Assembly (NCBI RefSeq): GCF_000372725.1
Contig: NW_005202428.1
Span: 1,349,331 to 1,413,330 of the forward strand
Direction: 5' to 3'
Length of the DNA: 64,000 nt
Source: Emiliania huxleyi CCMP1516
Lineage: Eukaryota
Part shown: one piece after another, positions 1 through 64,000 of the stretch
Position numbering within the stretch: position 1 is the first letter of the stretch
Layout: every line of letters begins with the position of its first letter
Program-made: the position numbers and the translations under genes
The notes under the pieces: generated by a model
The model's input: only the letters and a program-made list of their open reading frames with translations
Databases searched by the model: none
Told to the model about the DNA's origin: nothing

Positions 1-814
1 CGCAGTGGTAGGACCGCATGTACCCGCACTGGTGCTTCTTGCTTGAACACGAGCACAATAAACACGAGCACGGGCGCCGTGCCGCCTAGGGCTGTCCGCC
101 TCAATTGTCGCACGGCGCATCGAATTCGCGCAGACCAATGTAGTCGATGCCGGAGCGTGCGCATTGGTATTGAGAGGCTGAGGTCGGCGGCGTCGCGCAG
201 TAAGCGCAGTAACGCATGCAGACGATTTGGATACCGGCGCTTGCGTGGGAGCGAACACAGCGTCGGCCGCGGTGTGCCGGCGAATGTGGTGGTCCTCTTG
301 TCCACTGCGTCCGAGCCGAACCAGCTGTCCACACGAGAAGCGGCGGCGCGCGGGCGAGCCACGACGAGGTCAACCGTCTCGACCAGTCAGCCTCCGGCAC
401 AGCATTGGGTGCCTGCATGTCGCCGGGACTGCGGCGCTTGAGTGTCATCGCGTAGCGGTGCGGAGGCAGCGCCGTGTGCGCCTCTTTCGTACGCTCGAAG
501 TGCTCCAAGCAAGTGCTCCAAAGCCGTTTGAACCGCGCCCAAGCTGCTCTAGGAGCCTCTCCCATCGCGGCCCGACTGGGGCCGAGTCCGCGGGGCTCGC
601 ACGGTGCACGGGCCGGCCACTAGAGCACGTACTGAGTACTGTGCGCGCGCCGGGGCGAGTGACTTCGAGAAGTCACTAAGTCACTTCTTCGAGTCACTCC
701 TAGAGATTTGCCCGCCAAAAGAAAGCCAATTCTTGACTTGGGCCCTCGGGGAGGCCTGCGGGCGGCCTTCTCTCGAGGTCTCGAGATACACAAAGCGGCC
801 AACCTAGAGATAGA

Positions 815-923
<109 letters not shown>

Positions 924-1123
924 CACACACTCACACACACTCAAACACAAAGGTATTGCTAAAAAAGCAGCACACACTCCTCCCATCCTTCGTTTGGGTT
1001 CACGGGACTGGTGCGCAGCACGGAAAAGAATTTGTAGCCCCCACGGGACCGCGTAAGCACTCCTGCGGGCGGATTCGACATAGCGGAGATACTCGTACGT
1101 CCGGTCACACATGGCCCCCCAAA

Positions 1124-3329
1124 ATGGTTTCGCCCTTTTGCCTATGGGCCGTGTGGTGGGCGCTCCCGCTCACTTGCGCGAGGAGCGCGCTGATGCAAGC
1201 TCAGATGGCAGCCAAGGAAAGGGCGTGGTCGGCGATGGCTGCAAACGCCTCTGCCTACCCTCACGTGGCGTCTGGCGCTGCGCAGTGCGTCGACGGCGTT
1301 GCCGCTGGGGAGTTTAGCTGCTCTGGCGTGGACATGCTGTCCCTGACGCCGCGCACGGCGCTCCACGTGGGCACAGCAGACTTTTGCTCCGACCTATGGG
1401 GCTGGGTCCACCCAACGACTGGCGTCGAGTACGCCCTTCTCGGCATGCTCGACGGCGTCGCGTTTCTCGACATCTCAGAGCCGACTAGGCCGCAAGCCGT
1501 CGGCTGGCTACCGGGCGCCGGCTCGCCGGCGGGTGGGTCGTGGTGGCGCGATGTCAAGACGTTCCGCCACTACGCGCTGATCGTCTCCGATGACATCGAA
1601 AACTCGGGGCTGCAGGTCCTTGACTTGCTGACTCTGCCAGACAAGTCCAGCCTCGACCCGACTCTGCCGCCGCCGACGCTCGCGCCCAGCGCCGAATACC
1701 ACGGCTTTAGCCGGGCCCACAACATCATCGTCTCGCCGGGTGCGGCGCCCTCCCCACCCGCGTCTCCGAGAGTCGCGCGCGCTTGCCAAGGCAAGGCTCT
1801 CGCGCCAAGGCTCCCCGCCGGCAAAAGGGTCGAGCGCCGCAACGCGCCGCCTCCGATAGCGGCCCGACCCTGCCCTCTCCCCCTCTCCGCTCTCTCCGAC
1901 CGCCTGGGGCGTGTTGAGCAGGCAAACCCTTTGCGTTCATTGCTGGCTCTACGGGCTCAACGAGCGAGCCCTGCGGCCTGCAGGTTATCGATGTGTCTGA
2001 CCCGACACGCCCAGAGCACGCTGCCTGCTACACGGGCGTCGGGTGGGTCCACGACGGTCATTGCGTTGTGTACCACGGGCCCGACACGGATCATGTGGGC
2101 AAGGAGATATGCGTCACCTTCAACGCCGCCGGTGGACGCTACGATGGCGGCGGCCTGGGGCCTGGCGACGTCTCGATTCTCGATGTGACCGACAAGCGCA
2201 ACATCCTCCTCCTCTCACGTTTCACCTACCCTGCCGTCGCCTACCCGCACCAAGGCTCGCTGCTGGAGGATCACGCCATCCTCGCGTTTGGCGACGAGCA
2301 CGATGAGGCACTCAGCGAGGACACTCTGCGCGAGGCGGAGAAGTATCTCATCGGCGACTCGTGGCGCGAGGCGCAGCGAATGCCTGCCCTCGCGGCCGGA
2401 CGAACGCGCACGCTGCTCTACGACATCTCCGATCTCGACCGTCCCTTGCCAATCGGGGAGCACTACTCCGCAGAGACAGCCATCGGCCACAACATGTACG
2501 CGGCCAAAGGGTACTTGTGGCAGGCCAACTACTGCGCTGGGCTGCGGGTACTCACCCGCGCCGTCGCCGCCCCGGGCGACCTCCGCGAGGTTCGTGAATG
2601 CGCATGAGATCCGGACCCGAAGCGAGCTTGAAGGCGCATCGTTTTTGTTAGGTGGCCCATTTCGACGTCAGCTCCGGCTGCGACACGAGCGAGTTCATGG
2701 GCGCGTGGAGTGTCTACCCCTACCTCCCATCCGGAAACCTTCTCGTTTCGGGGGTGGAGCGCGGGCTCTTCGTCCTCCGACCAAGCTTCCTCGCGGACGA
2801 GCACGCCACTGTGGTCGCTGCTGTGCACGCGCAAGACGACGTCACCGCGGCTGACGTGTCTTGCCTTGAGGTTCCCCGCTGTAGCTTCCCTGGCCCACGT
2901 CCTCCTCCCCCTCACTCGCCGCTCCCAAGTAGTTGCACCGCCGCATCCTGCCGCCAGGTCACCATCGTCGTCATTCCCGGCTGGAGCGTGCGAAGATCCG
3001 CACAAGACCCGCGCTTTTGTGTCGGAGAGAGGTTGCGTCAGCCGCCAGTCTTGTGGTGGGCGATTGACACGGCGCTGGCGCCGTCCTACGTTTCCGGCTG
3101 CGCCGTCTCCCATGAGTCGTGCCCGCAAAAGGACCTCGAGGACTGGTCGGGCGTCGACTCGCTCATCTCGCCCGGTGTGTCGCTGTTTCTTCTGCTCGTC
3201 TGCCAGTTTCTACCCGTCCCCGACCACCCCCTCTTCAAGGCGGTGGCGCCGCCGCCGGAGGACGACGATAAGTCTACCGAGCAGGTGGAGTCATCCGTGA
3301 ATGCCGGGATGGAGACGGCGCAAGCGTAA
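1124..3329 (+). CDS. Secreted choice-of-anchor B / LVIVD-type beta-propeller protein (spliced; 3' exons uncertain)
   Basis: Hydrophobic N-terminus MVSPFCLWAVWWALPL. Motifs SDLWGWVHPTTGVEYALLG, SWWRDVK, AHNII, YPHQGSLLEDH..GDEHDE, GHNMY, QANYCAGLRVL and GAWSVYPYLPSGNLLVSGVERGLFVL span ORFs 818, 1993 and 2652 in the order typical of this family. Confidence 0.8.
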
Positions 3330-3776
3330 GTCCTGGAGAAGCAAGCAAGGGGTGTTTTTTCTCCGAAAACATTTTTTGCGGACGTCGCACAAGCAGTTGC
3401 TGACCCACAGCCGAAGCGCGGGCCACTCGCTCCAAGGGCTGGCAAGCGGTGCACGCGGGATTTTTCTCTGACGGGGTTTTCGAGGCGTCACTCCCCAAAA
3501 TCATTTTTGCGAATTTTTAGGAAAAAAATTCGAGGCAGGACCCCTTTCAGGCCCATTTCTGGCCGCCACACAAGCCATTACCGCGGCGATTGTGGGCTTT
3601 TTGACCATTTTTTCTCTTTTTTGCGGCGGAGGCCTGGGCAAGCTTTTCCGCGGTTTTCGGCCGCAGACAGATGGGCTGACTAACATTAGCTACCGGACAG
3701 TTGTCCTGGACACCAGCGCGGTCGGTAAGAGAGAAAGAGAAGCTCCGAATTCTTTCCGCGCTAATCCCCAAGAGAG

Positions 3777-3908
3777 CGTGTGCCTCGTATCCTGACGAGT
3801 AGAGGCCCCGCCCACCCAGGGTACCCTCTCCGAGGACCCATTTGGGTAGCTCTTTCGAGGACTCGCCCCGGGCCGGGGCTCTGTTCCGAGAGACCTCGAG
3901 ACAGCGCG
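3777..3908 (+). promoter_or_regulatory. ~130 bp element upstream of NOC3; second copy upstream of TSR3
   Basis: Blocks cgtgtgcct / cgagta / cccacccagggtaccc / gacccatt / cgagg.ctcgcccc / agagacc.cgagacagcgc recur on the minus strand at 38475-38590. Confidence 0.5.
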
Positions 3909-3992
3909 TGTGCCTCAACTCGCCAGGCGTGTGCCTCGTATCCGTGCTAAGACGGACAGTGACTGACAGGGAACGCCGCCATCTGGCCATAT

Positions 3993-6753
3993 ATGGGATT
4001 CAAGCAGGGCGACGTGGAGCAGGACTACGAGCGGCGGCCGCGCGCGAGCAAGGAGGACGGCCCGGCGGCCGGCCGCGAGCTGCTCCCGGTCCGCGAGGGT
4101 GGCAAGTGGCAGCGGCGCACAGCACCGGCTCCCAAAGGCGAGCCGCAGACCAAGAAGGGCAAGCAGCGCGCCAAGGCTCGTGCTCAGGCGTCCGCCGCTG
4201 CCGCTGCTGGCAGCGCGCCGGCCGCCGAGCTCTCGCTCTCCCAGAAGCGCGCCACGATCGCAAAGCTGTCGGCGCAGCTGCTGCACTCGCCGCACAAGAA
4301 CATCGGGCTGCTCAAGGAGCTGCACGAGCTCGCGTCGCGGGACGTATCGCCGGCGACGCGGCGGATGGCGGCGCTGAGCTGCGTGGCGGTGCTGCGCGAC
4401 CTCATCCCGGCGTACCGCATCCGGCTGCCCACCGACAAGGAGCTGGCGATGCAGGTGTCTTCCGAGGTGGAGGCGCTGCGTGCGTACGAGAGGCAGCTGC
4501 TTCGCGGGCACGAGGCGGCGGTGGGCCTGCTGCGCGGCTGGCTGCGGAGCGGCGAGCAGCAGCAGCGGCTCGCCGCGGTGCGCGGGCTCGCCGCCCTGCT
4601 CGAGAAGGGGCGCGACTTCAATGGCGTTGACCAGCTGATCGGCGGGCTGGTGAGACGACACTTCCGAGACACTTCCCACCTTCTCGGCTGATGTCGGCAC
4701 GCACTCTCGGCCCCCGCAAGCCGCCGTGGCCGCCACCCGCCGCCTCCGGGCCCGCCCAGCTCGCGCCGCCGCACCTCCACAGCGCGCCCACGCCACGTCG
4801 CCGACGCGTGCACGTCCACGTCCACGTCACGTCCACGCAGGTGCCGTCCTGCAACTCTGCCGACGACGAGGAGCGGGCGGTGGCGTGCGGAGCGCTCACC
4901 GAGCTGTTTGGCGCGGACGTGGCGGGCGAGGCGACGCTGCTCGCGGTGCGCTCGATGGCCGCCCTCCTCAAGACGAGCTCGTTCAGCGTCCACCCTTCGA
5001 TGCTCGAGTGCTGGCTCTCGCTCCGCTTGGACGCGTCGGCGGCGGCAGCCGCTGCGTCGGCCGAGAAGGAGCGCTTCGGCGCGCGCAAGGGGAAGAAGCG
5101 GCGGAGGGGCATCGACCCTGTCGCGCGTGAGCTCGCCGCCGCCTCGGGCGACCGAGGCGAGGGCATTCCGCTCGACCTGCCCCCCCCCCCCCCCCCCACT
5201 TCCGCACACGCACACACACCCGCCCCGCCCCACCCCTGCCCTCCCCCCACACACCTGCCCCGCCCCACCCCGCCCGCCCATCACCCGCCCCACCCCGGCC
5301 CGCCCGCCCACCGCCAGCCTTCCGACACTCTCCGCCCGCTCCTCAGGCGACGTCGGCCTCAAGTCGGCGGCAGTGCTCGAGCAGCTCTTCGTCTCGTACG
5401 CGCGCGTCGTCAAGGCGCGCCCCGGCGGGCCGCTGATGCCGCTCGTGCTGCGCGGGATCGCAAAGTTTGCCCACTGCGTCAACGTCGAGCTGCTGCTCGA
5501 CCTCGTCTCCAATTTGCGCACCATCCTGCGCGACCCGGCCGCCCTCTCCACGCCGGCGGCGCTGCACTGCGTCCACGCGCTGCTCCGCCTCCTCTCTGGC
5601 CACGGCGCGAACCTCGCCGCCTCTCCCTCGTTCACTCAACCCGCCCGCTCACTCCCTCACTCACCCGCCTCTCACCCACCGTCGCGAAGCCTCCTCCTCC
5701 TCCTCCCAGGCGCAGCGCTCGCCGTCGACATGCGCGACGTGCAGCAGCGCCTCTACTCGCTTCTCGCGGAGCAGGCACAGCCATCGCCCCCGTGCCTCGA
5801 CCCCATGCCACGCCGCCCCGACCACACCCGGACCACACGCCCCAAACACCTCGCCCCTTGGCGCATGCCCCGACCACCTCTCGGCTTTCGCGCCCGCCGC
5901 GTGCGCGCGCCCGGCCCACCGACCCGCCTCCTCCGCTGCCGCAGGCTCTGCTCGCCGACACGCGCCTCCTCGCCACCGCACTCGACTGCCTCGACCACCT
6001 CTGCCGCCAGCGCTCGGCGCTGCTCGCGCCGCGCATCGCCTCCTTCTTTTGCCGGCGCGTCGACCCTAGATGCTGCAGTGCACATCCTCGCGCTCGAGAA
6101 GACCCGCCCACCAGCTGCCTTCCGCCACACTCAAGCCGCATCGTTTGCACTCGCAGCCCTCGCATTCCTGCAAGGCGCCAGCGTGCATTGCACGACCCCG
6201 TCGTCACACCCCCAGCCCACCGCACGCGCGCTCCAGGCTCGTCGACGCCGCCGCCACCCTGCCTCACGCGCACGCCGTCGCCCTCCTCGCCGCCGCCTCG
6301 CGGCTGCTCGTCGCGTGCCCTCGCGTCACGGCGCTGCTCGACGGGACAGACCGCGCCGGCCCGCCGCTCGCGCCGGCGCGTGCCGACGAGCGTGAGGACG
6401 TCGACTCTCCGCGCGCCATCAACTCGACGGCGTGGCAGCTCGCCCTGCTCCACCGGCACTACCACCCCGTCGTGGCGCAGCTCGCGAAGCGACTCGCAGC
6501 CGCAGAGCCGCTCCCGCCCGCCCTCGGCCGATCGACGCCGCTGCGGCTGATGGCGACCTACTCGGACGCCTCCGGCGCCTTCAACCCGCCCCCGCAGCCG
6601 CCCTCCAAGCGCCGCCGTGCCGCGGACGCCGCCAAGCGCGCCGCAAGCAGTAGCGGCGGCGGAGAGCTGCACGAGTCGATAGAGGCTGCCGTGGCGCGAG
6701 CCGGCGGCGGAGAGGCAAGCAGCGCGCTGGACTTTGCGGTCTTGCTGCGGTGA
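3993..6753 (+). CDS. NOC3: Nucleolar complex protein 3 (NOC3/CBF domain), multi-exon
   Basis: DLIPAYRIRLPTDKELAMQVSSEVEALRAYERQLL matches the NOC3p motif; LVLRGIAKFAHCVNVELLLDLV matches the CBF region; WQLALLHRHYHPVV is C-terminal. Introns include 5605-5709 and 6055-6236. Confidence 0.88.
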
Positions 6754-7537
6754 GGGCGCGCGCGGCACCGCGGTCCGGTGGACTCGGGCATCGGCTCCTA
6801 CCCCCGCAGTGGGGCGTGGGGGTCGTCGAGCTGTGACGGTGTGCTCGAGCACAGTCCGAGGTTTGATCGTACAGACCGGCGCATATAGGCGGTGCATATA
6901 CATTAATCGCCACACACGCGGCGGGTTTCACTAATTCGTCTCCTAAAGTCGCATTTTTGCCATTTCGCGCTTACGGCGTAATCGATCACGAGGCTCGTTG
7001 TGCGAGTATATGGGCCACGATGTCTCAAATATGAGGGGTTTTGACTCCTACCAGCTCCTGACGCTATCCCTGGCAGCTCTAATGGCCAGGATCAGTAGTG
7101 TTGTGATAGAGGGTGCCCATACTAGCGCAGGAGCTGCCACACTCGCCCGGACCGTCCCCTTCTGGGGCCGGTTCCGCAGCCCGCGAGAGCCGACCGCGGG
7201 GCTGTGCCGCGGGTGCCTACTGCCGAGTGCCACAAACACTGCGCCGTCCCGCCATCACCTACAGGCTGTCTTGTGTGATGGTTGGGATGTCCAAACGCCA
7301 CCATCTTGGCTCTTGCGACCTCAAACCCGCGAGCTGTATGGGTGGTCCTGACGTCGACAGACGCCCGATGACCACGGTGAAGCTGAGCCGGAACGCGTCG
7401 ACAAGTCTCGTCTGAGCCCGTGGCGGTCGCCGGCTGAGTCGCCGTACACGAGCCGGTACCTCAGGCGTCACCTCCGCAGCCTCAGGTCTCACACTCCATC
7501 ACCTCCGCCGGGACGCCGTCGGTGGCACGTTCGGCGG

Positions 7538-7686
7538 CGAGTTTGTGGCAGCTCCACAGCGAGCGCGGCGTCGAGCCTACTCACTCCAGTTGGTTCGGCA
7601 CACTCGGTGGGGTCCACCGAGTGTGCCGAACGCGCGAGCGGTGCGTCCTGGCAGCCCGCGCTGGCTGCGGAGCTGCCACAAACTCG
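7538..7686. repeat. ~150 bp imperfect nested palindrome (MITE-like or hairpin RNA)
   Basis: cgagtttgtggcagctcc pairs with ggagctgccacaaactcg; inner stem gttcggcacactcggtgg/ccaccgagtgtgccgaac has a 3-nt loop. Confidence 0.8.
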
Positions 7687-8035
7687 AGACACGCTTTTTG
7701 GGACATTTTCGACGCTTTTGGCCCATATACTCGCACAACATGCCACGACGCAGTTCCGCTCTCCACGAATGACACTGGACTCTGTTTTATTTTTTGTGCA
7801 ATTCGTGTGGACTGGCAAGAGAGAAGAGTGCGCACACTTTCATGCATCTCATGTGCTGCTGCTGGCACGGCACTCTGCACATTGCAGGGCCGTTCACGGT
7901 TTTGTGTTTACACGGCTGATCTCTCTCTCTCTCTCGACGCCGAGGTGTGCTAACGTAGTTGTACGCGGAGTGTAAAGCAACCGCGGCCCGGCGATGCGGA
8001 AGAACTGTACGAATACATATGTAGGTACGTGGCAG

Positions 8036-8389
8036 CTAACAGGTACTGCGCAGCGGAGCCATGTGTCCGCCAAGGCGCGATAGGCCGTTGACGCCGAGGA
8101 GGCCCGCCATGGCGAGAAAGGCCTTGGGGAAGTCGGCGGGCAGCAGGCAGGCCACCTCGGCCTCGAAGCCCGCCCTCTCGTTCAGCTGGCGCGGTATCAT
8201 CTCCTCCAGCTTGCCCATCACCTTCTCCATTGTGAGCCGCCTCATCTTCTCGGCGAGCACGTCCTTCAGGCCGAGCCAATCCGCCGCGAGCAGCATCCAG
8301 CCCGACACCTGCCCCACGCGCGCATTCTTGACTCCGATGGTTTCCACCAGCTTTTCCAGCTCCAGGTCGGTGGCGGTGACCTGTATCAA
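8036..8389 (-). CDS. Possible exon or gene fragment of unknown function
   Basis: Protein-like composition (ELEKLVETIGVKNARV...MEKVMGKLEEMIPRQL) and GC-ending codons; no recognisable family. Confidence 0.3.
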   Translation of the reverse strand: MIQVTATDLELEKLVETIGVKNARVGQVSGWMLLAADWLGLKDVLAEKMRRLTMEKVMGKLEEMIPRQLNERAGFEAEVACLLPADFPKAFLAMAGLLGVNGLSRLGGHMAPLRSTC

Positions 8390-8619
8390 GTCTCAGCACC
8401 GCCCAGCGAGCGCGTGGGCGTGAACAACTCTGGACTCTGGTAGCGCTCCTTCAAAGTACAAAGAATTCGCGCCACACACTCGCCCGCATCTAACGGAGCG
8501 TGTCAACACCTCCCGAGGGGCGGTGTTAACACGTTTGAACACCTCTACGGCTGTGGTGTTAACCGTAAAATTTGAACGTTAATCCACCAGCCCTGGTTGG
8601 GCAGGTGTGAACAACACCT

Positions 8620-9050
8620 CGTGACCACGGCGCCGTAGGCGCCTGTTGATGGTTCCAGGTGATAGCCCTGGATGGGCAATGCATACGCCTAGTTGGACCT
8701 CAGATCGCCCGACCGCGTCCCGGTGCTCTGTGGTCGGATTTGTGGCGCCGCCGCACGCCGCGCCGCGGCCAGGGAGGGGCCCTCCGGAGGCCAAGGATGG
8801 CCGTGGCGGACCGGGACGAGCTCTGGGAGGTAGAGTGTCAGTGTAATATTGTAGATACTGACCATGTGCACAATATCTCTCAGTCTAGCTAAGCCAGGGG
8901 AGGCGATGCCGGGGCCGTACAGCAGCTTGATGGTTGGTTGCTTCGCCGGCGTGCGTCCCGGAGCGGCCTGGCTGGGCGGTCCGGGGGAGAAAACTCGAAT
9001 TCCGACACCGCTCTGATTCGACTTTAACTTCAAACAAAGACGGCGGCACG
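8620..9050 (+). mobile_element. Dispersed non-coding repeat family A, copy 1
   Basis: Shares ccaggtgatagccctgg..gcatacgcctagttgg..ggaccgggacgagctctgggagg..ccatgtgcacaatatctctcagtctagctaagcc..gccggggccgtacagcagct with 31210-31670 (+) and with 56872-57095, 26146-26415 and 54222-54273 (-). Confidence 0.85.
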
Positions 9051-9466
9051 TGCCGCGCCGGCGTGCCGGGGGGCCGCGTCCATCGGACAAGAGTACAGGT
9101 ACGAGTAGTGTTCACTGCGCGACGATCGTGAATACCGGGTACCTCCAGTTTCGTAGTCTTTGTTAGTATCGAGGCTAATCCCGGGCTGTCAAGCGGCGGT
9201 GTGGTGCCGTGAAGGGCAGCGGTGCCAAAACTACGACTATTAGTACCGTGCGGGGGCAGTGCATTTAATTCTGTCAAAAATCGAAATGTGCTCCGTGGGA
9301 CGTATTGGGCTAGGACCATACGTCCGGGAGGGCCCCCATGCGTGCCGCAACGACCCACAGTCTGGTACCACTCTGTTCACGTTCACAGCTCTTAAGTGTG
9401 CCATACTCCGATACTGGGGAGGTAGCGCCCGGGCACCGACTGCTCATCACAACGTCCGGCGAAGCC

Positions 9467-9931
9467 ATGTCGGCTGCCGTCGCTCTTCTGACTGCCTGCG
9501 CCAGCTGGCTGATCGGCCCTCCATCGCGCGGAGTTGCTTGCACGCTGCGGTCCTCCAATACGCGTATGGATGCTCCGCCGTTGTCGCCATCGCTCGAGTC
9601 TGTGGCCGACGGCGGGCCGGAGGATCTTCTCGAGCGGCTCTCAACGTGCCCTGCCGAAGGGCTCGACGAAAAGGAGCTCGAGGCGCTCAAGGCTGCAAGC
9701 CTCTGCCTTGAGCCGTGCGGTGCCGACCTGAAGACGCCCTTTGGCTCTCCGCTCACTTTCTTCGGCGCGCTCCGGTCTCCCTCCGAGGACCCGACGCCGG
9801 CGATGTGGGATGCAGTCCGCACAAAATGGCCTATCCTCGCAAGCAAGAGCGATGATGAGATGCAGCCGGCGCTCGTGCACATTGCCGCTGTCCAAGTGGA
9901 CCGGCGCTCGCTGCCAAAGCCCCCTTTCTAG
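9467..9931 (+). CDS. Small hypothetical protein with signal-peptide/transit-like N-terminus
   Basis: MSAAVALLTACASWLIGPPSRG..RSSNTRM resembles a bipartite plastid-targeting presequence, followed by a ~120 aa globular-looking region. Confidence 0.5.
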   Translation: MSAAVALLTACASWLIGPPSRGVACTLRSSNTRMDAPPLSPSLESVADGGPEDLLERLSTCPAEGLDEKELEALKAASLCLEPCGADLKTPFGSPLTFFGALRSPSEDPTPAMWDAVRTKWPILASKSDDEMQPALVHIAAVQVDRRSLPKPPF

Positions 9932-10190
9932 CCCATCTACGCCCATCTTTTCCCTCTAGGAAACCCATGAGTACGTACCATGTTGCATGCCCATGTGCCG
10001 CCCGAGAGTCGAGAGATCGAGAGAGTTGGAGAGAGAGATCACAAGAAGGCAAGGCCATATGGAGTACTTTAATCACAAAGCTCTCTAGACAAGAGCGAAG
10101 AGGGAGGCGCGCGGCAGAGAGGGCAGAGGCGTTTATGTGGCTTTATCCACATGCGTTTATCTCTTTTGGGGCTCAAAGGCGGTGATCGGC

Positions 10191-11117
10191 CGGTGACCGG
10201 CCACAGAGAGCGATACCCTCCCTGAGAGAGTCGCACACGCTGGCGTACATTCGGTGCGCTCATAACAACGGATTGGGAAATTCAGGCGGCGCGCAGTGCC
10301 GCATGGACGACGCCGTCCAGATCCTGTTGGTGAGCTGCCAGCCCCAGTCGCCACGCCTCACCATCTTCACCTCGGGGATGCCGTCCACCTGGACAAAGGT
10401 GGCCTGCGGCGTCTCGCGCAGCTGGAACGGCCTCTGCTGGTTGCCAAACGTCGAGCTGCGGTAAGAAAGGATATGGCGCTCTTCCGTCTCCAGTCGGCGA
10501 TAAGGGAAGTTTGTGATCCGGTCTGCGAACGGGAGGGTTGGGAAGTGAGCTGTGAGCCGCCGCGCGAGGCCGGAGCAGGGCTCATTACATGGCGGCCGCC
10601 CAAAGAATTTGACCTCCCATGACTCCACGAGCACCAGGTCGCTGACAGTGCCCAGGCGCCGCCGCCCGTCAACCTCTGCCCACCTGTACTGCTCGCGCGG
10701 AGTCATCCCCGAGAGCCTGTCTCCGTAGCAAGTTTCGGGATCGAGGCCCATGGAACCCCACCGCGCTTGGCACACACGCCTCCATATCTCTTCTCCGAAG
10801 CTCGGCTCACGCATCAACGAGGCGAAGAGACGACAAACCGCCTCACAATTCAGCAGGTCGGCAGCCTCGAAGTCTCCGGTCAGAAGGATGTGCGAGACCA
10901 GCTCGACAGGGATGGCTTCATCCAGGCCGACTGCGGAGGTGCAAGGCGTCACAGGCTGGCGGAGGCCGAGGACCCACCTCAAGCGTTGCAAAAGGTCGTC
11001 GGTCGCCATGAGACTCGGCGGAGCAACAGCAGAAATAGCGACGTGTGTGGGCGGTACCGGAGTAGTCGCTCGGTGACCGGCAACAGAGAGCGATACCCTC
11101 CCTGAGAGAGTCGCACA
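10191..11117 (+). repeat. 47-bp direct repeats (10191-10237, 11071-11117) bracketing the F-box gene
   Basis: cggtgaccggc[c/a]acagagagcgataccctccctgagagagtcgcaca, 1 mismatch. Confidence 0.95.
10260..11009 (-). CDS. Intronless F-box domain protein
   Basis: IPVELVSHILLTGDFEAADLLNCEAVCRLFASL...EEIWRRVCQARWG is an F-box consensus; the C-terminal region is unrecognised. Confidence 0.75.
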   Translation of the reverse strand: MATDDLLQRLRWVLGLRQPVTPCTSAVGLDEAIPVELVSHILLTGDFEAADLLNCEAVCRLFASLMREPSFGEEIWRRVCQARWGSMGLDPETCYGDRLSGMTPREQYRWAEVDGRRRLGTVSDLVLVESWEVKFFGRPPCNEPCSGLARRLTAHFPTLPFADRITNFPYRRLETEERHILSYRSSTFGNQQRPFQLRETPQATFVQVDGIPEVKMVRRGDWGWQLTNRIWTASSMRHCAPPEFPNPLL

Positions 11118-11340
11118 GCCTCAGCCGGCGGGTCCACTGTGGTCGCAACAATTTTTTTCTCGGGCGCGAAAGAAGTTGAAAGCCCCCTCGCGGAGCTCGC
11201 CCCAGCCAGCCCAGCGTCCGGACAGAGAAAAACCAGGGAAGGGAGTCAGTACCCGTGTGGACTGGAGGTAACAGCAGCAGCAGCAGCAGCAGCAAGCAGC
11301 AGCAGGGGAGTAAGTACCTCGCCACATTCTGTCTGGGACA

Positions 11341-11397
11341 CCATACCGCGTTGGTGTCCAGTCCGAGCCTGATGACTGTTCTTCTTCACCTTCCTAC
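11341..11397 (+). repeat. Short dispersed repeat family B (~55-60 bp)
   Basis: ccataccgcgttggtgtccagtccgagcct..gttcttcaccttc also occurs at 14537-14591 (+), 15481-15544 (-) and 51264-51304 (-, partial). Confidence 0.9.
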
Positions 11398-11461
11398 ATA
11401 ACTGGTCAATGCCGCCTCTGCGGGCCGAGCCCGCCCAGCAACATTGGTTGGTTGGGGGGGG

Positions 11462-11612
11462 TGCGGTAGGTAGACAATGTACCTCCCATCTAACCGCGCC
11501 TACCCTTTCGTGGGTAATGGGTAGACCTTTCACACCCACCGAGGTCATTCCTCTACCTAGTTCGTGCGTCCTGCTATCGCCCGCCTGCTTTCGTTGCGTT
11601 CTCTCAGCGTGG
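11462..11612 (+). repeat. Dispersed repeat family C (~150 bp)
   Basis: tgcggtaggtagaca..acctcccatctaaccgcgcc..gggtaatgggtagacctttcacacccaccgaggtcat..ctagttcgtgcgtcctgctatcgcccgcctgctttcgt has a reverse-complement copy at 55871-56023. Confidence 0.9.
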
Positions 11613-11911
11613 TCTATTGTGCTGTGAGACCGGATGTCCTCGCGCAAACGACCACTCCGCGACGGCGAGCCGGGCTTCCCCTCGGACTCCGCCCCGGCGC
11701 CAGCCAACCCGTCAAGCACGCCTCAAACTTCGGCGACCCCGCCCGTCGACCCCTCCACCAATAGCCCCATCCTGCCGCGGCCGCCTCGACGCCGGGCCCC
11801 ACCACAGCAAAGTCCGGGCGCAGGACCCTCCAATGCGACGCCTCCGCCGGTGCGCGACCTCACACCAGACATGATGCAGGGCGGCGAAGGCGACCCTTGG
11901 TCGTCTCTCGT

Positions 11912-12053
11912 CTGCCTCTTTCTATCTCCCTTCGCAGTCCCTCGCCGATTCTCGCTGCAACCTTCATGCCACCTCGCGGTCGTCCCACTCTCGTCGTTCT
12001 CCCTCCTGTCGCTTCCTCCTCTGTCGCGTCGCTCTCCTCTGCCTCGTTCTGCG
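11912..12053 (+). repeat. Pyrimidine-rich dispersed repeat D (~140 bp)
   Basis: tctgcctctt.ctatctc.cttcgcagtc.ctcgccg.ttctcgctgcaaccttcatgccacctcgcggtcgtcccactctcgtcgttctc recurs at 16681-16822. Confidence 0.9.
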
Positions 12054-12623
12054 ACGCCGCCGCCGCCTGCCGATCCCTTGCTCTCGCGGCTTCTCCAGCC
12101 TTTCGGCGCAACTCTGCCCTCCTCGCGGCATATTTTGGCCCCTCGAGTTCATCGAGCTCTCCACCTCTCATCGCGCAAGGACGACTCTTCTGACGCCCAC
12201 TGCGATCATTTGCCGCCAAGTCATATCGTTGCTCAGGTCCACTCTCTTTCGAACACTTGTACCTCCACGGTCGGTGTTGGCGCTGGGGTCCCCTTCGGGT
12301 GCATCGTTACAGCTGACGATGGGATTACCACTGGTGTTTCGTCCTCCTCGGAGTCTTCTTCCCCGGCTTCCTCCCGTTCGGCTCTACGTTCAGCGTGGCT
12401 CACCCTCCATGCCGTGAACAGGCGCTTTATCCGGGCGCCGTATTCGGCGGCCGGAAAATCTTTTTGCTTTTCGCTTAGGCGGCTCCCGTGGTGTACCTGT
12501 GTTAGTGCCAGTGCGCGCCAGTTCCGTGCAGCGGCGAGATTCTTTTTTGCTGCCTCTTGCTTCCGAGAGTGTCCACCTCCACCTCGCTGTAGACAAGGCC
12601 AAGTCCGACGCCGGCAGACCCAG

Positions 12624-13378
12624 ATGAAGTTGCCACCAGCTCCGGCCGCCACGACAGCCCACGCCAGCGCCTGGGTCGTGGGCGCGCTGCTCAGCTTGTC
12701 GCTGACGGTAGCGCCGCCAGCGTTTGCCGCTGCCGAGCTTGAGTACTCAGAGGGTGGTGCCTACCAGGGCTCCAAGATCGGCCAGGACCAACAGTTCAAG
12801 GCGGGCATAGGCAAAGGGGCAGAGAAGGCGGAGAACTCGAAGATCCAGGGCGGCGGCGCTAGCACACTGCAGGGAGGCAGACGCATCACGATTACCCGTG
12901 GAGTGAACCTGGATAACACAATCTGGAAAGGGGAAAATCTGAAGGGTGTTGCGTTCCAGCAGAGCGTCGTTCGATCGGCCGACTTTGAGGGCTCCGACCT
13001 GCGCACGGCCTCGTTCTTCGACGCCGACCTCTCCAACTCCAACTTCAAGGACGCCAACATGGTCGAGACGAACCTCGAGATGGCGGACCTCACAGGCGCG
13101 GACCTGACCGGCGCCGACCTGACAAACGCGTACATGACGGGCGCCGTGGTCAACGGCCCCAAGGGTGGCCTCACCAAGATCGACAACACAGACTGGACCG
13201 ACGCTCAGCTGCGCAAGGACCAGCGAACCTACCTGTGCTCGATTGCGAAGGGCATTCCCTCGTGCCTGCACGGCGCCGGCTGGCCGCGAGCATTCTCTCT
13301 TCACACCTGCTTGCCTGAACAGGCGAGAACCCCAAAACGGGCGTGGAGACGCGCATGAGCTTGATGTGCAAGGAGTGA
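12624..13378 (+). CDS. Thylakoid-lumen pentapeptide-repeat protein (TL17-like); true 5' end may lie upstream
   Basis: Hydrophobic stretch ending PPAFA; A(D/N)LxG pentapeptide repeats; DWTDAQLRKDQRTYLC..AK, then GC-AG intron 13252-13322, then GENPKTGVETRMSLMCKE*, which completes the conserved two-Cys C-terminus. Confidence 0.85.
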
Positions 13379-13840
13379 GGCGGGCGCTGATAGCAGTGGC
13401 CTCCTTGCTCCTATGAACCCGAGCCGAACGGAAGGACTGGGGGCGCGCGCCGCGGGCCGGGGCGCTCCCCGCCCGCGCCGCCCCCGACATGTCACATGAT
13501 CGTCCGAGACGCGACACAGTGTTGATAGAGAGTATAGCGACAGATCAAAAAATCCGAGCCGAATAGCGGTGCGTGCGGACACAAAAAAAACTGTTCAGTT
13601 TTCAAAGGCAAAAACGCCACAGGCACAGCCTACGGCTACGCCCTCCCCTCACACTGACACTTCTCCCCTATTCCCGTCTTTAGGTTGCGCACATCTCCCA
13701 GCGAGCTAGGCACACAGGGCCCGCCGCACACACAAGAGCTTTTTTGTGATTTCCATTTTCCTCATTCCTGTGCGCTGTGGTGTGGAGACTGGAGAGTGGA
13801 GTGTGGTGTCTGGTGAGAGAGACACTCTGTTGCAACACAA

Positions 13841-14464
13841 TCACCGACGGGAGTTCCGACCTGCAGACGACGCCCTGCGCCCGCCGCCTCGCCCGCTCCC
13901 CGCTGCCCTCGCGGTGCTACTCCTCGCCCCGCCACCGCTTTTGTCCGCCAGGCCGCCGCCGTTCCTCTCGACGCGTTCGCGTCTCCGCTCGTCTGCCTTG
14001 GCATGTTGCGCGTCCACGGTGCTCTGCAGGTGCGCTTGAATCGCGCCAAACGGGTCCGACTTGAAGGCGGGGTGGTCGAGGACGTCGCGCATGTTTGCCG
14101 TCTCGTCGGCAACGAGCTGCAGCCGCTTCTTCGCGTTCAGGCCGACGCCTGCGCTGCCGGCGCTGCTGCTCGCCGCCTTCTCCTCTCCCGCCGCAAGCAT
14201 CTCCTCCAGCGATGCACGCATCCCACCCAGGGCGGCGAGCGAGCCGCCGCGCTTCTTCACCTTGGCCTTCAGGGCCGCGGCCTTGGCCATGGCCTCCGCC
14301 TTTGACGCGGCCGCCTCACCCTCCAGTTGTGGAAGCAGAGCGTGCGTCCGGTGCTTCTTGACCTTCTTGACGCTCCCGCCCTTGACACCCTCGGCGCCGG
14401 CCGTCTTGGGCTTCTTCTTCTTCTTCTCGCCACCGATCTTGGTGCTCGCTGCCTTCTTTGCCAT
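13841..14464 (-). CDS. SLX9: Ribosome biogenesis protein SLX9-like
   Basis: Lys-rich N-terminus; C-terminal KKRLQLVADETANMRDVLDHPAFKSDPFGAIQAHLQSTV matches the SLX9/FAM207A motif. Confidence 0.8.
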   Translation of the reverse strand: MAKKAASTKIGGEKKKKKPKTAGAEGVKGGSVKKVKKHRTHALLPQLEGEAAASKAEAMAKAAALKAKVKKRGGSLAALGGMRASLEEMLAAGEEKAASSSAGSAGVGLNAKKRLQLVADETANMRDVLDHPAFKSDPFGAIQAHLQSTVDAQHAKADERRRERVERNGGGLADKSGGGARSSTARAAGSGRGGGRRASSAGRNSRR

Positions 14465-14536
14465 GTGGAGTGGATCCGCGTCGCCAGGGCTGTGGGTTGG
14501 CCACTGGGGCTCCTATGGTATCCAACCGCCTTTCTC

Positions 14537-15544
14537 GCGTCCACCCATACCGCGTTGGTGTCCAATCCGAGCCTGGCTGTTCTTCACCTTCTCACACGCA
14601 TGCCCCTCCGTTGGGATTGCCAATTTTCAAATTACGGGTAATTTTTACTTCTATTGCTTCAATGTTTTGCCACGCTCGATCCGGATCCATCCCCAGCGAT
14701 CCCCCAGGTCCCCACCCATCCCCACCCATCCCCACCCATCCCCACCCATCCCCACCCATCCCCAGCCATCCCCAGCCATCCCCAGCCATCCCCGTACGGG
14801 CTGGTTCAGGCGGGGGCGGTGGGGCGGCGGAGCCGGTGGCGGACGTGCGCGGCGTGCCTCCTCGAGCTCCTCGTCGTCGCCAAAGTCACGTGCGGCGGCT
14901 GCGGCGGCCAAGCCACGCTCCAGCTCGGGCAAGAACTTGACGGCGTTCTTGAGGCAGCTCGTCTGAACTGGGTGGACCACGGCATACTTGGGCAGCTGCG
15001 CCTCCAGCCACGCCTTGATGCCCTGCGCGAGGAGGTGAGCGCCACATCGTCCTTTGACAGAGAACAGGTAGCACGCCAGCAGCCGGCCGCCCTGCTTGCC
15101 CGTGACGCCGACGCTCTCGTCGTCCTCGTGGTCATCGGTGTCGATGTCAGAGCCGAGCAGCTTGCTCACGATGGCCTTGGGCTCGAGCTCTGGGTAGCGC
15201 GTCGCGATCACCTGCGAGCACGTGTGTGCAGCTGAGGGCGCGTGTGCGTGTGTGCTGTGTGCCTGACGCATGCGCGCAGACGCGCGAAGGTACTTCACAA
15301 CAACATGTACATGTACACAGCGTGCGGCCGACGTGTCCCGCCCCGAGGTCCCCACCCATCCCCACCCATCCCCACCCATCCCCATCCATCCCCAGCTCGC
15401 TCTATCACACCCCCCAAGAGAGCCCTTGGGGAAATCCGTTCGCCATACGCTCCGAGCGGCATGCCTGTGATGACGAAGATCCTAGGTAGGAAGGTGAAGA
15501 ACAGCCAGGCTCGGACTGGACACCAACGCGGTATGGGTGGACGC
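14537..15544. mobile_element. ~1 kb segment bounded by inverted family-B repeats, containing an orphan exon
   Basis: 55-bp inverted copies (1 mismatch) at 14537-14591 and 15490-15544. Internal minus-strand exon from AG acceptor at ~15211 (VIATRYPELEPKAIVSKLL...) is flanked by (CCCCACCCAT)n arrays at ~14710-14792 and ~15349-15392. Confidence 0.5.
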
Positions 15545-17101
15545 TGGACAGATGATGACGACACGCACGAGCGACACACAGACACAAAACAGGCTCACAA
15601 GACACACAGCCAGCTGGCTGCCACACACCCTGAGTTGGCGTACACATAACTCAGGGCCACATCCTCCCTGTCCCCCCCCCAGCACACACGGTGCCAAGGA
15701 CACAAACAAGGGCACAACAACAGCACAACAGACGACAGGAAGTAACATGTGAGACTAGAGCAGGCTTGCTCCGTCTCTAGCAATCTCGTCGCCGGCCGCA
15801 AGGCATGGACGAGACCGTGTGCGGGGTCATGTGAGGTGTCTATGGACGCCCTCCTCAGAGGCTAGCGGCCTACCGCTAGCCCTAACTCGCACTCACGGGT
15901 GACGACAATTCATTGGGTGAGTGTTTGCGAGCAGAAGCGCGTGTGCTAATTCTAGGCCCCACGTCGTGGCACTATGACGGAGTTAGACGTGCGGCCGCAG
16001 CGCGCCCGCCGCAGGCTCGGCGGTACGCGCGTGTTAGCGAGAAAGTTGCGGGTAGAGCCATGCCCGACTTTTCGAAGGCGAGGCCTCTGCGACGAGTGCC
16101 AGCCGCGCTGCGGAGCCACGCTCTTCGAGCCGCGTCCCGTCGGCACTGCCCCTGAGTGCGTCCCGCCTTGGCGGCACGCACTCGACGAGGACAGTCCGGC
16201 CCACGGGACTGTGTCGCGCGCCGGCGACGATTGCGGCATGGTGGTTGCGTGTACGAAGCGAAGATGGCACGACCACCGCCCTGCATCGCAGACCGGGCAA
16301 GGAGGGGCCTGCTCCCGTTCCGCGAGGAACAGGAGGCGTCTCCCCCTCCCCCGGCCTGAGCAGCTACGGGTGGAAGGCAGCCCCTTGAGTCGAGGGCGGC
16401 GCGACCATTGCGCTGACTCAAAGACCAGAGCTGGCCCGTTCAGTACAGATGGTCGTGCCGCCCCGCTTCCGCGTCGCCCGCTGCCGCGCCGCCCCGCCGC
16501 CCGATGATTATTAATTAATAATTAATTAACAAATAAGTAATTACCCCACCCGCCGCCGCGCCGCCGCGCCATGTGTCGCCCGTTGCCTCGCCGCGCCGCC
16601 GCCTCGCGCCGCCCGCCGCCGCGCCGCGCCGCCGCCCAGGAGAGGTGTGTGATGCGCTAGCCGTCGCCCACCCTAGGGAGTCTGCCTCTTCCTATCTCTC
16701 TTCGCAGTCTCTCGCCGCTTCTCGCTGCAACCTTCATGCCACCTCGCGGTCGTCCCACTCTCGTCGTTCTCTCCCTTGTCATTTCCTCCTCTGTCGCGTC
16801 GTTCTCTTCTGCCTCGTCCTGCGTAAGCAACCGTGGTCTCGGGCTCGGGGGTGTTTTTTTTGAGCTAGACTTCGTAAAGAAAGAAAGAAAGAAAACAGAC
16901 ACGCCAAACGAGGGATGGGACGGGGACAGGGTCCCCACCTGCACGAGCAGGATTTTGGTAGACTTCGTTGTTAACAAGCGAAGGCACAGACCGTTTTTTT
17001 TCGCACACAAGACAGGGCTGTGCCCCGAACACTGGTCGTCGCGCAGTCAGTCTTCCCGCCGCCTCTCGACCACCCATTGCGCACGCGGCGGGAGTTGAGC
17101 G

Positions 17102-20100
17102 ATGCCGGACGATCTCAAATCCGATCAGGAGCCACGAATACCAGAGCCGCGATTACACCGCGACTCGGAGACCAAATCGACGACGCCGCGGAGCTCGCGC
17201 AGCTCGTTTGGAGAGGAGGAGGGCGATGCGTGTGACGGCGACGCGGGCGCGGGGGAGGAGGGAATACAGGGCAGAGAGGGCGAAATCGCGAGCACGGGGG
17301 CGACGGAAGACGGGCACGGAGTGTCGAGTGGAGGATCACCGGACGGGAGCGGCACGGGCGCCGCCGGCGCGGCGGTGTCTGTGGGGACGGGCGCAGCCGT
17401 CTCGCAGAACCTGGTGGCGCTCTTTAGCCAGACGCTGTCGCTCGATGGCGAGGGCGAGCCGTGGGAGAACCGGGTGCGCGAGTCGGCGGACAACGACGGC
17501 GAGAGCCTCGTCACCTTTGGTCCGGCGACGGAGGAGGAGCTGGAAGACATTCTGGGGCGGTGAGAGGGCGTCCGTTCATTCATCTTACCTCCCCTCCTCC
17601 TCCTCCTCCTCCCCCTTCCCCTCTCCTGGCGCGAGGAGGAGAGCATCAGCAGCTCCCGGGAGGGGGCGGAGGGGGGAGAGAGTTGGGAGGGAGGGAGGGG
17701 GGAGAGGCGTGGGCAGCGACGTCTTGACGCGCCCGCCTCGCCCGCCCGCCGTCGCAGGCTGAAGCAGGTTGCTCAGACCGTCGGCTGCGATTGCGTCGTC
17801 GTGCACACGTCGGAGGCGGTCGACAGGCGAGCGAGAGGGAGGGAGGGAGGGAGGGAGGGAGGGAGGGAGGGAGGGAGGTGCCCCGCGCGGTTTTGCCTCT
17901 CCCGCCCTCGCCCGCGGCCTCGCCTCTCCCGCCCTCGCCCCGCCCGCGCGCCCTCTGGTGTTCCCTCCTCCCAGGAGCACGCAGGACAAGCCGGAGCCCT
18001 CTCCCTCACCCTCCTCCCTCACCCTTCTCCGTCACCATTCTCCCTGACCCCTCTCCCTCACCCTCCTCCCTCACCCTTCTCCCTCACCCTTCTCCCTGAC
18101 CCTTCTCGCACCCTCCCTTCTCAGGGGCGAGGTCAAGCTGACAAGGTACGCGATGGTCCGCAAGCTGCCGTCGCAAGGCGAGGCCCGCCGCACCTCGGCC
18201 GCACCTCGCGCCGCTCCCGCTCTCCTCGGCCGCACCTCGGCCACTCCTCCACCTCTTGCTTGCCGCGCCTCCGGCTCACTCGCTGGCGCCTCCTCGCGGC
18301 CCGCCCGCGCCGCAGGGCACCACCTCGACCTCCGCGTCGCCGTCGTCGGGAACGTCGACGCTGGCAAGTCGACGCTGGTCGGCGTGCTCACCGGCCCAGT
18401 CAACTTCCTGGACGACGGGCGCGGGCTGGCGCGCTCGCGCGTGCTGCGGCACAAGCACGAGGCGGAGGCGGGGACGGGCGGGACACCCGTCCACGGCACG
18501 CCCGAGGCACGTCCCATAGGCACAAGCACGAGGCGGAGACGGGGCGGACCTCCTCCATCGCAGAGGACCAGCACATGCGCCTCTCCGCACGGGGCGACTG
18601 CCTCGCCACGGTGAGACGGAGAGATGGGGAGAGATGGGGAGAGGTGGGGAGATGTGGGGAGATGTGGGGCGACTGCCTCGCCACGGCGAGACGCGCCCAG
18701 ATGCGGGAACTGACAGCCGCCTCCTCCAGCTCGCTCCGTGTCAGACACGGAGCCCCCACACTCACGACTCTGGCGCACTCGCGCTGCAGGAGAGGCACGC
18801 CAAGCCGTCCGACAGCAGCGCGGCGCAGACGGCGAAGGTGGTGTCCTTCATCGACCTTGCGGGGCACGAGCGCCACGTCCGCACCGCCGTCTACGAGCCT
18901 TCCGGGAACCTTCTAGGAACCGTCCCCTAGGCACGAGCGCTACCTCCGCACCACCGTCTACGGCCTGACCGCCCACGAGCCGGACTATGTCATGGTGGTC
19001 GTCGGCGCCAACCACGGCATCACCCGCATGACCAAGGAGCACGTCGGCATGGCGATCGCGCTCAACGTGCCGCTCTTTGTCGTCGTCACCAAGGTGGGAC
19101 TCTGCCCCCCGAGCCATGGACGCGTCCGCCCAGCCTCGGTGGACCAAGCCCCGGTGGACGGGCGGCAGGTGGACCTCTGCCCCGAGCCCGTCATGAAGGA
19201 GACGATGAAGCAGCTCGCGCGCATGCTCAAGCTGCCCGGCGCGAAGAAGCAGCCGTACGTGATCCGCTCCGAGGACGAGCTCATGATCGCGGTTCGCTCG
19301 TTTGGCCGCTCCGCCGTCGCGCCCATCTTCACCATCTCGTCGGTCGACGGCGCCGACGCCCCCCTCCTACCGAGCTGCGCCTGTGGACCGCGTCTCTTCA
19401 CGCCCCCTGGCCGAAAGAGTAGGCACAAACGTCCCCCTGCTGCGCCAGTTCTTCAACCTGATGCCCTCGCGCCGCGCGTGGGCGGCGCAGAGCCAGCAGC
19501 CGCCCGAGTTCCTCATCGACCAGTTCTTCAACGTGCCCGGCGTCGGCCTGGTCGTGGCCGGCACGCTGCTCTCCGGCGTCGTCTCGCTCAATCACGTCCT
19601 CGCGATGGGCCCGAACAACGTGGGCAAGTTCAACACCGTGACGGTCAAGAGCATACACCACATGCGGACGGCGGTGCCCGCCCTGTTGCCCGGCCAGACG
19701 GGCGCCTTCGTCGTGCGCTCGCGCACCAAGGAGCACGTCAAGAACTTCGGCGTCCGCAAGGGGATGGTGCTGCTCGAAGGGACAGAGGTGACCACTGCTG
19801 CTAGGCCACCCGGCTACGTCTACTCTCATTCTCACGATGATGAGGAGCATTGGCTCGCCCCCTCGCCCTTTCCCCTCTCCCCGCACCCGGCGACTGCCTT
19901 GGCGCAGGAGCCTCGCGCGACGCGCACCTTCGCGTGCGACGTCCTCGTCCTCCACTCGCAGACCACCATGCGCGTCAACTACCAGCCGATCCTCTATGCG
20001 CGAAACGTGCGCCAGTGCGTCCGGATCGCGGCGAAGACGAGGAGGCCCTCCGGACACCGCGTCCTGGACATGTCCTGGACGTGTGCTCGACATGCCCCAT

Positions 20101-20255
20101 AGGCGATGGACAAGGAGGTCCTCCGCACGGGCGTGCGCGCGCGCGTCACGTTCGAGTTCATGTACCGCCCCGAGTTTTTGCAGCAGGGCACAAAGGTGCT
20201 CTTCACCGAGGGCAAGACCAAGGCCATCGGCACGATACGCGAGCTGCTCGGCTGA
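17102..20255 (+). CDS. GTPBP1: GTP-binding protein 1/2-like translational GTPase, multi-exon
   Basis: [20 protein letters not shown] (G1), [41 protein letters not shown] (G3), VVTKVDLCP (G4), [13 protein letters not shown] and [21 protein letters not shown]. Confidence 0.92.
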
Positions 20256-21157
20256 ACGCGGGAGGGGGGGGCGGGGCGGGCGGCACGGTGGACGGGGATG
20301 GGGGCGACGGGAGCGGTGTGCTCTCCGCGCCGGTTCGCTGTCCGTGGTCGGACAGCTGTCGAGAAGGGCCGTGGCCCTCTCCCGTCGCCGGCCAGCGCCC
20401 TCGCCCTTGCATCCCTCCGCCCCTCGCCCTATCCGCGTAGCGGGCTAGATGACGGGTGCAGGGAGAGCAGCTCCTCTGCTGCTCACACGCTCTGCACAGT
20501 TGGCACAGCCTACTGTGCGGCTGCCACAGCTGTCACAGCGATGGGCTCGCCCTCACTGGCCCTCAGTCACTTGTGCTGCGGCTTGTGTGAGCGACACTGC
20601 TCGGCGACTCGTGCCGGCACACTGAGAGAGACTGTGAGACCATGGGTGTGAGGTAAAACCACGCTACCAGCGCTTGGTCACATCAGCCCTGAGGTCATAT
20701 CCTTCTCCTCTGTTGATGGTAACACTTGTCTACTCGCTGGAGCCGAGCAGGAGGGCCCAGCGCACAACCCCTGGTCAACTCACCCTCCACACCCCGTACT
20801 GTAAAGCCGTACGCCCTGCGGCATTCTCGGCTCTATCTTGCCCTAGAGTCTGTAGAGGCCGTATGTACGGATTTTCCCCGACACCCCCCACGCGTGTGCT
20901 TGACCGCGTACACAGCACACCAGTCCTGTGGCGACGCGGCCTGATCCCTAGGTGGATGCGGGGGCTTGAGACGATGGCCGGATGCCCTCGCTTTCATGAG
21001 CGCAGTGGTGCACTCGAGAGCTTCCGCTCGAGGGCGACGGTGTAGGCCTCCACGTCCTCCATTCGCTGCTGTTCCGCCACGTCACGGATGGCAGAGGGAT
21101 GCGGCAGATTAGAGGGTTCGCGTTGGGTAGGAATAGGCGGGGGTGGGGGCGATGACC

Positions 21158-21558
21158 CGGAACGCGCGGCTGGCGATGCTCGCAGCGGCCGGCTGGCCTC
21201 TCTCTGAGCTGCTCCGAGGGGGCCGAGCCCCCTCCGTCCTGAATGGAGGGCTCGGCGACGGCCCGGTCCCCTTCACCCTTGTGCTCGCGGCGGGCGCCGC
21301 CGCCTACGTCGAGTACCTCAGCGGGGAGGCCGCCAATCAGGCTTCGGGGCTTGGCCCAGCGCCCCGCTTGGCCGGCGACTCGGGTTCGATCCTCTGGGAG
21401 TGATGGCCGAGGAGGGTGCTTACCGCCGCAAGGAGTTGAGCGCCAACGAGCTCTTCAACGGCCGGCTCGCCATGCTCGCCATCACCGGCTTCGCGGCCCA
21501 GGAGTTCCTATGGGGCACGCCGGTCGTCGAGCAGACGCCATTCTTCTTTGGGCGTTGA
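21158..21558 (+). pseudogene. 5'-truncated, frameshifted light-harvesting complex (LHC/FCP family) gene
   Basis: RNARLAMLAAAGWPLSEL, GRAPSVLNGGL, then a 1-nt loss at ~21380 (GD-GFDPLG), then ELFNGRLAMLAITGFAAQE..TPVVEQTPFFFGR*. No targeting peptide or start of helix 1. Confidence 0.85.
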
Positions 21559-21863
21559 TTGGGGCTCTCTGAGCCGCTGGACCCGCTCGCCGCTGTGCTG
21601 AGAGTGCACCCCGTCGTCCAAAGGCACCTTTGGGGTGAGAGTGCACCTTTGGGGTTGCGGTAAATCGATAGTACTAGCGATGACTCGAAAGAGACGATGG
21701 ACAGACGGATCCACACGGATCCACACGGGGTCGTCCGAGGGCGCACACGATTTGCGCAAGGACTCTTTGCGCAAGGACTCGCACAACGCCAAGGAAACAA
21801 CCCGCATTTTGGGAACTCTCTCTCCCATCTCTCCCGACAAAGGCGCTCGCGCCGAGTAGGCAC

Positions 21864-22673
21864 TCAGGCCTTCATCTCCGCCATCTCCTTGCAGGTCAGT
21901 TTGAGCACGGGCTCCACCTGCGCGTCCTCCATGAAGTCAACCACCAGCGTGGCGGCCCAGCACGGTGCCGGGGAGGGCTGGTGCTGCAGGGTGCGCGCGG
22001 CGGGTTTCTGTCGGTCTCCACAGAGCAGGGCGCAGCCGGAGGAGACCGGCCCAAGCGTGTAGCACGAGGCTCCTGCCGGGAGCTGCAGCTGCGCCGTCTC
22101 GTACGCCGGGTCCACCTTAGAGCTGCGCTCGTTCGAGAAGCAAACGGAGAAGTCGAGCTTGTGCCGCTCGCGACGGTCAAAGAGGACGGTGGTGACGGTG
22201 CGGCGCTGCCTGTAGTGCTTGTCGGCGTGGCGGCGGATGCTGCCGAGCGGCGGGTAGAGGCGGACGGCCTTGTGCAGGCGGTAGCCTGCGCGCCTGTCGA
22301 GCGCCTCGAGCAGCCGCTTCAGACGCTTCAGGGCAGCGGTGCCCGCCTTGCCGGCCGCGCGAGAGGTGATCGCCGCCTTCAACGCCTGGTGGTTGCAGGT
22401 CGTGTCCTCGTAGATGAAGGAGGACGGGTGCCCGCCCGCCGCGGTGAAGCCGAGACCGCGGGGCTCGAGAAGCCCCGTCAAGGCCAGCGAGCGAAAGAGC
22501 TCCGAGAGCAGCCGGCCCGGGAAGGCGGCGTCGAGCAAATTGTGAGGGAGCGTCTCAATCTCGCGTAACGCCGCGTCGTGGATGAGCACGCCGGGCGTGA
22601 GCTGCTGCAGGACGCGGCGGCGCCGGAGGACGTGCATGGCTGGTGGGGGTTTGCGACGCCCTTTCGGCACCAA
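21864..22673 (-). CDS. Hypothetical protein, possibly a divergent 2OG-Fe(II)/AlkB-like dioxygenase
   Basis: RLYPPLGSIRRHADKHY (Y..G.I..HxD), LQLPAGASCYTLG and distal TLQHQPSP follow AlkB-like spacing; the C-terminal Arg is not evident. Confidence 0.35.
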   Translation of the reverse strand: MVPKGRRKPPPAMHVLRRRRVLQQLTPGVLIHDAALREIETLPHNLLDAAFPGRLLSELFRSLALTGLLEPRGLGFTAAGGHPSSFIYEDTTCNHQALKAAITSRAAGKAGTAALKRLKRLLEALDRRAGYRLHKAVRLYPPLGSIRRHADKHYRQRRTVTTVLFDRRERHKLDFSVCFSNERSSKVDPAYETAQLQLPAGASCYTLGPVSSGCALLCGDRQKPAARTLQHQPSPAPCWAATLVVDFMEDAQVEPVLKLTCKEMAEMKA

Positions 22674-22873
22674 CTATCGCCGCGAAATGAAAAAGCAATC
22701 TCGTTTCTCTTTTTCATTTCGTTTTGATTTTAAAAAAATCTTGCCGAGGTTGCCCTACCCTCGGCGCGTCTGAATTCGGACGCCTGTGCTACCCTTCACA
22801 CATGGCCGCCGTGCAGGGGGGCGGCTGGGCGCGGTGAGGCGGGAGCCACCGGCACCGCCCCCAGCGGGCCGGA

Positions 22874-24169
22874 TGATTGGCATCGGGTTGCGGGCAAGAG
22901 AGCCCTAGCCCTGGGGGTGCGCGTTCGCAGGGCAAGGGCCGTAAAGTAAACACGAGTCTCCGACCTCCGAGGGTTGGACGGTTTTCATTTCGGGAACTGT
23001 GAGATTTTTGAAACTTTTTTCTTCTTCTTCATCTTGTAAAATTCTTTTTAACGTTGACGCCCAACCCCCGACGGGCGCCTGCCTCCGGGCCATGGTCAAC
23101 GGAGTCCCATCCGATGGCCTACCCTTACCGGATGGCATCGAGCTGGAAGCGGGCAGTGACGTCTATTTCAATGTGGGACCCCCGGCGGATGGATCCGCGC
23201 CTCGATTCAGTCTGCTGGCGCAACGCGCCTCTCGGTGTCGTACTGCTTCCGTGGCAACAGGGTGGTAGCGTCCATCACCGCCACACAGTGCAACGACCCA
23301 TCAGTCATCCTGTTCCGTCCCCCGGCGGAGGAGGACAAGGGCAAGAAGAAGAAGCGGCTGCGGGAGGTGGGAACCGCGTCTGGATACGCGGCCAGTGAGT
23401 ACACGACCGCTGCCCCCTCAGGGGAGGCGTGGCGCTCACCACTGCAGGCCGGCCGGTCCTGGCACAGGGTGAGCGGAAGCCCGCTCGAGCGTCACAGGCT
23501 CAGCAACTTTTGCAAGAAGGCGCTGTCGCACCTCGAGACCTTGTACGGCAGCCTGGACTCTGCCTGGCATGCGGGGTGGCGCTGGGAGGCGGCGCCGCGG
23601 GGGATGACAGTCGGGCACAAGCACCTCTTCTGGGCACCAAAGGCGAGCCACCCCTCCAAGCCTAACGGGGTAGTGCCTAGCACCTCTTCTGGGCACCAAA
23701 GGCGAGCCACCCCTCCAAGCCTAACGGGGTAGTGCCTTTACGGCATGGGTACCCTAGAAGAGGGTCCCCAGCACTTTGCGTTTCCGGAAATTTCCAGGGA
23801 AACTAGAGGGTGTTTGGTGCTCCATTCTGGCAACTCTGGAGTTTCCCTGAGTCTGAGAGCTGGTCTGGGGCAAAATCTGAGGCGAAACCGAGGAACTCGG
23901 CAAAATACCCAGCCGCTCGCAGGGTAATTTCCAGGTAGACTCATTTTGCCGCCTGGGCTGATTTTGGATTTCCACGGAGTTTCCTCGGGAAACCAGAGAG
24001 GAAACGAGAGGGTGCTGTGGTGGAGAAACACGGAAAGGAAACGAGACGGGGTGCGCGAGGAAACATGGATACATTGATTGGCGTCGGGTTACGGGCTAGA
24101 GAGCCATAGCCCCGGGGGTGCGCGTTCGCAGGGAAAGGGCCTTAAAGTAAACACGGGTCTCCGAGGGTT
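22874..24169 (+). repeat. ~95-bp direct repeats (22874-22975, 24075-24169) around 1.1 kb with decayed coding sequence and an internal ~59-bp tandem duplication
   Basis: tgattggc.tcgggtt.cgggc.agagagcc.tagccc.gggggtgcgcgttcgcaggg.aagggcc.taaagtaaacacg.gtctccga appears twice; gcacctcttctgggcaccaaaggcgagccacccctccaagcctaacggggtagtgcct is repeated at ~23621 and ~23680. Confidence 0.9.
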
Positions 24170-24430
24170 AGCTCCGCGCTCCGGGTTTCCCCTCGCAGCA
24201 GACCGCCCCCTCTACTCGGAGCTATAATGAACACCAGACATGAACACGACACGCACTCTCACACTTCGTCAACGCGCAGGGCACCTTCGCGCGGGGTCTT
24301 CATCCTCACTCCGGAGGAGGCCCCCCCCTCCTCTGAGTTCTTCCTCTTCTTCGCCTTCCGTGAGCCCGATATTTTTTCTCTCTCTCTCCAAATTTGCGCT
24401 GGAGGTGCGGCCACCCTGAGGAGGAGAGCG

Positions 24431-25552
24431 ATGGACCCGGACTGGACACCGCCTCGCGGGGGCCAGCGATACGGCGAGGAGAGAGGCGGCAGCGGCGCTC
24501 CGTGCGTGACGACGAGGCGTTCGGCCGCAGCAGGCTCGTCCTCACAGGCGGCGTGGCAGCCGAGCCCCGGGGCCGACCTGTCGAGCCACCACGACGATGA
24601 CCTCTTCAGCGACACGGACGGCTCGGACGAAAACACGGACGAGGAGGAGGAGGAGACGCCGCCCGCCGCCCGCCGCACGCCGCACGCCGCGGCCGTCCGC
24701 CGCCGCCCGCAGGCCGCTGGCAAGCGCAAGGCGAAGGCCGCGCCGGCGTGCGAACAGGAGGATCACAGGGCGCGGGCGAGGGAGCTCGCCGAGCGGCGGC
24801 GCAAACGGCACGAGGCACTGCTGCCGCCGCAAAAGGAGCTGCGCACAGCGGAGGCGCGCCGCTTGCGAGCGGAGAGCGAAAGGCTGCCGCAGCCAGCGCC
24901 GGACGACGCCGAGGCGTGCGGCACCTTCATGGACTCGGTGCTGGGCAACTATGTCTGCAGCCTGCGCGTAGAGGGCGAGGCGCGGGGCGCGACGGCGAGG
25001 GCGGGCTTCACGCGCACGGAGACCCTCGTCGCCGGCATGCCGGTCCCGCCGCGGTGCCGGTTTGTGGCCGGCTGGGACGCAATCAACGCCGCGGCGCAGG
25101 CGGCGGCGGCGCGCCAAAAGGAGGCCGCGGCGGCGGAGCTGGCGCGGCCGCCGGTGGCGGAGGCGGAGGGGCTGCGGCTGCGCCTCTCGGGCAGCAACAG
25201 CACCCGCTACAGGGGCGTGCGGGGGGTTCCGAATGGCCGCTTCCAGGCCAGGGGTCCAAAGGTGGACGGCAGGTCAAACCTCGGCACCTTCCACACGGCG
25301 GTGGAGGCGGCGGTGGCGTACGCGCGGGCGGTCGGCGAGGAGGGGGCGCCCGCGGAGGAGGCGGAGGGGCTGCGGCTGCACCTCTCCAGCAACAACGTCA
25401 CCGGCTACAGAGGCGTGCACGAGAACTTTGGCCGCTTCCGGGCACAGCGCGTGGCGGACGGAAGGCAGGTACATCTCGGCACCTTCGACACGGCGGTGGA
25501 GGCGGCGGTGGCGTACGCGCGGGCGGCCGGAGAGGCCCCAGCGGCGACGTGA
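24431..25552 (+). CDS. Protein with two tandem AP2/ERF-like DNA-binding domains
   Basis: Two copies of EAEGLRL(R/H)LS..N.T.YRGV...GRF.A....LGTF.TAVEAAVAYARA; acidic and basic N-terminal region. Confidence 0.85.
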   Translation: MDPDWTPPRGGQRYGEERGGSGAPCVTTRRSAAAGSSSQAAWQPSPGADLSSHHDDDLFSDTDGSDENTDEEEEETPPAARRTPHAAAVRRRPQAAGKRKAKAAPACEQEDHRARARELAERRRKRHEALLPPQKELRTAEARRLRAESERLPQPAPDDAEACGTFMDSVLGNYVCSLRVEGEARGATARAGFTRTETLVAGMPVPPRCRFVAGWDAINAAAQAAAARQKEAAAAELARPPVAEAEGLRLRLSGSNSTRYRGVRGVPNGRFQARGPKVDGRSNLGTFHTAVEAAVAYARAVGEEGAPAEEAEGLRLHLSSNNVTGYRGVHENFGRFRAQRVADGRQVHLGTFDTAVEAAVAYARAAGEAPAAT

Positions 25553-26145
25553 GGGTGGGGCGCACAACGCCGCGGTGGCGTACGCGGCGCTCGCCGAGGA
25601 GGTGAAGGACCTCAAGGACAACGAGGTCGCCGCCAAGGAGCGCATCCTCGCGCGGGCGTCGGTCAGCTCCTCGTGACTCCGGCTAGGGCCGTCAGATCGC
25701 TGATGCACGCCCCCTCTCGCCCCGCGACTCGCCGTCCCTCTCGCTCGGGGGGGCCAACACGACACTAGTCTAAGTCGTCGAGTATCTTTTACGTTTGTCT
25801 GTGTTGTCGCCATTTGTTTCTGTCGGGGGTACACATTCCGAGCTCCGTCGCAAAGTTCAGGCTGGCCTGGCGCATTGTGTCGTCCGTGGCGGTGGGCAAG
25901 CTCTTTTGCTCGAGGATCCGGGTTACCTCCATGCTGTGCTGACGCATGGGGCTGTAGCGGCAAGAACTCGCCATCGCGTCACACACACGTCGTGCCGGAG
26001 CTCGTACGTCCCGTCGCGGACATCAAAAAGTAAAAGATTTACACGGTCGAATTTCGATATTCAAGGTATGTTCGAGAAGATAACAGAACTTTGGTGTTGG
26101 TGACGGGTAGCGAGATAGCCAAGGGTGAATGAAAGCACCATCAAG

Positions 26146-26415
26146 CACCAAGCTGCTCTACGGCCCCGGAATCGCCTCCCCAGGCTTACCTAGCGTCCTA
26201 GACTGAGGAGGAAAGAGAGATATTGTGCACCTCCCTGGTCAGTCCCTACAATCCACACACGGACATTTACCCTCCCAGTGGACCAGAGCTCGTCCCCGGT
26301 CCATCAGGGACGGCCAGGCGTCACAAACAAGCGACGAGCAAGTCCGACCGCAGAGCACCGGGACGCGGTCGGCGATCTGTGAGGCCCAACTAGGCGCGAG
26401 AGGTATGCATCTTGC
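26146..26415 (-). mobile_element. Repeat family A, degenerate copy with many short insertions
   Basis: aagctgctctacggccccgg, ctagactgag, gatattgtgcac, agagcaccgggacgcggtcgg and gaggcccaactaggcg are reverse complements of copy-1/2 blocks in collinear order. Confidence 0.75.
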
Positions 26416-26910
26416 CCCGGTCGATAACGCAGACCAGTCGAAGAACGAAGGGCTATCAGACATTCACAGATCACACCACCGCACCCCTGACCAGACACCA
26501 CCTGGTGCTGGACCTGCGACCTGTCTCCTGTGGACCCACATGTACATGTTGTTTGCATCAACAAAAGAACACAACTTCACGCATCATTCGGGGCCTTGAT
26601 TTGCCAAACATACCTACAACATCAACAAGGTTTATGCTCCTCTTCAGAAGAAAATACCGCTCGACCGGACCTCAGAGTACAGCATTATTTTGGGGGATTT
26701 GTGCTCTCTGGCCATCATGATAAGTATCATGAGCGCGCGCAGCAGAGTGGGGCACATGCAGGGCCCTGTTCTCCGAGAGAGACAATATCCATGGCAAGCG
26801 TAATGGACAGGCGGCCTGCGCCTCGCTGTGCGCCCATGTGGCGTGGCTGGTGAGTCAGACGAGGCGCTCAGAGGCTGCCTCGCGCTTTGCGCCGCGTTCA
26901 TGCTCCGCTC

Positions 26911-29140
26911 TCACAGCCAGATTTCATGCCGTGACTCCGATCTCAGATCCTCGCTTTCTTGGCGAGCCAAGGTGCGGTTGTACTGCGGACCATAGTCCCA
27001 GCTCTTCGTCGGTCGCGATTCCCCGTTGCATGCGAAGGAAGAGGCGCACGTGCGGGACGGCGCACCCCGCGGCTGCCCACGTCACGATCTCGCAATTGCA
27101 GGGCGTCTGCTCGTCGCCGCAGTTGGCAAAGTAGAGCGCGAGGCCGCCGCCGTTGGGCTCGGGCACGAGGCACCACTTGGAGTTCACCCCGTCGATGTCC
27201 ACAGCGTACCTCTCAAAGAAGCTCGAGGCGTACGCGCGCTCGGCCTCGGCCGTCTCGATGAGGCGGCCCGTCAGCTCGATGAGGTGCCCCTCCGCGAGCG
27301 GCGCACTCGTGAAGAGGCCCTCGCCTGCGCTGCCGGCCGACGCCACGTAGAGCACATCGTACGGCGCGATACGCGCCGCCCAATCCATCGGGATGGTGGG
27401 GTAGGCGATGTCGAAGCAAGTGCCGTCCAGGCTGCGCATGTAGTTGCAGCGCCGGTCAGCGGCGCGCACAGTTTGCGCGCTCTCGGCAGCAATCTGTGCG
27501 CCGCCGGCTGAGCTTGAGCCCACACTGGCACCGCCGCCTGCCGTGGCATGCTCGGGTAGGATCACCCACTCGCCGGAGGGCAGCAGCTTCTCAACGGCCG
27601 GCGAGTAGTTGCCACTCAGCACAGTCGAGTGGCTGCCGGCAAAGAGCGAGCCGCTGAAGACAAAGGCCGTTGCGTTGCGGCGCGCTTGCTTCAGCGACGG
27701 TGCCGGCTGCCAGCCGCCGTCCATCGTCAGCTTCTCGACCGTGCTGAGTGGCTGACCGTTTGAGCTGGCCCCGCCGATGACGTACAGATCGCCATATCGA
27801 ACACCACGGCAGCAGCGTCGCACCGAGGCTCGAGCATGGCCGGGCCTTCGACCCATGCACCGCGGTCGGGGTGGAAGATGTCGCAGCGGGCGAGGCACTC
27901 GAAGGTGTCGCCGTCGGCGCTGCTGCGGCTCAGCCCGCCAGCCACGATCAGCGTCGCGCCGAAGCTCGCAACCACAGCGTTGCTGCGGCCCAGAGGGATG
28001 GGCGTTGGTACGCCGTACCACGTGCCGGGCAGCGACCCTGCGAGGTCCCAAGGAACCGGGGGCGCCGGGATGAACACGCACATGGCAGCGAGCTCGTCGG
28101 TGGTCTCGGGTGGGTGCGTGTTCGGCGTGGGAAAGAGCAAGCGCTTTTGCGAGCGAAGGCCGGCGTTGACGGCGTACAGGTTGCCGTTGAGCGCGACGAG
28201 GGCCGGCATGAAGGAGCCACCTGCGACGAGGTCCTCACCAGCGGCCGCCTCAGCGGACTGCCACGACGACGACGGCTGCCACGTGCCCATCGCCGGATCG
28301 AATGCGCGCAGCAAGAGAGTGTCCTCAAGTCGAGGCGCGGCCTCGCCCTCGGAGACTGAAATGGCAACGCAACCTCGAAGGACGAACATGCGCCCGTCGA
28401 CGACCGCAGCGCGTTCACCGCGGACTGCGTGACGCCGATGTCGAAGCCTCGCGGTGCGCGCCCCGACATGAGGAGCGAGAGCAGCCGTGGCAGCGATACG
28501 GCGTTGAAGGCCGGTTGGGTGGCCACGAGCAGCTCGAGGTCGCGCCGCGCCGCGCGTAGCGCCTTGGCGTAAAGCTGCGGCACTTCGTAGGTGTCTGCGA
28601 AGGTCAGCAGTTGCAGGGCATTCGAAGCGTTCACCTGGCCGCAAAGCTCCGACTCGACAATTTTCAGCAGCGGCGTCACCTGGAAATACGCCGCCGCCTG
28701 CACGAGCTCGAGAAGCATCTCGAGAAGCATGTCATCCTCAAACGGGAGCTCCACTTCCGACATGTACATGAAGCGGAGCACGGCTTCGAAGATGTCGGCG
28801 GTAATCTCGGGCAGCGTGACGCTGCAGGCGTTGCTCTCCTGCACATGCCGCAACTGAAGAGATTCTGAAAGTACGGCGAGGCAGAAGCGAGCACGACGCG
28901 GTGGACTTGAAAGGCGCGGTGCTGCACATTGATGACGGCGTCGGTGAACTCGCCTTGCTGCTGCCGCGTCCACATCTCGCGTGCATTCTCCGTCAATTTG
29001 GGCGATTTGAGAACCAAGTGCAGCGGAGGACGGGCGGGGCCGGTGGCGGGGGCCGACTTGCGCGCCGCCTTGGTGGCGAGCTGCCTGCGGGGTGCATCGC
29101 CGCCGGTGGACTTGCGTGCTGTCTGCTTGGTGCGTGCCAT
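26911..29140 (-). pseudogene. Histone H3-tail / BTB / BACK / Kelch / SET-like fusion gene with ~4 frameshifts
   Basis: [81 protein letters not shown]; Kelch LIVAGG, LYVIGG, W...P.M..PR; SET-like GEGLFT, YFAN, and GIATDEEL followed by WDYG in a shifted frame. Confidence 0.85.
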
Positions 29141-29171
29141 CCGTCAGAGCCTGGCGGGAAATTTTGGGGAG

Positions 29172-29808
29172 TCGTCTCAGTCTCACGTGAATTCGTCCCT
29201 GTCTCACTCTCAGCGTCTCAGCGGTGTCTCAATAGATCCATCACTCCGTCTCACTTCCTCTCACTTCCGTCTCTGACTGCCTTCTCGTCCGTCTCAGCGC
29301 GGCAGGCCCGAGAGTGCCGAGATTGCCCAAGATAACCCGTGCAACCTCATGAGGTGGTCGGGGCAGTGTGGCAGGCGCCCGAGAGTACCCGAGATCGCCC
29401 TCGTGATGTGGTCTGATGTGCAGTGGTCACCTCGGGGCAGTGGCAGGAGCCCAAGCACGCAACCTCGGGCAATCTCGGGTATTCTCGGGCGCCTCCCACT
29501 GCCCCGACCACATCACGACGTTGCACGGGTACTCTCGGGCAATCTGGGCACTCTCGGGCACTCTCGGGCGCTCTCGGGCGCTCTCGGGCACTCTCGGGAG
29601 CCTGTCGCGCTTGAGACGGACGAGAAGGCAGGAAGAGACTGCAGTGAGACGGAAGTGAGACGGAGTGATGGATCTATTGAGACACCGCTGAGACGGCAGG
29701 AAGGAGAGACGGAAGTGAGACGGAAGTGAGACGGAGTGATGGATCTATTGAGCCACCGCTGAGACGCTGAGAGTGAGACAGGGACGAATTCACGTGAGAC
29801 TGAGACGA
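29172..29808. mobile_element. ~640 bp foldback (near-palindromic) element
   Basis: tcgtctcagtctcacgtgaattcgtccctgtctcactctcagcgtctcagcggtg is reverse-complemented at the right end; inner arms (gtggtcggggcagtg / cactgccccgaccac) also pair. A 12-bp direct repeat cagagcctggcg lies just outside, at 29145 and 29823. Confidence 0.85.
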
Positions 29809-29943
29809 ATCAACGTGACGCCCAGAGCCTGGCGTCGAAGCGGGTTGTCGGATTCTTTTATCTACCGCTGTTTCTTCCCTCCTCGCACCAACCGGGGCCC
29901 TCCACCGGCGCTTGGCTGAGCGCCGTCCACGAGACAGACATAT

Positions 29944-30864
29944 ATGCCTACGCCTCCTCTGGCCTGCGCCGTGTACATCTCCTCGGGCCTGCCGTCGATC
30001 GCCGCGCGGGCCTCTGCGGCTGCACGCGCCGCCGCGGTGCCCGGCGAGTGCGCCGTCGTTGACACTTTCTGCGATGCCGCCTACGCCCGCTCCTCGGTGA
30101 AGCTAGTCGGCTCAGCTGCGCCGCTCCTCCGTGCAGCACGCGCGGCGGCGGAGGCAGCACTCTCGGCCGTGGACCTGTCGCTCGAGCCTCACCCGGCGCC
30201 ACACCCGAGGCAGGGCGCCGTCGACATGGTCGCCTTCATGCCGCTGTCAGAGGAGCGGTGCGAGGCCATCGCCGGGCAGCTCGAGTCGTGCGACGACCTC
30301 GCGTGGCAGCTGGGAGCGAGCCTCGGTGGGCTGGGCGTGCCGGTGCTCATGTACGGCGGGCGTGCGGGCCGTTCGTTGCTGGCGACCCGCCGAGGCACCT
30401 CCTTCTTCGCCTCGACCCGGCGGGCGGCGCCGCGGGAAGCTGCGGCGGAGCTGCCGTTCGACTTCGGGCCGGAGGAGCTGCCGCAGCGTAGTGGCGTGAG
30501 CATCGTCGGCGCGATGCCGTACGTCACAAACTACAACATCCAAGTCGAGGCGGCGACGCTTGCCGACTGCCGCGTTGCTGCGGCCGCGGTGCGGGAGGAG
30601 TTTGGGGTGCAGGTGATGGCGCTGCCGCACGAGGAGGGGACGCACGAGATCGGGTGCAACCTGCAGGCGGCGCGAGGGCGCGACTCGCCGCCCACCCGCC
30701 TGGTGCTCGAGGCGGTGCGAGCGAGCCTGCCGCGGGGGGCGCAGGTGGCGAAGGAGTACGTCGTCGGACTGACGCCGGGCGAGGCGCTGGGCCGCTTCTG
30801 CGGAGAGACTGCCGCTCCGCATCCCAACGCGCCGTGGCGGTACGACTGCTCGTTGGACTCGTAG
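29944..30864 (+). CDS. Glutamate formiminotransferase domain protein (FTCD N-terminal type)
   Basis: CAVYISSG, DTFCDAAYARSS, AVDLS...HPRQGAVDMVAFMP, VPVLMYG, DFGP and IVGAMPYVTNYNI. Confidence 0.85.
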   Translation: MPTPPLACAVYISSGLPSIAARASAAARAAAVPGECAVVDTFCDAAYARSSVKLVGSAAPLLRAARAAAEAALSAVDLSLEPHPAPHPRQGAVDMVAFMPLSEERCEAIAGQLESCDDLAWQLGASLGGLGVPVLMYGGRAGRSLLATRRGTSFFASTRRAAPREAAAELPFDFGPEELPQRSGVSIVGAMPYVTNYNIQVEAATLADCRVAAAAVREEFGVQVMALPHEEGTHEIGCNLQAARGRDSPPTRLVLEAVRASLPRGAQVAKEYVVGLTPGEALGRFCGETAAPHPNAPWRYDCSLDS

Positions 30865-31209
30865 CCGCGAGGTTTACGAGATGGTGATGGTGTCGCACGC
30901 ACATCAGGGTCACACACGCAGTCGCAGACGAGATGAGCACCATCAAATGTCCATGCTTGTGGTTGTGCGCTTGTGCGAGACAGTCTCAGTTGGCCTTGGG
31001 ACGCTGAAAAACAAAAAAGCTGTTTCGAGTTTGGAATACGCCGTGTTGGGTGTGTGAGGCGCAGGCGGTCCCCGCCGTTCCAGCTCTTCCTAAGTTAGCC
31101 CCTAAGCGACTACCCACTCTCCGAACGGGTCGACGTGTAATCTCTCTCTCTCTAGTAGCTACCTAGCGTTTAACCTACTGTCCACTATATGAAAGCGGTG
31201 TGGCCCCGC

Positions 31210-31670
31210 GTGAACAGCAGGGCCAGCTCCCGACCACGGCGCCGCAGGCGCCTGTTGATAGGTCCAGGTGATAGCCCTGGATAGGCAATGCATACGCCTA
31301 GTTGGGCCTCGGATCGCCCGACCGCGTCCCGGTGCTCTCTGTGGTCGGATTTGTGACGCCGCCGCACCGCGCCGCGGCCGGGCCCTCCGGAGGCCGAGGA
31401 TGGCCGTGACGGACCGGGACGAGCTCTGGGAGGTTTAGTGTCAGCGTATATATTGTAGAGACCAACCATGTGCACAATATCTCTCAGTCTAGCTAAGCCT
31501 GGGAAGGCGATGCCGGGGCCGTACAGCAGCTTGGTGGTGCTTCGCCGGCGTGCGTCCCGGAGCGACCGTCCCGGACGGGCGGTCCGGGGGAGGAAAACTC
31601 AGGGCAACGCCGACACCGCTCTGACGACTGTTTACTTCAAACAAAGACAGTCGCACGCGCCGCAGCGCGG
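31210..31670 (+). mobile_element. Repeat family A, copy 2
   Basis: Collinear with 8620-9050 over ~430 bp; ends in the hairpin gacagtcgcacgcgccgcagcgcggcgcgtgcgactgtc. Confidence 0.85.
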
Positions 31671-31844
31671 CGCGTGCGACTGTCAGGAGCGGATCCGTCG
31701 CAGTTAGTCGTGTTCACGCCGGCTAGTGATTTCACTGTGGCACAGCTCGCGTTACAAAACCTTGGTTTGACCATTTGCGCAAAAAGGTACATGTCGGTGC
31801 CTTCCGGAGGCAGCTGCGACCGCCGCCGAGTAGACGGTGCACAC

Positions 31845-31944
31845 NNNNNNNNNNNNNNNNNNNNNNNNNNNNNNNNNNNNNNNNNNNNNNNNNNNNNNNN
31901 NNNNNNNNNNNNNNNNNNNNNNNNNNNNNNNNNNNNNNNNNNNN
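31845..31944. other. Assembly gap (100 N)
   Basis: Run of N. Confidence 1.
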
Positions 31945-32537
31945 TGCCTCTGACCGCCACCGTTCCCAGGCTGCCTAATGGGATGGAAAGGAAGGCTCGG
32001 CGAGCGTATAGAGGCGTGCTCGACCTCGTCGTGGCAACCTGTACGGCAGCGCTGGTAGGCGCGATGAGCGTCGTGCCACCTGACCCGAGACGGGTCGCAG
32101 GCGTCGTACCGAGCGCGTCGAGACCGTGTCCTGATGTGATCTGTACGGGTGAGTCACGTCGGCGTCAAAGGAGCGACGTGCGACCTGTCAGAGCTCTATC
32201 TCCGATCGCAGCTGCCTCTGCGCGTCCTGGGGATGTACCTTTGTCGCGCGCCGGAGACGACTCGACGCCGCTGAGATCGGAGATCAAGCTCTGACAGGTC
32301 GCACGTCGCTCCTTTGACGCCGACGTGACTCACCCGTACAGATCACATCAGGACACGGTCTCGACGCGCTCGGTACGACGCCTGCGTCCCGTCTCGGGTC
32401 AGGTGGCACGACGCTCATCGCGCCTACCAGCGCTGCCGTACAGGTTGCCACGACGAGGTCGAGCACGCCTCTATACGCTCGCCGAGCCTTCCTTTCCATC
32501 CAATTAGGCAGCCTGGGAACGGTGGCGGTCAGAGGCA
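31945..32537. repeat. Long inverted repeat: 251-bp arms, 91-bp spacer; left arm runs into the gap
   Basis: 31945-32195 is the reverse complement of 32287-32537; two mismatches seen. Confidence 0.95.
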
Positions 32538-32905
32538 AAGCCTGCGAGGGGTGGTGGAACCACATGTCACGGCTGCTGCCGGCTCGACCCCACGCGGATA
32601 GCCTCCGAAGGCTGACTTTGCGGCACCATCATCGGACGATGTCGACGAGTTGGATCGCTCTCGCGGTAGCCAGATGACCTCCCATACTTGATATCACATG
32701 ACACATCGGCCAGAGGGCCGCAGGAAGCGCGGGGGAGGGCGCTGGGAGCAACACGGAGCTCCGTTGGAGACGTTTTCAAGAGATTACATAGCGTGTCAGA
32801 GTGAAATGGGTAATGGCACTAGCCGCCGGGATCGTGTCAGTGTCCTGACTAACCTGGGCACAGACTTTCGGCTTGGACAGTAGTATCTAGTTAAAGCGCA
32901 GCTTT

Positions 32906-35141
32906 TCACTTCAGTCCAGGTCCAACACAGGCGGTGCCACCGCTGCTGCGGGAGCCGCCGCTGGGGCCGCCGTCACGGTCGCGCCGCCGCCGCCGCCGCT
33001 GCCGCCGCCGCCGCCGCCTGAAGACCCGAGCGCGAGGGCGCCGTCGCTGCCGACGCTGGCCGCCGCCGCGTCGAGGATGGCCGGCCAGTAGGCCTCCCCG
33101 AGGCTGTTGAGCCTGCTGAGGAGCGCCGCGGCGTTCTTCTGCAGCGACGCGGCGAGCGCTTGCTCGATGCGCGTCTTGACCGTCTCGGAGAAGAGCGAGG
33201 CGGCCTTGGTCGCGAGCCAGCCCATCGCGGCGGACCCGCTGCTGCGCACCTGCGGGGGCCGCGGCGGCGCCAGCTCGAGGCCGGAAGCTCTGGTCCACCG
33301 GGGGTGGATTGACTGGCTGGACCGCTTGGCTGACGAGGCACCGTAAGGTCGAGGTGGTGCAGCTTGATCAGGGGCGGGTCCATGCCGAGCTGCGGAGGAG
33401 CCGGCCCCGCGCCGCCAGCCGCCTCCTCCGCCGCCCCTCTCGGAGGCGCCGCCGCGTCCGCCACGCCGCCGGCCGCCTTTGCGAGCCGCGCCGCCGCCCA
33501 CGCCCGTGCGGCGGACGTCTGGTCGAGTCGAAAGGAGAGGCGAATCTCAGACGCGCCCGAGTGGCACTCGAGCTCGCCTGAGCAGCGGCTACAGCCGTGA
33601 AGAGACGCTGTTCACAGCTCCGAGCCGCCCGAGTGGCGCTCGAGCTCGCCTTCGCCGCCCACCCTCGCCCACCGCTGGTGCTGCACCTTCCAGCGGACGC
33701 CTCGTAGCCGGAAGGAGACGCCCCTCGCCTAACAAAGAATTGTGTTTGCGAAAAAGAAACACGCCGCGCCGCCGGAAGGCGACGCCCCTCGCCTCGAGGA
33801 CGAGGGCGGGACCGTCCGCGACGGCGAGAGTGAGGCGGTCGGGCGGGATGTGCAGGCTGCTCAGGTCGATGTCGCTCAGCTCGTACGCAAGCGACTCGCC
33901 TACTCACGGCCAGAGGCGTGGGGGGGCGCTGATCACGGCAGCAGCAGCTCGCGCGCCAGCGACTCGCCCTCGGCGCAGCGTGAGACGGGCGGCACCTCGC
34001 ACCGTCAAGCGAGGGGTGTGAAGGGAGGGGCGTGAGGAGAGGCGCACCTCCGCTAATCCATTACTACTGCTGAGAGAGTTGATTCCTCGACTCCTCAAGC
34101 ACCTCCACCGTCGGCAGGTACAGAGGTGCTACTCTAGTACTACTGGGGGAGTTGAAAGCACCTCCACCGTCGGCAGGTACGAGGAGAGGTACGAGAGCAG
34201 CGCGTCGCGGGCGCGGCTCAGCAGCTCGGCGCGCGCTTCCGGGTCGACGAGCGCGCGCTCCCCGTCCGAACAGATCGCCTGCACTGCGCCGCTGTCGAGC
34301 CGCTGCAGGGCGGCGACCTAGGCGAAGGTCCCGAGAAGGGTCGGCGAGGGCTCTGCCCGCCGCTGCCGAGCCGCTGCAAGGCGACCCCGTGCGCCAGCGC
34401 CTGCTGCCCGAGCTTCTGCTCCTGCACCCACTGGACGGCTCCGCCCAGCCGCCCGCCGTCGCCCAGCCCGCCGTCGCCCGGCTGCCCGCCGTCGCCGCCG
34501 CCCTGACTGCTTCCGGCGCAGACGTCGCACTTGACGCTCCCGCCGACGACGCGGAGCTGCACCTGCACCGCCGGTGGCGAGGGCTGCAGGCTACCGGTGG
34601 CGAGCGCGAGGACTCTGCGCAGAGCGTCCGGCTCGACGCCGCTTGTGGCGACGAACGATGCGCCCGCACTGACCGCGCTGCCGACGATGCCGCTGTCCAC
34701 CGCGCCACGCAGGCGGCTGACTGCGCCGTCGATGACCGCCGCGCTCTCCGCGGCCGCCGTGACGGACTGCTCCTCGACGTACCCGAGCACAGAGATGGCA
34801 GACTCGGAAGCCAGCACGTGGCCAAGCACCCGGTTGCCCTCCCGTCTGAGCGCCTCCAGCTCCTCCGACGATGCCACCGCGTCCAGCGCCGCTCGCACAG
34901 ACTCGCCGCCGCCAGGTGCCATAACAGCAGCGACAGCAGCGTTGGGGAATGAATCGACGCTGATCCCGGCCGACTCAAGTTGCTGCCGAGCGGCCGCGGC
35001 AACGTCGTCGAGGGAGGGAGCGCCCTGCTCGGCCAGCACCTCTTTCACCGTCTGGTCCACGCGGCCCACTGCCGAGCTTAACTTTGCCGCCGCGACCGAC
35101 GCCGTGGCCGCCGCTCTCTCGGCGAGGGCGTCGGCGTCCAT
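32906..35141 (-). CDS. Multi-exon hypothetical protein; C-terminal half weakly resembles a BPI/TULIP-like lipid-binding fold
   Basis: Start MDADALAERAAATAS; helical Ala-rich exons, then LSSYLPTVE, YELSDIDLSSLHIPPDRLTL and WLATKAASLFSETVKTRIEQAL. The fold call is inference. Confidence 0.5.
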
Positions 35142-35507
35142 ATATTTATGTACACACGTGCACACACGCGGGCGGCCGGTGGGGCGCGTGAGGTCCGCAC
35201 GCACTTCGCGACGGGCAGGCTCGATACGGCCGCTGGCCGGGGCGGCCGCTCGACCGGCCGCCGCGGTCGTTCCGGCGGCGGCGTCGGCGTCGGCGTCGCA
35301 GCGAACTGGGTTCGGCTCCTACCCAGATAGGGGGTCTGCGGCACGGTTAGACCCTATGCAATACATAGATACACACGTGTGTGGTGGGGGCCGAAGCCGC
35401 GAAGCGGCTGGACGTGACAGTTTTTCTTTGTGGCTACGTGTCGATGAGAGCTCTCCTTCTGGACGGTCTGGGGGGGGGGGGGGGGATAGGTAGGTAGGGC
35501 GGATCAG

Positions 35508-35820
35508 AACGGGCTCGACCCGCGCTTCTCCAAGGGCGGCTTCTACGGCAAGGGCATATACCTCGCGGAGGACCCGTCCTACCCGATCGGCGGCCGGTAC
35601 GCGCACCGCTCTCCGCTCGGGCGGGAGCCGCGTGCAGCTCTCATCGTGAAGGCTCGCAGCAAGAGATGCAGCGCATCAGCGCGGAGACGAGGGCGATGTG
35701 CATGCCGGACGTGCGTCGAGGGCCCTCCCCGACTTCTCTACGTTCTACGACAGCGTGCGCGGCGGGCCGCACCGCCCCTTCGTCTCCGGCGGAGGCGAGA
35801 ACGGGTGCGACGCCTCGCCA
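35508..35820 (+). pseudogene. PARP/ADP-ribosyltransferase catalytic-domain fragment, frameshifted
   Basis: Manual translation gives NGLDPRFSKGGFYGKGIYLAEDPSYPIGGRYAHR (PARP G..YG.GIY.A motif), then broken frames LIVKA and YDSVRGGPH. Confidence 0.7.
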
Positions 35821-37000
35821 GGCATCGGCATGGCTCGGACGCCGCTCCCGCGAGAGGAAGTGTTTGCTGGCGGGGTGGGGGCGAGAAGCGGACCACAGCG
35901 AAGCAGCGGGTTTTCTTCTTTCCTTATTAAATTCTTCTTTACTTTCCCGTATTTTTTGCGAGCCTTCGATGTTATGAAACAAACGCAAGGCGGAGGGTCT
36001 GCCCTGCTCTCGTCTGCGCTAGTTTCTGCTTCGTCCTCACCGGCGTCTCTCCTCTTCCTTCTCCCCTTCTTGTATGCTTTGTACATCGCGTCGATTCCTT
36101 TTCGCGTGAGCACCAGCCTGAAGCCCGCCCAGCATCTGAACCGCTCCCTAAGTCGAAGGAGCATCATCAGTCTCACCCACTTCGCTCTCTGCCCACCGTC
36201 TCCGCTCCCTCCCGCTTGAGCCGCCGTCGCGGCCCTCGTTCGTCCCACTGGCTGTTGGCCCGTCCCTGCGTTGCCTGCGTTATCCCTCCTCTGCGACTCC
36301 CTCAAGGCCGGCCGAGCCTCTTTCCACCCAGTGAAGAGCTTCCTCAGCCACTCGATGTGTTCCTCTCTCTTCATTATGGCCCTCCGTAGTATCGCATAAA
36401 TAAATAAATAAAAACGGACACCTCTACTGTGAGATGGGTAAAAAGGAACAGGCCCCCGCCCTCACGATCTTCGTGCAGGGTTCTTTGTGGTTGAGGGTGT
36501 GGTCGGCGACTAGCCGGGGTCGTCCTCCCGCGATGGGGGACTAGCACTAGCCGTCTTCCACATGGTCCCTCGGGTCCCTGCTGCTCCTAATCTCTTCGTA
36601 CATCCTCCTGCTGATCTCCGCAAAGTCCTGCTCCCCCCCTCGTCTCGCCCTGCGCGTCTGCTCCGCCTCACCGTCTTCTGCCCTGCGTCGTCTGGCGACG
36701 GGTCCTCCATAGTCGGTCGAGGTCGCCGCCCTCCGTAGTATCGCGAGGCGTCCCTCTCCCCTCGTTTGCAGAGGGGTCGGCATCTGGACCCAAAGGTTGG
36801 TGCCCAGCAAGTGTGAGTGGTGAGCCGCGTGCACGGCTCTGCGGTATTGCTGATCGCGCGGGCTCTTGGACGGCGCCGCTCGCCCCGGTTTCTTTTTTCT
36901 CAGCGTAAGTTCTGTTTTGGTTTTCTTCGTGTCCACACACACATGCACATGTGCATGCACATGCGAAGAATGCCCTGAGCCCTCCGTTTCCCCTGAACTC

Positions 37001-38425
37001 TCATGACACTCTTGACACACCGACGGGCTCCTCCCCAGCGTCGGCTCTGTGCCACGTCGTCGTCCCGTCGGCATGGTCGCATACGACGACACGGGCCGAC
37101 TCCAGCCGTCGCATCGCCGCGTCGGAGCGATCAAACTCCTTCGCCGCGCGCCACTCCCCACGACGGCGCACCAAGGCCGTGACCGTCGCACTGTCGAGCG
37201 GCCCGCGCGACTCGACCAGCTCGTCGAGCGCCGCAGCGTCCGCCTCGGCGGCGGCAGCCGCGGCTGCCGCGGCCCTCGCCGCGGCCTGCTCGTGCTGCTC
37301 CGCCGCCTCGGCCGCCTCCGCCGCCTCGTAATCGTAGCCGACGAGGGCGCTCGTCGGCGCGCCGCGTCGCCTGCTCCACGATACGAGTCCGTCGTCGGAG
37401 GAGTCGTCGTCAGAGGGTGCGCCTGCGCTACCCTCGCCGCGGCCCTCCTCCGTCTGGCCCTCCTCGCCCTCGTCGCTCTCGTCGCTCTCCTCCTCCGAGG
37501 GGGGCAGGTCCATGTCGTCCATGTAGCTCCCCGCCGCGACCGCGCGCCGCTTCGCGGCCTCCCTCTCCGCCTGGTCCGCCGCCTTCTCGGCTAGCATGCT
37601 GGCCTCCGCCGCGCGCACCCCCGCGGCGTCCGGCGCGGCGGCGTACGCGTCGAGAGCCGCGCGGTTGAGGCGAAGGAACTCGGCGCCAAACGAGAACTGC
37701 GCCATCAGGTCGTGAGCATCCTGCTGGAGGCCGACAATGTAGAGGCTCGCGGCCATCGCCTCGGCCGTGTTCATCTTGAAGGGGCGGCCGTAGTTCACCG
37801 GGTTGGCCGCAACCATGTAGGGCAGGATCCGGTGGAGCCGGGCGCGGCCGAGCTTGCGCGACGGCACCTTGTCGAGCTGGTTCCACGAGCAGTTGACGCC
37901 GCCCACGCCGTGCACGCGCACTGTCTCCAGGTCCTCGCGCGAAATGACAGTCTGCGCCTCGCTGCTCAGCACGATGCCCGCGTAGTTCTGCCCGACCTTG
38001 AGCGTCTTGGCCATGCCCAGCCGCACCAGCTTTGAGCCGCTGTCGCGCTTGGAGTCATTCTGGTTGAACTCCCACATCCGCAAGACGCCCGCGAAGCGAC
38101 GCCGCGCCACCAGCGTCTCATTGCCGCCACCACAGTCGTCGTCGCTGTCGCTGCCGCCGTCGCCACTGCCGGCGTCCTCGTCCTGTCCTTCTTCGCTCTC
38201 GCTATCCGTGGGCACCATCCCTGTGGTCGCTGCCTGCGGGGCGAGCACATCCTCCTCCTCCTCGCTGCTCTCACCCTCCTCCTCCGCGCCAGCCTCGGCG
38301 TGTGTCGTCGCGCTGCTGCCGCCGCCGCCGCTGCCGCCGCTGCAGCTGCCGCCACTGCGTCCACGTCCACGTCCACGGCCGCGGCCGCGGCCGCTTCCGG
38401 CACGAGCACTGCCGGCACGCGGCAT
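37001..38425 (-). CDS. TSR3: 18S rRNA aminocarboxypropyltransferase TSR3 with C-terminal extension
   Basis: MWEFNQNDSKRDSGSKL, VNCSWN, RILPYMVAANPVNYGRPFKMNTAEAMAASL, FSFGAEFLRLN; RG-rich N-terminus. Confidence 0.93.
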   Translation of the reverse strand: MPRAGSARAGSGRGRGRGRGRGRSGGSCSGGSGGGGSSATTHAEAGAEEEGESSEEEEDVLAPQAATTGMVPTDSESEEGQDEDAGSGDGGSDSDDDCGGGNETLVARRRFAGVLRMWEFNQNDSKRDSGSKLVRLGMAKTLKVGQNYAGIVLSSEAQTVISREDLETVRVHGVGGVNCSWNQLDKVPSRKLGRARLHRILPYMVAANPVNYGRPFKMNTAEAMAASLYIVGLQQDAHDLMAQFSFGAEFLRLNRAALDAYAAAPDAAGVRAAEASMLAEKAADQAEREAAKRRAVAAGSYMDDMDLPPSEEESDESDEGEEGQTEEGRGEGSAGAPSDDDSSDDGLVSWSRRRGAPTSALVGYDYEAAEAAEAAEQHEQAAARAAAAAAAAAEADAAALDELVESRGPLDSATVTALVRRRGEWRAAKEFDRSDAAMRRLESARVVVCDHADGTTTWHRADAGEEPVGVSRVS

Positions 38426-38629
38426 TTCTGCACGTAGGGCACGCACCCACACACGGCCCCGGGCGATGGCAGCGGCGCTGTCTCGCGGTCTCTTGGGGAG
38501 GGGGGGGGGGCGAGACCTCGGAAGAGTTGCTCTTCGCAATGGGTCCCTCGAGAGGGGTACCCTGGGTGGGGGGTACTCGCCAGGCACACGGCCACAAGAG
38601 ACAGCCGCCAAAAGAAACCGCAGGAGGCT

Positions 38630-40056
38630 TCATGTATGGTAACGCTTGCGGCCATAATCGCCCCCGGGTGTCGTCTGCACGCGCCGCGGCACCGAGGCCC
38701 GGCCTGGCTTGCGGCGGCGCCACGCTTCGCGGGGTCGGGCGCCACTGTCCACCTTCGCGCAGCACCGCACGTGCTGCGGCGGTCGGAGGTGCCGCGCCGC
38801 CGCACCGAGCGCCGCCGTTGCGTTCCAGCCCCACTCGGCGCATGCGCCGCAATCGAAGCTATCGTGCGAGGCATTGTACATGTCGAAGAGGTCGGCCACC
38901 ATGCGCGCGTGCATCGAGTTGAGCACCTTGTGCACCACCAGCACCTTTGCCGCGTACTTGGACAGGTTCTTCTCGCGCGCATCCACCCACCGCATGTTGT
39001 GCACCCAGTTCTGCGGGCGGGCGGGGCAGCGAGGCGGGGGTGAGGAGTGGGAGTGAGGGGTGCGTTTGGGCGCACACTAGGGGATGGCGCGAGCGGAGGC
39101 CGCCCCACCTCGAGAGTGAAGTACGTGACTGGCAGCTGCAGGGCAGCCGCCCGCCGCAGCAGCAGGTAGGCGAGGCCAACGTCCTCGTGGTCCCAGCCGG
39201 CGTCGGCGCGAAAGTCGTCTGCGGTGGGACGATCGGTGCCCTGCCCCTCCTCCAGGGCCTCTCTGGCAAGGCGCGACGACATTACGTTCAGGCTGCCGTC
39301 GGCGAAGGGGAAGGGTCCCACCGCACCCTTGCACGCTGCAGTCTCCAGCACGAGGGCACGCTGCGCGGGGAGCGAGTCCGGGAGCCAGGCATCCTGAAGG
39401 CTGCCACACGCGCAGCCGACGTTAAGGGCCGGACAGCCGCCTGCATTCTGTACAGTCGGGCCGGAGCCAGGCGGCAGGGGCGGCTGCCAGAGCCTCCAGC
39501 GGAGCGTGCCATAGTAGGCGTAGGACGAGTGACGCCGGCGGCCGCCTTCCCTGCGCCCCTGCGCCGCCATGAGCAGCATGTCGGCGCGCAGCTTTGGAAG
39601 GTGCAGAAGCGAGTCGTCGTCCACCTTGGCGATCCACTGGTACGACGCGTACGACGCATCACCCGCAGCGTGCCGGTACCATGCGAGCGTCTTGTGCGCC
39701 ACAGACGTCTTGCTGCACTCGGGCGCTTCGACGCGGACCCAATCGGCGTAGCGCTGCAGTTCCCAGTGGACGACTGCGAGCGGCTCCCGATTGCAGCACA
39801 TGCTGAAGCCGCAGCCACTCATGTCGCCGAGCACGTATCGGACCGCCACGTCCGGCATGCTGCCAAGTGAGGGTGCGTAGTGCATGCGCTGCCAGGTGCG
39901 CTGGTCAAAGTTGAGCGGCGCAGTGATGACGCCGATGACGAGGAGATGAGCCGAGGGCAGGACGCTGCTGGCCGCGCGAGCGCGAGCACGCCTGCGCAGC
40001 GCTCCGGGGCGCACACCAAGCACGGGCGTGCTCAGGGTGAGGCAGATGGCGAACAT
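38630..40056 (-). CDS. GT31-like (galactosyltransferase family) glycosyltransferase, 2 exons
   Basis: Signal/anchor MFAICLTLS; WIAKVDDDSLLHL (DxD), PFPFADGSLNVMS, HEDVGLAY, VVHKVL; GT-AG intron 39011-39108. Confidence 0.8.
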
Positions 40057-40138
40057 GAGTGAGAGCACTCCCGCGCCACAAGTCAAACTCGAACGTCCCC
40101 CATGTGCTTTTGGCTTGCACGTACGTACTTGGCTGTCT

Positions 40139-41626
40139 TCTGATAAACGCAGTATGGAAGATACAAAGAGACGGAGGAGCAACGAGCGCCCTGGCGTGAG
40201 CCAACGACACTCCCTCCGTAGACACTGATCACACACGGGTGGGACAGGGTGGGTCACAACGAAGCACGAGAGCGTGCGTGCACGACAGAGCGACAGCGCA
40301 GCGCACTGACTCACAACTTTCAAGTTCTGGCGGTGCTTTTGGCAACCAGCTGCGCAATATGATCAGTTCTAATGAACGTGCCGGGGCCCGACGGATAGAT
40401 GAATCCGGGGCTAGGGTGCCCACAGGGCCCCAAAAAAGAAAGGAAAAAAGAAATGGGGCACCCCCGATCGCAGCACTTCGTGTTGGCCAGTCGAGAAATT
40501 GAGAGTGTGACTAGGAGGGTGGGACGCTGGGGATTCTCAAAGGTATACCCTTGGAATGGCCGGATCCAGCCTTCAACGTACGAGATCGCGCGCGCTTCGC
40601 GCGCTGCACCGCCTATTCTCCGCGGCTGTGTGACGACGCGTGCCGTGTGCCAGCAGAGTTGAGCGCGCGCGGCGCGACGGCGCCCGCGAGGGAAGGCGCG
40701 GGTGCAGCGGCCGCCGGCGGCCGTACCGCCCGCCAGCCGGCGCAGCAGCGGCCAGCGCAGCGGCCGCCGGCGCAGCAGCCAGATCAGCCGGTGCGCGCCT
40801 TGCGAGGCGAGTACTGCCGCCCGGCAGCCTTGAGGCGGCCGGGCGGCAGTACTCGTTCGAACTTTGCGAGCCGTGCGCGCGCCGAGGCGCCCGCGGCGCG
40901 CGTCCGCCCGGCTGCCAGTAGGAGGCGGCGCAATATGGCCTATAGTACAGCCCTTGAGGAGGAGGAAGAGGCTGGCTGGCAGTGCTGTATGCCGCCGAGG
41001 GGCAGTTTTGGGGTGCTGACCCACGCCCAGCGGGCTGCAGAATGCGTCCGCAGCCGGGACAACCCGCCCCCCCTGCCGAGGCCGGTCGAAGCCCACTTGG
41101 AGGCAGCCATGAGGAGTCCTTTTGGTGCTCCTGGCGCCCGTTGGAATGGCGAGCGCGCGCCGATGGGGGGGGGGGGGTCTTGCTTGCTCCACACCGAGCG
41201 CCATCGGTCCGGACCGGTGCCTCCACCGAGGGGTGGCCTGCACAAGGTCTGAGCCGCGGGCGCTCGGCGCCAAGTGCAGTGTCACGCTCGCACTGGAGCG
41301 GGTCACAATGGGAAACCCTCGTTTCCTATGTACTCGGTCCCCCAACGGAAGAGGCCTCGCTCCTATTGGAACTGGCCAACATCAGATTTGCCTCGTGCGT
41401 CCCTTTTTGAGCCGGAAAGCTATTTTCTTTTGGGTCCTGTGGGCACCCTACCGGGGCACCCTCCGCTCGAATCCCTGGCTGGGGGTTCGAGGCGGCCCCC
41501 ACCCTGGGGCCTCCCATCAAAGGGACTGCGGCAGAAGACGCCCAATCTTGCACAAGTGCAAGAACCATACGTCTGATAAACGCAGTATGGAAGATACAAA
41601 GAGACGGAGGAGCAACGAGCGCCCTG
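40139..41626 (+). repeat. Identical 55-bp direct repeats (40139-40193, 41572-41626)
   Basis: tctgataaacgcagtatggaagatacaaagagacggaggagcaacgagcgccctg occurs twice. Confidence 0.97.
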
Positions 41627-42077
41627 ATCACAAAATTTGCGATGGCCCGGATCGAAACCTGTACTTTGGCCAAGTACGGGTGTCCCAGAAAACAGATCCC
41701 AGAAAAAACAGAGCGCGCCGCAGAAACCGACATCGACCCGTGGGTTTTTCGGCTATGGGAAACCGCCATGGCCCATGGAAACCCCGGCAACCGCCTCAGA
41801 AACCCAGTGGGAAACACCGAGGTCTGGTGTCTGCTTTATCCGCCACGAATGACCGCACACGGGGGGGGGGCTGTTCCTTTTTACCCATCTCACAGTAGAG
41901 GTGTCCGTTTTTATTTGTTTAAAGCCGTGTGGGGATTTTTACACGACGACCCACCGCGCGAGCGCCGACCGTACACACACGACATGCAGGTACACATGCA
42001 AAGCGCGGCGGCGGAGAAGCGGCGGGATGCGGCGCCCGGCAGCGGGGCGACGGGGAAGCGCGGGCGGCCCGACGCTG

Positions 42078-43673
42078 TCAGGTGGTGAACCGAGGGCCCC
42101 CGAGGCGCTCTGGCAAGCTCGCCGGGTAGGGGGAAAGCTCCGACCTGCCTGGCGAGTAGGGCCTGTCCGAGTAGCGTCCGGACAGCGGCGACGGCTCGGG
42201 CGGCAAGTACCTACCAGGTTCGGGAAGGGGTCCCAGAGCCCTCCATGTGAAGGAGCGGCGACGGTGGCGGGGTCAAGGCGCACTCGAAGTCGCGCGGCGT
42301 CAGGCCGAGGAGGGCATCCTCGGCGGGGGAGTACCTGCGTGTGAGGACCTCTCGCTCCCCGCCGCCCCGAGGTGTGTGTGTGTGTGGTGGTGTGTGTGTG
42401 TGTTGGGGGGAGGGGGGGGGGGGGGGGGGGGGGGGGCGTACTCGGACGTCGGCGGCGAGCCGAGCCGGTAGTGCGACGCTGCGGCGAGGACAGCGGCGGC
42501 GTCGAGCGAGTCTGTGCCGAGCAGCATGGTGCGGTACCTGTCGGACCAGGTCCTGGAGGAGTGGGGAGGAGGCTCGTGCGAGTGTGCGCCAGGCAGCGAG
42601 TGCGGTGCATGTCTCGTATCCGAGGAAGCGACCAGCCGTACACAAAGGCGTTGAGTGCGCCCTGCAGCGGCAGGCGGGGAGAGCGTGGAGGTGAGGCAGT
42701 GGCCTCTGCGCACACAATGTGGTGGGGCGAGGGCCAGGCAGCCCTCGCATCTCCACGCCCAGGCAGGCGAGGCAGGAGGCGGCACGGCATTGACAGTGCA
42801 AGGCCCAGTGGCGGAGCAGGCCTGCAGCGGCATGCACATCGCCTCGAGCGCCGCGAGCCCGTACGAGGGGGCTCGCCTCGCACCGCAGAGCAGCACCTGC
42901 AGCCGCACCAGCAGGGAGGGGAGCCAGACGACGGCGAAGACGAGCAGGTAGAGCGACGTCGAGCGAGAGACGCGGGCCTCGGTGGCAGAGCGGCAGACGA
43001 GCGCATACGTCGCCGTGTTGAAGGCGAACGCACCAACCAGCGGGAGGTAAAAGGCGAGGAGGTACTGCGGCGTAAAGTCGGGCCCGACGGCGCAGTACGA
43101 GCCGGCGTCGCCGACGTACCCCAGGGCGTACGTGCCGCCGGCGAGCAGCGCGGGCAACGGCCAGCAGAGCGCGTGGAAAGTGAGCTCGGCGTCGCGCAGC
43201 GAGATGCGCGGCGCCGTGGCGGCGGGCGGGGCCACGTCGCGGTAGAGCGTGCGCGCGAAGCAAGAGGTCCAAAAGATGGACGCGAGGTTGAAGTAGAGCA
43301 GCCCGACGGCCTGCACCTCGCAGAGTGGCGAGGGACTGTCGCCGGGCGCGCCGTCGGCGGCCGGGTAGGCGGTGTCGACGAGCACCCCGCACATGTTGAA
43401 GATGGAGGCAAAGCCGTCAGCGACGGCGAGGTAGCCGATCAGCCGCATCGCGAAGAAGCGCTTGGAGAGCTCGCGGAAGCGGTACATCGAAACCAGCACG
43501 AGGCTGGTGCCCGCGAGCGATAGCGTCGCGCTGACGAAGACGATGAGGCGGAGGTGCCACTCCTCCTCGAGCGAGAGCGGCGTCTTGCGGCCGCCCTCGC
43601 CGGCGAGGCCCATCAGCGGCTCTCCCTCGCCGGAGAGGCCCACCAGCAGCTGTCCCTCGCCGGCGAGACTCAT
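42078..43673 (-). CDS. cAMP-receptor/GCR1-like 7TM GPCR, multi-exon
   Basis: SATLSLAGTSLVL, RLIGYLAVAD, LCEVQA...FNLASIFWTSCFA, HALCWPLP, YLLVFAVVWLPS and PLQGALNAFVYG. Confidence 0.85.
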
Positions 43674-43849
43674 CAGTCTCGCCGCTCTGCCTCTCACTGC
43701 CGCCTCCGCGCCGGCCGAGACCCTGAACCGCTCTAGCGCTTCGCCTGTGCGATTCGCCGACTTGATTCCAAGGAGAAATCGACTTGGCAGGAGGAAAAAA
43801 AATTTCTCGCGCCTGAGATTGGGGACGGGAAAAAAATTTTTTTTTCGCG

Positions 43850-45097
43850 ATGTCCACCCCGCGGCGCCGCTCGCGCCGCCTCGCCGCCGCCGCCGCCGCC
43901 GCCGCGCACTGCCCCCTCACCGACCTGCCCCTTGAGCTCCTCGCGCGCGTCATCTCTCGCTGCGACCCCGCCGACATCGCTCGTTTCGGGGCCGTCTCGC
44001 TGCTCTTCCACGCCTCGCTCGCTCAGGAGGGCATCCGCTTGTTGGCGCAAGAGCGCGGCTTCGAGCTGCCGGCGCAGCCAGAGGGCGAGAGCTGCGCCGT
44101 GCGGTGGCTGTGCTATTCGGCGCTGCTGTGCGAGTCCAACCCGCCGGCGAGGCTGGCCACAGGCGAACGGCACAGCGTCTTCATCGACGGCGAGGGGCGG
44201 CTCTCGTCGTGCGGCAATGCGCCGTCGTACCTTGGAGGACTGCTCGGGCACGGCAATGGCGTGATGCAGCTCAACACGCCGACCCGCCTCCTCTCGATGC
44301 TGGGCGGTGAGCGCGCCGTGAGCGTGTCGGCCGGAGCATTCCACAGCCTCGCCATCACCGCCGATGGCGCCGTCTGGAGCTGGGGCGGTGGAATGTACGG
44401 CAAGCTGGGCCGCGGTGACCAGCAGCGCCAGCTGCTGCCCAAGAAGGTCGAGGCCTTTGACCAGTGTGTCGTTGCTCTGTTGGCTGGAGATATGCACAGC
44501 CTCGCCCTCACCGCCGACGGCGCCCTCTGGAGCTGGGGCGATGGATGCCATGGCAAGTTGGGCCACGGCGACGAGCAGAACCAGCTGCTGCCGAAGAAGG
44601 TCGACGCATTTGCTGGGCAGCGCATCGTCGCAGTATCGGCTGGAGGCGAGCACAGCTTCACCCTCACCGCCGACGGCGCCGTCTGGAGCTGGGGCCGTGG
44701 AAACTTTGGCCGGTTGGGCCACGGCGACACGCAGAGCCAGCTGCTGCCGAAGAAGATCGGGGCCTTTGCTGATCAGCGCGTCGTTGCCGTGTCGGGTGGG
44801 TGGGGGCACAGCTTCGCCCTCACCGCCGACGGCGCCGTCTGGAGCTGGGGCTGGGGAGCCTTTGGCCAGCTGGGCCACGGCGACCAGCAGGCCCAGCTGC
44901 TGCCGAACAAGATCGAGGCCTTTGCTGGCCAGCGCGTCGTCGCTGTGTCGGCTGGAGAGCAGCACAGCCTCGCCCGCACCGCCGACGGCGCCGTCTTCGC
45001 CTGGGGTGAGGGCAAGCGCGGCCGCCTAGGCCACGGAGAGCACCTGTCGAACCAACTGCTGCCCAAGAAGATCGAGACGTGGGCGCCGGGGCAGTGA
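43850..45097 (+). CDS. F-box-like + RCC1-repeat protein, intronless
   Basis: LTDLPLELLARVISRCDPADIARF, followed by about six repeats of VSAG..HSLALTADGAVWSWG.G..G.LGHGD...QLLPKK. Confidence 0.9.
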   Translation: MSTPRRRSRRLAAAAAAAAHCPLTDLPLELLARVISRCDPADIARFGAVSLLFHASLAQEGIRLLAQERGFELPAQPEGESCAVRWLCYSALLCESNPPARLATGERHSVFIDGEGRLSSCGNAPSYLGGLLGHGNGVMQLNTPTRLLSMLGGERAVSVSAGAFHSLAITADGAVWSWGGGMYGKLGRGDQQRQLLPKKVEAFDQCVVALLAGDMHSLALTADGALWSWGDGCHGKLGHGDEQNQLLPKKVDAFAGQRIVAVSAGGEHSFTLTADGAVWSWGRGNFGRLGHGDTQSQLLPKKIGAFADQRVVAVSGGWGHSFALTADGAVWSWGWGAFGQLGHGDQQAQLLPNKIEAFAGQRVVAVSAGEQHSLARTADGAVFAWGEGKRGRLGHGEHLSNQLLPKKIETWAPGQ

Positions 45098-45443
45098 GGA
45101 GAAGGGCGAAAGGGTGCAAGGTCCTGTGTTGCCGCGTTGTGTTGCCGCGTTGCCCACGTGCCTATCGCCACCTGCGACGTATGTTGCGAGAGGCGAATCC
45201 GGCCCCACGAGCGAGCCCCACCACGATTTTGGCACAAGACACTTGGAGCACTTGGAGTGCAGTCGGTAACCTCACATCCAGGGCCGGGGAGCTAAGAAGC
45301 GTACCCAGCGGGCCGGATGATCTCTACAAAAACTCACATGAAAGCGGCGAACGAGGCACGGTTAACTTCGCGTTCCTCTTTTTTTGCGGCTGTCGCGGCA
45401 CGAGCGTCGAGCGTCGCCGTGGCGCTGCCAAGCTGCCAAGCAG

Positions 45444-47993
45444 ATGGTCTTTTACTTCACGTGCTCGGACCCTCGCTATGTCATCTACATGGGCCGCGAC
45501 AAGCACGAGAACGAGCACCTCATCGCGTACGGCTGGCCAGAAGACCTGTGGTTCCACGTCGACAGCCACTCGAGCGCGCACGTCTACCTGCGGCTGCCCA
45601 AGGGCGAGACGATTGACGACGTTCCCGACGAGATCGTGCAGGAGTGCAGTCAGCTGTGCAAGGCCAACTCGATCGAGGGCTCCAAGCTCTCGCACGTGCG
45701 GATGATCTACACGCCGTGGGCGAACCTCAAAAAGACGGAGGGGATGGCCGACGGACAGGTTGGCTACCACTCTCGCGGCGCGGTGCGGCACACGATGGTG
45801 GAGCACCGGGTCAACGCGGTGGTCAACCGGCTGAACAAGACCAAGGTCGAGATGCACAACGACCCGAGCGAGCTCGCGCGCCTCAGGCGCGGGCGCCACT
45901 TCGGCTGCTCTCCCCTTGACCTCGGCTGCTCCTCTCGGCTGCCGCACCTCGGCTTCTCCCTCTCGGCGGCTGCTCCTCGGCTGCCGCTTCTCGGCGCGAA
46001 GCGCGACGCAACTGCCGCTAGGCGCGAGCGCGACGCGGCGGAGGCGGCTGAGGCGCGCCGAACGCGCGAGGAGTCCAAGGCGGCGGTGGCGGCAGAGGAG
46101 AAGGCGGCGAGGCGCGAGCGGGCGGAGGAGGAGGCGGCCGCGGCGCTCGCGCGCGCCACCGGAACGCTGTACAGCGCCGAGTCATTGGGCGCCGCCCGCG
46201 CCGCCGCGTTGCACGCCGAACCTAGATGCGCGGACACAGCTGGTTGCAACCACTGCTCGGGTGCACGCCCTCGTCTGGACTCCGCCATGCTGACTCCGCC
46301 ATGCTCGCACGCGGCGACTCTCGTGCGCTCACGATGCAGACCCCCCTGGGAAGAGCAGTGAGACTGCAAGGTAGGCACGCCGACGCGGAGCGCCAGATCG
46401 CAAAGGCGAAGAAGAAGAAGGGCGAGCGGAGGGGAGGCGGCGTCGCCGACGCGAGCTTGGTGGGTGACTCTGGATGCGGAAGAGCGGCGGTCCAGCTAGC
46501 GCTCGCGACGACACGCACGCGGCTGCATCGAAGTGCACTGCAGCCGTGTCCCCGGATCTGGTAGACCTCGTGTTGCCGCGCCGCTAAGAAGCTGCACGAG
46601 CCCCTCCCCACCCCCTCACCTCCCTGCGGTGGGTCCAAGCTCCCCGTGTCTGGAGCCCAGGTGGACGACCTGTTCGGAGACCTCTGCCTCGCCTCCCCGG
46701 GCGGCGGTGGCGGCGGAGGAGAAGGGCTCGACGCGGGAGAGGAGCCAGGGCGAGGACGCGTCCGGGACCCTTCCGGGACCCTTCCTCTAGGCGACTGGCT
46801 CGACGACGACGACGAGGAGGACCCCTTTTGGTCGAGCGGCCCCTCTGGCGGTTCCTCCTCCGCCGCCTCCGCCGCCGCCTCGGCCGGGGAAGGGTTTGGA
46901 GGGCCGGCGGCGGTGGCACAGACGTGGCGCGACGCGTCGCTCGGCGTGCTGGGCGAGGAGGTTGCACGCGTGGAGGCTGGCCGCGCGTCCTCTGCCGTCG
47001 AGAGGAAGGGGCGCGGAGCCTCCCCTGAGCCTTCTCTGCGCCCCTCCCTGCAGGCGGGCCGCAAGTCTGCCGGCGAAATGGAGAGGCTGACGGAGGCGGC
47101 GCACGAGCGAAAGGCGGCGGCAAAGAGCCGCGCGGCGGAGGCGGCGGCGAAGAAGGCGGAGGCGGAGGCCAAGGCGGCGGAGGCGGTGGAGGCGAAGCGG
47201 CGGGAGCTGCACGGCCAGCGGGAGCAGGCGGCGGAGGCGGCGGCGAGCGGCGCACGGGCGGCGCAGGCGCGACTCGAGACCGGGCGGTGGACACGCCCAC
47301 AACACGCCCACGACACGTACTCGACACGCCCACGCCACGCCCACGACACGCCCACGACACGCCCACGACACGTCCGCGACACGTCCGCGTGGCGCGTCGG
47401 ACAGGCGCGACTCGACGCGGACCGCGCGGCGGGGTTGGCAGGCGCGGCGCTGGAGGAGAACGAGGTTGGGTGGATGTGCGGAGGCGGCGCAGCGGCGGGG
47501 AGGGCGGCCTCACGCGGGTTCGGTCGCTCCTTAGGCGGCTCAGGAGGAGGCGCGGGCGGCGCAAGCGGCGTGGCGTTGCCGGGCGAACCCCCTGCTGAGC
47601 AAGCTCTCCCCCCCCCCCCCCCTCCCCCGCCACTTCTCCCCGCCGCAGGAGCTGATGGTTCTCGAGGCGGTGCTCGGCGAGGAGGGTTTCGAGCGCGAGG
47701 AGGAGGCGGCCCCGCCCGCTTTCCGGCTCACCGTCGCGGGCGAGCGGGCGCGCGGCGAGCCGACCGCAGTGCAGCTCCGCGTCACTTTCGTCGTCGAGTA
47801 CCCGTCGCACTTGCCGCCCCGCCTCGAGATTGTCGACGGCGTCGCGGCCGAGGACGCGCCGCTAGTGCGCGACTCGCTGCTCGCACTCTTCTACGCGCAG
47901 CGCGAGGAGAGCGCGGCGGCGGGCGAGCCAGCGGAGGGCGTGGTGCACCGCTGGACGGAGTGGGTGAAGGAGGAGTGGATGCCGTCGAGCTGA
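45444..47993 (+). CDS. CCDC25: CCDC25 (NFACT-R/DUF814) protein extended by coiled-coil and C-terminal RWD-like domain, multi-exon
   Basis: MVFYF..IYMGRDKHENEHLI.YGWPEDLWFHVDSHSSAHVYLR..LCKANSIEG..YTPWANLKKT. Introns at 45887-46021, 46211-46374, 46460-46660 and 47267-47404 (plus others) link to ELMVLEAV..LRVTFVVEYPSHLPP..GVVHRWTEWVKE. Confidence 0.8.
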
Positions 47994-48586
47994 GCGGGCG
48001 AGACCCTTGCCCCGTGGGGCGAGCTGCCTCTCGTCTGCCGTCTGGGCCGCACACTTAAAGAGTGGTATGCCCTCGTCTAGATTCAAAAGTTGAGCACAAT
48101 TATTCTCAAGAGTAAGTTTTGCCGCATTTGTGCCTCTGCCTTACGTCAGTAATCTCTAGAATCTAGCGTCCCCCGCCGAAGACCGAGAAGGCGAGAAGCG
48201 CTAGGTCCGTCGTAGTCGTCACAGCGTATGTAACCTATATAAGGGTCGACAGGGCGCGCCTCGCGAGGCTGAGCTACAATCCTACAAATTACGTTCCTCC
48301 TGACTTACTCACTCGCGCGCTTGCTTTTTTTCGCTCCACAGCCCTCTGGTCTTCACCATCCCCCTTTTGGAGTGTGAGTGTGCGACGTCCTTGTGAAGGC
48401 TTGAAGTAGACCGGAGAGATGGCTACGAAGCCTTCACAGCATCACAGGTGCTGGTTCTTACTATTATACACACACGCACACTTGTCGCTTGTCGCGGCGG
48501 CTAGGCCCCGGCGTAGGCCACTGGCAGGCGGGCGTAGCTACCTGACCGACTATTGCTCTCTGTTCAACGCCAGAACAACGCAAGTC

Positions 48587-50980
48587 CTACGCTAGCCTGA
48601 GTCGGGGGTGGGTGGGTGGCAGGTAGTCCTGTGGTGCAGGTGGACGTCGGTGCGCAGCACCATCAGGAAGACGGCCCCCCTTTGGTGATTGCTCACGACC
48701 AGGGAGAGAGACGTGCTGTGCCAACAGCGGCGCACGGTCAAAGAGCGACTGGGCACCGCTTGCCGCGCGCTTGATTGTCTGCTCGACAGCATCCTCTGCC
48801 ACGTCGACTGCTCTCTGCACCGTCGACTCATCCAGGTGGAGATGAGTTCTCCCGAAGCGGTAGACGAGAATGACAAGGGCAGCAACGACGGCCAGGACGA
48901 TGGAAAAGATCACGGCAGTGGAGAAGTTGTCCGTCGCGAGCACCGGCGGGGGCGGTGCGGGGGCGTGTACGGGGATAGAGCTCGACGGTGGAGGAAGAGA
49001 AAGTAGCTCACGGGCGTCGCTGAGAGCAAGGTGGTGAAAGAATATTGGTGTCATGCAGACGTGGCCGACGATGGCGAGCGGGAAGACAGTCGTATGAGCT
49101 CTCCAGGTCAGCTTCGGAAAGGTGCGGGGTGGAGGGCACTGATTCCTCAGAAGATTGTGCCGATCAATGAGCATACCGTATGAGAAGAAGAGAGCGCCGA
49201 AGAGGTAGAGGATGGGGAGAGCAGATCCAAACACGAGGCATACGACCACAAACTTCCCAGCGAGCTGGATGCGGAACGCAAGGTAGAGGTCCGAGTCCTT
49301 GATAAACAGGCGGTCCATCCGTTGCTGCGTCTTTTGGCGTGGCGCGAGGAGGTACCGCCGGATCGGAGTGTTTAGGGAGATCCAGTCAAGCAGGGTCGGA
49401 ATAACAAGCGCATCGCCAAGGGGGCCCATCACTGTCGCGACGGTCGCCCCTCCGAGGCTGTACCAAGAACGCCCAAAGATTCCACCCGTGACTGACAGGA
49501 ATATCATCGCCGACGCGACGGTATTGACGACCTGGAAGAAGAGCAGCTTCGCGAACACGGATGCCTCGCGATCAGAGTAGGTCGGGTGGCGCTCAAGGAC
49601 GTCAGCAAGGACGGGGGTCGACGCGAACAAGATGAGATTCCCGAATATACAGGGCAGCGCCTGCAACAGGAGCACCGCCAGCAGGTCCATGATCAAGCCG
49701 CTAAAGCCGCCACGATCTCGGGGAAGCGCGTCGCTGAGCAGGCCTCCATTCTTGTCGTTGGCCCACGTGATAAAGGCGATGATGGCGGTGCCGGTGCCGG
49801 CAATCAGCATCGTGATCGTCGTGGAGACCACTTGTCGCCAGAGGCGCTCGCGCGCGGGGGTAGCCAACCCTTCCCACAAAATGTCTGACGGTGCAGGTGC
49901 GCGCTGGGCTGTCACGCCTGAGGGAAGCGTCGGCAGCGACGGCACGGGAGCCTCGATGCCGACCTTTGCTTTGCGTGGCACTCGGGCGCGACGGTGGGGG
50001 CGGCTCGATATAGCGATCGCTTCGATGCACCGGCGGGCCTGCTCCGCCTTGGAGAAGGTGGCGAAAGCATCGCCAGTCCCATCGTATGCCTGGCGAGAGA
50101 GACGAGCAGTGATTGAGTCGTGCTCCGCGAGCTCACGGCGCGCCTCCTCCTCCTTTGCCAGCAAGTCATCCGCTGAAGCCGTTTGCCCTACTCGGTCGAG
50201 GAGCTCAAGCACCGGCCGAAGTAGCTCTCGCCGGGCTGAGCCTTGGCGGCATCGTTCAGCCTGCCGCGAGAGGTATAGCAGCGCGGTCAGGTGCTGCAGA
50301 TTCTCCAGTAGGTGTTGCCGTGCCGAGAGACGCTTGAGCAAAACCCCGTCCTTGCGCGCGAGCACGACCTGGGTGCACTCGCCAAAGCACTCCAGCTGCG
50401 ATTGCAACACCGCTGCTTGGATTCTCGGCGGCAAACCGCGCAGCCACACCGTCGTCTCCTCGGGCGCCTCCTCTGGGTCGTAGTGGTCGACCTGGTCCTT
50501 TGCAGCAGCAATGATGTCTCGGCCACGGAAGAGCGATATAACGAATATGCTCAAAACGATGAGCTCGACGGCGCCGTAGCTTGCGTTGATGGCAGCCGCC
50601 TTGACATCGCCCAAGGACCCTTTTGTCAGCCAAGATGCATTCTCCAGGTTCGAGCCGCTGACATTGGAGACCATGCTCGGAAGCACAACAGCAAAGGCGA
50701 GAGAGAAGGTGACAAACATGAACCGCTGCCACTCCATGTAACTGTACACCCCGGAGCCGAAGACCTTGAAGCAGTCGATCGAACATGACAGAGGGAGCAG
50801 CTTGCCTTCATGGTCGCGAGGCAGCGCGGCCCGTTGCACCTGACGGGAGACCTGCAGAGAAGGCTTTGCGACGAGCGCAGCGACCTGCGTCAGTGTCGCC
50901 CTGCGTATTGCGTGCCCGCGCCACGCTGCGGAAAGTCTAGCCTGCGCCAAGTGCGGCACGCGGCCGGGCTCGCTCGCCAT
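48587..50980 (-). CDS. OSCA/CSC1/TMEM63-like mechanosensitive channel, intronless
   Basis: FGSGVYSY, TVWLRGLP, AFATF, RAPAPSDILWEGL, LERHPTYS..VFAKLLFFQVVNT, LVFGSALPIL and LIDRHNLLR, with multiple hydrophobic helices. Confidence 0.8.
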   Translation of the reverse strand: MASEPGRVPHLAQARLSAAWRGHAIRRATLTQVAALVAKPSLQVSRQVQRAALPRDHEGKLLPLSCSIDCFKVFGSGVYSYMEWQRFMFVTFSLAFAVVLPSMVSNVSGSNLENASWLTKGSLGDVKAAAINASYGAVELIVLSIFVISLFRGRDIIAAAKDQVDHYDPEEAPEETTVWLRGLPPRIQAAVLQSQLECFGECTQVVLARKDGVLLKRLSARQHLLENLQHLTALLYLSRQAERCRQGSARRELLRPVLELLDRVGQTASADDLLAKEEEARRELAEHDSITARLSRQAYDGTGDAFATFSKAEQARRCIEAIAISSRPHRRARVPRKAKVGIEAPVPSLPTLPSGVTAQRAPAPSDILWEGLATPARERLWRQVVSTTITMLIAGTGTAIIAFITWANDKNGGLLSDALPRDRGGFSGLIMDLLAVLLLQALPCIFGNLILFASTPVLADVLERHPTYSDREASVFAKLLFFQVVNTVASAMIFLSVTGGIFGRSWYSLGGATVATVMGPLGDALVIPTLLDWISLNTPIRRYLLAPRQKTQQRMDRLFIKDSDLYLAFRIQLAGKFVVVCLVFGSALPILYLFGALFFSYGMLIDRHNLLRNQCPPPRTFPKLTWRAHTTVFPLAIVGHVCMTPIFFHHLALSDARELLSLPPPSSSIPVHAPAPPPPVLATDNFSTAVIFSIVLAVVAALVILVYRFGRTHLHLDESTVQRAVDVAEDAVEQTIKRAASGAQSLFDRAPLLAQHVSLPGREQSPKGGRLPDGAAHRRPPAPQDYLPPTHPRLRLA

Positions 50981-51484
50981 GCTGGCTCATGCTTGGAGCC
51001 ATTGCGCACGGCCGTTACCGACCGGGCCCGCTCCAATTTCTTTTCTTCGAGGAAAGGTTCCCCTTGGGAGAGTAACACTAACCGCCAACGCTAGCGCACA
51101 ACGACCTGGGTCGGGCTCATAGCCTCACACTAGCATCCCACCTCGCGAGCCGATCTGGCTCAGCGAGGCTCGGCAAGGCTGAAGCACGGGGCACACGGCG
51201 GCTCGGGTCGCTCCTCAACGCAAATCCGTAGAAGCTGCTCGGGGCACCTGCTTTAGGCTAGGTTAGGTAGGAAGGTGAGAACAGCCAGGCTCGGACGCGG
51301 TATGCTCGTCGTGTAAGAATTTCGTCAGAGAAGAAACCTTCGTCCGGGGGTCGGGCTCCCCCCTCCCCCCCCCCCCTTAAGGGGGGGGGGGGTCGGCCAA
51401 AAAACACCTCGCTGGCCGGCCACGGCGGGCACCCGGCCGGTAGCAACACCGCCTTCGGATCCCTCTACGCTCGGCCCCTCGTAT

Positions 51485-52930
51485 ATGCGCGCCTACATCC
51501 TCCTGACCATCGCGGCGACTCTGCCCGGCGGGCTTGGCTTCGCTTCCCACGGGCCGGCGTGCGTCGACAGCGATGGGGAAGTCCCCGCTCTTGCCGCCTC
51601 TCTCGGCGTGTACGACATCACCTCCTGCGCGGGAGTCTTGCTGGCCGGATACTGCCCACGCGTCCCATCGGAAATGGCGCACTACTGCTGCGCCTCGTGC
51701 TTCGCTCCAGACCGCGTCTCTGACCGCGAAGCGCGCAAAGGGGGCGGCCCGGCACCTGCACCTGCGCCGGCCCCTGCATCAACCCCTGCGCCAACCCCTG
51801 CCCCCAGCTGTCCAAAGCAGTACACCTACACAGTGAACACTGGCACCTTCTGGGACCCCTTCCTCAACGCGTGGGCCTCGCTCGATTGCAGCAAGGCCGA
51901 CCCGACCTGCGACGGCCTGACGTGGTGCGCACAGGAGGCGAAGCGGCTCTGCCCCGGGAGCCCCGGGAGTGGCATTCTCGAACACGCCGGAAATTGCCCC
52001 AGGCCCAACGAGGGGTGTGGTGTGTACTCACGTCCAGATGGCAGCGGCCCAGTCGCAGACCGTGATGGGCGCTGCTGGCTGGGCGGCAAAGGCGCCTCCT
52101 GCGGCAACAACAACGGATATGACTGCATGAAGCTCGTGAAGGAGAACGGGGAAAACAAAGGGGTCTGCCGCGACAACGAATGCCAAGACGGCAACTTTTA
52201 TGCAAAGTGCGGACACGACGGCGACTGCAACGGGGATCGCCGCTGCGTCAACGACCGATGCAGCTGCAGTACCACCGGCGGCGACACACAATGCCTGCCA
52301 ATGTGCGAATGTTCGGCGTATGAACTAAAGTTCGGTGGCAACGGTCTGGGGGAAGTGAAAAGGACACCAAGCTGCGAACAGTGCAGGCAGCGACCGGAAG
52401 TATATGATTGCGACCCCGAGAACCAGAATTGCGATAGCGTTCCCAGGTACGACCCCGCGAAGCAGAGATATGGGGGAGGGGGGCACGGCGTTTGCTTGAA
52501 CCATTACCAATGGAATTCAGTGGGCGGTGTAGCAGCGGTGTACTATGGACAATGCCAGACCGGCAAAGAAGGTGCGCTGTGCGGCAGCGATGGGGATTGC
52601 ATCAGCGGCCACTGCTACGAAGGGCTGTGGCAGTCGGCAAATTATGGTTACAAGAAGTGCTCACCACACGTGTACGACTACCCCCGGTGCGTCACCGAGG
52701 AGCCCAGCTGCCTCGTGAACAATGGCGGCTGTCCGAACGGGCTGCCGTGCCACCAAAGAATTGGCGGGGTCTACCGCGTGGACGGGACGGGCGCTAGACT
52801 TGTGCCACCCCGGAAAAAGTGCTACCGCGCATTAACGGGCTGCTGGGGGTGCTTGAACCTTGGTTCTGATGGTGAACCCATCGGAGTCGCCAGCGGGGAC
52901 GTCGATCATTACGGCGCCTGCCCATACTAA
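51485..52930 (+). CDS. Secreted cysteine-rich protein (ShKT-like N-terminal module, PA linker, C-x5-C repeats)
   Basis: Signal peptide MRAYILLTIAATLPGGLG; CVD...SC...C...YCCASC; PAPAPAPAST linker; KCGHDGDC and LCGSDGDCISGHC. Confidence 0.75.
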   Translation: MRAYILLTIAATLPGGLGFASHGPACVDSDGEVPALAASLGVYDITSCAGVLLAGYCPRVPSEMAHYCCASCFAPDRVSDREARKGGGPAPAPAPAPASTPAPTPAPSCPKQYTYTVNTGTFWDPFLNAWASLDCSKADPTCDGLTWCAQEAKRLCPGSPGSGILEHAGNCPRPNEGCGVYSRPDGSGPVADRDGRCWLGGKGASCGNNNGYDCMKLVKENGENKGVCRDNECQDGNFYAKCGHDGDCNGDRRCVNDRCSCSTTGGDTQCLPMCECSAYELKFGGNGLGEVKRTPSCEQCRQRPEVYDCDPENQNCDSVPRYDPAKQRYGGGGHGVCLNHYQWNSVGGVAAVYYGQCQTGKEGALCGSDGDCISGHCYEGLWQSANYGYKKCSPHVYDYPRCVTEEPSCLVNNGGCPNGLPCHQRIGGVYRVDGTGARLVPPRKKCYRALTGCWGCLNLGSDGEPIGVASGDVDHYGACPY

Positions 52931-53552
52931 TGAACTGGCGAGCGGGGCAATGCACCAATGCCGAACGACCCCGGTGCCACAGACCAGAATCGGTGCTGCA
53001 AGTCCGGCACAAGCGCACGCAACATGTAAAATATGCGAGCTCTTCTCGGCGTGAGTCCAGCGCGCCAAATGAGGCTCTCCACTGGACAAAGGTTAACGGT
53101 ACACGTCGGCACCGTGCACCGCCTCGGTATACAAAATGCGCCTGCGGGCGGACACCCTCACAGATCTCACAGATCACTAGCTCCATGTCACGCCCCAGCA
53201 CGTGCTGCCAGCAGCAGCACTCCGGGTGTCCGGCGTGTGACAAAGCGTCCTTCCGTTAGAATTAAGAACATCGTGTGGATTCTTCGTATGTTATGAGAGA
53301 GCATGTGCATGGCAAAGCACGTCCCAGATCAGGCACCTAGGGCGACACAGAGCCGCGCGCTCGCCGCACACTACGTAGTGACACTAGCTAGCGACCGCTT
53401 GTCCATGTCCATGTGCATTGTGTATTGGACCGAGGTGCTACATGCAGACAGTACTCTATATTCGCGGGCAATGCCGAGGACGGCCGGGCGCGCTCCGCAA
53501 GGTAGAGGGCGGGCATATCTCTGACGGCGTGAGGGCGCGGCGCCACCCGCGC

Positions 53553-54026
53553 TCACGCACCGTTGACGTTGACCGTGATTGTCTTCGCAAACTCCTTTCC
53601 GTACGACTCATGGTAGGCGTTTGCGAACTGCAGGGTGATCTTGTGCTTCCCTGGCTCCAGCTCGAGCTCCCCCTCCGACTGCGCCTTCCCGTAGTGCTTG
53701 TGGGTGGCATCCATCGGGATTGCCTCGCCGCTCTTTACGAAGGCTGTGGGAGCGTCGATGATCATGTGGTGGTGGCCAGTGCCTTCCTTGAGCCCAGCGG
53801 CAGCAGGCGAGAGCGCGTACCCGGTGACCTCAAACTTGTACGTGAACGTGCTCGGCACCGTATCGCCGTCCTTCACGTTTGTGAAGTACACGCTGTTCTT
53901 TGGACCCTTGGCACACGCGGGCGACGCGACGGTGAGCACCGCGGCGGCGGCAGACGCAAGAGCCTCCCGTCGCGGCATGGGCTGGAGCACGAGGCCGACA
54001 AGAGTTGGGAGCACAGCGATCATCAT
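53553..54026 (-). CDS. DUF4399-family protein with signal peptide and twin-Arg lumen-targeting-like peptide
   Basis: VYFTNVKDGDTV, GTGHHHMIID, HKHYGKAQSE..LEL.PGKHKITLQFANAYHESY; presequence MMIAVLPTLVGLVL..RREALASAAAAVL..PACA. Confidence 0.8.
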   Translation of the reverse strand: MMIAVLPTLVGLVLQPMPRREALASAAAAVLTVASPACAKGPKNSVYFTNVKDGDTVPSTFTYKFEVTGYALSPAAAGLKEGTGHHHMIIDAPTAFVKSGEAIPMDATHKHYGKAQSEGELELEPGKHKITLQFANAYHESYGKEFAKTITVNVNGA

Positions 54027-54425
54027 GCGTGCCGAGAGCAGCGACGCGGGTGCCGAGACGGCGACGACCCGGGTGAAGAGCCGCTAGTGCAGCGAAACTG
54101 CAACACCGAAAGAAAGAAAAGTCGCGCGGAAGTTGGGTTGTGCCGGTTGCCTAGGATACTGATTGTGCCAACAAGATAAAAACGAGATTACCGTCCGGCA
54201 CCGGGACGCACGCCGGCGACATTAGCTGCTGTACGGCCCCGGCATTGCCTCCCCTGGATAAGCTAGACCGAGAGCGTCGGCGAGGCCGACTACCTGTCGC
54301 TGCTCACGCAGCACACCTAATTCCTGCTGCCTCTTTGCCTCGACGCCGCAGCGCGCCAGCTGGCTGGCCTGGCTGCCCCCATCGCCCTCCTGTGGCCTCT
54401 GCTGCAGCCTGAAGCACTCGGCGCA

Positions 54426-55764
54426 ATGCTGACCACCGCAAACGTACTGACGTATGTGCTGCCCACGCTGTTGGTCTTCCTGGTGCACGCCCCCATCGAC
54501 AACGGCGGCTTCCGCTGGGCCTGGAACGCCGGGTTCAACCGCGTGCTGCGTACCCACTTCAGCAGCCCTGAACAACAGAAGTATCTGCAACTGATCCGGA
54601 AGTGGGCGATGGAACACAACCCGTCGAAGCACACGTCCAGCCACTGGTGGTACTCGGAGCTGGGTTCGCTGACGCCCGCCTTCGACGCGCTGGTGCACAG
54701 CCCGGAGGTCGCCAGCATGTTTGCCTCCATCTTCTCGCCTCGCTGGTACACGGTGATCCCTGTGTGGGGCATGAATGAGATATACGTGAGCGGCCCGAAT
54801 CGAACGGGCAACTCGGACACGGTTTTCTACACCAAGCACATCGACGGGCCCTTCCCCTTCTTCCCCTTCGCCTCCTGCTTCCGTTGCATCGTGGGCATGG
54901 ACAACAACACACAGGTCTCCACCGTCTTCCCCATGGTGCCCACGTCCATCACTGCACAGCAGGGCAACCTGGTGGCCTTTGACTTCCACCGCGAGCCGCA
55001 CTTCATCCAGGACCACCCCAACGCTGGCCTGGCGAACAAGGAGCAGCGCATCGTGCTGAAGCTACACTTTGTCACGTACCCCACCCTTCTCATGCCACTT
55101 GGCCGCCTGCTCGCCTTCATGAGCACGTGTTACAATCAGCTCTTCCGTCTGCTCTTCGTGAGCACCATCACGCCGGAGACTGCGCTGGAGAAGTTCGGCG
55201 CGTGGAACGTGGTCTTCTGGACGCACGCGTTCAACAAGGCTGAGGAGTACGTGGGCTGGAACAACCTGTCCTACCTCGCCCTGCTGGTGCACCTCAGTGT
55301 CGCCAGCTCTCAGCCCCTGGTGCTGCTGCTCGGCACGTCCTTCGTGCACTACGTCCGCTACATCAAGACCTTCTACTGGCGCACGGAGCTGCAGTGGGCG
55401 ACGTTCAAGCGCGACGTGCTTGTCTTCAAGACGGTCTCGCTCTCGCAGCTGGTGGCGCACTACCTACACTCTACTTTGCTGCGCGCCAGAGCGCGCAGCC
55501 TACACTACTGTGGCCCGTCGCCCTATCCCTCTCGCTGCTGTTTGTCGGCTACTTCGTGAGCATCTCCGCCACGTTCGCGCTGGGCGTGGACCGCACCTAC
55601 TTTGGCGAGGAACTGGGCTACTGCCCGCCCAAGCGCGTCACCCGGTTCCCTTATGGCCCCACCCCATGATTGTGAGTCAGATTGTGGCGCTGTGCGGGTT
55701 CCACGCTGCACCTCACTTCCGGCAGGCCATGCCGCACTTGGTGGCGAGAGCTGATACCATGTGA
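54426..55764 (+). pseudogene. Dioxygenase-like + phospholipid N-methyltransferase (PEMT)-like membrane protein; two 3' frameshifts, 5' end probably disrupted
   Basis: MNEIYVS, TKHIDGP, FDFHREPHFI and RIVLKLH; after shifts at ~55465 and ~55657, LGVDRTYFGEELG..VTRFPYG and HPMIVSQI (PEMT-like). Confidence 0.65.
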
Positions 55765-55870
55765 CGGCGGAGTTGACGTCTCCGACGGTCGTAGCGGCGT
55801 GGCTGAGGGCGGCGGTGGAGGCGCCCGAGGGCGCGGCGTGGCTGGTCTCATGGGTCTAGCAAACCATAAA

Positions 55871-56023
55871 CCACACTGAGAGGATGCGACGAAAGCAGGC
55901 GGGCGATAGCAGGACGCACGAACTAGTTAGAGGTAATATGACCTCGGTGGGTGTGAAAGGTCTACCCATTACCCAAGAAAGGGTTGGCGCGGTTAGATGG
56001 GAGGTAGAATGTCTACCTACCGC
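55871..56023 (-). repeat. Repeat family C, second copy
   Basis: Reverse complement of 11462-11612. Confidence 0.9.
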
Positions 56024-56382
56024 AAGAAGCGAGCCGCTCGCGGCGAGCAGTTTTAGAAAAAGGGAAAAGGGGGAGGGTTAGTTTGAACCCGAGCCGAGCT
56101 TCGCTCGGCTCCCCCCCGCGCGGGAGCGCCCCCCCCCCCCCCCCTCTCCTCGGGGGGGCGGGCAGAGCCCGCACCACACACTGCGCCTTTGCGGACGCCG
56201 GACCGAGGCCTAAGCGCTGAGTGCGCTGACGTGAGGCTGGAGCGCCAGAGAGACCCGCGCCTGAGCATGCTGCCGCGGGCGAAGTTTGAGTGAGCTGTGT
56301 GAAGCCCCGCGCACACGCAATATCGGCTCAGGAGTTCGGAGAGTCAGGCCAACATAGGATCCCGCCGAAATGCGTAACTCCG

Positions 56383-56529
56383 AGGAATCAGGAATCAGGA
56401 ATCAGGAATCAGGAATCAGAATCCCGGTCAAAATGTTGGAATCAGGAATCAGGAATCAGGAATCAGGAATCAGAATCCCGGTCAAAATGTGGGCGATCCG
56501 ACAAATCAGGAATCAGGAATCAGGAATCA
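56383..56529. repeat. (GGAATCA)n 7-bp minisatellite with higher-order unit
   Basis: ggaatca arrays punctuated twice by gaatcccggtcaaaatgt. Confidence 0.95.
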
Positions 56530-56871
56530 AATGGAGCATCAAGAATAGGAAGAGAGACAGGAGAATCGGGAGGGGGGAGCAGAATCAGGAATTGGCTCTG
56601 GCTGCCCTAGAGAATCGGAAAGGAAGCGGAGGAAACGAGAATGGAGAATCAGGAAGCTGAAAGCGGGGCCAAGATGGGAGAGTCTGGGGAGAGAATCAGA
56701 ATATCTGAGCAGAAGAGGAACCTGGGAAGGGGAATCTAGTGAGAGGTAGAATAGCAAGAATCCTTGTGTAGTAGAGCAGAATAGGAATGGCAGAATCCTT
56801 AGGCGCGGACAGACTTCTCCATTACTCGCTTTGTCGCCATACACGTTTTTCTCTTCTGATTATGCGTTCCA

Positions 56872-57095
56872 TGGATATTGTGCACATGGTCAGTCTCTAC
56901 AATATATACACTGACACTTCACCTCCCAGAGCTCGACCCGGTCCGTCACGGCCATCCCCTGCGCTCTCGCTCGGCCTCCGGCCGCGGCGCGGTGTGGTGG
57001 CGTCAAAAATCCGAAGAGGACTGGGACGCGGTCGTCGGACGTTCTGAGGTCCAACTAGGCGTATGGATTGCCCACCCAGGGCTATCACCTGGCCC
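56872..57095 (-). mobile_element. Repeat family A, copy 3 (partial)
   Basis: gatattgtgcacatggtcagt..acctcccagagctcg..gaggtccaactaggcgtatg..cagggctatcacctgg is the reverse complement of copy 1. Confidence 0.85.
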
Positions 57096-57215
57096 AGTGG
57101 CACGACTGCTCTTCACAGCCTGGCCCAAGTCGCAAGCTTCATGCACAGCCGACAGTTCCGACGCCTCCAGCGCTGGAGGCGGAGCTGACACAGACAGCGT
57201 GGGCAGCCGTCGAGC

Positions 57216-60200
57216 ATGCTGCTCCAGTCGGCGGCTCGCCTCGAGGAGGCCGTCGGCGCGGGCGACACTCTGACCGTGGACTCGACGGGCCGGCTCGCGG
57301 CGCTCGGCGTCCGCCGCGAGATATGGATTGTCGATCTCGAGTGGCCGTGGGAGCCGTGCCGCGTGCTGCCGACGCCCGAGCTGGCACCGCCGGTGGCGCT
57401 GGAGTGGCAGCCGCAGCGAGGCGCGGGATCCGGGCGCACCATCGCGTGCGCGTCCGCGGACGGAGCCCTCCGCCTGTACGACGGCGCCGCTGAGCCAGGC
57501 GCGCTGTCGCTGCTCGTCACGCTCTGCGGCCGGGCGGCAGGCGGCGGGTGGCAGGGCCCTCGCGACTGCGCGGTGCAGCACGTGGCGTGGAGACCGGCCG
57601 CGCCGCACACGCTTGCCGCCGCCACTGCCGGCGGCGGCCTCGCATTCTTCGACTGCCGCGCGGGAAGCGCGTGGCACCTGGCGATGCGTGAGGGCGGCGG
57701 AGGCGGAGGCGGGCCGTCGGCATCAGAGGGTGGCGGCGCCGGCCGCGTCTCGTGGTGCGGCGGGCCGGCTGACGCTGGCGGTGCCGCGCCAAGCGGCGGC
57801 TGGCTAGCACCGGCTGAGCTGACGGACAGACGGCGGCGAAACTGATTAGGCGGCGGCGCGAGGGAGCACCTGCTCGCTGCTCTGTGCGGCGACAGGGTGC
57901 ACATCGTCGACGTGAGGCGGCTCGCGGACCGCGCCTCCTCCGCCACGCTCGGCTCCTTCGGCGCGTGCTCGTCGCATCGATCCCTCTCTCCGTACTTCTC
58001 TACCCTCTCCCCTGAGCCTCGTCTCCGGAGCTGTGGACGAGTACCCGGGTAGGCTAAACCCTCGAGGAGCGGCGGGCGGCCGTGAGGAGCGAGCACGTAC
58101 TCAGCACACTGGCGTGGTAAACAGGCTCGACCTCGAGACGCGGCGGACGATACTCGTGGATCGAACCTCCCAGTCCGCGCTCCTCTCCCTGCAGGCGTCG
58201 CGTGCGGGCGGGGCGTCTCGGTTGCCGTCTCGGTGGACTGGGCGGGCGGTCCCTGCGGCGGTCCCTGCGGCGGTCCTTGCGCGGGCGGCGAGGGGCTCGG
58301 GCCTCGCCGCGGTGAGGCGGAGTCTGGCGCCGACCCTCCTCCCCGCTTGCCTCTGCTCCTTACGAGCAGCCGCTCGGTTGGAGGAGGCGGAGGAGGAGGC
58401 GGCGGAGGAGGAGGCGGAGGAGGAGGCGGAGGAGGGGGCGTGGTGCAGCTGTGGGACGTGCGACTGTGTGGCGGCACCGGCGAGGGGGGCGAGGGCGGCG
58501 GAGGCGGCTCGCAGCAGGCGCCCTTCGACGCGCGTTGTGTCGCCACCGCCGCAAGCCGCGCGCCGCCGACTTGTGCGCTCTGGATGCCGGCGGCGGCTCG
58601 CAGCGGAAGAGGCATCGACACGGCCTCTCCTCCTGCGGCGGCGGCGGCGGCACTAGCAGCAGACGCTGCGGCGCGGCTGCACGCACGCCACGCTATCTCG
58701 CAGGGAGGTGGCCACTCACCGCTTCGCCGCTGGTTTGCATTCGCTAGGTTGCGCCGCGCGGGCCGCACGTCATGCCCGGGACATGTCCGGGACACGTCCT
58801 CGCCGTGACCGGCGCCGCTGCAGTGGGCTGGCTGGCCCTTAGCTGGTGTTGCGCCACACACCCAAATGGCTGTAGGCGCCCCCGCTGCGGAGGGCGACGA
58901 CGGCGCGTCCCCGGGCGCGGGCATCCGTTTGTGGGGCGTCGCCAGCGGCAGAGGTGGCGGCGGGCAGAGCGGCGGGCAGAGCTTGCGGCTTGTGCGGGGT
59001 GCCGCGGGGGTGAGAGACGCGTCGGTCTGCTCGGTCGCATGGTGCGGGTGCGGCGTGGGCGAAGAGGCGAGATTGCCCGAGGACGGATGAGCCGAGATGA
59101 CTCGAGATCATCAGAGGTGAGCCGAGATTACTCGAGATCATCCAGGTGACCCGAGATGACCAGAGGTCATCAGAGGTGACCCGAGATGACCCGAGATGAC
59201 CCGAGGTAGGCGCGCCTCGTCTCGCTGGGGAGCGACCGTCTCCTCGGCGTGTGGCGGGTCGTGCGGGCGGCAGCCGACCAGGCGGAGCCCGACGCAGACA
59301 CCCGCAGCGAGCCGTCCTGCCGAGCGGCGGGGCCGGAGGGGGAGGGGCAGGAGGGGGAGGGGCAGGAGGGGGAGGGAGGGCGGCACGGCTCGCGAGGCGA
59401 GCCGGCCTCCGCCGGTCACGACATGTCCAGGACACGGGCATGACATGTCCGAGACATGTCCGTAGGAGATGAGGCCTCCTCCAGCGCCGCCCTGGCCGCC
59501 GGCCTGGAGGGCGAAAAGGTGGCTGGCGAAAAGGTGGCTGGCGCGGCGGCGGAGTGGGGGGCACTGGAGAGGTGTGTGCGGGTCGCGCAGGCGGCGTGGG
59601 CGAGAGAGCAGCCGCCCTTCCCGCCGCTCCTCTCGCTGGCGCCGCCCGCGCAGTTCTCGGCCTCCTCTCCTCGCGAGGCCGCCGCAGCTTGTCGAGGAGT
59701 GCCGGCCGAGTCTCTGGTGCCGGCCGAGTCTCTAGTGCCGGCCGAGTCTCTCGCTGAGGTGCGCATCAGCTGCACCTTGCCGGAGGTGGTCGATGCCGAA
59801 GGCGTTGCAGCAGAGGGCGACGCAGCAGAGGGCGGTACAGCTGGGAGAGGAGGCGGCGGGGGAGGAGGCGGCGAGGGCGGAGGCGGCGCGCTGCCGCTGC
59901 TGCTGCGCTGGCCTCACGAGCTACCGCCCTCGCTCACGGCGGCGCCCGAGGCGGCCCTCAGCAAGGCGGGCCTTCGGGCGGAGGGGCGCGTGCCTGCCGG
60001 CGGGCCGCTCGCTGCGGCGGTCCTCTCGGAGGCGGAGGCGGCGCTCGCCTCCGCGTGGAGGAGCGCCGGCGCGCGCGACCTGCCCTCGCTGCTGCGCGAG
60101 CTCGCAAGAGCCGCCGCTGCAGCGGAGGCAGCCGCGCTGGCCGCGCCAGAGGCGGGCAGCTCGCGCGGCGGCGCGGCGGGCGCGGCGGACGCCGCAGCGG

Positions 60201-63200
60201 CGGCGGACGCGGCGGCGGACGCGGCGGCGGCGGCCCTGCTGCCCCTCCTCGGCGCGATCCTCAGCGCGGCGCAGCGTGCGGTTGCGTTCTGTGGCATCCG
60301 CACGAGCAGTCTGCGGAACCTTCCTGGAGCTTTCCCATAGGCGCAGCGTGCGGTGGCATTGCACCGGATGCGCGACTGGCGCCGCTTGCGCGACGAGCAG
60401 GCGCAGGCCACCCCCCGCGAGGAGCGCGGGAGCGGCGCCGGCTTGGTCGCCACCGGCCCCTCGGTCGCTCTCCCGACGTCGGCGTCGGCGGCGGGCGCAT
60501 TTGAGCGACTGCCGCCGCCGCGCACTTCGGGCGCCTCGTTCTGCCCTTCGGGGCTGCTCCTCGCGTTTGCAAACGTGCCGTCACCGTACGCTGGCCTCGC
60601 CCGAGGGCGGAGTCGCCGCACGGCGTGTCCATGACGATCAAGGTACGCGGTCGCAGGTACGCCGGCCTCGCAGAGGCGGAGGTGCCGCGCTCGTACGAGG
60701 ACTTTCTCGGCCGGGCGCCGGTAGTGCGGAGCGGACCCGTCTCGAAGCGCCCCTGAGCCGTCTCTTCAGCCGTCCGGCATAGGCTTGGTGCAGGGCATGC
60801 ACATCGCCCCCATCGTGCGTGCGCAGCTGGCGACGGCTACTCCTTTCTTCGAGTCGGGCGGAGGGTCGACCCTCCTCCGCCCTGCCGGGATCGCCGCGAT
60901 CGGCGGCGGCGGCGGCGGCATCTACTCGCCGTCCGGGGAGGGCGTCGGCTTGGACGAGCGCGACGCCGATGCCGACGCTGACTTCGACGAGGAGGAGCGA
61001 GAGTTTCGCGCGAGCGTGCGGGCGATGGGCGGCGGCAGAGCCGACAGCAGGGGCGAGATTGGCGCGGCGGGCGAGGAGGAGGGGGCCGAAGTCGGCGCGG
61101 GGGCGGCGCGGGGTTGCGGCCGATCGGACGGCTCCCTGCACGGCCCGCTCCGCGCCCACCCGTCCGCCGGCGCGCCTTCCCCGCCACGTGACGTCTCCCC
61201 CGACGCTGCCACCCGCAGGCAGCAGCCGGCTGGCCAGCCTCGTGCCTTACCGGCTCGAGGAGGGCGCTCTCGGAGGGCAGCGGCCGCCGCTCCCCTTCTC
61301 GCCGCCGGCGGGCGGTAGGCACGCACCGGGCGAGTTCACGGCCTTCTCCTGATTGAATTTGTGGACCGCCTTCTTCGATTTCTTCCTCCCGCAGGCGCGC
61401 GCGAGGCCGCCGGCGCGCGGCAGGCGCGGGAGGGGGCCGGCCCGCCAAGTCCCGCCTCCGCCTCCTCCGCTCCCTCGGCGCGATGCCGTCGTCGCGCGTG
61501 ACGACTCACGACGTGGCGGCGGCCATCGAGGCGGCGCCGCAGCTCGCCGCGCGCTATGCGCTCGGCAGCCTCGCGCGCCGCTTCCCGGCGCGCAGCGTGC
61601 GGAGCGGGCCGCTGCTCGCCGCCGCGCGCGCCGAGGCGGCGGCCTTGTGCCGGCTCAACGCCGAGGTTGCGTTGGCGCACGGAGGGCCGAGCGGCGGCGG
61701 CGGAGGCGAGTTGTGGAGGCAGTGGATGCTCGTGTCGACGGCGCTGTCGGCCCTCGCCCCCGCGACCCAGGGCGGGGGTGGGGCAGGCGGAGGCACCGTA
61801 GGCAGCCCGCAGGTCTGGGGCGCGAGCAGCCGGTGCCAGCGGAGCGAGCGGGGCGAGTGCCTCGTCGTCAGCGCGAGCCGGCTGCCGTACGCCGACGTAG
61901 ATGCTGAGCACACATCCCTGCACCCACGCGATGCATGGCGCGAGATGGCCCGAGATGGCCCGAGATGGCCCGAGATGCCCCGAGATTACCCGAGATGACC
62001 CGAGATGGCACGAGATGACCCAAGATGCCCAGCACGAAACCGCACTCCCGCCCCTGCCGTGTCCCACGAGTTCAACGTAATGACTCTGTCCTCAATCCCA
62101 GCTCCAAGAATCCCATCCACTAGGTACGCCACTGCCGACACGCGCGACTATGCGATCGCGGTGCGGCGGCACTCCCGAGACACTTGCTCCCTCGCCACCC
62201 TCCCCCGCGACTCGCCCCACCTGCCCATGGCGCGTCGCACGTCCATGACTCGCACGTCCATGACACGCCCGCTGACGCCCCCCCGCCCGCTGACCCGCCC
62301 GCGACCCGCCCGCAGCTGCCCCTCCTTTCCGCGATCCTGCACGACCGGGTGCGGGCCGCCGACGTGCAGAGCACCGCCACTCTCCTCGCCATCTGCGCCA
62401 CCGCCGGCGTGCCACTCATTGCCGAGGCGGCGGCCGCACGGGCAAGCGACATGTCCCTGCCGCTGCTGGGCGGCGAGGCGGAGGCGAGAGCCTCCCGCTG
62501 CGTGGGGGGGATGCGTGCCGGGCCTCACACCTGTCCGACTCGCGCACTGTTGGACGAGCTAGGCGGGCCTGTGGTGCGTGGGCGTGTACGCAGATCTGCT
62601 GCTTCGCTGGCAGCTCTTCCACACGCGTGCGCAGCTGCTCAAGCTCGTCGCTCCCCTGCGGCGGCGCGCTCCCCACGCCGCCGGCAGCGGCAGCGCTCCC
62701 CTCCGCCGCGGTGGCGCGCGGTGAAGCCTCCCCTGAGCCTTCCCGCAGCCTCCTCTGCAGGCGGCGGCCGGGCCTCCAACGACCGCATCTCGCGGACCAT
62801 CGAGGAGCGGGCCGCGTCGGCGCCGGTGCAGCTGCCAAGATCCCTCTCGAAGCCCGCTCGGAGCCTTTCCATAGGAGGAGCCGCCCGGCGGCCCGGCGCA
62901 AGGCGGCGACGACGAGGCGAACCGGCCGGGTGGGCCGTTCGACCAGGCCGCCATCTGGGAGTGCCGGAGAGTGCCCGGCTGTTTTGCCCGAGAGGTGACA
63001 GAGGGCAGTTTGACCAGGCGGCCCCGCTCCACCTCGACTGCATCCCGGCTGCGCGGTCGCCGCCACACCGCCGCGTGCCCCCGCCCCTGAGCGGCGGGCA
63101 GCGGAGCGGCTCCTCGTCGCTCAGCCAGAGCTACCGGCGCTCGAGCTCGCACGGACACGTCTCGCTCCTCCTCGGGGCGTCGCCCGCCGCTTCGGGCGGC

Positions 63201-64000
63201 GGGTCGGTCCCGCCCACGCTGCTCGGCGCGGCGGGCGGGGCGACCTCGTGCGGGCTCCTGCAGCAGTGCCGAGCAGCGGGCGCCGCCTCTCCCGACCCGC
63301 CGACCCGCCGCCACGCTTCGCTCGTGCCGAGCGCCGCCGCCGCGCCGCCAGTCACCGCGTGCGCGGTCGCCATAGCACAGATGCGGCATCCCTGTAGCCC
63401 AACTGGCGCTCGCGACGACACGTACACAGCTGGGCCCACCTGTGTTGCAGCCGCCATTCACTGCATTCGTAGCCCTCGTGTTCACGCGACGCGCCGAATA
63501 CACTGCACGCGACTCACGCCCTCAGTTAGCTCCGCGTGTCGCATGCCACAGGTCGCCATACCGCGCGACGCGGAGGGCGGGCCAGGCGCGAGCAGCGCCT
63601 CGGGCTCCTCTTCCTCCGGGGGCCTTCGTGAGCCTTCTAGCAGCCGTCCTGTAGGCGCGAGCAGCGCTTCGGGCTCTCTGCTCGGGGGCGGGGGCGGAGG
63701 TGTGCCGAGCCGCACGTCTTGCATCGCACGTCCGCGACAGTCCATGACACCCACGGCGCGTCCGCGACACGTCCCACGACACCGTCCGCGACACGTCCGA
63801 CACGTCCCGCCAGGCATGCCGAGCAGCACGTCGTGTGGCCGGCTCGGCTCTCTGCTCGGCTTCTGCTCCTCGGGCGCGTCTGCGAGCGCGGCGGCGGCCG
63901 GGCCGCAGCTCGCGCGGCGGGCGAGCCCAAAGGCGGGCTCCGGCGCGCTGCAGGCTTGCCCCTCCAGCAGCGGAGAGGCGCTGCACGCGGCTGCGCAGCC
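57216..64000 (+). CDS. WDR59: WDR59/Sea3-like GATOR2 subunit, multi-exon, probably continuing past the window end
   Basis: LTVDSTGRLAALGVRREIWIVDLEWP (WDR59-like N-terminus), WD40-like VQLWDVR, PPPRTSGASFCPSGLLLAF, LCRLNAEVA..QWML, ADVQSTATLLAI and YADLLLRWQLFHTRAQLLKL. Confidence 0.78.
59091..59205. repeat. Intronic 10-bp tandem repeat (CCGAGATGAC-type)
   Basis: Also at ~61940-62026. Other intronic 10-11-mers: GACACGCCCAC (~47290-47390), GACACGTCC (~63746-63810) and GGGGAGAGAT (~18620-18668). Confidence 0.9.

What the first reader, a model, noticed from the sequence alone, without database searches (positions are those of the whole stretch)
18449..20102. 'Echo' introns: the intron 5' end copies the start of the next exon (GTPBP gene)
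Seen in five introns of similar length (67-75 nt). 18449-18519: gcacaagcacgaggcggag, 19 nt identical to the next exon start. 18864-18930: 31 nt with 3 mismatches. 19094-19168: gtgggactctgccccc vs gtggacctctgcccc. 19350-19422: weaker match. 20031-20102: gcgaagacgaggaggccctccg vs gcgatggacaaggaggtcctccg. Four of the five use GC donors supplied by the duplicated exon sequence itself. Inference: introns arise by insertion of an AG-ending filler with a long target duplication, or by tandem duplication/staggered-break repair, which would explain the abundance of GC-AG introns. The duplications are longer than typical DNA-transposon TSDs.
Basis: partly seen in the sequence, partly recalled or inferred. 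Interest (0 to 1): 0.82.

Follow-up and report, generated by a model that had tools for sequence, protein, structure and literature searches.

The report
Introns born by long exon duplications
In the bloom-forming alga Emiliania huxleyi, half the introns of this gene start with a roughly 20-35-base copy of the next exon followed by a short repeat filler, a layout that likely records a way of making new introns and may help explain why this alga starts so many introns with GC.

Summary
All five introns lie at the stated coordinates and are spliced. Four echoes beat every exon control, one is weak; the gene's other five introns show none. The host is Emiliania huxleyi. Each echo runs about 20-35 nt. 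The 3' half matches neither exon and is mostly degenerate 11-nt satellite that recurs elsewhere. Eight more candidates lie in the window, unverified. Four of the five positions are absent from all relatives seen; one (19094) is shared with three other lineages, which chance can partly explain. In a second haptophyte, two echo-type insertions are present in some records and absent in others with identical protein (protein-level evidence only). Best reading (0.65): insertion with a long target duplication supplies the donor and the filler the acceptor, likely at staggered breaks. Main rival: overwriting of old introns from spliced cDNA. Published tables list ~70-nt introner families for this species, mechanism unknown; I found no description of the long echo. 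The scan noted a similar 15-bp case in another haptophyte.

The parts
17102..20256 (+). Gene for a 620-aa translational GTPase (GTP_EFTU domain; GTPBP1/2-like by recalled motifs), 11 exons, 10 introns
18449..18519 (+). Echo intron, 71 nt, GC-AG, phase 2; first 19 nt identical to exon start at 18520; filler of the GACACGTCC-type 11-nt family; ends TAG
   Evidence: protein support only
18864..18930 (+). Echo intron, 67 nt, GC-AG, phase 2; 27 of first 30 nt match exon start at 18931; filler of the GGAACCTTCTA-type 11-nt family; ends TAG
19094..19168 (+). Echo intron, 75 nt, GT-AG, phase 0 at K347|V; decayed echo of about 20 nt; ends CAG; position shared with other lineages
19350..19422 (+). Weak echo intron, 73 nt, GC-AG, phase 1; filler of a third family shared with candidates 33900-33967 and 33578-33649; ends TAG
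20031..20102 (+). Echo intron, 72 nt, GC-AG, phase 0; echo of about 24 nt with one gap; filler of three 11-nt GGACATGTCC-type units; ends TAG
18591..18693 (+). Related duplication at lag 75 across the donor of non-echo intron 18611-18789: last 20 nt of the exon plus 8 nt of donor, a 10-nt-period satellite, then the second copy; RNA uses the first donor
   Evidence: loose ends
17560..17757 (+). Non-echo intron (198 nt, GTGAG donor, CAG end); internal control, as are 17827-18124, 18178-18315, 18611-18789 and 19788-19907
33578..33649 (-). Candidate echo intron, 72 nt, GC-AG, hairpin-forming filler; unverified by RNA or protein
33729..33792 (-). Candidate echo intron, 64 nt, GC-AG, AT-rich filler; unverified
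33900..33967 (-). Candidate echo intron, 68 nt, GC-AG; unverified
34318..34385 (-). Candidate echo intron, 68 nt, GT-AG; unverified
42538..42608 (-). Candidate decayed echo intron, 71 nt, GC-AG; unverified
60269..60340 (+). Candidate echo intron, 72 nt, GC-AG; unverified
60586..60656 (+). Candidate echo intron, 71 nt, GT-AG; unverified
63586..63654 (+). Candidate echo intron, 69 nt, GC-AG; unverified

Best explanation
These are real spliced introns whose first 20-35 bases copy the next exon, and they likely arose as insertions that duplicated a long stretch of the target exon and added a 35-45-base satellite-like filler between the copies. Shown: splicing, the echo, its limit at about position 30-35, the repeated 11-nt-unit fillers, and decay on the intron side. 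Inferred: a staggered break about 30 nt wide is filled in, which gives the duplication, and joined over a piece copied from the genome's abundant short repeats (telomere-type repeats in one other haptophyte). The insertion survives only if the duplication starts at a usable G|GC or G|GT and the filler ends in YAG at a spliceable length near 70 nt, so splicing removes filler plus one copy and restores the message exactly. Afterwards the intron copy would decay, the donor would drift toward GYGAG and the filler would expand. Within this reading I put host break repair at about two thirds and a retroelement-type machinery at one third.
For: Echo far above controls in 4 of 5 and absent in the 5 longer introns (Fisher p 0.008 for short length versus echo). 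Window scan: AG|GY anchors with score 30 or more number 12 at lag 55-85 (9 candidate introns, 3 tandem or satellite hits) against 1, 2 and 0 in three other lag bins. Identity falls to control level after about position 35, and the 3' half matches neither exon (permutation p 0.48 and 0.70, n=13). Fillers form families: 8 of 91 pairs exceed the 99th percentile of shuffles. Other DNA contigs pile on the 3' halves of 18864 (summed depth about 80-90 times the flanks) and 20031 (about 4-5 times), and several listed pieces stop at the acceptor (summed depth is not copy number). The intron copy departs from invariant residues while the exon keeps them. Four of five positions are continuous in every relative that covers them. 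Second haptophyte, 23 records, 16 with a full core that is 192/192 identical: an 82-85-nt echo-type insertion is present in 7, absent in 9 that retain another intron, absent in 3 fully spliced, unclear in 1, not covered in 3; a 72-nt one is present in 1, absent in 17, not covered in 5. One record lacking both comes from a 13,284-bp contig. L006 has a 15-nt repeat straddling an intron filled with telomere-type repeats. Lag-75 and lag-59 duplications that copy exon end plus donor cannot come from a spliced template.
Against: Position 19094 is also an intron site in L008 and the distant L061 at DNA level and probably in P0046; chance of at least one such coincidence is 0.45 against haptophyte sites but 0.09 against distant ones (several haptophyte positions are approximate). 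All 13 echoes start at the junction, with only 0-2 nt shared upstream, although 16% of 32-nt coding windows hold an internal AG|GY that should allow straddling repeats. Identity declines from the 5' end (0.92 to about 0.7), as repeated overwriting predicts, though the set was selected on 5' identity. The non-echo introns are also missing from the relatives, so absence does not single out echo introns. The same satellites occur in introns without a clear echo. No intron-less allele was seen in E. huxleyi. The polymorphism is protein-level, and partly spliced RNA contigs could mimic some of it (P0040 has one insertion but not the other intron). Eight of the 13 introns are unverified.
Confidence: 0.65

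Rival explanations
1. Existing introns had their 5' half overwritten from a spliced template (cDNA or mRNA): repair primed in the upstream exon copies about 30 nt across the exon junction and rejoins the old intron's 3' half. The echo would be a repair scar, not a birth mark.
For: Explains why the echo starts exactly at the junction in 13 of 13, the 5'-to-3' decline, the echo at the shared position 19094, and satellites common to echo and non-echo introns.
Against: The second haptophyte shows echo versus no intron, not echo versus plain intron. Exon-end-plus-donor duplications of the same size class and the straddling repeat of L006 need an unspliced template. Four of five positions have no intron in any relative seen.
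Confidence: 0.16
2. The fillers are the remains of true mobile elements: short non-autonomous introners or 5'-truncated tails of non-LTR retroelements, inserted by an element-encoded enzyme that makes long, variable target duplications.
For: Filler families recur in unrelated genes, in sense orientation, with matches ending at the acceptor; 9 of 13 end TAG against 0 of 5 non-echo introns (p 0.03); published tables list E. huxleyi families of about 70 nt, one noted with 10-bp terminal direct repeats and 'co-opt 5' carry 3''.
Against: At least three unrelated filler families plus unique fillers share one layout; fillers are degenerate tandem units of varying copy number; no consistent terminal inverted repeats by eye or folding; no autonomous partner could be sought because no genome is held. 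This overlaps the best explanation in outcome and differs in the agent.
Confidence: 0.1
3. Whole tandem duplication of a ~70-nt exon segment, with the 3' half of the first copy later remodelled into satellite and acceptor.
For: Known route of intron gain (PMC3443670, passages); in 20031 the downstream exon has AG at position 72, equal to the intron length.
Against: No residual similarity of the 3' half to either exon (p 0.48, 0.70); no AGGT-type site shared at both ends; the insertions that are still present/absent already have unrelated filler at protein level.
Confidence: 0.06
4. The similarity reflects splice consensus and high GC content only.
For: The weakest case, 19350, is reached by 5 of 180 exon controls.
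Against: Four of five exceed all exon-pool controls with the first two bases left out; lag-specific excess.
Confidence: 0.02

Closest known systems
Introners that carry the 3' site and co-opt the 5' site from the target duplication (Symbiodinium; Polarella classes 4/5 and 6/8/10; bioRxiv 10.1101/2020.10.14.339549, part 1 of 4 read; bioRxiv 10.1101/2022.06.06.494994, passages)
   Same: Donor from the duplicated target, acceptor from the inserted piece, exact restoration of the message, non-GT donors among gained introns.
   Different: Those duplications are fixed at 4 or 8 nt and the element is most of the intron; here the duplication is about 20-35 nt, variable, nearly half the intron, and the filler is degenerate satellite.
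E. huxleyi introner families in published supplements (PMC9860276 tables 5-6, rows seen; PMC12130899 dataset sd07, rows seen)
   Same: Same species.
   Different: Duplications are listed as '?' or short and the mechanism as unknown; the main texts do not mention huxleyi. I could not see family sequences, so whether these are the same introns is untested.
Daphnia neointrons from staggered double-strand-break repair (PMC4202315, passages)
   Same: [quoted passage not shown]
   Different: Repeats are 4-12 bp there and about 20-35 nt here; fillers here fall into satellite families with near-uniform total length (70 +/- 3 nt, n=13).
Tandem genomic duplication at AGGT (PMC3443670, passages)
   Same: Intron sequence derived from the gene's own exon.
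   Different: Only the 5' half is exon-derived, and the acceptor is not from a duplicated AGGT.
GC-AG majority in E. huxleyi (PMC4028052, passages)
   Same: 56-65% GC donors reported; same species.
   Different: That paper ascribes it to high GC content; the passages seen give no exon-duplication origin.

Membership tests
Spliceosomal GT/GC-AG intron | Removed from RNA, GY..AG ends | tested here: met
   4 of 5 by RNA joints in two studies; all 5 by protein match
Introner element | Families of introns similar along their length at unrelated sites | tested here: inconclusive
   Only 3' halves cluster, 8 of 91 pairs; 5' halves are locus-specific
Introner element | One splice site co-opted from the target duplication, the other carried | tested here: met
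   Donor lies at the start of the echo, acceptor at the end of the filler
Introner element (DNA-transposon type) | Short fixed-length target duplication (2-8 nt) | tested here: not met
   About 20-35 nt and variable
Introner element (DNA-transposon type) | Terminal inverted repeats | tested here: inconclusive
   Hairpins in some fillers (19094, 33578-33649), none consistent; no formal test
Introner element | Position absent from orthologues | tested here: inconclusive
   Met for 4 of 5, not for 19094; no sister-species DNA available
Introner element | Copies outside genes or an autonomous partner | not testable with these tools
   No genome held; filler pattern found 0 matches in viral and prokaryote collections
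Staggered-break neointron (Daphnia type) | Exon-terminal direct repeat at the opposite intron end | tested here: met
   Present but longer than the 4-12 bp reported
Staggered-break neointron (Daphnia type) | Presence/absence within a species | tested here: inconclusive
   Not seen in E. huxleyi; seen at protein level in a second haptophyte
Tandem genomic duplication intron | Whole intron resembles flanking exon sequence; duplicated AGGT gives both sites | tested here: not met
Non-LTR retroelement insertion | Variable long target duplication, 3' repeat tail, longer parent element (recalled) | not testable with these tools
   Variable long duplication and repeat filler fit; parent could not be sought

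The most novel reading that the evidence does not exclude
Haptophytes make introns on a genomic scale by a route that needs no transposase: a break is healed with a ~30-nt duplication and a few units of satellite or telomere-type repeat, and this route accounts for a large share of E. huxleyi's short introns and of its GC-donor majority, with insertions still segregating in at least one species.
Probability: 0.3. Interest if true: 0.85.

Novelty: new variant of a known kind. Interest (0 to 1): 0.66.

Why it matters
The source of new spliceosomal introns is a long-standing open question. Here half the introns of one conserved gene carry a readable footprint several times longer than those in the papers I saw, in a model alga with public genomes and RNA. 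The footprint gives each intron an internal clock (intron copy against exon copy) and a direct test of the link to GC donors. Because half of each intron is locus-specific, searches for introners by whole-intron similarity would likely undercount them. Echoes also blur junction placement by up to 11 nt, which matters for annotation.

Tried and rejected
No whole genome was held, so no genome-wide test. Only a 1.7-kb stretch was laid with reads, so intron 18449 and the eight outside candidates lack RNA joints; counts of the joined form in other runs were not given. A homologue search for the gene at 33-35 kb found nothing. The filler pattern found 0 matches in viral and prokaryote contigs, which is uninformative for an alga. 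Non-AG anchors at lag 55-85 were not a clean control, because the same pairs are seen from inside or from the other strand. Five of 16 scan hits were dropped: two from a perfect 59-nt tandem duplication at 23620-23737, one satellite at 29493-29571, and two reverse-strand matches inside coding sequence. Whole tandem duplication and a mirror echo of the upstream exon were tested and rejected. Several short in-frame 'introns' from my spliced aligner in distant loci (such as L034 at 570, L046 at 569, L060 at 528) were judged to be protein insertions and left out of the position list; 26 of the 80 loci were aligned there and 8. By-eye acceptors gave mostly no or weak echoes. Ten paper searches showed no title or abstract on long exon echoes in haptophyte introns; term look-ups in 10.1101/2024.05.26.595999 and PMC12480563 gave nothing relevant. 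The 2013 genome paper is not held, and files 13-14 of PMC12130899 were not searched; either may bear on novelty.

Full report
Observation. The five stretches are in the sequence as described. The gene runs 17102-20256 and has ten introns; its exon chain matches the 620-aa protein P0001 at 618 of 620 residues with one best GT/GC..AG placement per intron. P0001 comes from a 2,028-nt contig and clusters with E. huxleyi CCMP1516 EOD42186.1 and MMETSP transcripts. It carries a GTP_EFTU domain; the GTPBP1/2 label is recalled. RNA contigs from two studies skip 67, 75, 73, 120 and 72 nt at the five introns in 18700-20400, and both DNA-type runs keep them. Intron 18449 rests on protein evidence only.

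More than chance. Leaving out the first two bases, four echoes exceed all exon-pool controls (0/180, 0/180, 0/73, 0/180) and 19350 is marginal (5/180; 10/1500 GC-matched). The five longer introns (120-298 nt; GTGAG, GCGAG or GTGAC donors; CAG ends) show nothing. Across the window, AG|GY anchors give 12 strong hits at lag 55-85 against 1, 2 and 0 in other bins; 9 of the 12 look like introns. Eight of these lie outside the gene and are unverified.

Anatomy. Identity to the next exon is 0.92-0.68 over the first 35 positions against 0.56-0.65 for mismatched pairs, then falls to control (the set was selected on 5' identity). The 3' half matches neither exon (p 0.48, 0.70). It is mostly degenerate 11-nt tandem units in at least three families; 8 of 91 pairs exceed the 99th percentile of shuffles. 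In DNA runs, other contigs match the 3' halves of 18864 and 20031, and several listed pieces stop at the acceptor and continue into unrelated sequence. The intron copy, not the exon, departs from invariant residues. Upstream sharing is only 0-2 nt. Two further duplications of the same size class (lag 75 at 18591, lag 59 at 34097) copy an exon end plus its donor into the intron.

Relatives. Among loci aligned at DNA level (8, 26, of 80 fetched) and proteins read through from contigs, four echo positions were never interrupted. K347|V (19094) is interrupted in L008, in the distant AT-rich L061 and probably in P0046, without echo in the two seen as DNA. Only 7 AG|GY sites exist in the region, and the chance of at least one coincidence is 0.45 for haptophyte and 0.09 for distant sites, so this may be an old intron or a repeated gain. 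The non-echo introns are also missing from relatives, and no sister-species DNA was available. A same-species locus and two DNA-type runs keep every intron they cover. In a second haptophyte with identical core protein, an 82-85-nt insertion that repeats the first 5-7 codons of the next exon is present in 7 of 23 records and absent in 9 that retain another intron (3 fully spliced, 1 unclear, 3 not covered); a 72-nt insertion repeating 6 codons is present in 1 and absent in 17 (5 not covered). This is protein-level evidence and partly spliced RNA could mimic some of it, but one record lacking both comes from a 13,284-bp contig. L006 has a 15-nt repeat straddling an intron filled with head-to-head telomere-type repeats; interstitial telomeric tracts are reported as pervasive in Calcidiscus (PMC13518057, passages).

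Mechanism. The best reading (0.65) is insertion with a long target duplication: the first copy supplies the donor, the filler supplies the acceptor, and only insertions that splice out exactly survive. The agent is inferred. Several unrelated fillers on one layout favour repair of a staggered break that captures abundant repeats over a single mobile element. The main rival (0.16) is overwriting of old introns from a spliced template. It explains the exact start at the junction and the shared position, but not echo-versus-empty records or the exon-end-plus-donor duplications. The lack of straddling repeats in this species remains unexplained under the best reading.

GC donors. Echo donors are 10 of 13 GC and G|GY sites in this coding sequence are 66 of 89 GC, as expected if donors are taken from exon sequence without preference. 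E. huxleyi has 56-65% GC donors (PMC4028052, passages). Two of five non-echo introns also start GC, so the echo route can add to this majority but does not explain it alone.

Comparison with what is known. The splice logic is that of introners that co-opt the donor from a 4- or 8-nt duplication (10.1101/2020.10.14.339549, part 1 of 4; 10.1101/2022.06.06.494994, passages; review PMC11282704, passages). The footprint resembles Daphnia break-repair introns with 4-12-bp repeats (PMC4202315, passages). Supplement rows list E. huxleyi introner families of about 70 nt, one with 10-bp terminal direct repeats and unknown mechanism (PMC9860276; PMC12130899). It works like an introner, but fails the short fixed duplication test, so I do not file it as a DNA-transposon introner. 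That 10-11-bp repeats are enriched in this alga's introns is recalled from the 2013 genome paper, which was not held. Ten searches showed no account of the long echo; most subscription papers are outside this library. An earlier unchecked note of this scan describes a 66-nt intron with a 15-bp duplication in another haptophyte; it is a lead, not support.

Verdict. Real, spliced, non-random and probably widespread; a new variant of known intron-gain routes, with gain likely but not shown in this species and the agent open. Interest 0.66.

Noticed in passing
window 18591-18693 (+) and 34097-34180 (-): Duplications of 25-28 nt at lag 75 and 59 that copy an exon end plus donor into the intron, with a filler between; same size class as the echoes.
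   Followed up: partly
window 63700-63813, 47268-47404, 46976-47054, 59397-59465, 62807-62874 (+), 42211-42281 (-): Further probable introns with weak or gapped echoes, seen and partly by eye; two have expanded 11-nt fillers (114 and 137 nt), and two precede exons starting GA.
   Followed up: partly
L006 2262-2390: Intron in another haptophyte with a 15-nt straddling repeat and head-to-head telomere-type repeats as filler.
   Followed up: partly
L005 3730-3897 and L007 226-374: Shared intron with an 11-nt repeat straddling the junction (7 nt upstream, 4 nt downstream).
   Followed up: no
proteins P0039-P0042, P0045, P0063, P0070, P0071: Two echo-type insertions present in some and absent in other records of one haptophyte with identical core protein; fillers differ among records at the same site.
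   Followed up: partly
window 23620-23737: Perfect 59-nt tandem duplication without filler in a probable mobile-element region.
   Followed up: no
window 31945-32540: About 600 nt beside the assembly gap look like a long inverted repeat, by eye; may be an assembly artefact.
   Followed up: no
window 19788-19907: The in-frame 120-nt intron is both spliced and retained among RNA contigs of one run, in line with the frequent retention reported for this species.
   Followed up: no
window 44342-45076: 156-nt coding repeat, about four copies, RCC1-like by recalled motif.
   Followed up: no

Follow-up and report, generated by a model that had tools for sequence, protein, structure and literature searches.

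How new introns arise remains an open question, considered here for the chalk-plated alga Emiliania huxleyi. The closest described systems are introners, in which, as in the introns reported below, the donor opens a target duplicate, the acceptor lies in the insert, the message is left unchanged and GC and GA donors occur. In known introners the duplication has a set length of 4 or 8 nt, and inverted repeats and homologous bodies are frequent; target duplications of 3-9 bp have been reported (PMC9860276), and for E. huxleyi CCMP1516 the count is 79 elements initially and 653 overall (PMC9860276 Table S5). A five-intron family from this strain with 10-bp direct repeats is already published: the fam24/fam11 rows of PMC12130899 supplement file 8 describe introns of ∼70 nt by coordinates that co-opt the 5′ site, carry the 3′ site and have '10bp terminal direct repeats', all five with GT donors, two of the five in paralogs and with an automated duplication length of 2. 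In Daphnia, gains ascribed to staggered double-strand-break repair have repeats of 4-12 bp (33 cases), are AT-rich and so young that they still vary between alleles, according to the excerpts used of PMC4202315 and PMC3443670. Like the introns described here, they carry, at the intron's other end, a direct repeat of sequence from the neighbouring exon, along with filler of unclear source and later internal duplications. The excerpts of PMC3443670 also describe tandem genomic duplication of an AGGT exon segment, in which the donor likewise comes from duplicated exon and the whole intron is expected to be an exon copy.

The window, a 64,000-nt stretch of E. huxleyi CCMP1516 DNA, contains many introns that start by repeating the opening 9 to ∼40 nt of the following exon, a feature referred to below as the echo. 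Its significance was assessed on 19 introns whose boundaries were set by RNA contigs or transcript-derived proteins, the echo not being used; RNA joints cover positions 44100-64000 (15 listed, with 366 more), and the remaining introns of the window rest on proteins or reading frame. Matches between intron start and next-exon start, scored with the first two bases left out, totalled 112 against a mean of 27 in consensus-preserving permutations, none of which reached that value (0/200,000), and nine of the 19 echoes were individually significant (p<0.05). The upstream side of the same introns showed no excess (score 10 against 12.4 expected, p=0.71). A blind scan was positive at 15 of 825 YAG|G sites, compared with 0.4-1.0% at eight decoy dinucleotides. 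Exons begin with G in 19/19 fixed introns, which is no argument for the mechanism proposed below since the same holds for 9/9 introns of relatives. An earlier note on this DNA had quoted echo pairs from several unrelated genes; each can be located in the DNA, one copy opening the intron and the other the exon after it, and their recurrence among genes is above chance by the permutation just given. Its minus-strand intron does have an echo, but lies at 34385-34318, its end having been placed at 34320. As for its interest in the proportion of introns with an echo, 9/19 exceeds the permutation level but concerns three genes chosen non-blind (two taken from that note, one after its echoes had been noticed) and so is not a genome-wide fraction.

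The echo introns fall into two classes. Class I comprises introns of 164-237 nt with an echo of ∼9 nt and partly homologous bodies, and includes three of the earlier note's cases. One member is found in the plus-strand NOC3 gene, whose introns were fixed by the transcript-derived protein P0104 (635 of 637 aligned residues identical): intron 6055-6236 has an echo of 9/10 and the motif AGATGC at +14. The other two NOC3 introns with traces of an echo are both GC..AG, 5605-5709 with a weak echo (11/15) and 5775-5944 with a decayed, gapped one (p=0.010 gapped, 0.14 ungapped). Splicing of the plus-strand CCDC25-like gene, in which an RWD domain scores just under the Pfam cut-off (E=1.7e-4), was assessed with contigs from three runs of three studies guessed to be RNA, compared with one DNA-like run. 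Three of its introns are absent from the RNA contigs and unspliced in the DNA-like run: 45887-46021 (GC..AG, echo 11/13, its body made up of short repeats of CTCGGC type) and the class I introns 46211-46374 (GC..AG, echo 9/9, AGATGC at +14, T before the donor) and 46460-46660 (GT..AG, echo 7/9, weak when taken singly, p=0.14). Two further plus-strand class I introns are putative, as are their boundaries: 61887-62123 (echo 7/7, AGATGC at +13, enlarged by a 10-nt repeat array) and 63366-63551 (echo 10/11), the latter placed by homology and by an RNA piece that stops at 63364.

Homology among class I bodies is clearest between 46460-46660 and 63366-63551 (72% identity over 95 nt, blastn E=4e-7) and between 6055-6236 and 63366-63551 (p<=0.003), with 3/15 pairs at p<0.05. 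AGATGC or GGATGC stands at +13 or +14 in 5/42 listed introns, the motif having been chosen after it was noticed. Across the six members the match to the exon holds in 4-6 of 6 up to +9 and drops to 2-3 of 6 at +10 to +12. Inverted repeats, compared with other introns, gave p=0.11, and blastn found no copies outside introns in the window or the fetched loci. Searches with intron motifs returned 6, 1 and 8 loci in viral contigs and 64 in prokaryote genomes, none matching class I by blastn; at the loci examined (viral 6 + 1, prokaryote 64) the contexts resembled unrelated or bacterial repeats. Class I has the geometry of known introners, lies inside the Daphnia range of repeat lengths and is likely a decayed, old introner or introner-like family.

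Class II, mostly overlooked in the earlier note, consists of introns of 64-78 nt in which an echo of 14 to ∼40 nt is followed by an acceptor tail of 30-60 nt. In the plus-strand GTPBP-like gene it is represented by 18449-18519 (71 nt, echo 24/25), bounded by protein P0001, and, bounded by protein alignment, by 18864-18930 (67 nt, echo 29/32, GAGCCTTCC-type tail), 19094-19168 (75 nt, GT donor, echo ∼22 nt), 19350-19422 (73 nt, echo 14/19) and 20031-20102 (72 nt, gapped echo ∼26 nt). The CCDC25-like gene adds 46719-46790 (72 nt, GA donor, echo 12/15, RNA joint), new to this analysis, and a probable 78-nt member at 46976-47053 placed by frame and alignment, with a gapped echo of ∼40 nt. The minus-strand gene near 34 kb has 34318-34385 (68 nt, GT donor, gapped echo ∼30 nt), placed by frame, and, placed by blind scan and frame, 33900-33967 (68 nt, echo 20/23), 33729-33792 (64 nt, echo 28/32, AT-rich tail) and 33578-33649 (72 nt, echo 23/26); a profile search with this gene returned two proteins, both unspliced read-throughs and uninformative on splicing. 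In the plus-strand WDR59-like gene, 60269-60340 (72 nt, echo 14/14) lies at a site spanned by a relative's protein, P0115, and was found by the blind scan; it is not among the RNA joints listed. Echoes permit aligners to shift splice sites, and this intron was slid by 12 and 6 bases. On the same strand lie 60586-60656 (71 nt, echo 14/15, or ∼34 nt with gaps), from protein comparison and alignment, and a predicted 69-nt intron from the blind scan at 63586-63654 (echo 21/22).

Several other introns carry echoes. The putative 114-nt plus-strand intron 63700-63813 (blind scan, echo 18/22) contains a GACACGTCC array, and over 33 nt its tail is nearly the same as the tail of the CCDC25-like intron 47267-47404. 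The latter, placed by frame, is GC..AG with an echo of 11/11 and an 11-nt GACACGCCCAC array; it is not among the 15 RNA joints listed (366 more exist), and two RNA anchors are separated, after splicing, by 599 nt in the model and 614 in the contig, a 15-nt mismatch. The next intron, 47465-47648, lies 5′ of the RWD-like domain, is placed by frame and by an RNA piece that begins at its acceptor, and has no echo. A minus-strand GPCR of the Dicty_CAR family (Pfam) has, by frame, introns 42538-42608 (71 nt, echo 8/9), 42335-42441 (107 nt, echo 9/10) and 42662-42821, in which the echo is left-sided, the last 11 nt equalling the upstream exon end.

Unrelated genes have intron tails in common: 16/861 pairs exceeded 99.5% of the null, with 4.3 expected, whereas the stretch from +10 to +45 gave 5/861 pairs against the same expectation and no families. 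The pieces in common are 16-33 nt long, as in 19350-19422, whose tail matches that of 33649-33578 at 20/22 nt, and the tails are of several types with neither a common 3′ end nor an A-tail. Fillers measure 30-62 nt in 15/16 introns. Terminal inverted repeats gave no signal across all 42 listed introns (own mean 10.9, 10.0 against other introns). Tandem duplication alone was rejected, AG standing at the required offset in 1/16 introns and the last 25 nt matching exon at 4-10 positions; copying of the filler from the flanks in either orientation was likewise ruled out by test, and one fixed duplication length was dropped after the GTPBP echoes were aligned. Compared with known introners, class II has duplications of 14 to ∼40 nt, no inverted repeats and shared tails alone. 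Relative to the Daphnia gains its repeats are longer, its tails recur among genes and the introns are common to the alleles examined. It resembles fam24/fam11 in species, in a length of ∼70 nt and in co-opting the 5′ while carrying the 3′ site, a likeness of description; those rows say nothing of long echoes that vary in length, of GC donors or of how frequent they are.

Among the 42 listed introns, a list partly selected by echo, 20 measure 62-78 nt and none 79-104 nt. Echo strength falls as intron length rises (Spearman -0.78, p=1e-4, 18 introns), which fits ageing, and a gapped echo was significant in 6/6 fixed introns of <=80 nt and in 1/12 longer ones; GTPBP intron 2, which has no echo, is counted among the 19 and omitted from the sets of 18 and 42. 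In 6/27 echo introns, as against 0/15 others, the base before the donor is not G (p=0.056). At +3 or +5 the intron is closer to the consensus than the exon in six cases and the reverse in one (26 listed introns), at most a hint of donor improvement.

Two further events in the window are duplications with filler, of similar size (59 and 75 nt). In the GTPBP-like gene, a 28-nt duplication at 18591-18693 (plus strand) spans a pre-existing GT donor and encloses a purine-rich repeat filler, 18619-18665, that lacks a terminal AG; it created no new intron, and in the host intron 18611-18789 the second copy of the donor carries AGATGC 14 nt in. On the minus strand, a perfect 25-nt duplication at 34097-34180 with a 34-nt filler covers a likely donor and is nested in the predicted intron 34161-33996. 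Since both duplications contain intron bases, their template was not spliced RNA. Strong duplication-plus-filler pairs at 59-75 nt spacing occur in the window within genes, intergenic matches being tandem or repeat arrays; splice-blind repair is therefore too simple an account, and the tie to introns is inferred.

Relatives argue for gain at most sites. Nine of ten GTPBP sites are uninterrupted in those of the sampled haptophytes that cover them; the nearest, P0101, runs through six of these sites, 18449-18519 among them. At NOC3, contigs of 10 and 12 kb have single open frames that continue through 5/5 sites. These relatives are distant (∼65-85% protein identity), the genomic origin of their contigs was judged from size or read-through, and quick trees resolved them weakly. 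One relative, L013, has a perfect 15-nt duplication with a telomere-like filler, in both orientations, at a site empty in L012 and L014 (92% identical), and by this comparison shows a clear lineage-specific gain; in it, as in the predicted intron 34161-33996, both splice sites come from a duplicated AG|GT, as in tandem duplication. Two environmental GTPBP alleles, for this one gene, showed no presence/absence polymorphism, L046 keeping 8/8 introns of the conserved part and L047 5/5, and the CCDC25 introns are present in the DNA-like run, which possibly derives from the source of the window itself. The shared introns do not bear out the earlier note's view of a continuing process. Its suggestion that the events differ in age is plausible, as echo identity ranges from 100% to ∼73% and strength declines with length, but that spread mixes two kinds of event. 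Echoes as short as 9-14 nt, with donor bases under selection, are a poor clock.

The reading favoured here, to which we assign a probability of roughly 0.55, is that echo introns are spliceosomal introns gained by insertion with target duplication, the donor being co-opted and the acceptor carried, by what appear to be two routes. DNA with an acceptor AG at its end would insert into an exon and the target would become duplicated; the G[C/T] opening the duplicate would turn into the donor, and splicing would yield the original message. For class II the likely route is break repair or fork restart, in which a strand would copy a stretch of exon, switch to another intron's 3′ end, copy 30-60 nt up to its AG and rejoin where the duplicated stretch begins. 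Products shorter than ∼62 nt would be lost, while survivors would lengthen by repeat expansion as the echo decays.

An unlikely alternative is the overwriting of old introns, in which a break close to the 5′ end was repaired on spliced RNA or cDNA so that 10-40 nt of the next exon were copied before the old 3′ part was rejoined, an aborted loss and not a gain. This would account for an echo that begins precisely at exon base 1, the intact acceptor, the sense orientation, the occurrence in genes alone and the shorter length of echo introns; and 19094-19168, whose site recurs in two other haptophyte lineages (L016, P0047), is as expected if an old intron had been overwritten, and counts against gain. 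However, the many lineage-specific sites would require a separate source, a spread of lengths is predicted where a narrow peak is seen, the two same-size duplications include intron bases, L013 is a gain and class I homology is left unexplained. Insertion by LINE-type target-primed reverse transcription, either of tails from the 3′ part of excised introns or of a SINE-like RNA ending in AG, is quite improbable. Variable target duplications are known in such insertions, and duplications of 7 to ∼40 nt, the narrow filler range, inserts ending in AG and tails common to different genes would suit it. Non-LTR retro-insertion nevertheless predicts a common 3′ end or A-tail and intergenic copies on both strands, neither of which was found in the window; moreover, the filler at 18619-18665 lacks a terminal AG and that of L013 contains both orientations. 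That all echo introns are DNA-transposon introners of many decayed families, their long echoes being short duplications extended by chance or slippage, is distinctly improbable: class I agrees, and the supplement rows of PMC12130899 list three small E. huxleyi families, one of ∼70 nt with 10-bp direct repeats, but echoes of 24/25, 29/32, 28/32 and 23/26 far exceed the 3-9 bp of introners (PMC9860276), inverted repeats give no overall signal (p=0.11 in class I) and the +10 to +45 stretch shows no families. Chance combined with a common preference at splice sites (G following AG, GC-rich DNA) fits the G of all listed exons, the non-significance of some single echoes such as 46460 and the tracing of a boundary excess to protosplice sites in an excerpt of a mite study (10.1101/051292), but is refuted for the three tested genes by the permutation and decoy results.

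Under insertion with target duplication, donors would be taken from coding sequence, in which GC is commoner than GT (507 and 147), and the proposal derives the known GC-donor majority from this; the 56% of GC donors in E. huxleyi has been attributed to GC content (PMC4028052). A broader and tentative suggestion, doubtful as it stands, is that of a transposase-free intron factory in which template switching carries the 3′ ends of existing introns into exons that bear a duplication of 15-40 nt, so that introns breed introns, with a large share dated by their own insertion-site copy, the GC-donor majority as a by-product and related haptophytes using telomere-like filler likewise. Homology-based introner screens detect only families with similar bodies, whereas in three genes 9/19 introns still display the duplication, with echoes long enough for dating against the exon. 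If right, the mechanism would supplant the GC-content explanation of the GC donors of E. huxleyi.

The window is taken to be Emiliania huxleyi DNA, since one protein mapping to it falls in a cluster with a protein of strain CCMP1516. Genes of the window (GC content 60-76% in 2-kb bins) with Pfam-backed identities include NOC3, a GTP_EFTU GTPase (GTPBP-like), an NFACT-R gene with an RWD-like domain (the CCDC25 of the earlier note) and a GPCR (Dicty_CAR); 'WDR59' and 'CCDC25' are labels from that note and not Pfam names, and a Pfam search with a relative of the WDR59-like protein gave no match. Nineteen introns were placed independently of any echo, that is, of an intron start copying the start of the next exon. 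Full-length proteins on transcript-sized contigs fix ten introns in the GTPBP-like gene (612/614 residues identical) and five in NOC3 (635/637). In the CCDC25-like gene 45887-46021, 46211-46374, 46460-46660 and 46719-46790 are, among the joints listed, spliced out in contigs of three runs from three studies, guessed to be RNA, with joints slid to G[C/T/A]..AG before placing; a DNA-like run carries 45416-47351 unspliced with one difference. Introns beyond these 19 rest on a relative's protein or the reading frame. The CCDC25-like (NFACT-R) coding region extends over 45444-47996 in one frame with a C-terminal RWD-like domain, and a single RNA contig covers both.

The earlier note had claimed that echoes recur in unrelated genes, and this is confirmed. 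Scored from base 3 onward against permuted pairs, the 19 introns give a summed echo score of 112 compared with a permutation mean of 27, equalled in none of 200,000 permutations, and a blind scan of both strands found echoes at 15 of 825 YAG|G sites as against 0.4-1.0% for eight decoys, adding three further long echoes in the minus-strand gene. Singly, 9/19 fixed introns reach p<0.05, which is not a genome-wide fraction because the three test genes were picked with echoes already known; by eye, several genes of the window appear intron-less or carry echo-free introns. The mirror comparison of upstream exon end with intron end showed no excess in the same 19 introns (10 vs 12.4 expected, p=0.71). 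The longer the intron, the weaker its echo (Spearman -0.78, p=1e-4, 18 introns), gapped echoes being significant in 6/6 introns of up to 80 nt vs 1/12 longer ones, and the 42 listed introns, a list partly selected by echo, include 20 of 62-78 nt and none of 79-104 nt.

Class I introns (164-237 nt) have a short echo of ~9 nt, the match to the exon falling off beyond +9, and AGATGC or GGATGC at +13/+14, a motif present in 5/42 listed introns. A pair from separate genes shares 72% identity over 95 nt (E=4e-7), and a third member matches at p<=0.003. Class I is a decayed introner-like family, which behaves as an introner family does and probably is one. The introns at 6055, 46211 and 46460, cited in the earlier note, belong here. 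Class II introns (64-78 nt) have ungapped echoes of 24/25, 29/32, 28/32, 23/26, 21/22, 20/23 and 14/14, reaching ~40 nt when gaps are allowed, followed in 15/16 by a filler of 30-62 nt; comparison ruled out further exon sequence or a copy of either flank as its source. Intron tails are common to unrelated genes in 16 of 861 pairs (4.3 expected), the recurring ones being 11-13-nt repeat types and one non-repetitive 22-mer in both 19350-19422 and 33649-33578. Inverted repeats were sought in class II introns and none were found.

Class II acts like an introner yet comes out negative on the tests that define one. Introners are known as inserts with a co-opted donor, a carried acceptor and duplications of 3-9 bp (PMC9860276; PMC11282704; 10.1101/2020.10.14.339549); for E. 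huxleyi, the supplement of PMC9860276 has 79 initial elements among the rows listed, and that of PMC12130899 has three families, with 5, 6 and 45 introns respectively; a remark on one of them reads '10bp terminal direct repeats'. Class II repeats are also longer than the 4-12 bp of Daphnia break-repair introns (PMC4202315; PMC3443670; PMC3296678). Long variable echoes were not found described in the portions of the literature available, including haptophyte genomes (PMC13518057, PMC11347835, 10.1101/2024.05.26.595999, PMC10290126); their novelty may be affected by Huff 2016, by the genome publication of 2013 or by the supplements to either.

Donors of the 42 introns are GC in 25, GT in 16 and GA in one, the last being the RNA-supported 46719-46790. 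In 13/18 fixed introns the donor matches the opening dinucleotide of the following exon. A published survey gives 56% GC, 40% GT and 4% GA and considers GC content the likely reason (PMC4028052). Coding exons of the window hold 507 GC, 205 GA and 147 GT dinucleotides, and co-option of donors from exons would yield the identical bias.

The main rival to intron gain is that the 5' part of an old intron was overwritten by a copy of the next exon via spliced RNA or cDNA. GTPBP was compared with five loci of other haptophytes (L002, L012-L014, L016) and single-frame proteins on contigs up to 525 kb, and NOC3 with relatives on 10- and 12-kb contigs; 9/10 and 5/5 sites, respectively, are unbroken in the relatives spanning them, these being distant rather than sister species, which may have lost introns. 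The nearest GTPBP relative (tree support 87-88) is uninterrupted through five sites, including echo intron 18449, until its own intron begins, and its second piece covers a sixth unbroken. Site 347, where intron 19094 has an echo of ~22 nt, recurs in L016 and another haptophyte protein, P0047, and is missing from other lineages; either introns were gained there in parallel, at AAG|GT, or an old intron was remodelled. Sites at residues 284/285 and ~580, common to several haptophytes (L012, L014, P0008, P0101; P0047, P0166, P0171), are empty in E. huxleyi, so loss likely went along with gain.

At L013:2258-2401 a 129-nt intron lies between perfect 15-nt repeats that span AG|GT; its 114-nt telomere-like filler consists of TTAGGG repeats followed by CCCTAA-type repeats, head-to-head via a 14-nt palindromic junction. 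L012 and L014 (exon 92% identical) have a single copy of the 15-nt sequence and no such intron; the L013 intron is lineage-specific and a clean display of the process. Many introns of L012-L014 GTPBP and of the L013 neighbour gene are arrays of CCCTAA, CCCTCA or CCCTCG hexamers, several ending in TAACCAG or similar, in which CTAAC is similar to a branch site. Pervasive interstitial telomeric tracts are described for a coccolithophore in one of the haptophyte genome papers (PMC13518057, PMC11347835, 10.1101/2024.05.26.595999, PMC10290126).

Two duplications in the window (28 and 25 nt, spacing 75 and 59 nt) have fillers and lie across existing donors, creating no new intron. Both include intron bases, so duplication with filler of class II size occurs on an unspliced template. 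Such pairs are seen within genes, intergenic matches being tandem or repeat arrays. If the AG ending were luck, neutral cases should far outnumber successes, yet there are 2 vs ~10; the filler therefore likely comes with its acceptor already in place, or else these events are linked to transcription, and the favoured reading is capture, through template switching, of another intron's 3' end, which would supply the acceptor. Overwriting accounts equally well for the gene-restricted pairs and the rarity of neutral cases.

Other repeats were observed in the window. A perfect 17-nt repeat (3776-3942, 151 nt apart, CAG before the second copy) just upstream of the NOC3 start may mark an echo intron of the 5' untranslated region. 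A near-perfect 59-nt tandem duplication without filler lies at 23634-23735, and nested inverted and direct repeats (29200-29800), upstream of a BTB/Kelch-like gene, share a 10-nt CCGAGAT unit with the WDR59-like introns, which it fills. By eye, a long inverted duplication (~31940-32070 and ~32290-32540) adjoining a 100-N gap may be an assembly artefact or palindromic element, and three diverged copies of one dispersed repeat, several hundred bases long, lie at 8540-9060, 31190-31680 and 56880-57100. An AGGAATC heptamer array (56383-56529) has a 54-nt higher-order repeat.

The earlier note had proposed events of different ages in a continuing process, which is partly supported. The spread of echo-exon identity, from 100% to ~73%, makes different ages plausible; present activity is not supported, as the introns recur, little changed, in two environmental alleles of the GTPBP-like gene (L046 and L047), one of the differences being G in L046 for A at 19369, one base beyond the scored echo of intron 19350. 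Old, fixed events fit this pattern. The next exon begins with G in 42/42 listed introns and in 9/9 introns of relatives, suggesting an AG|G requirement across haptophytes.
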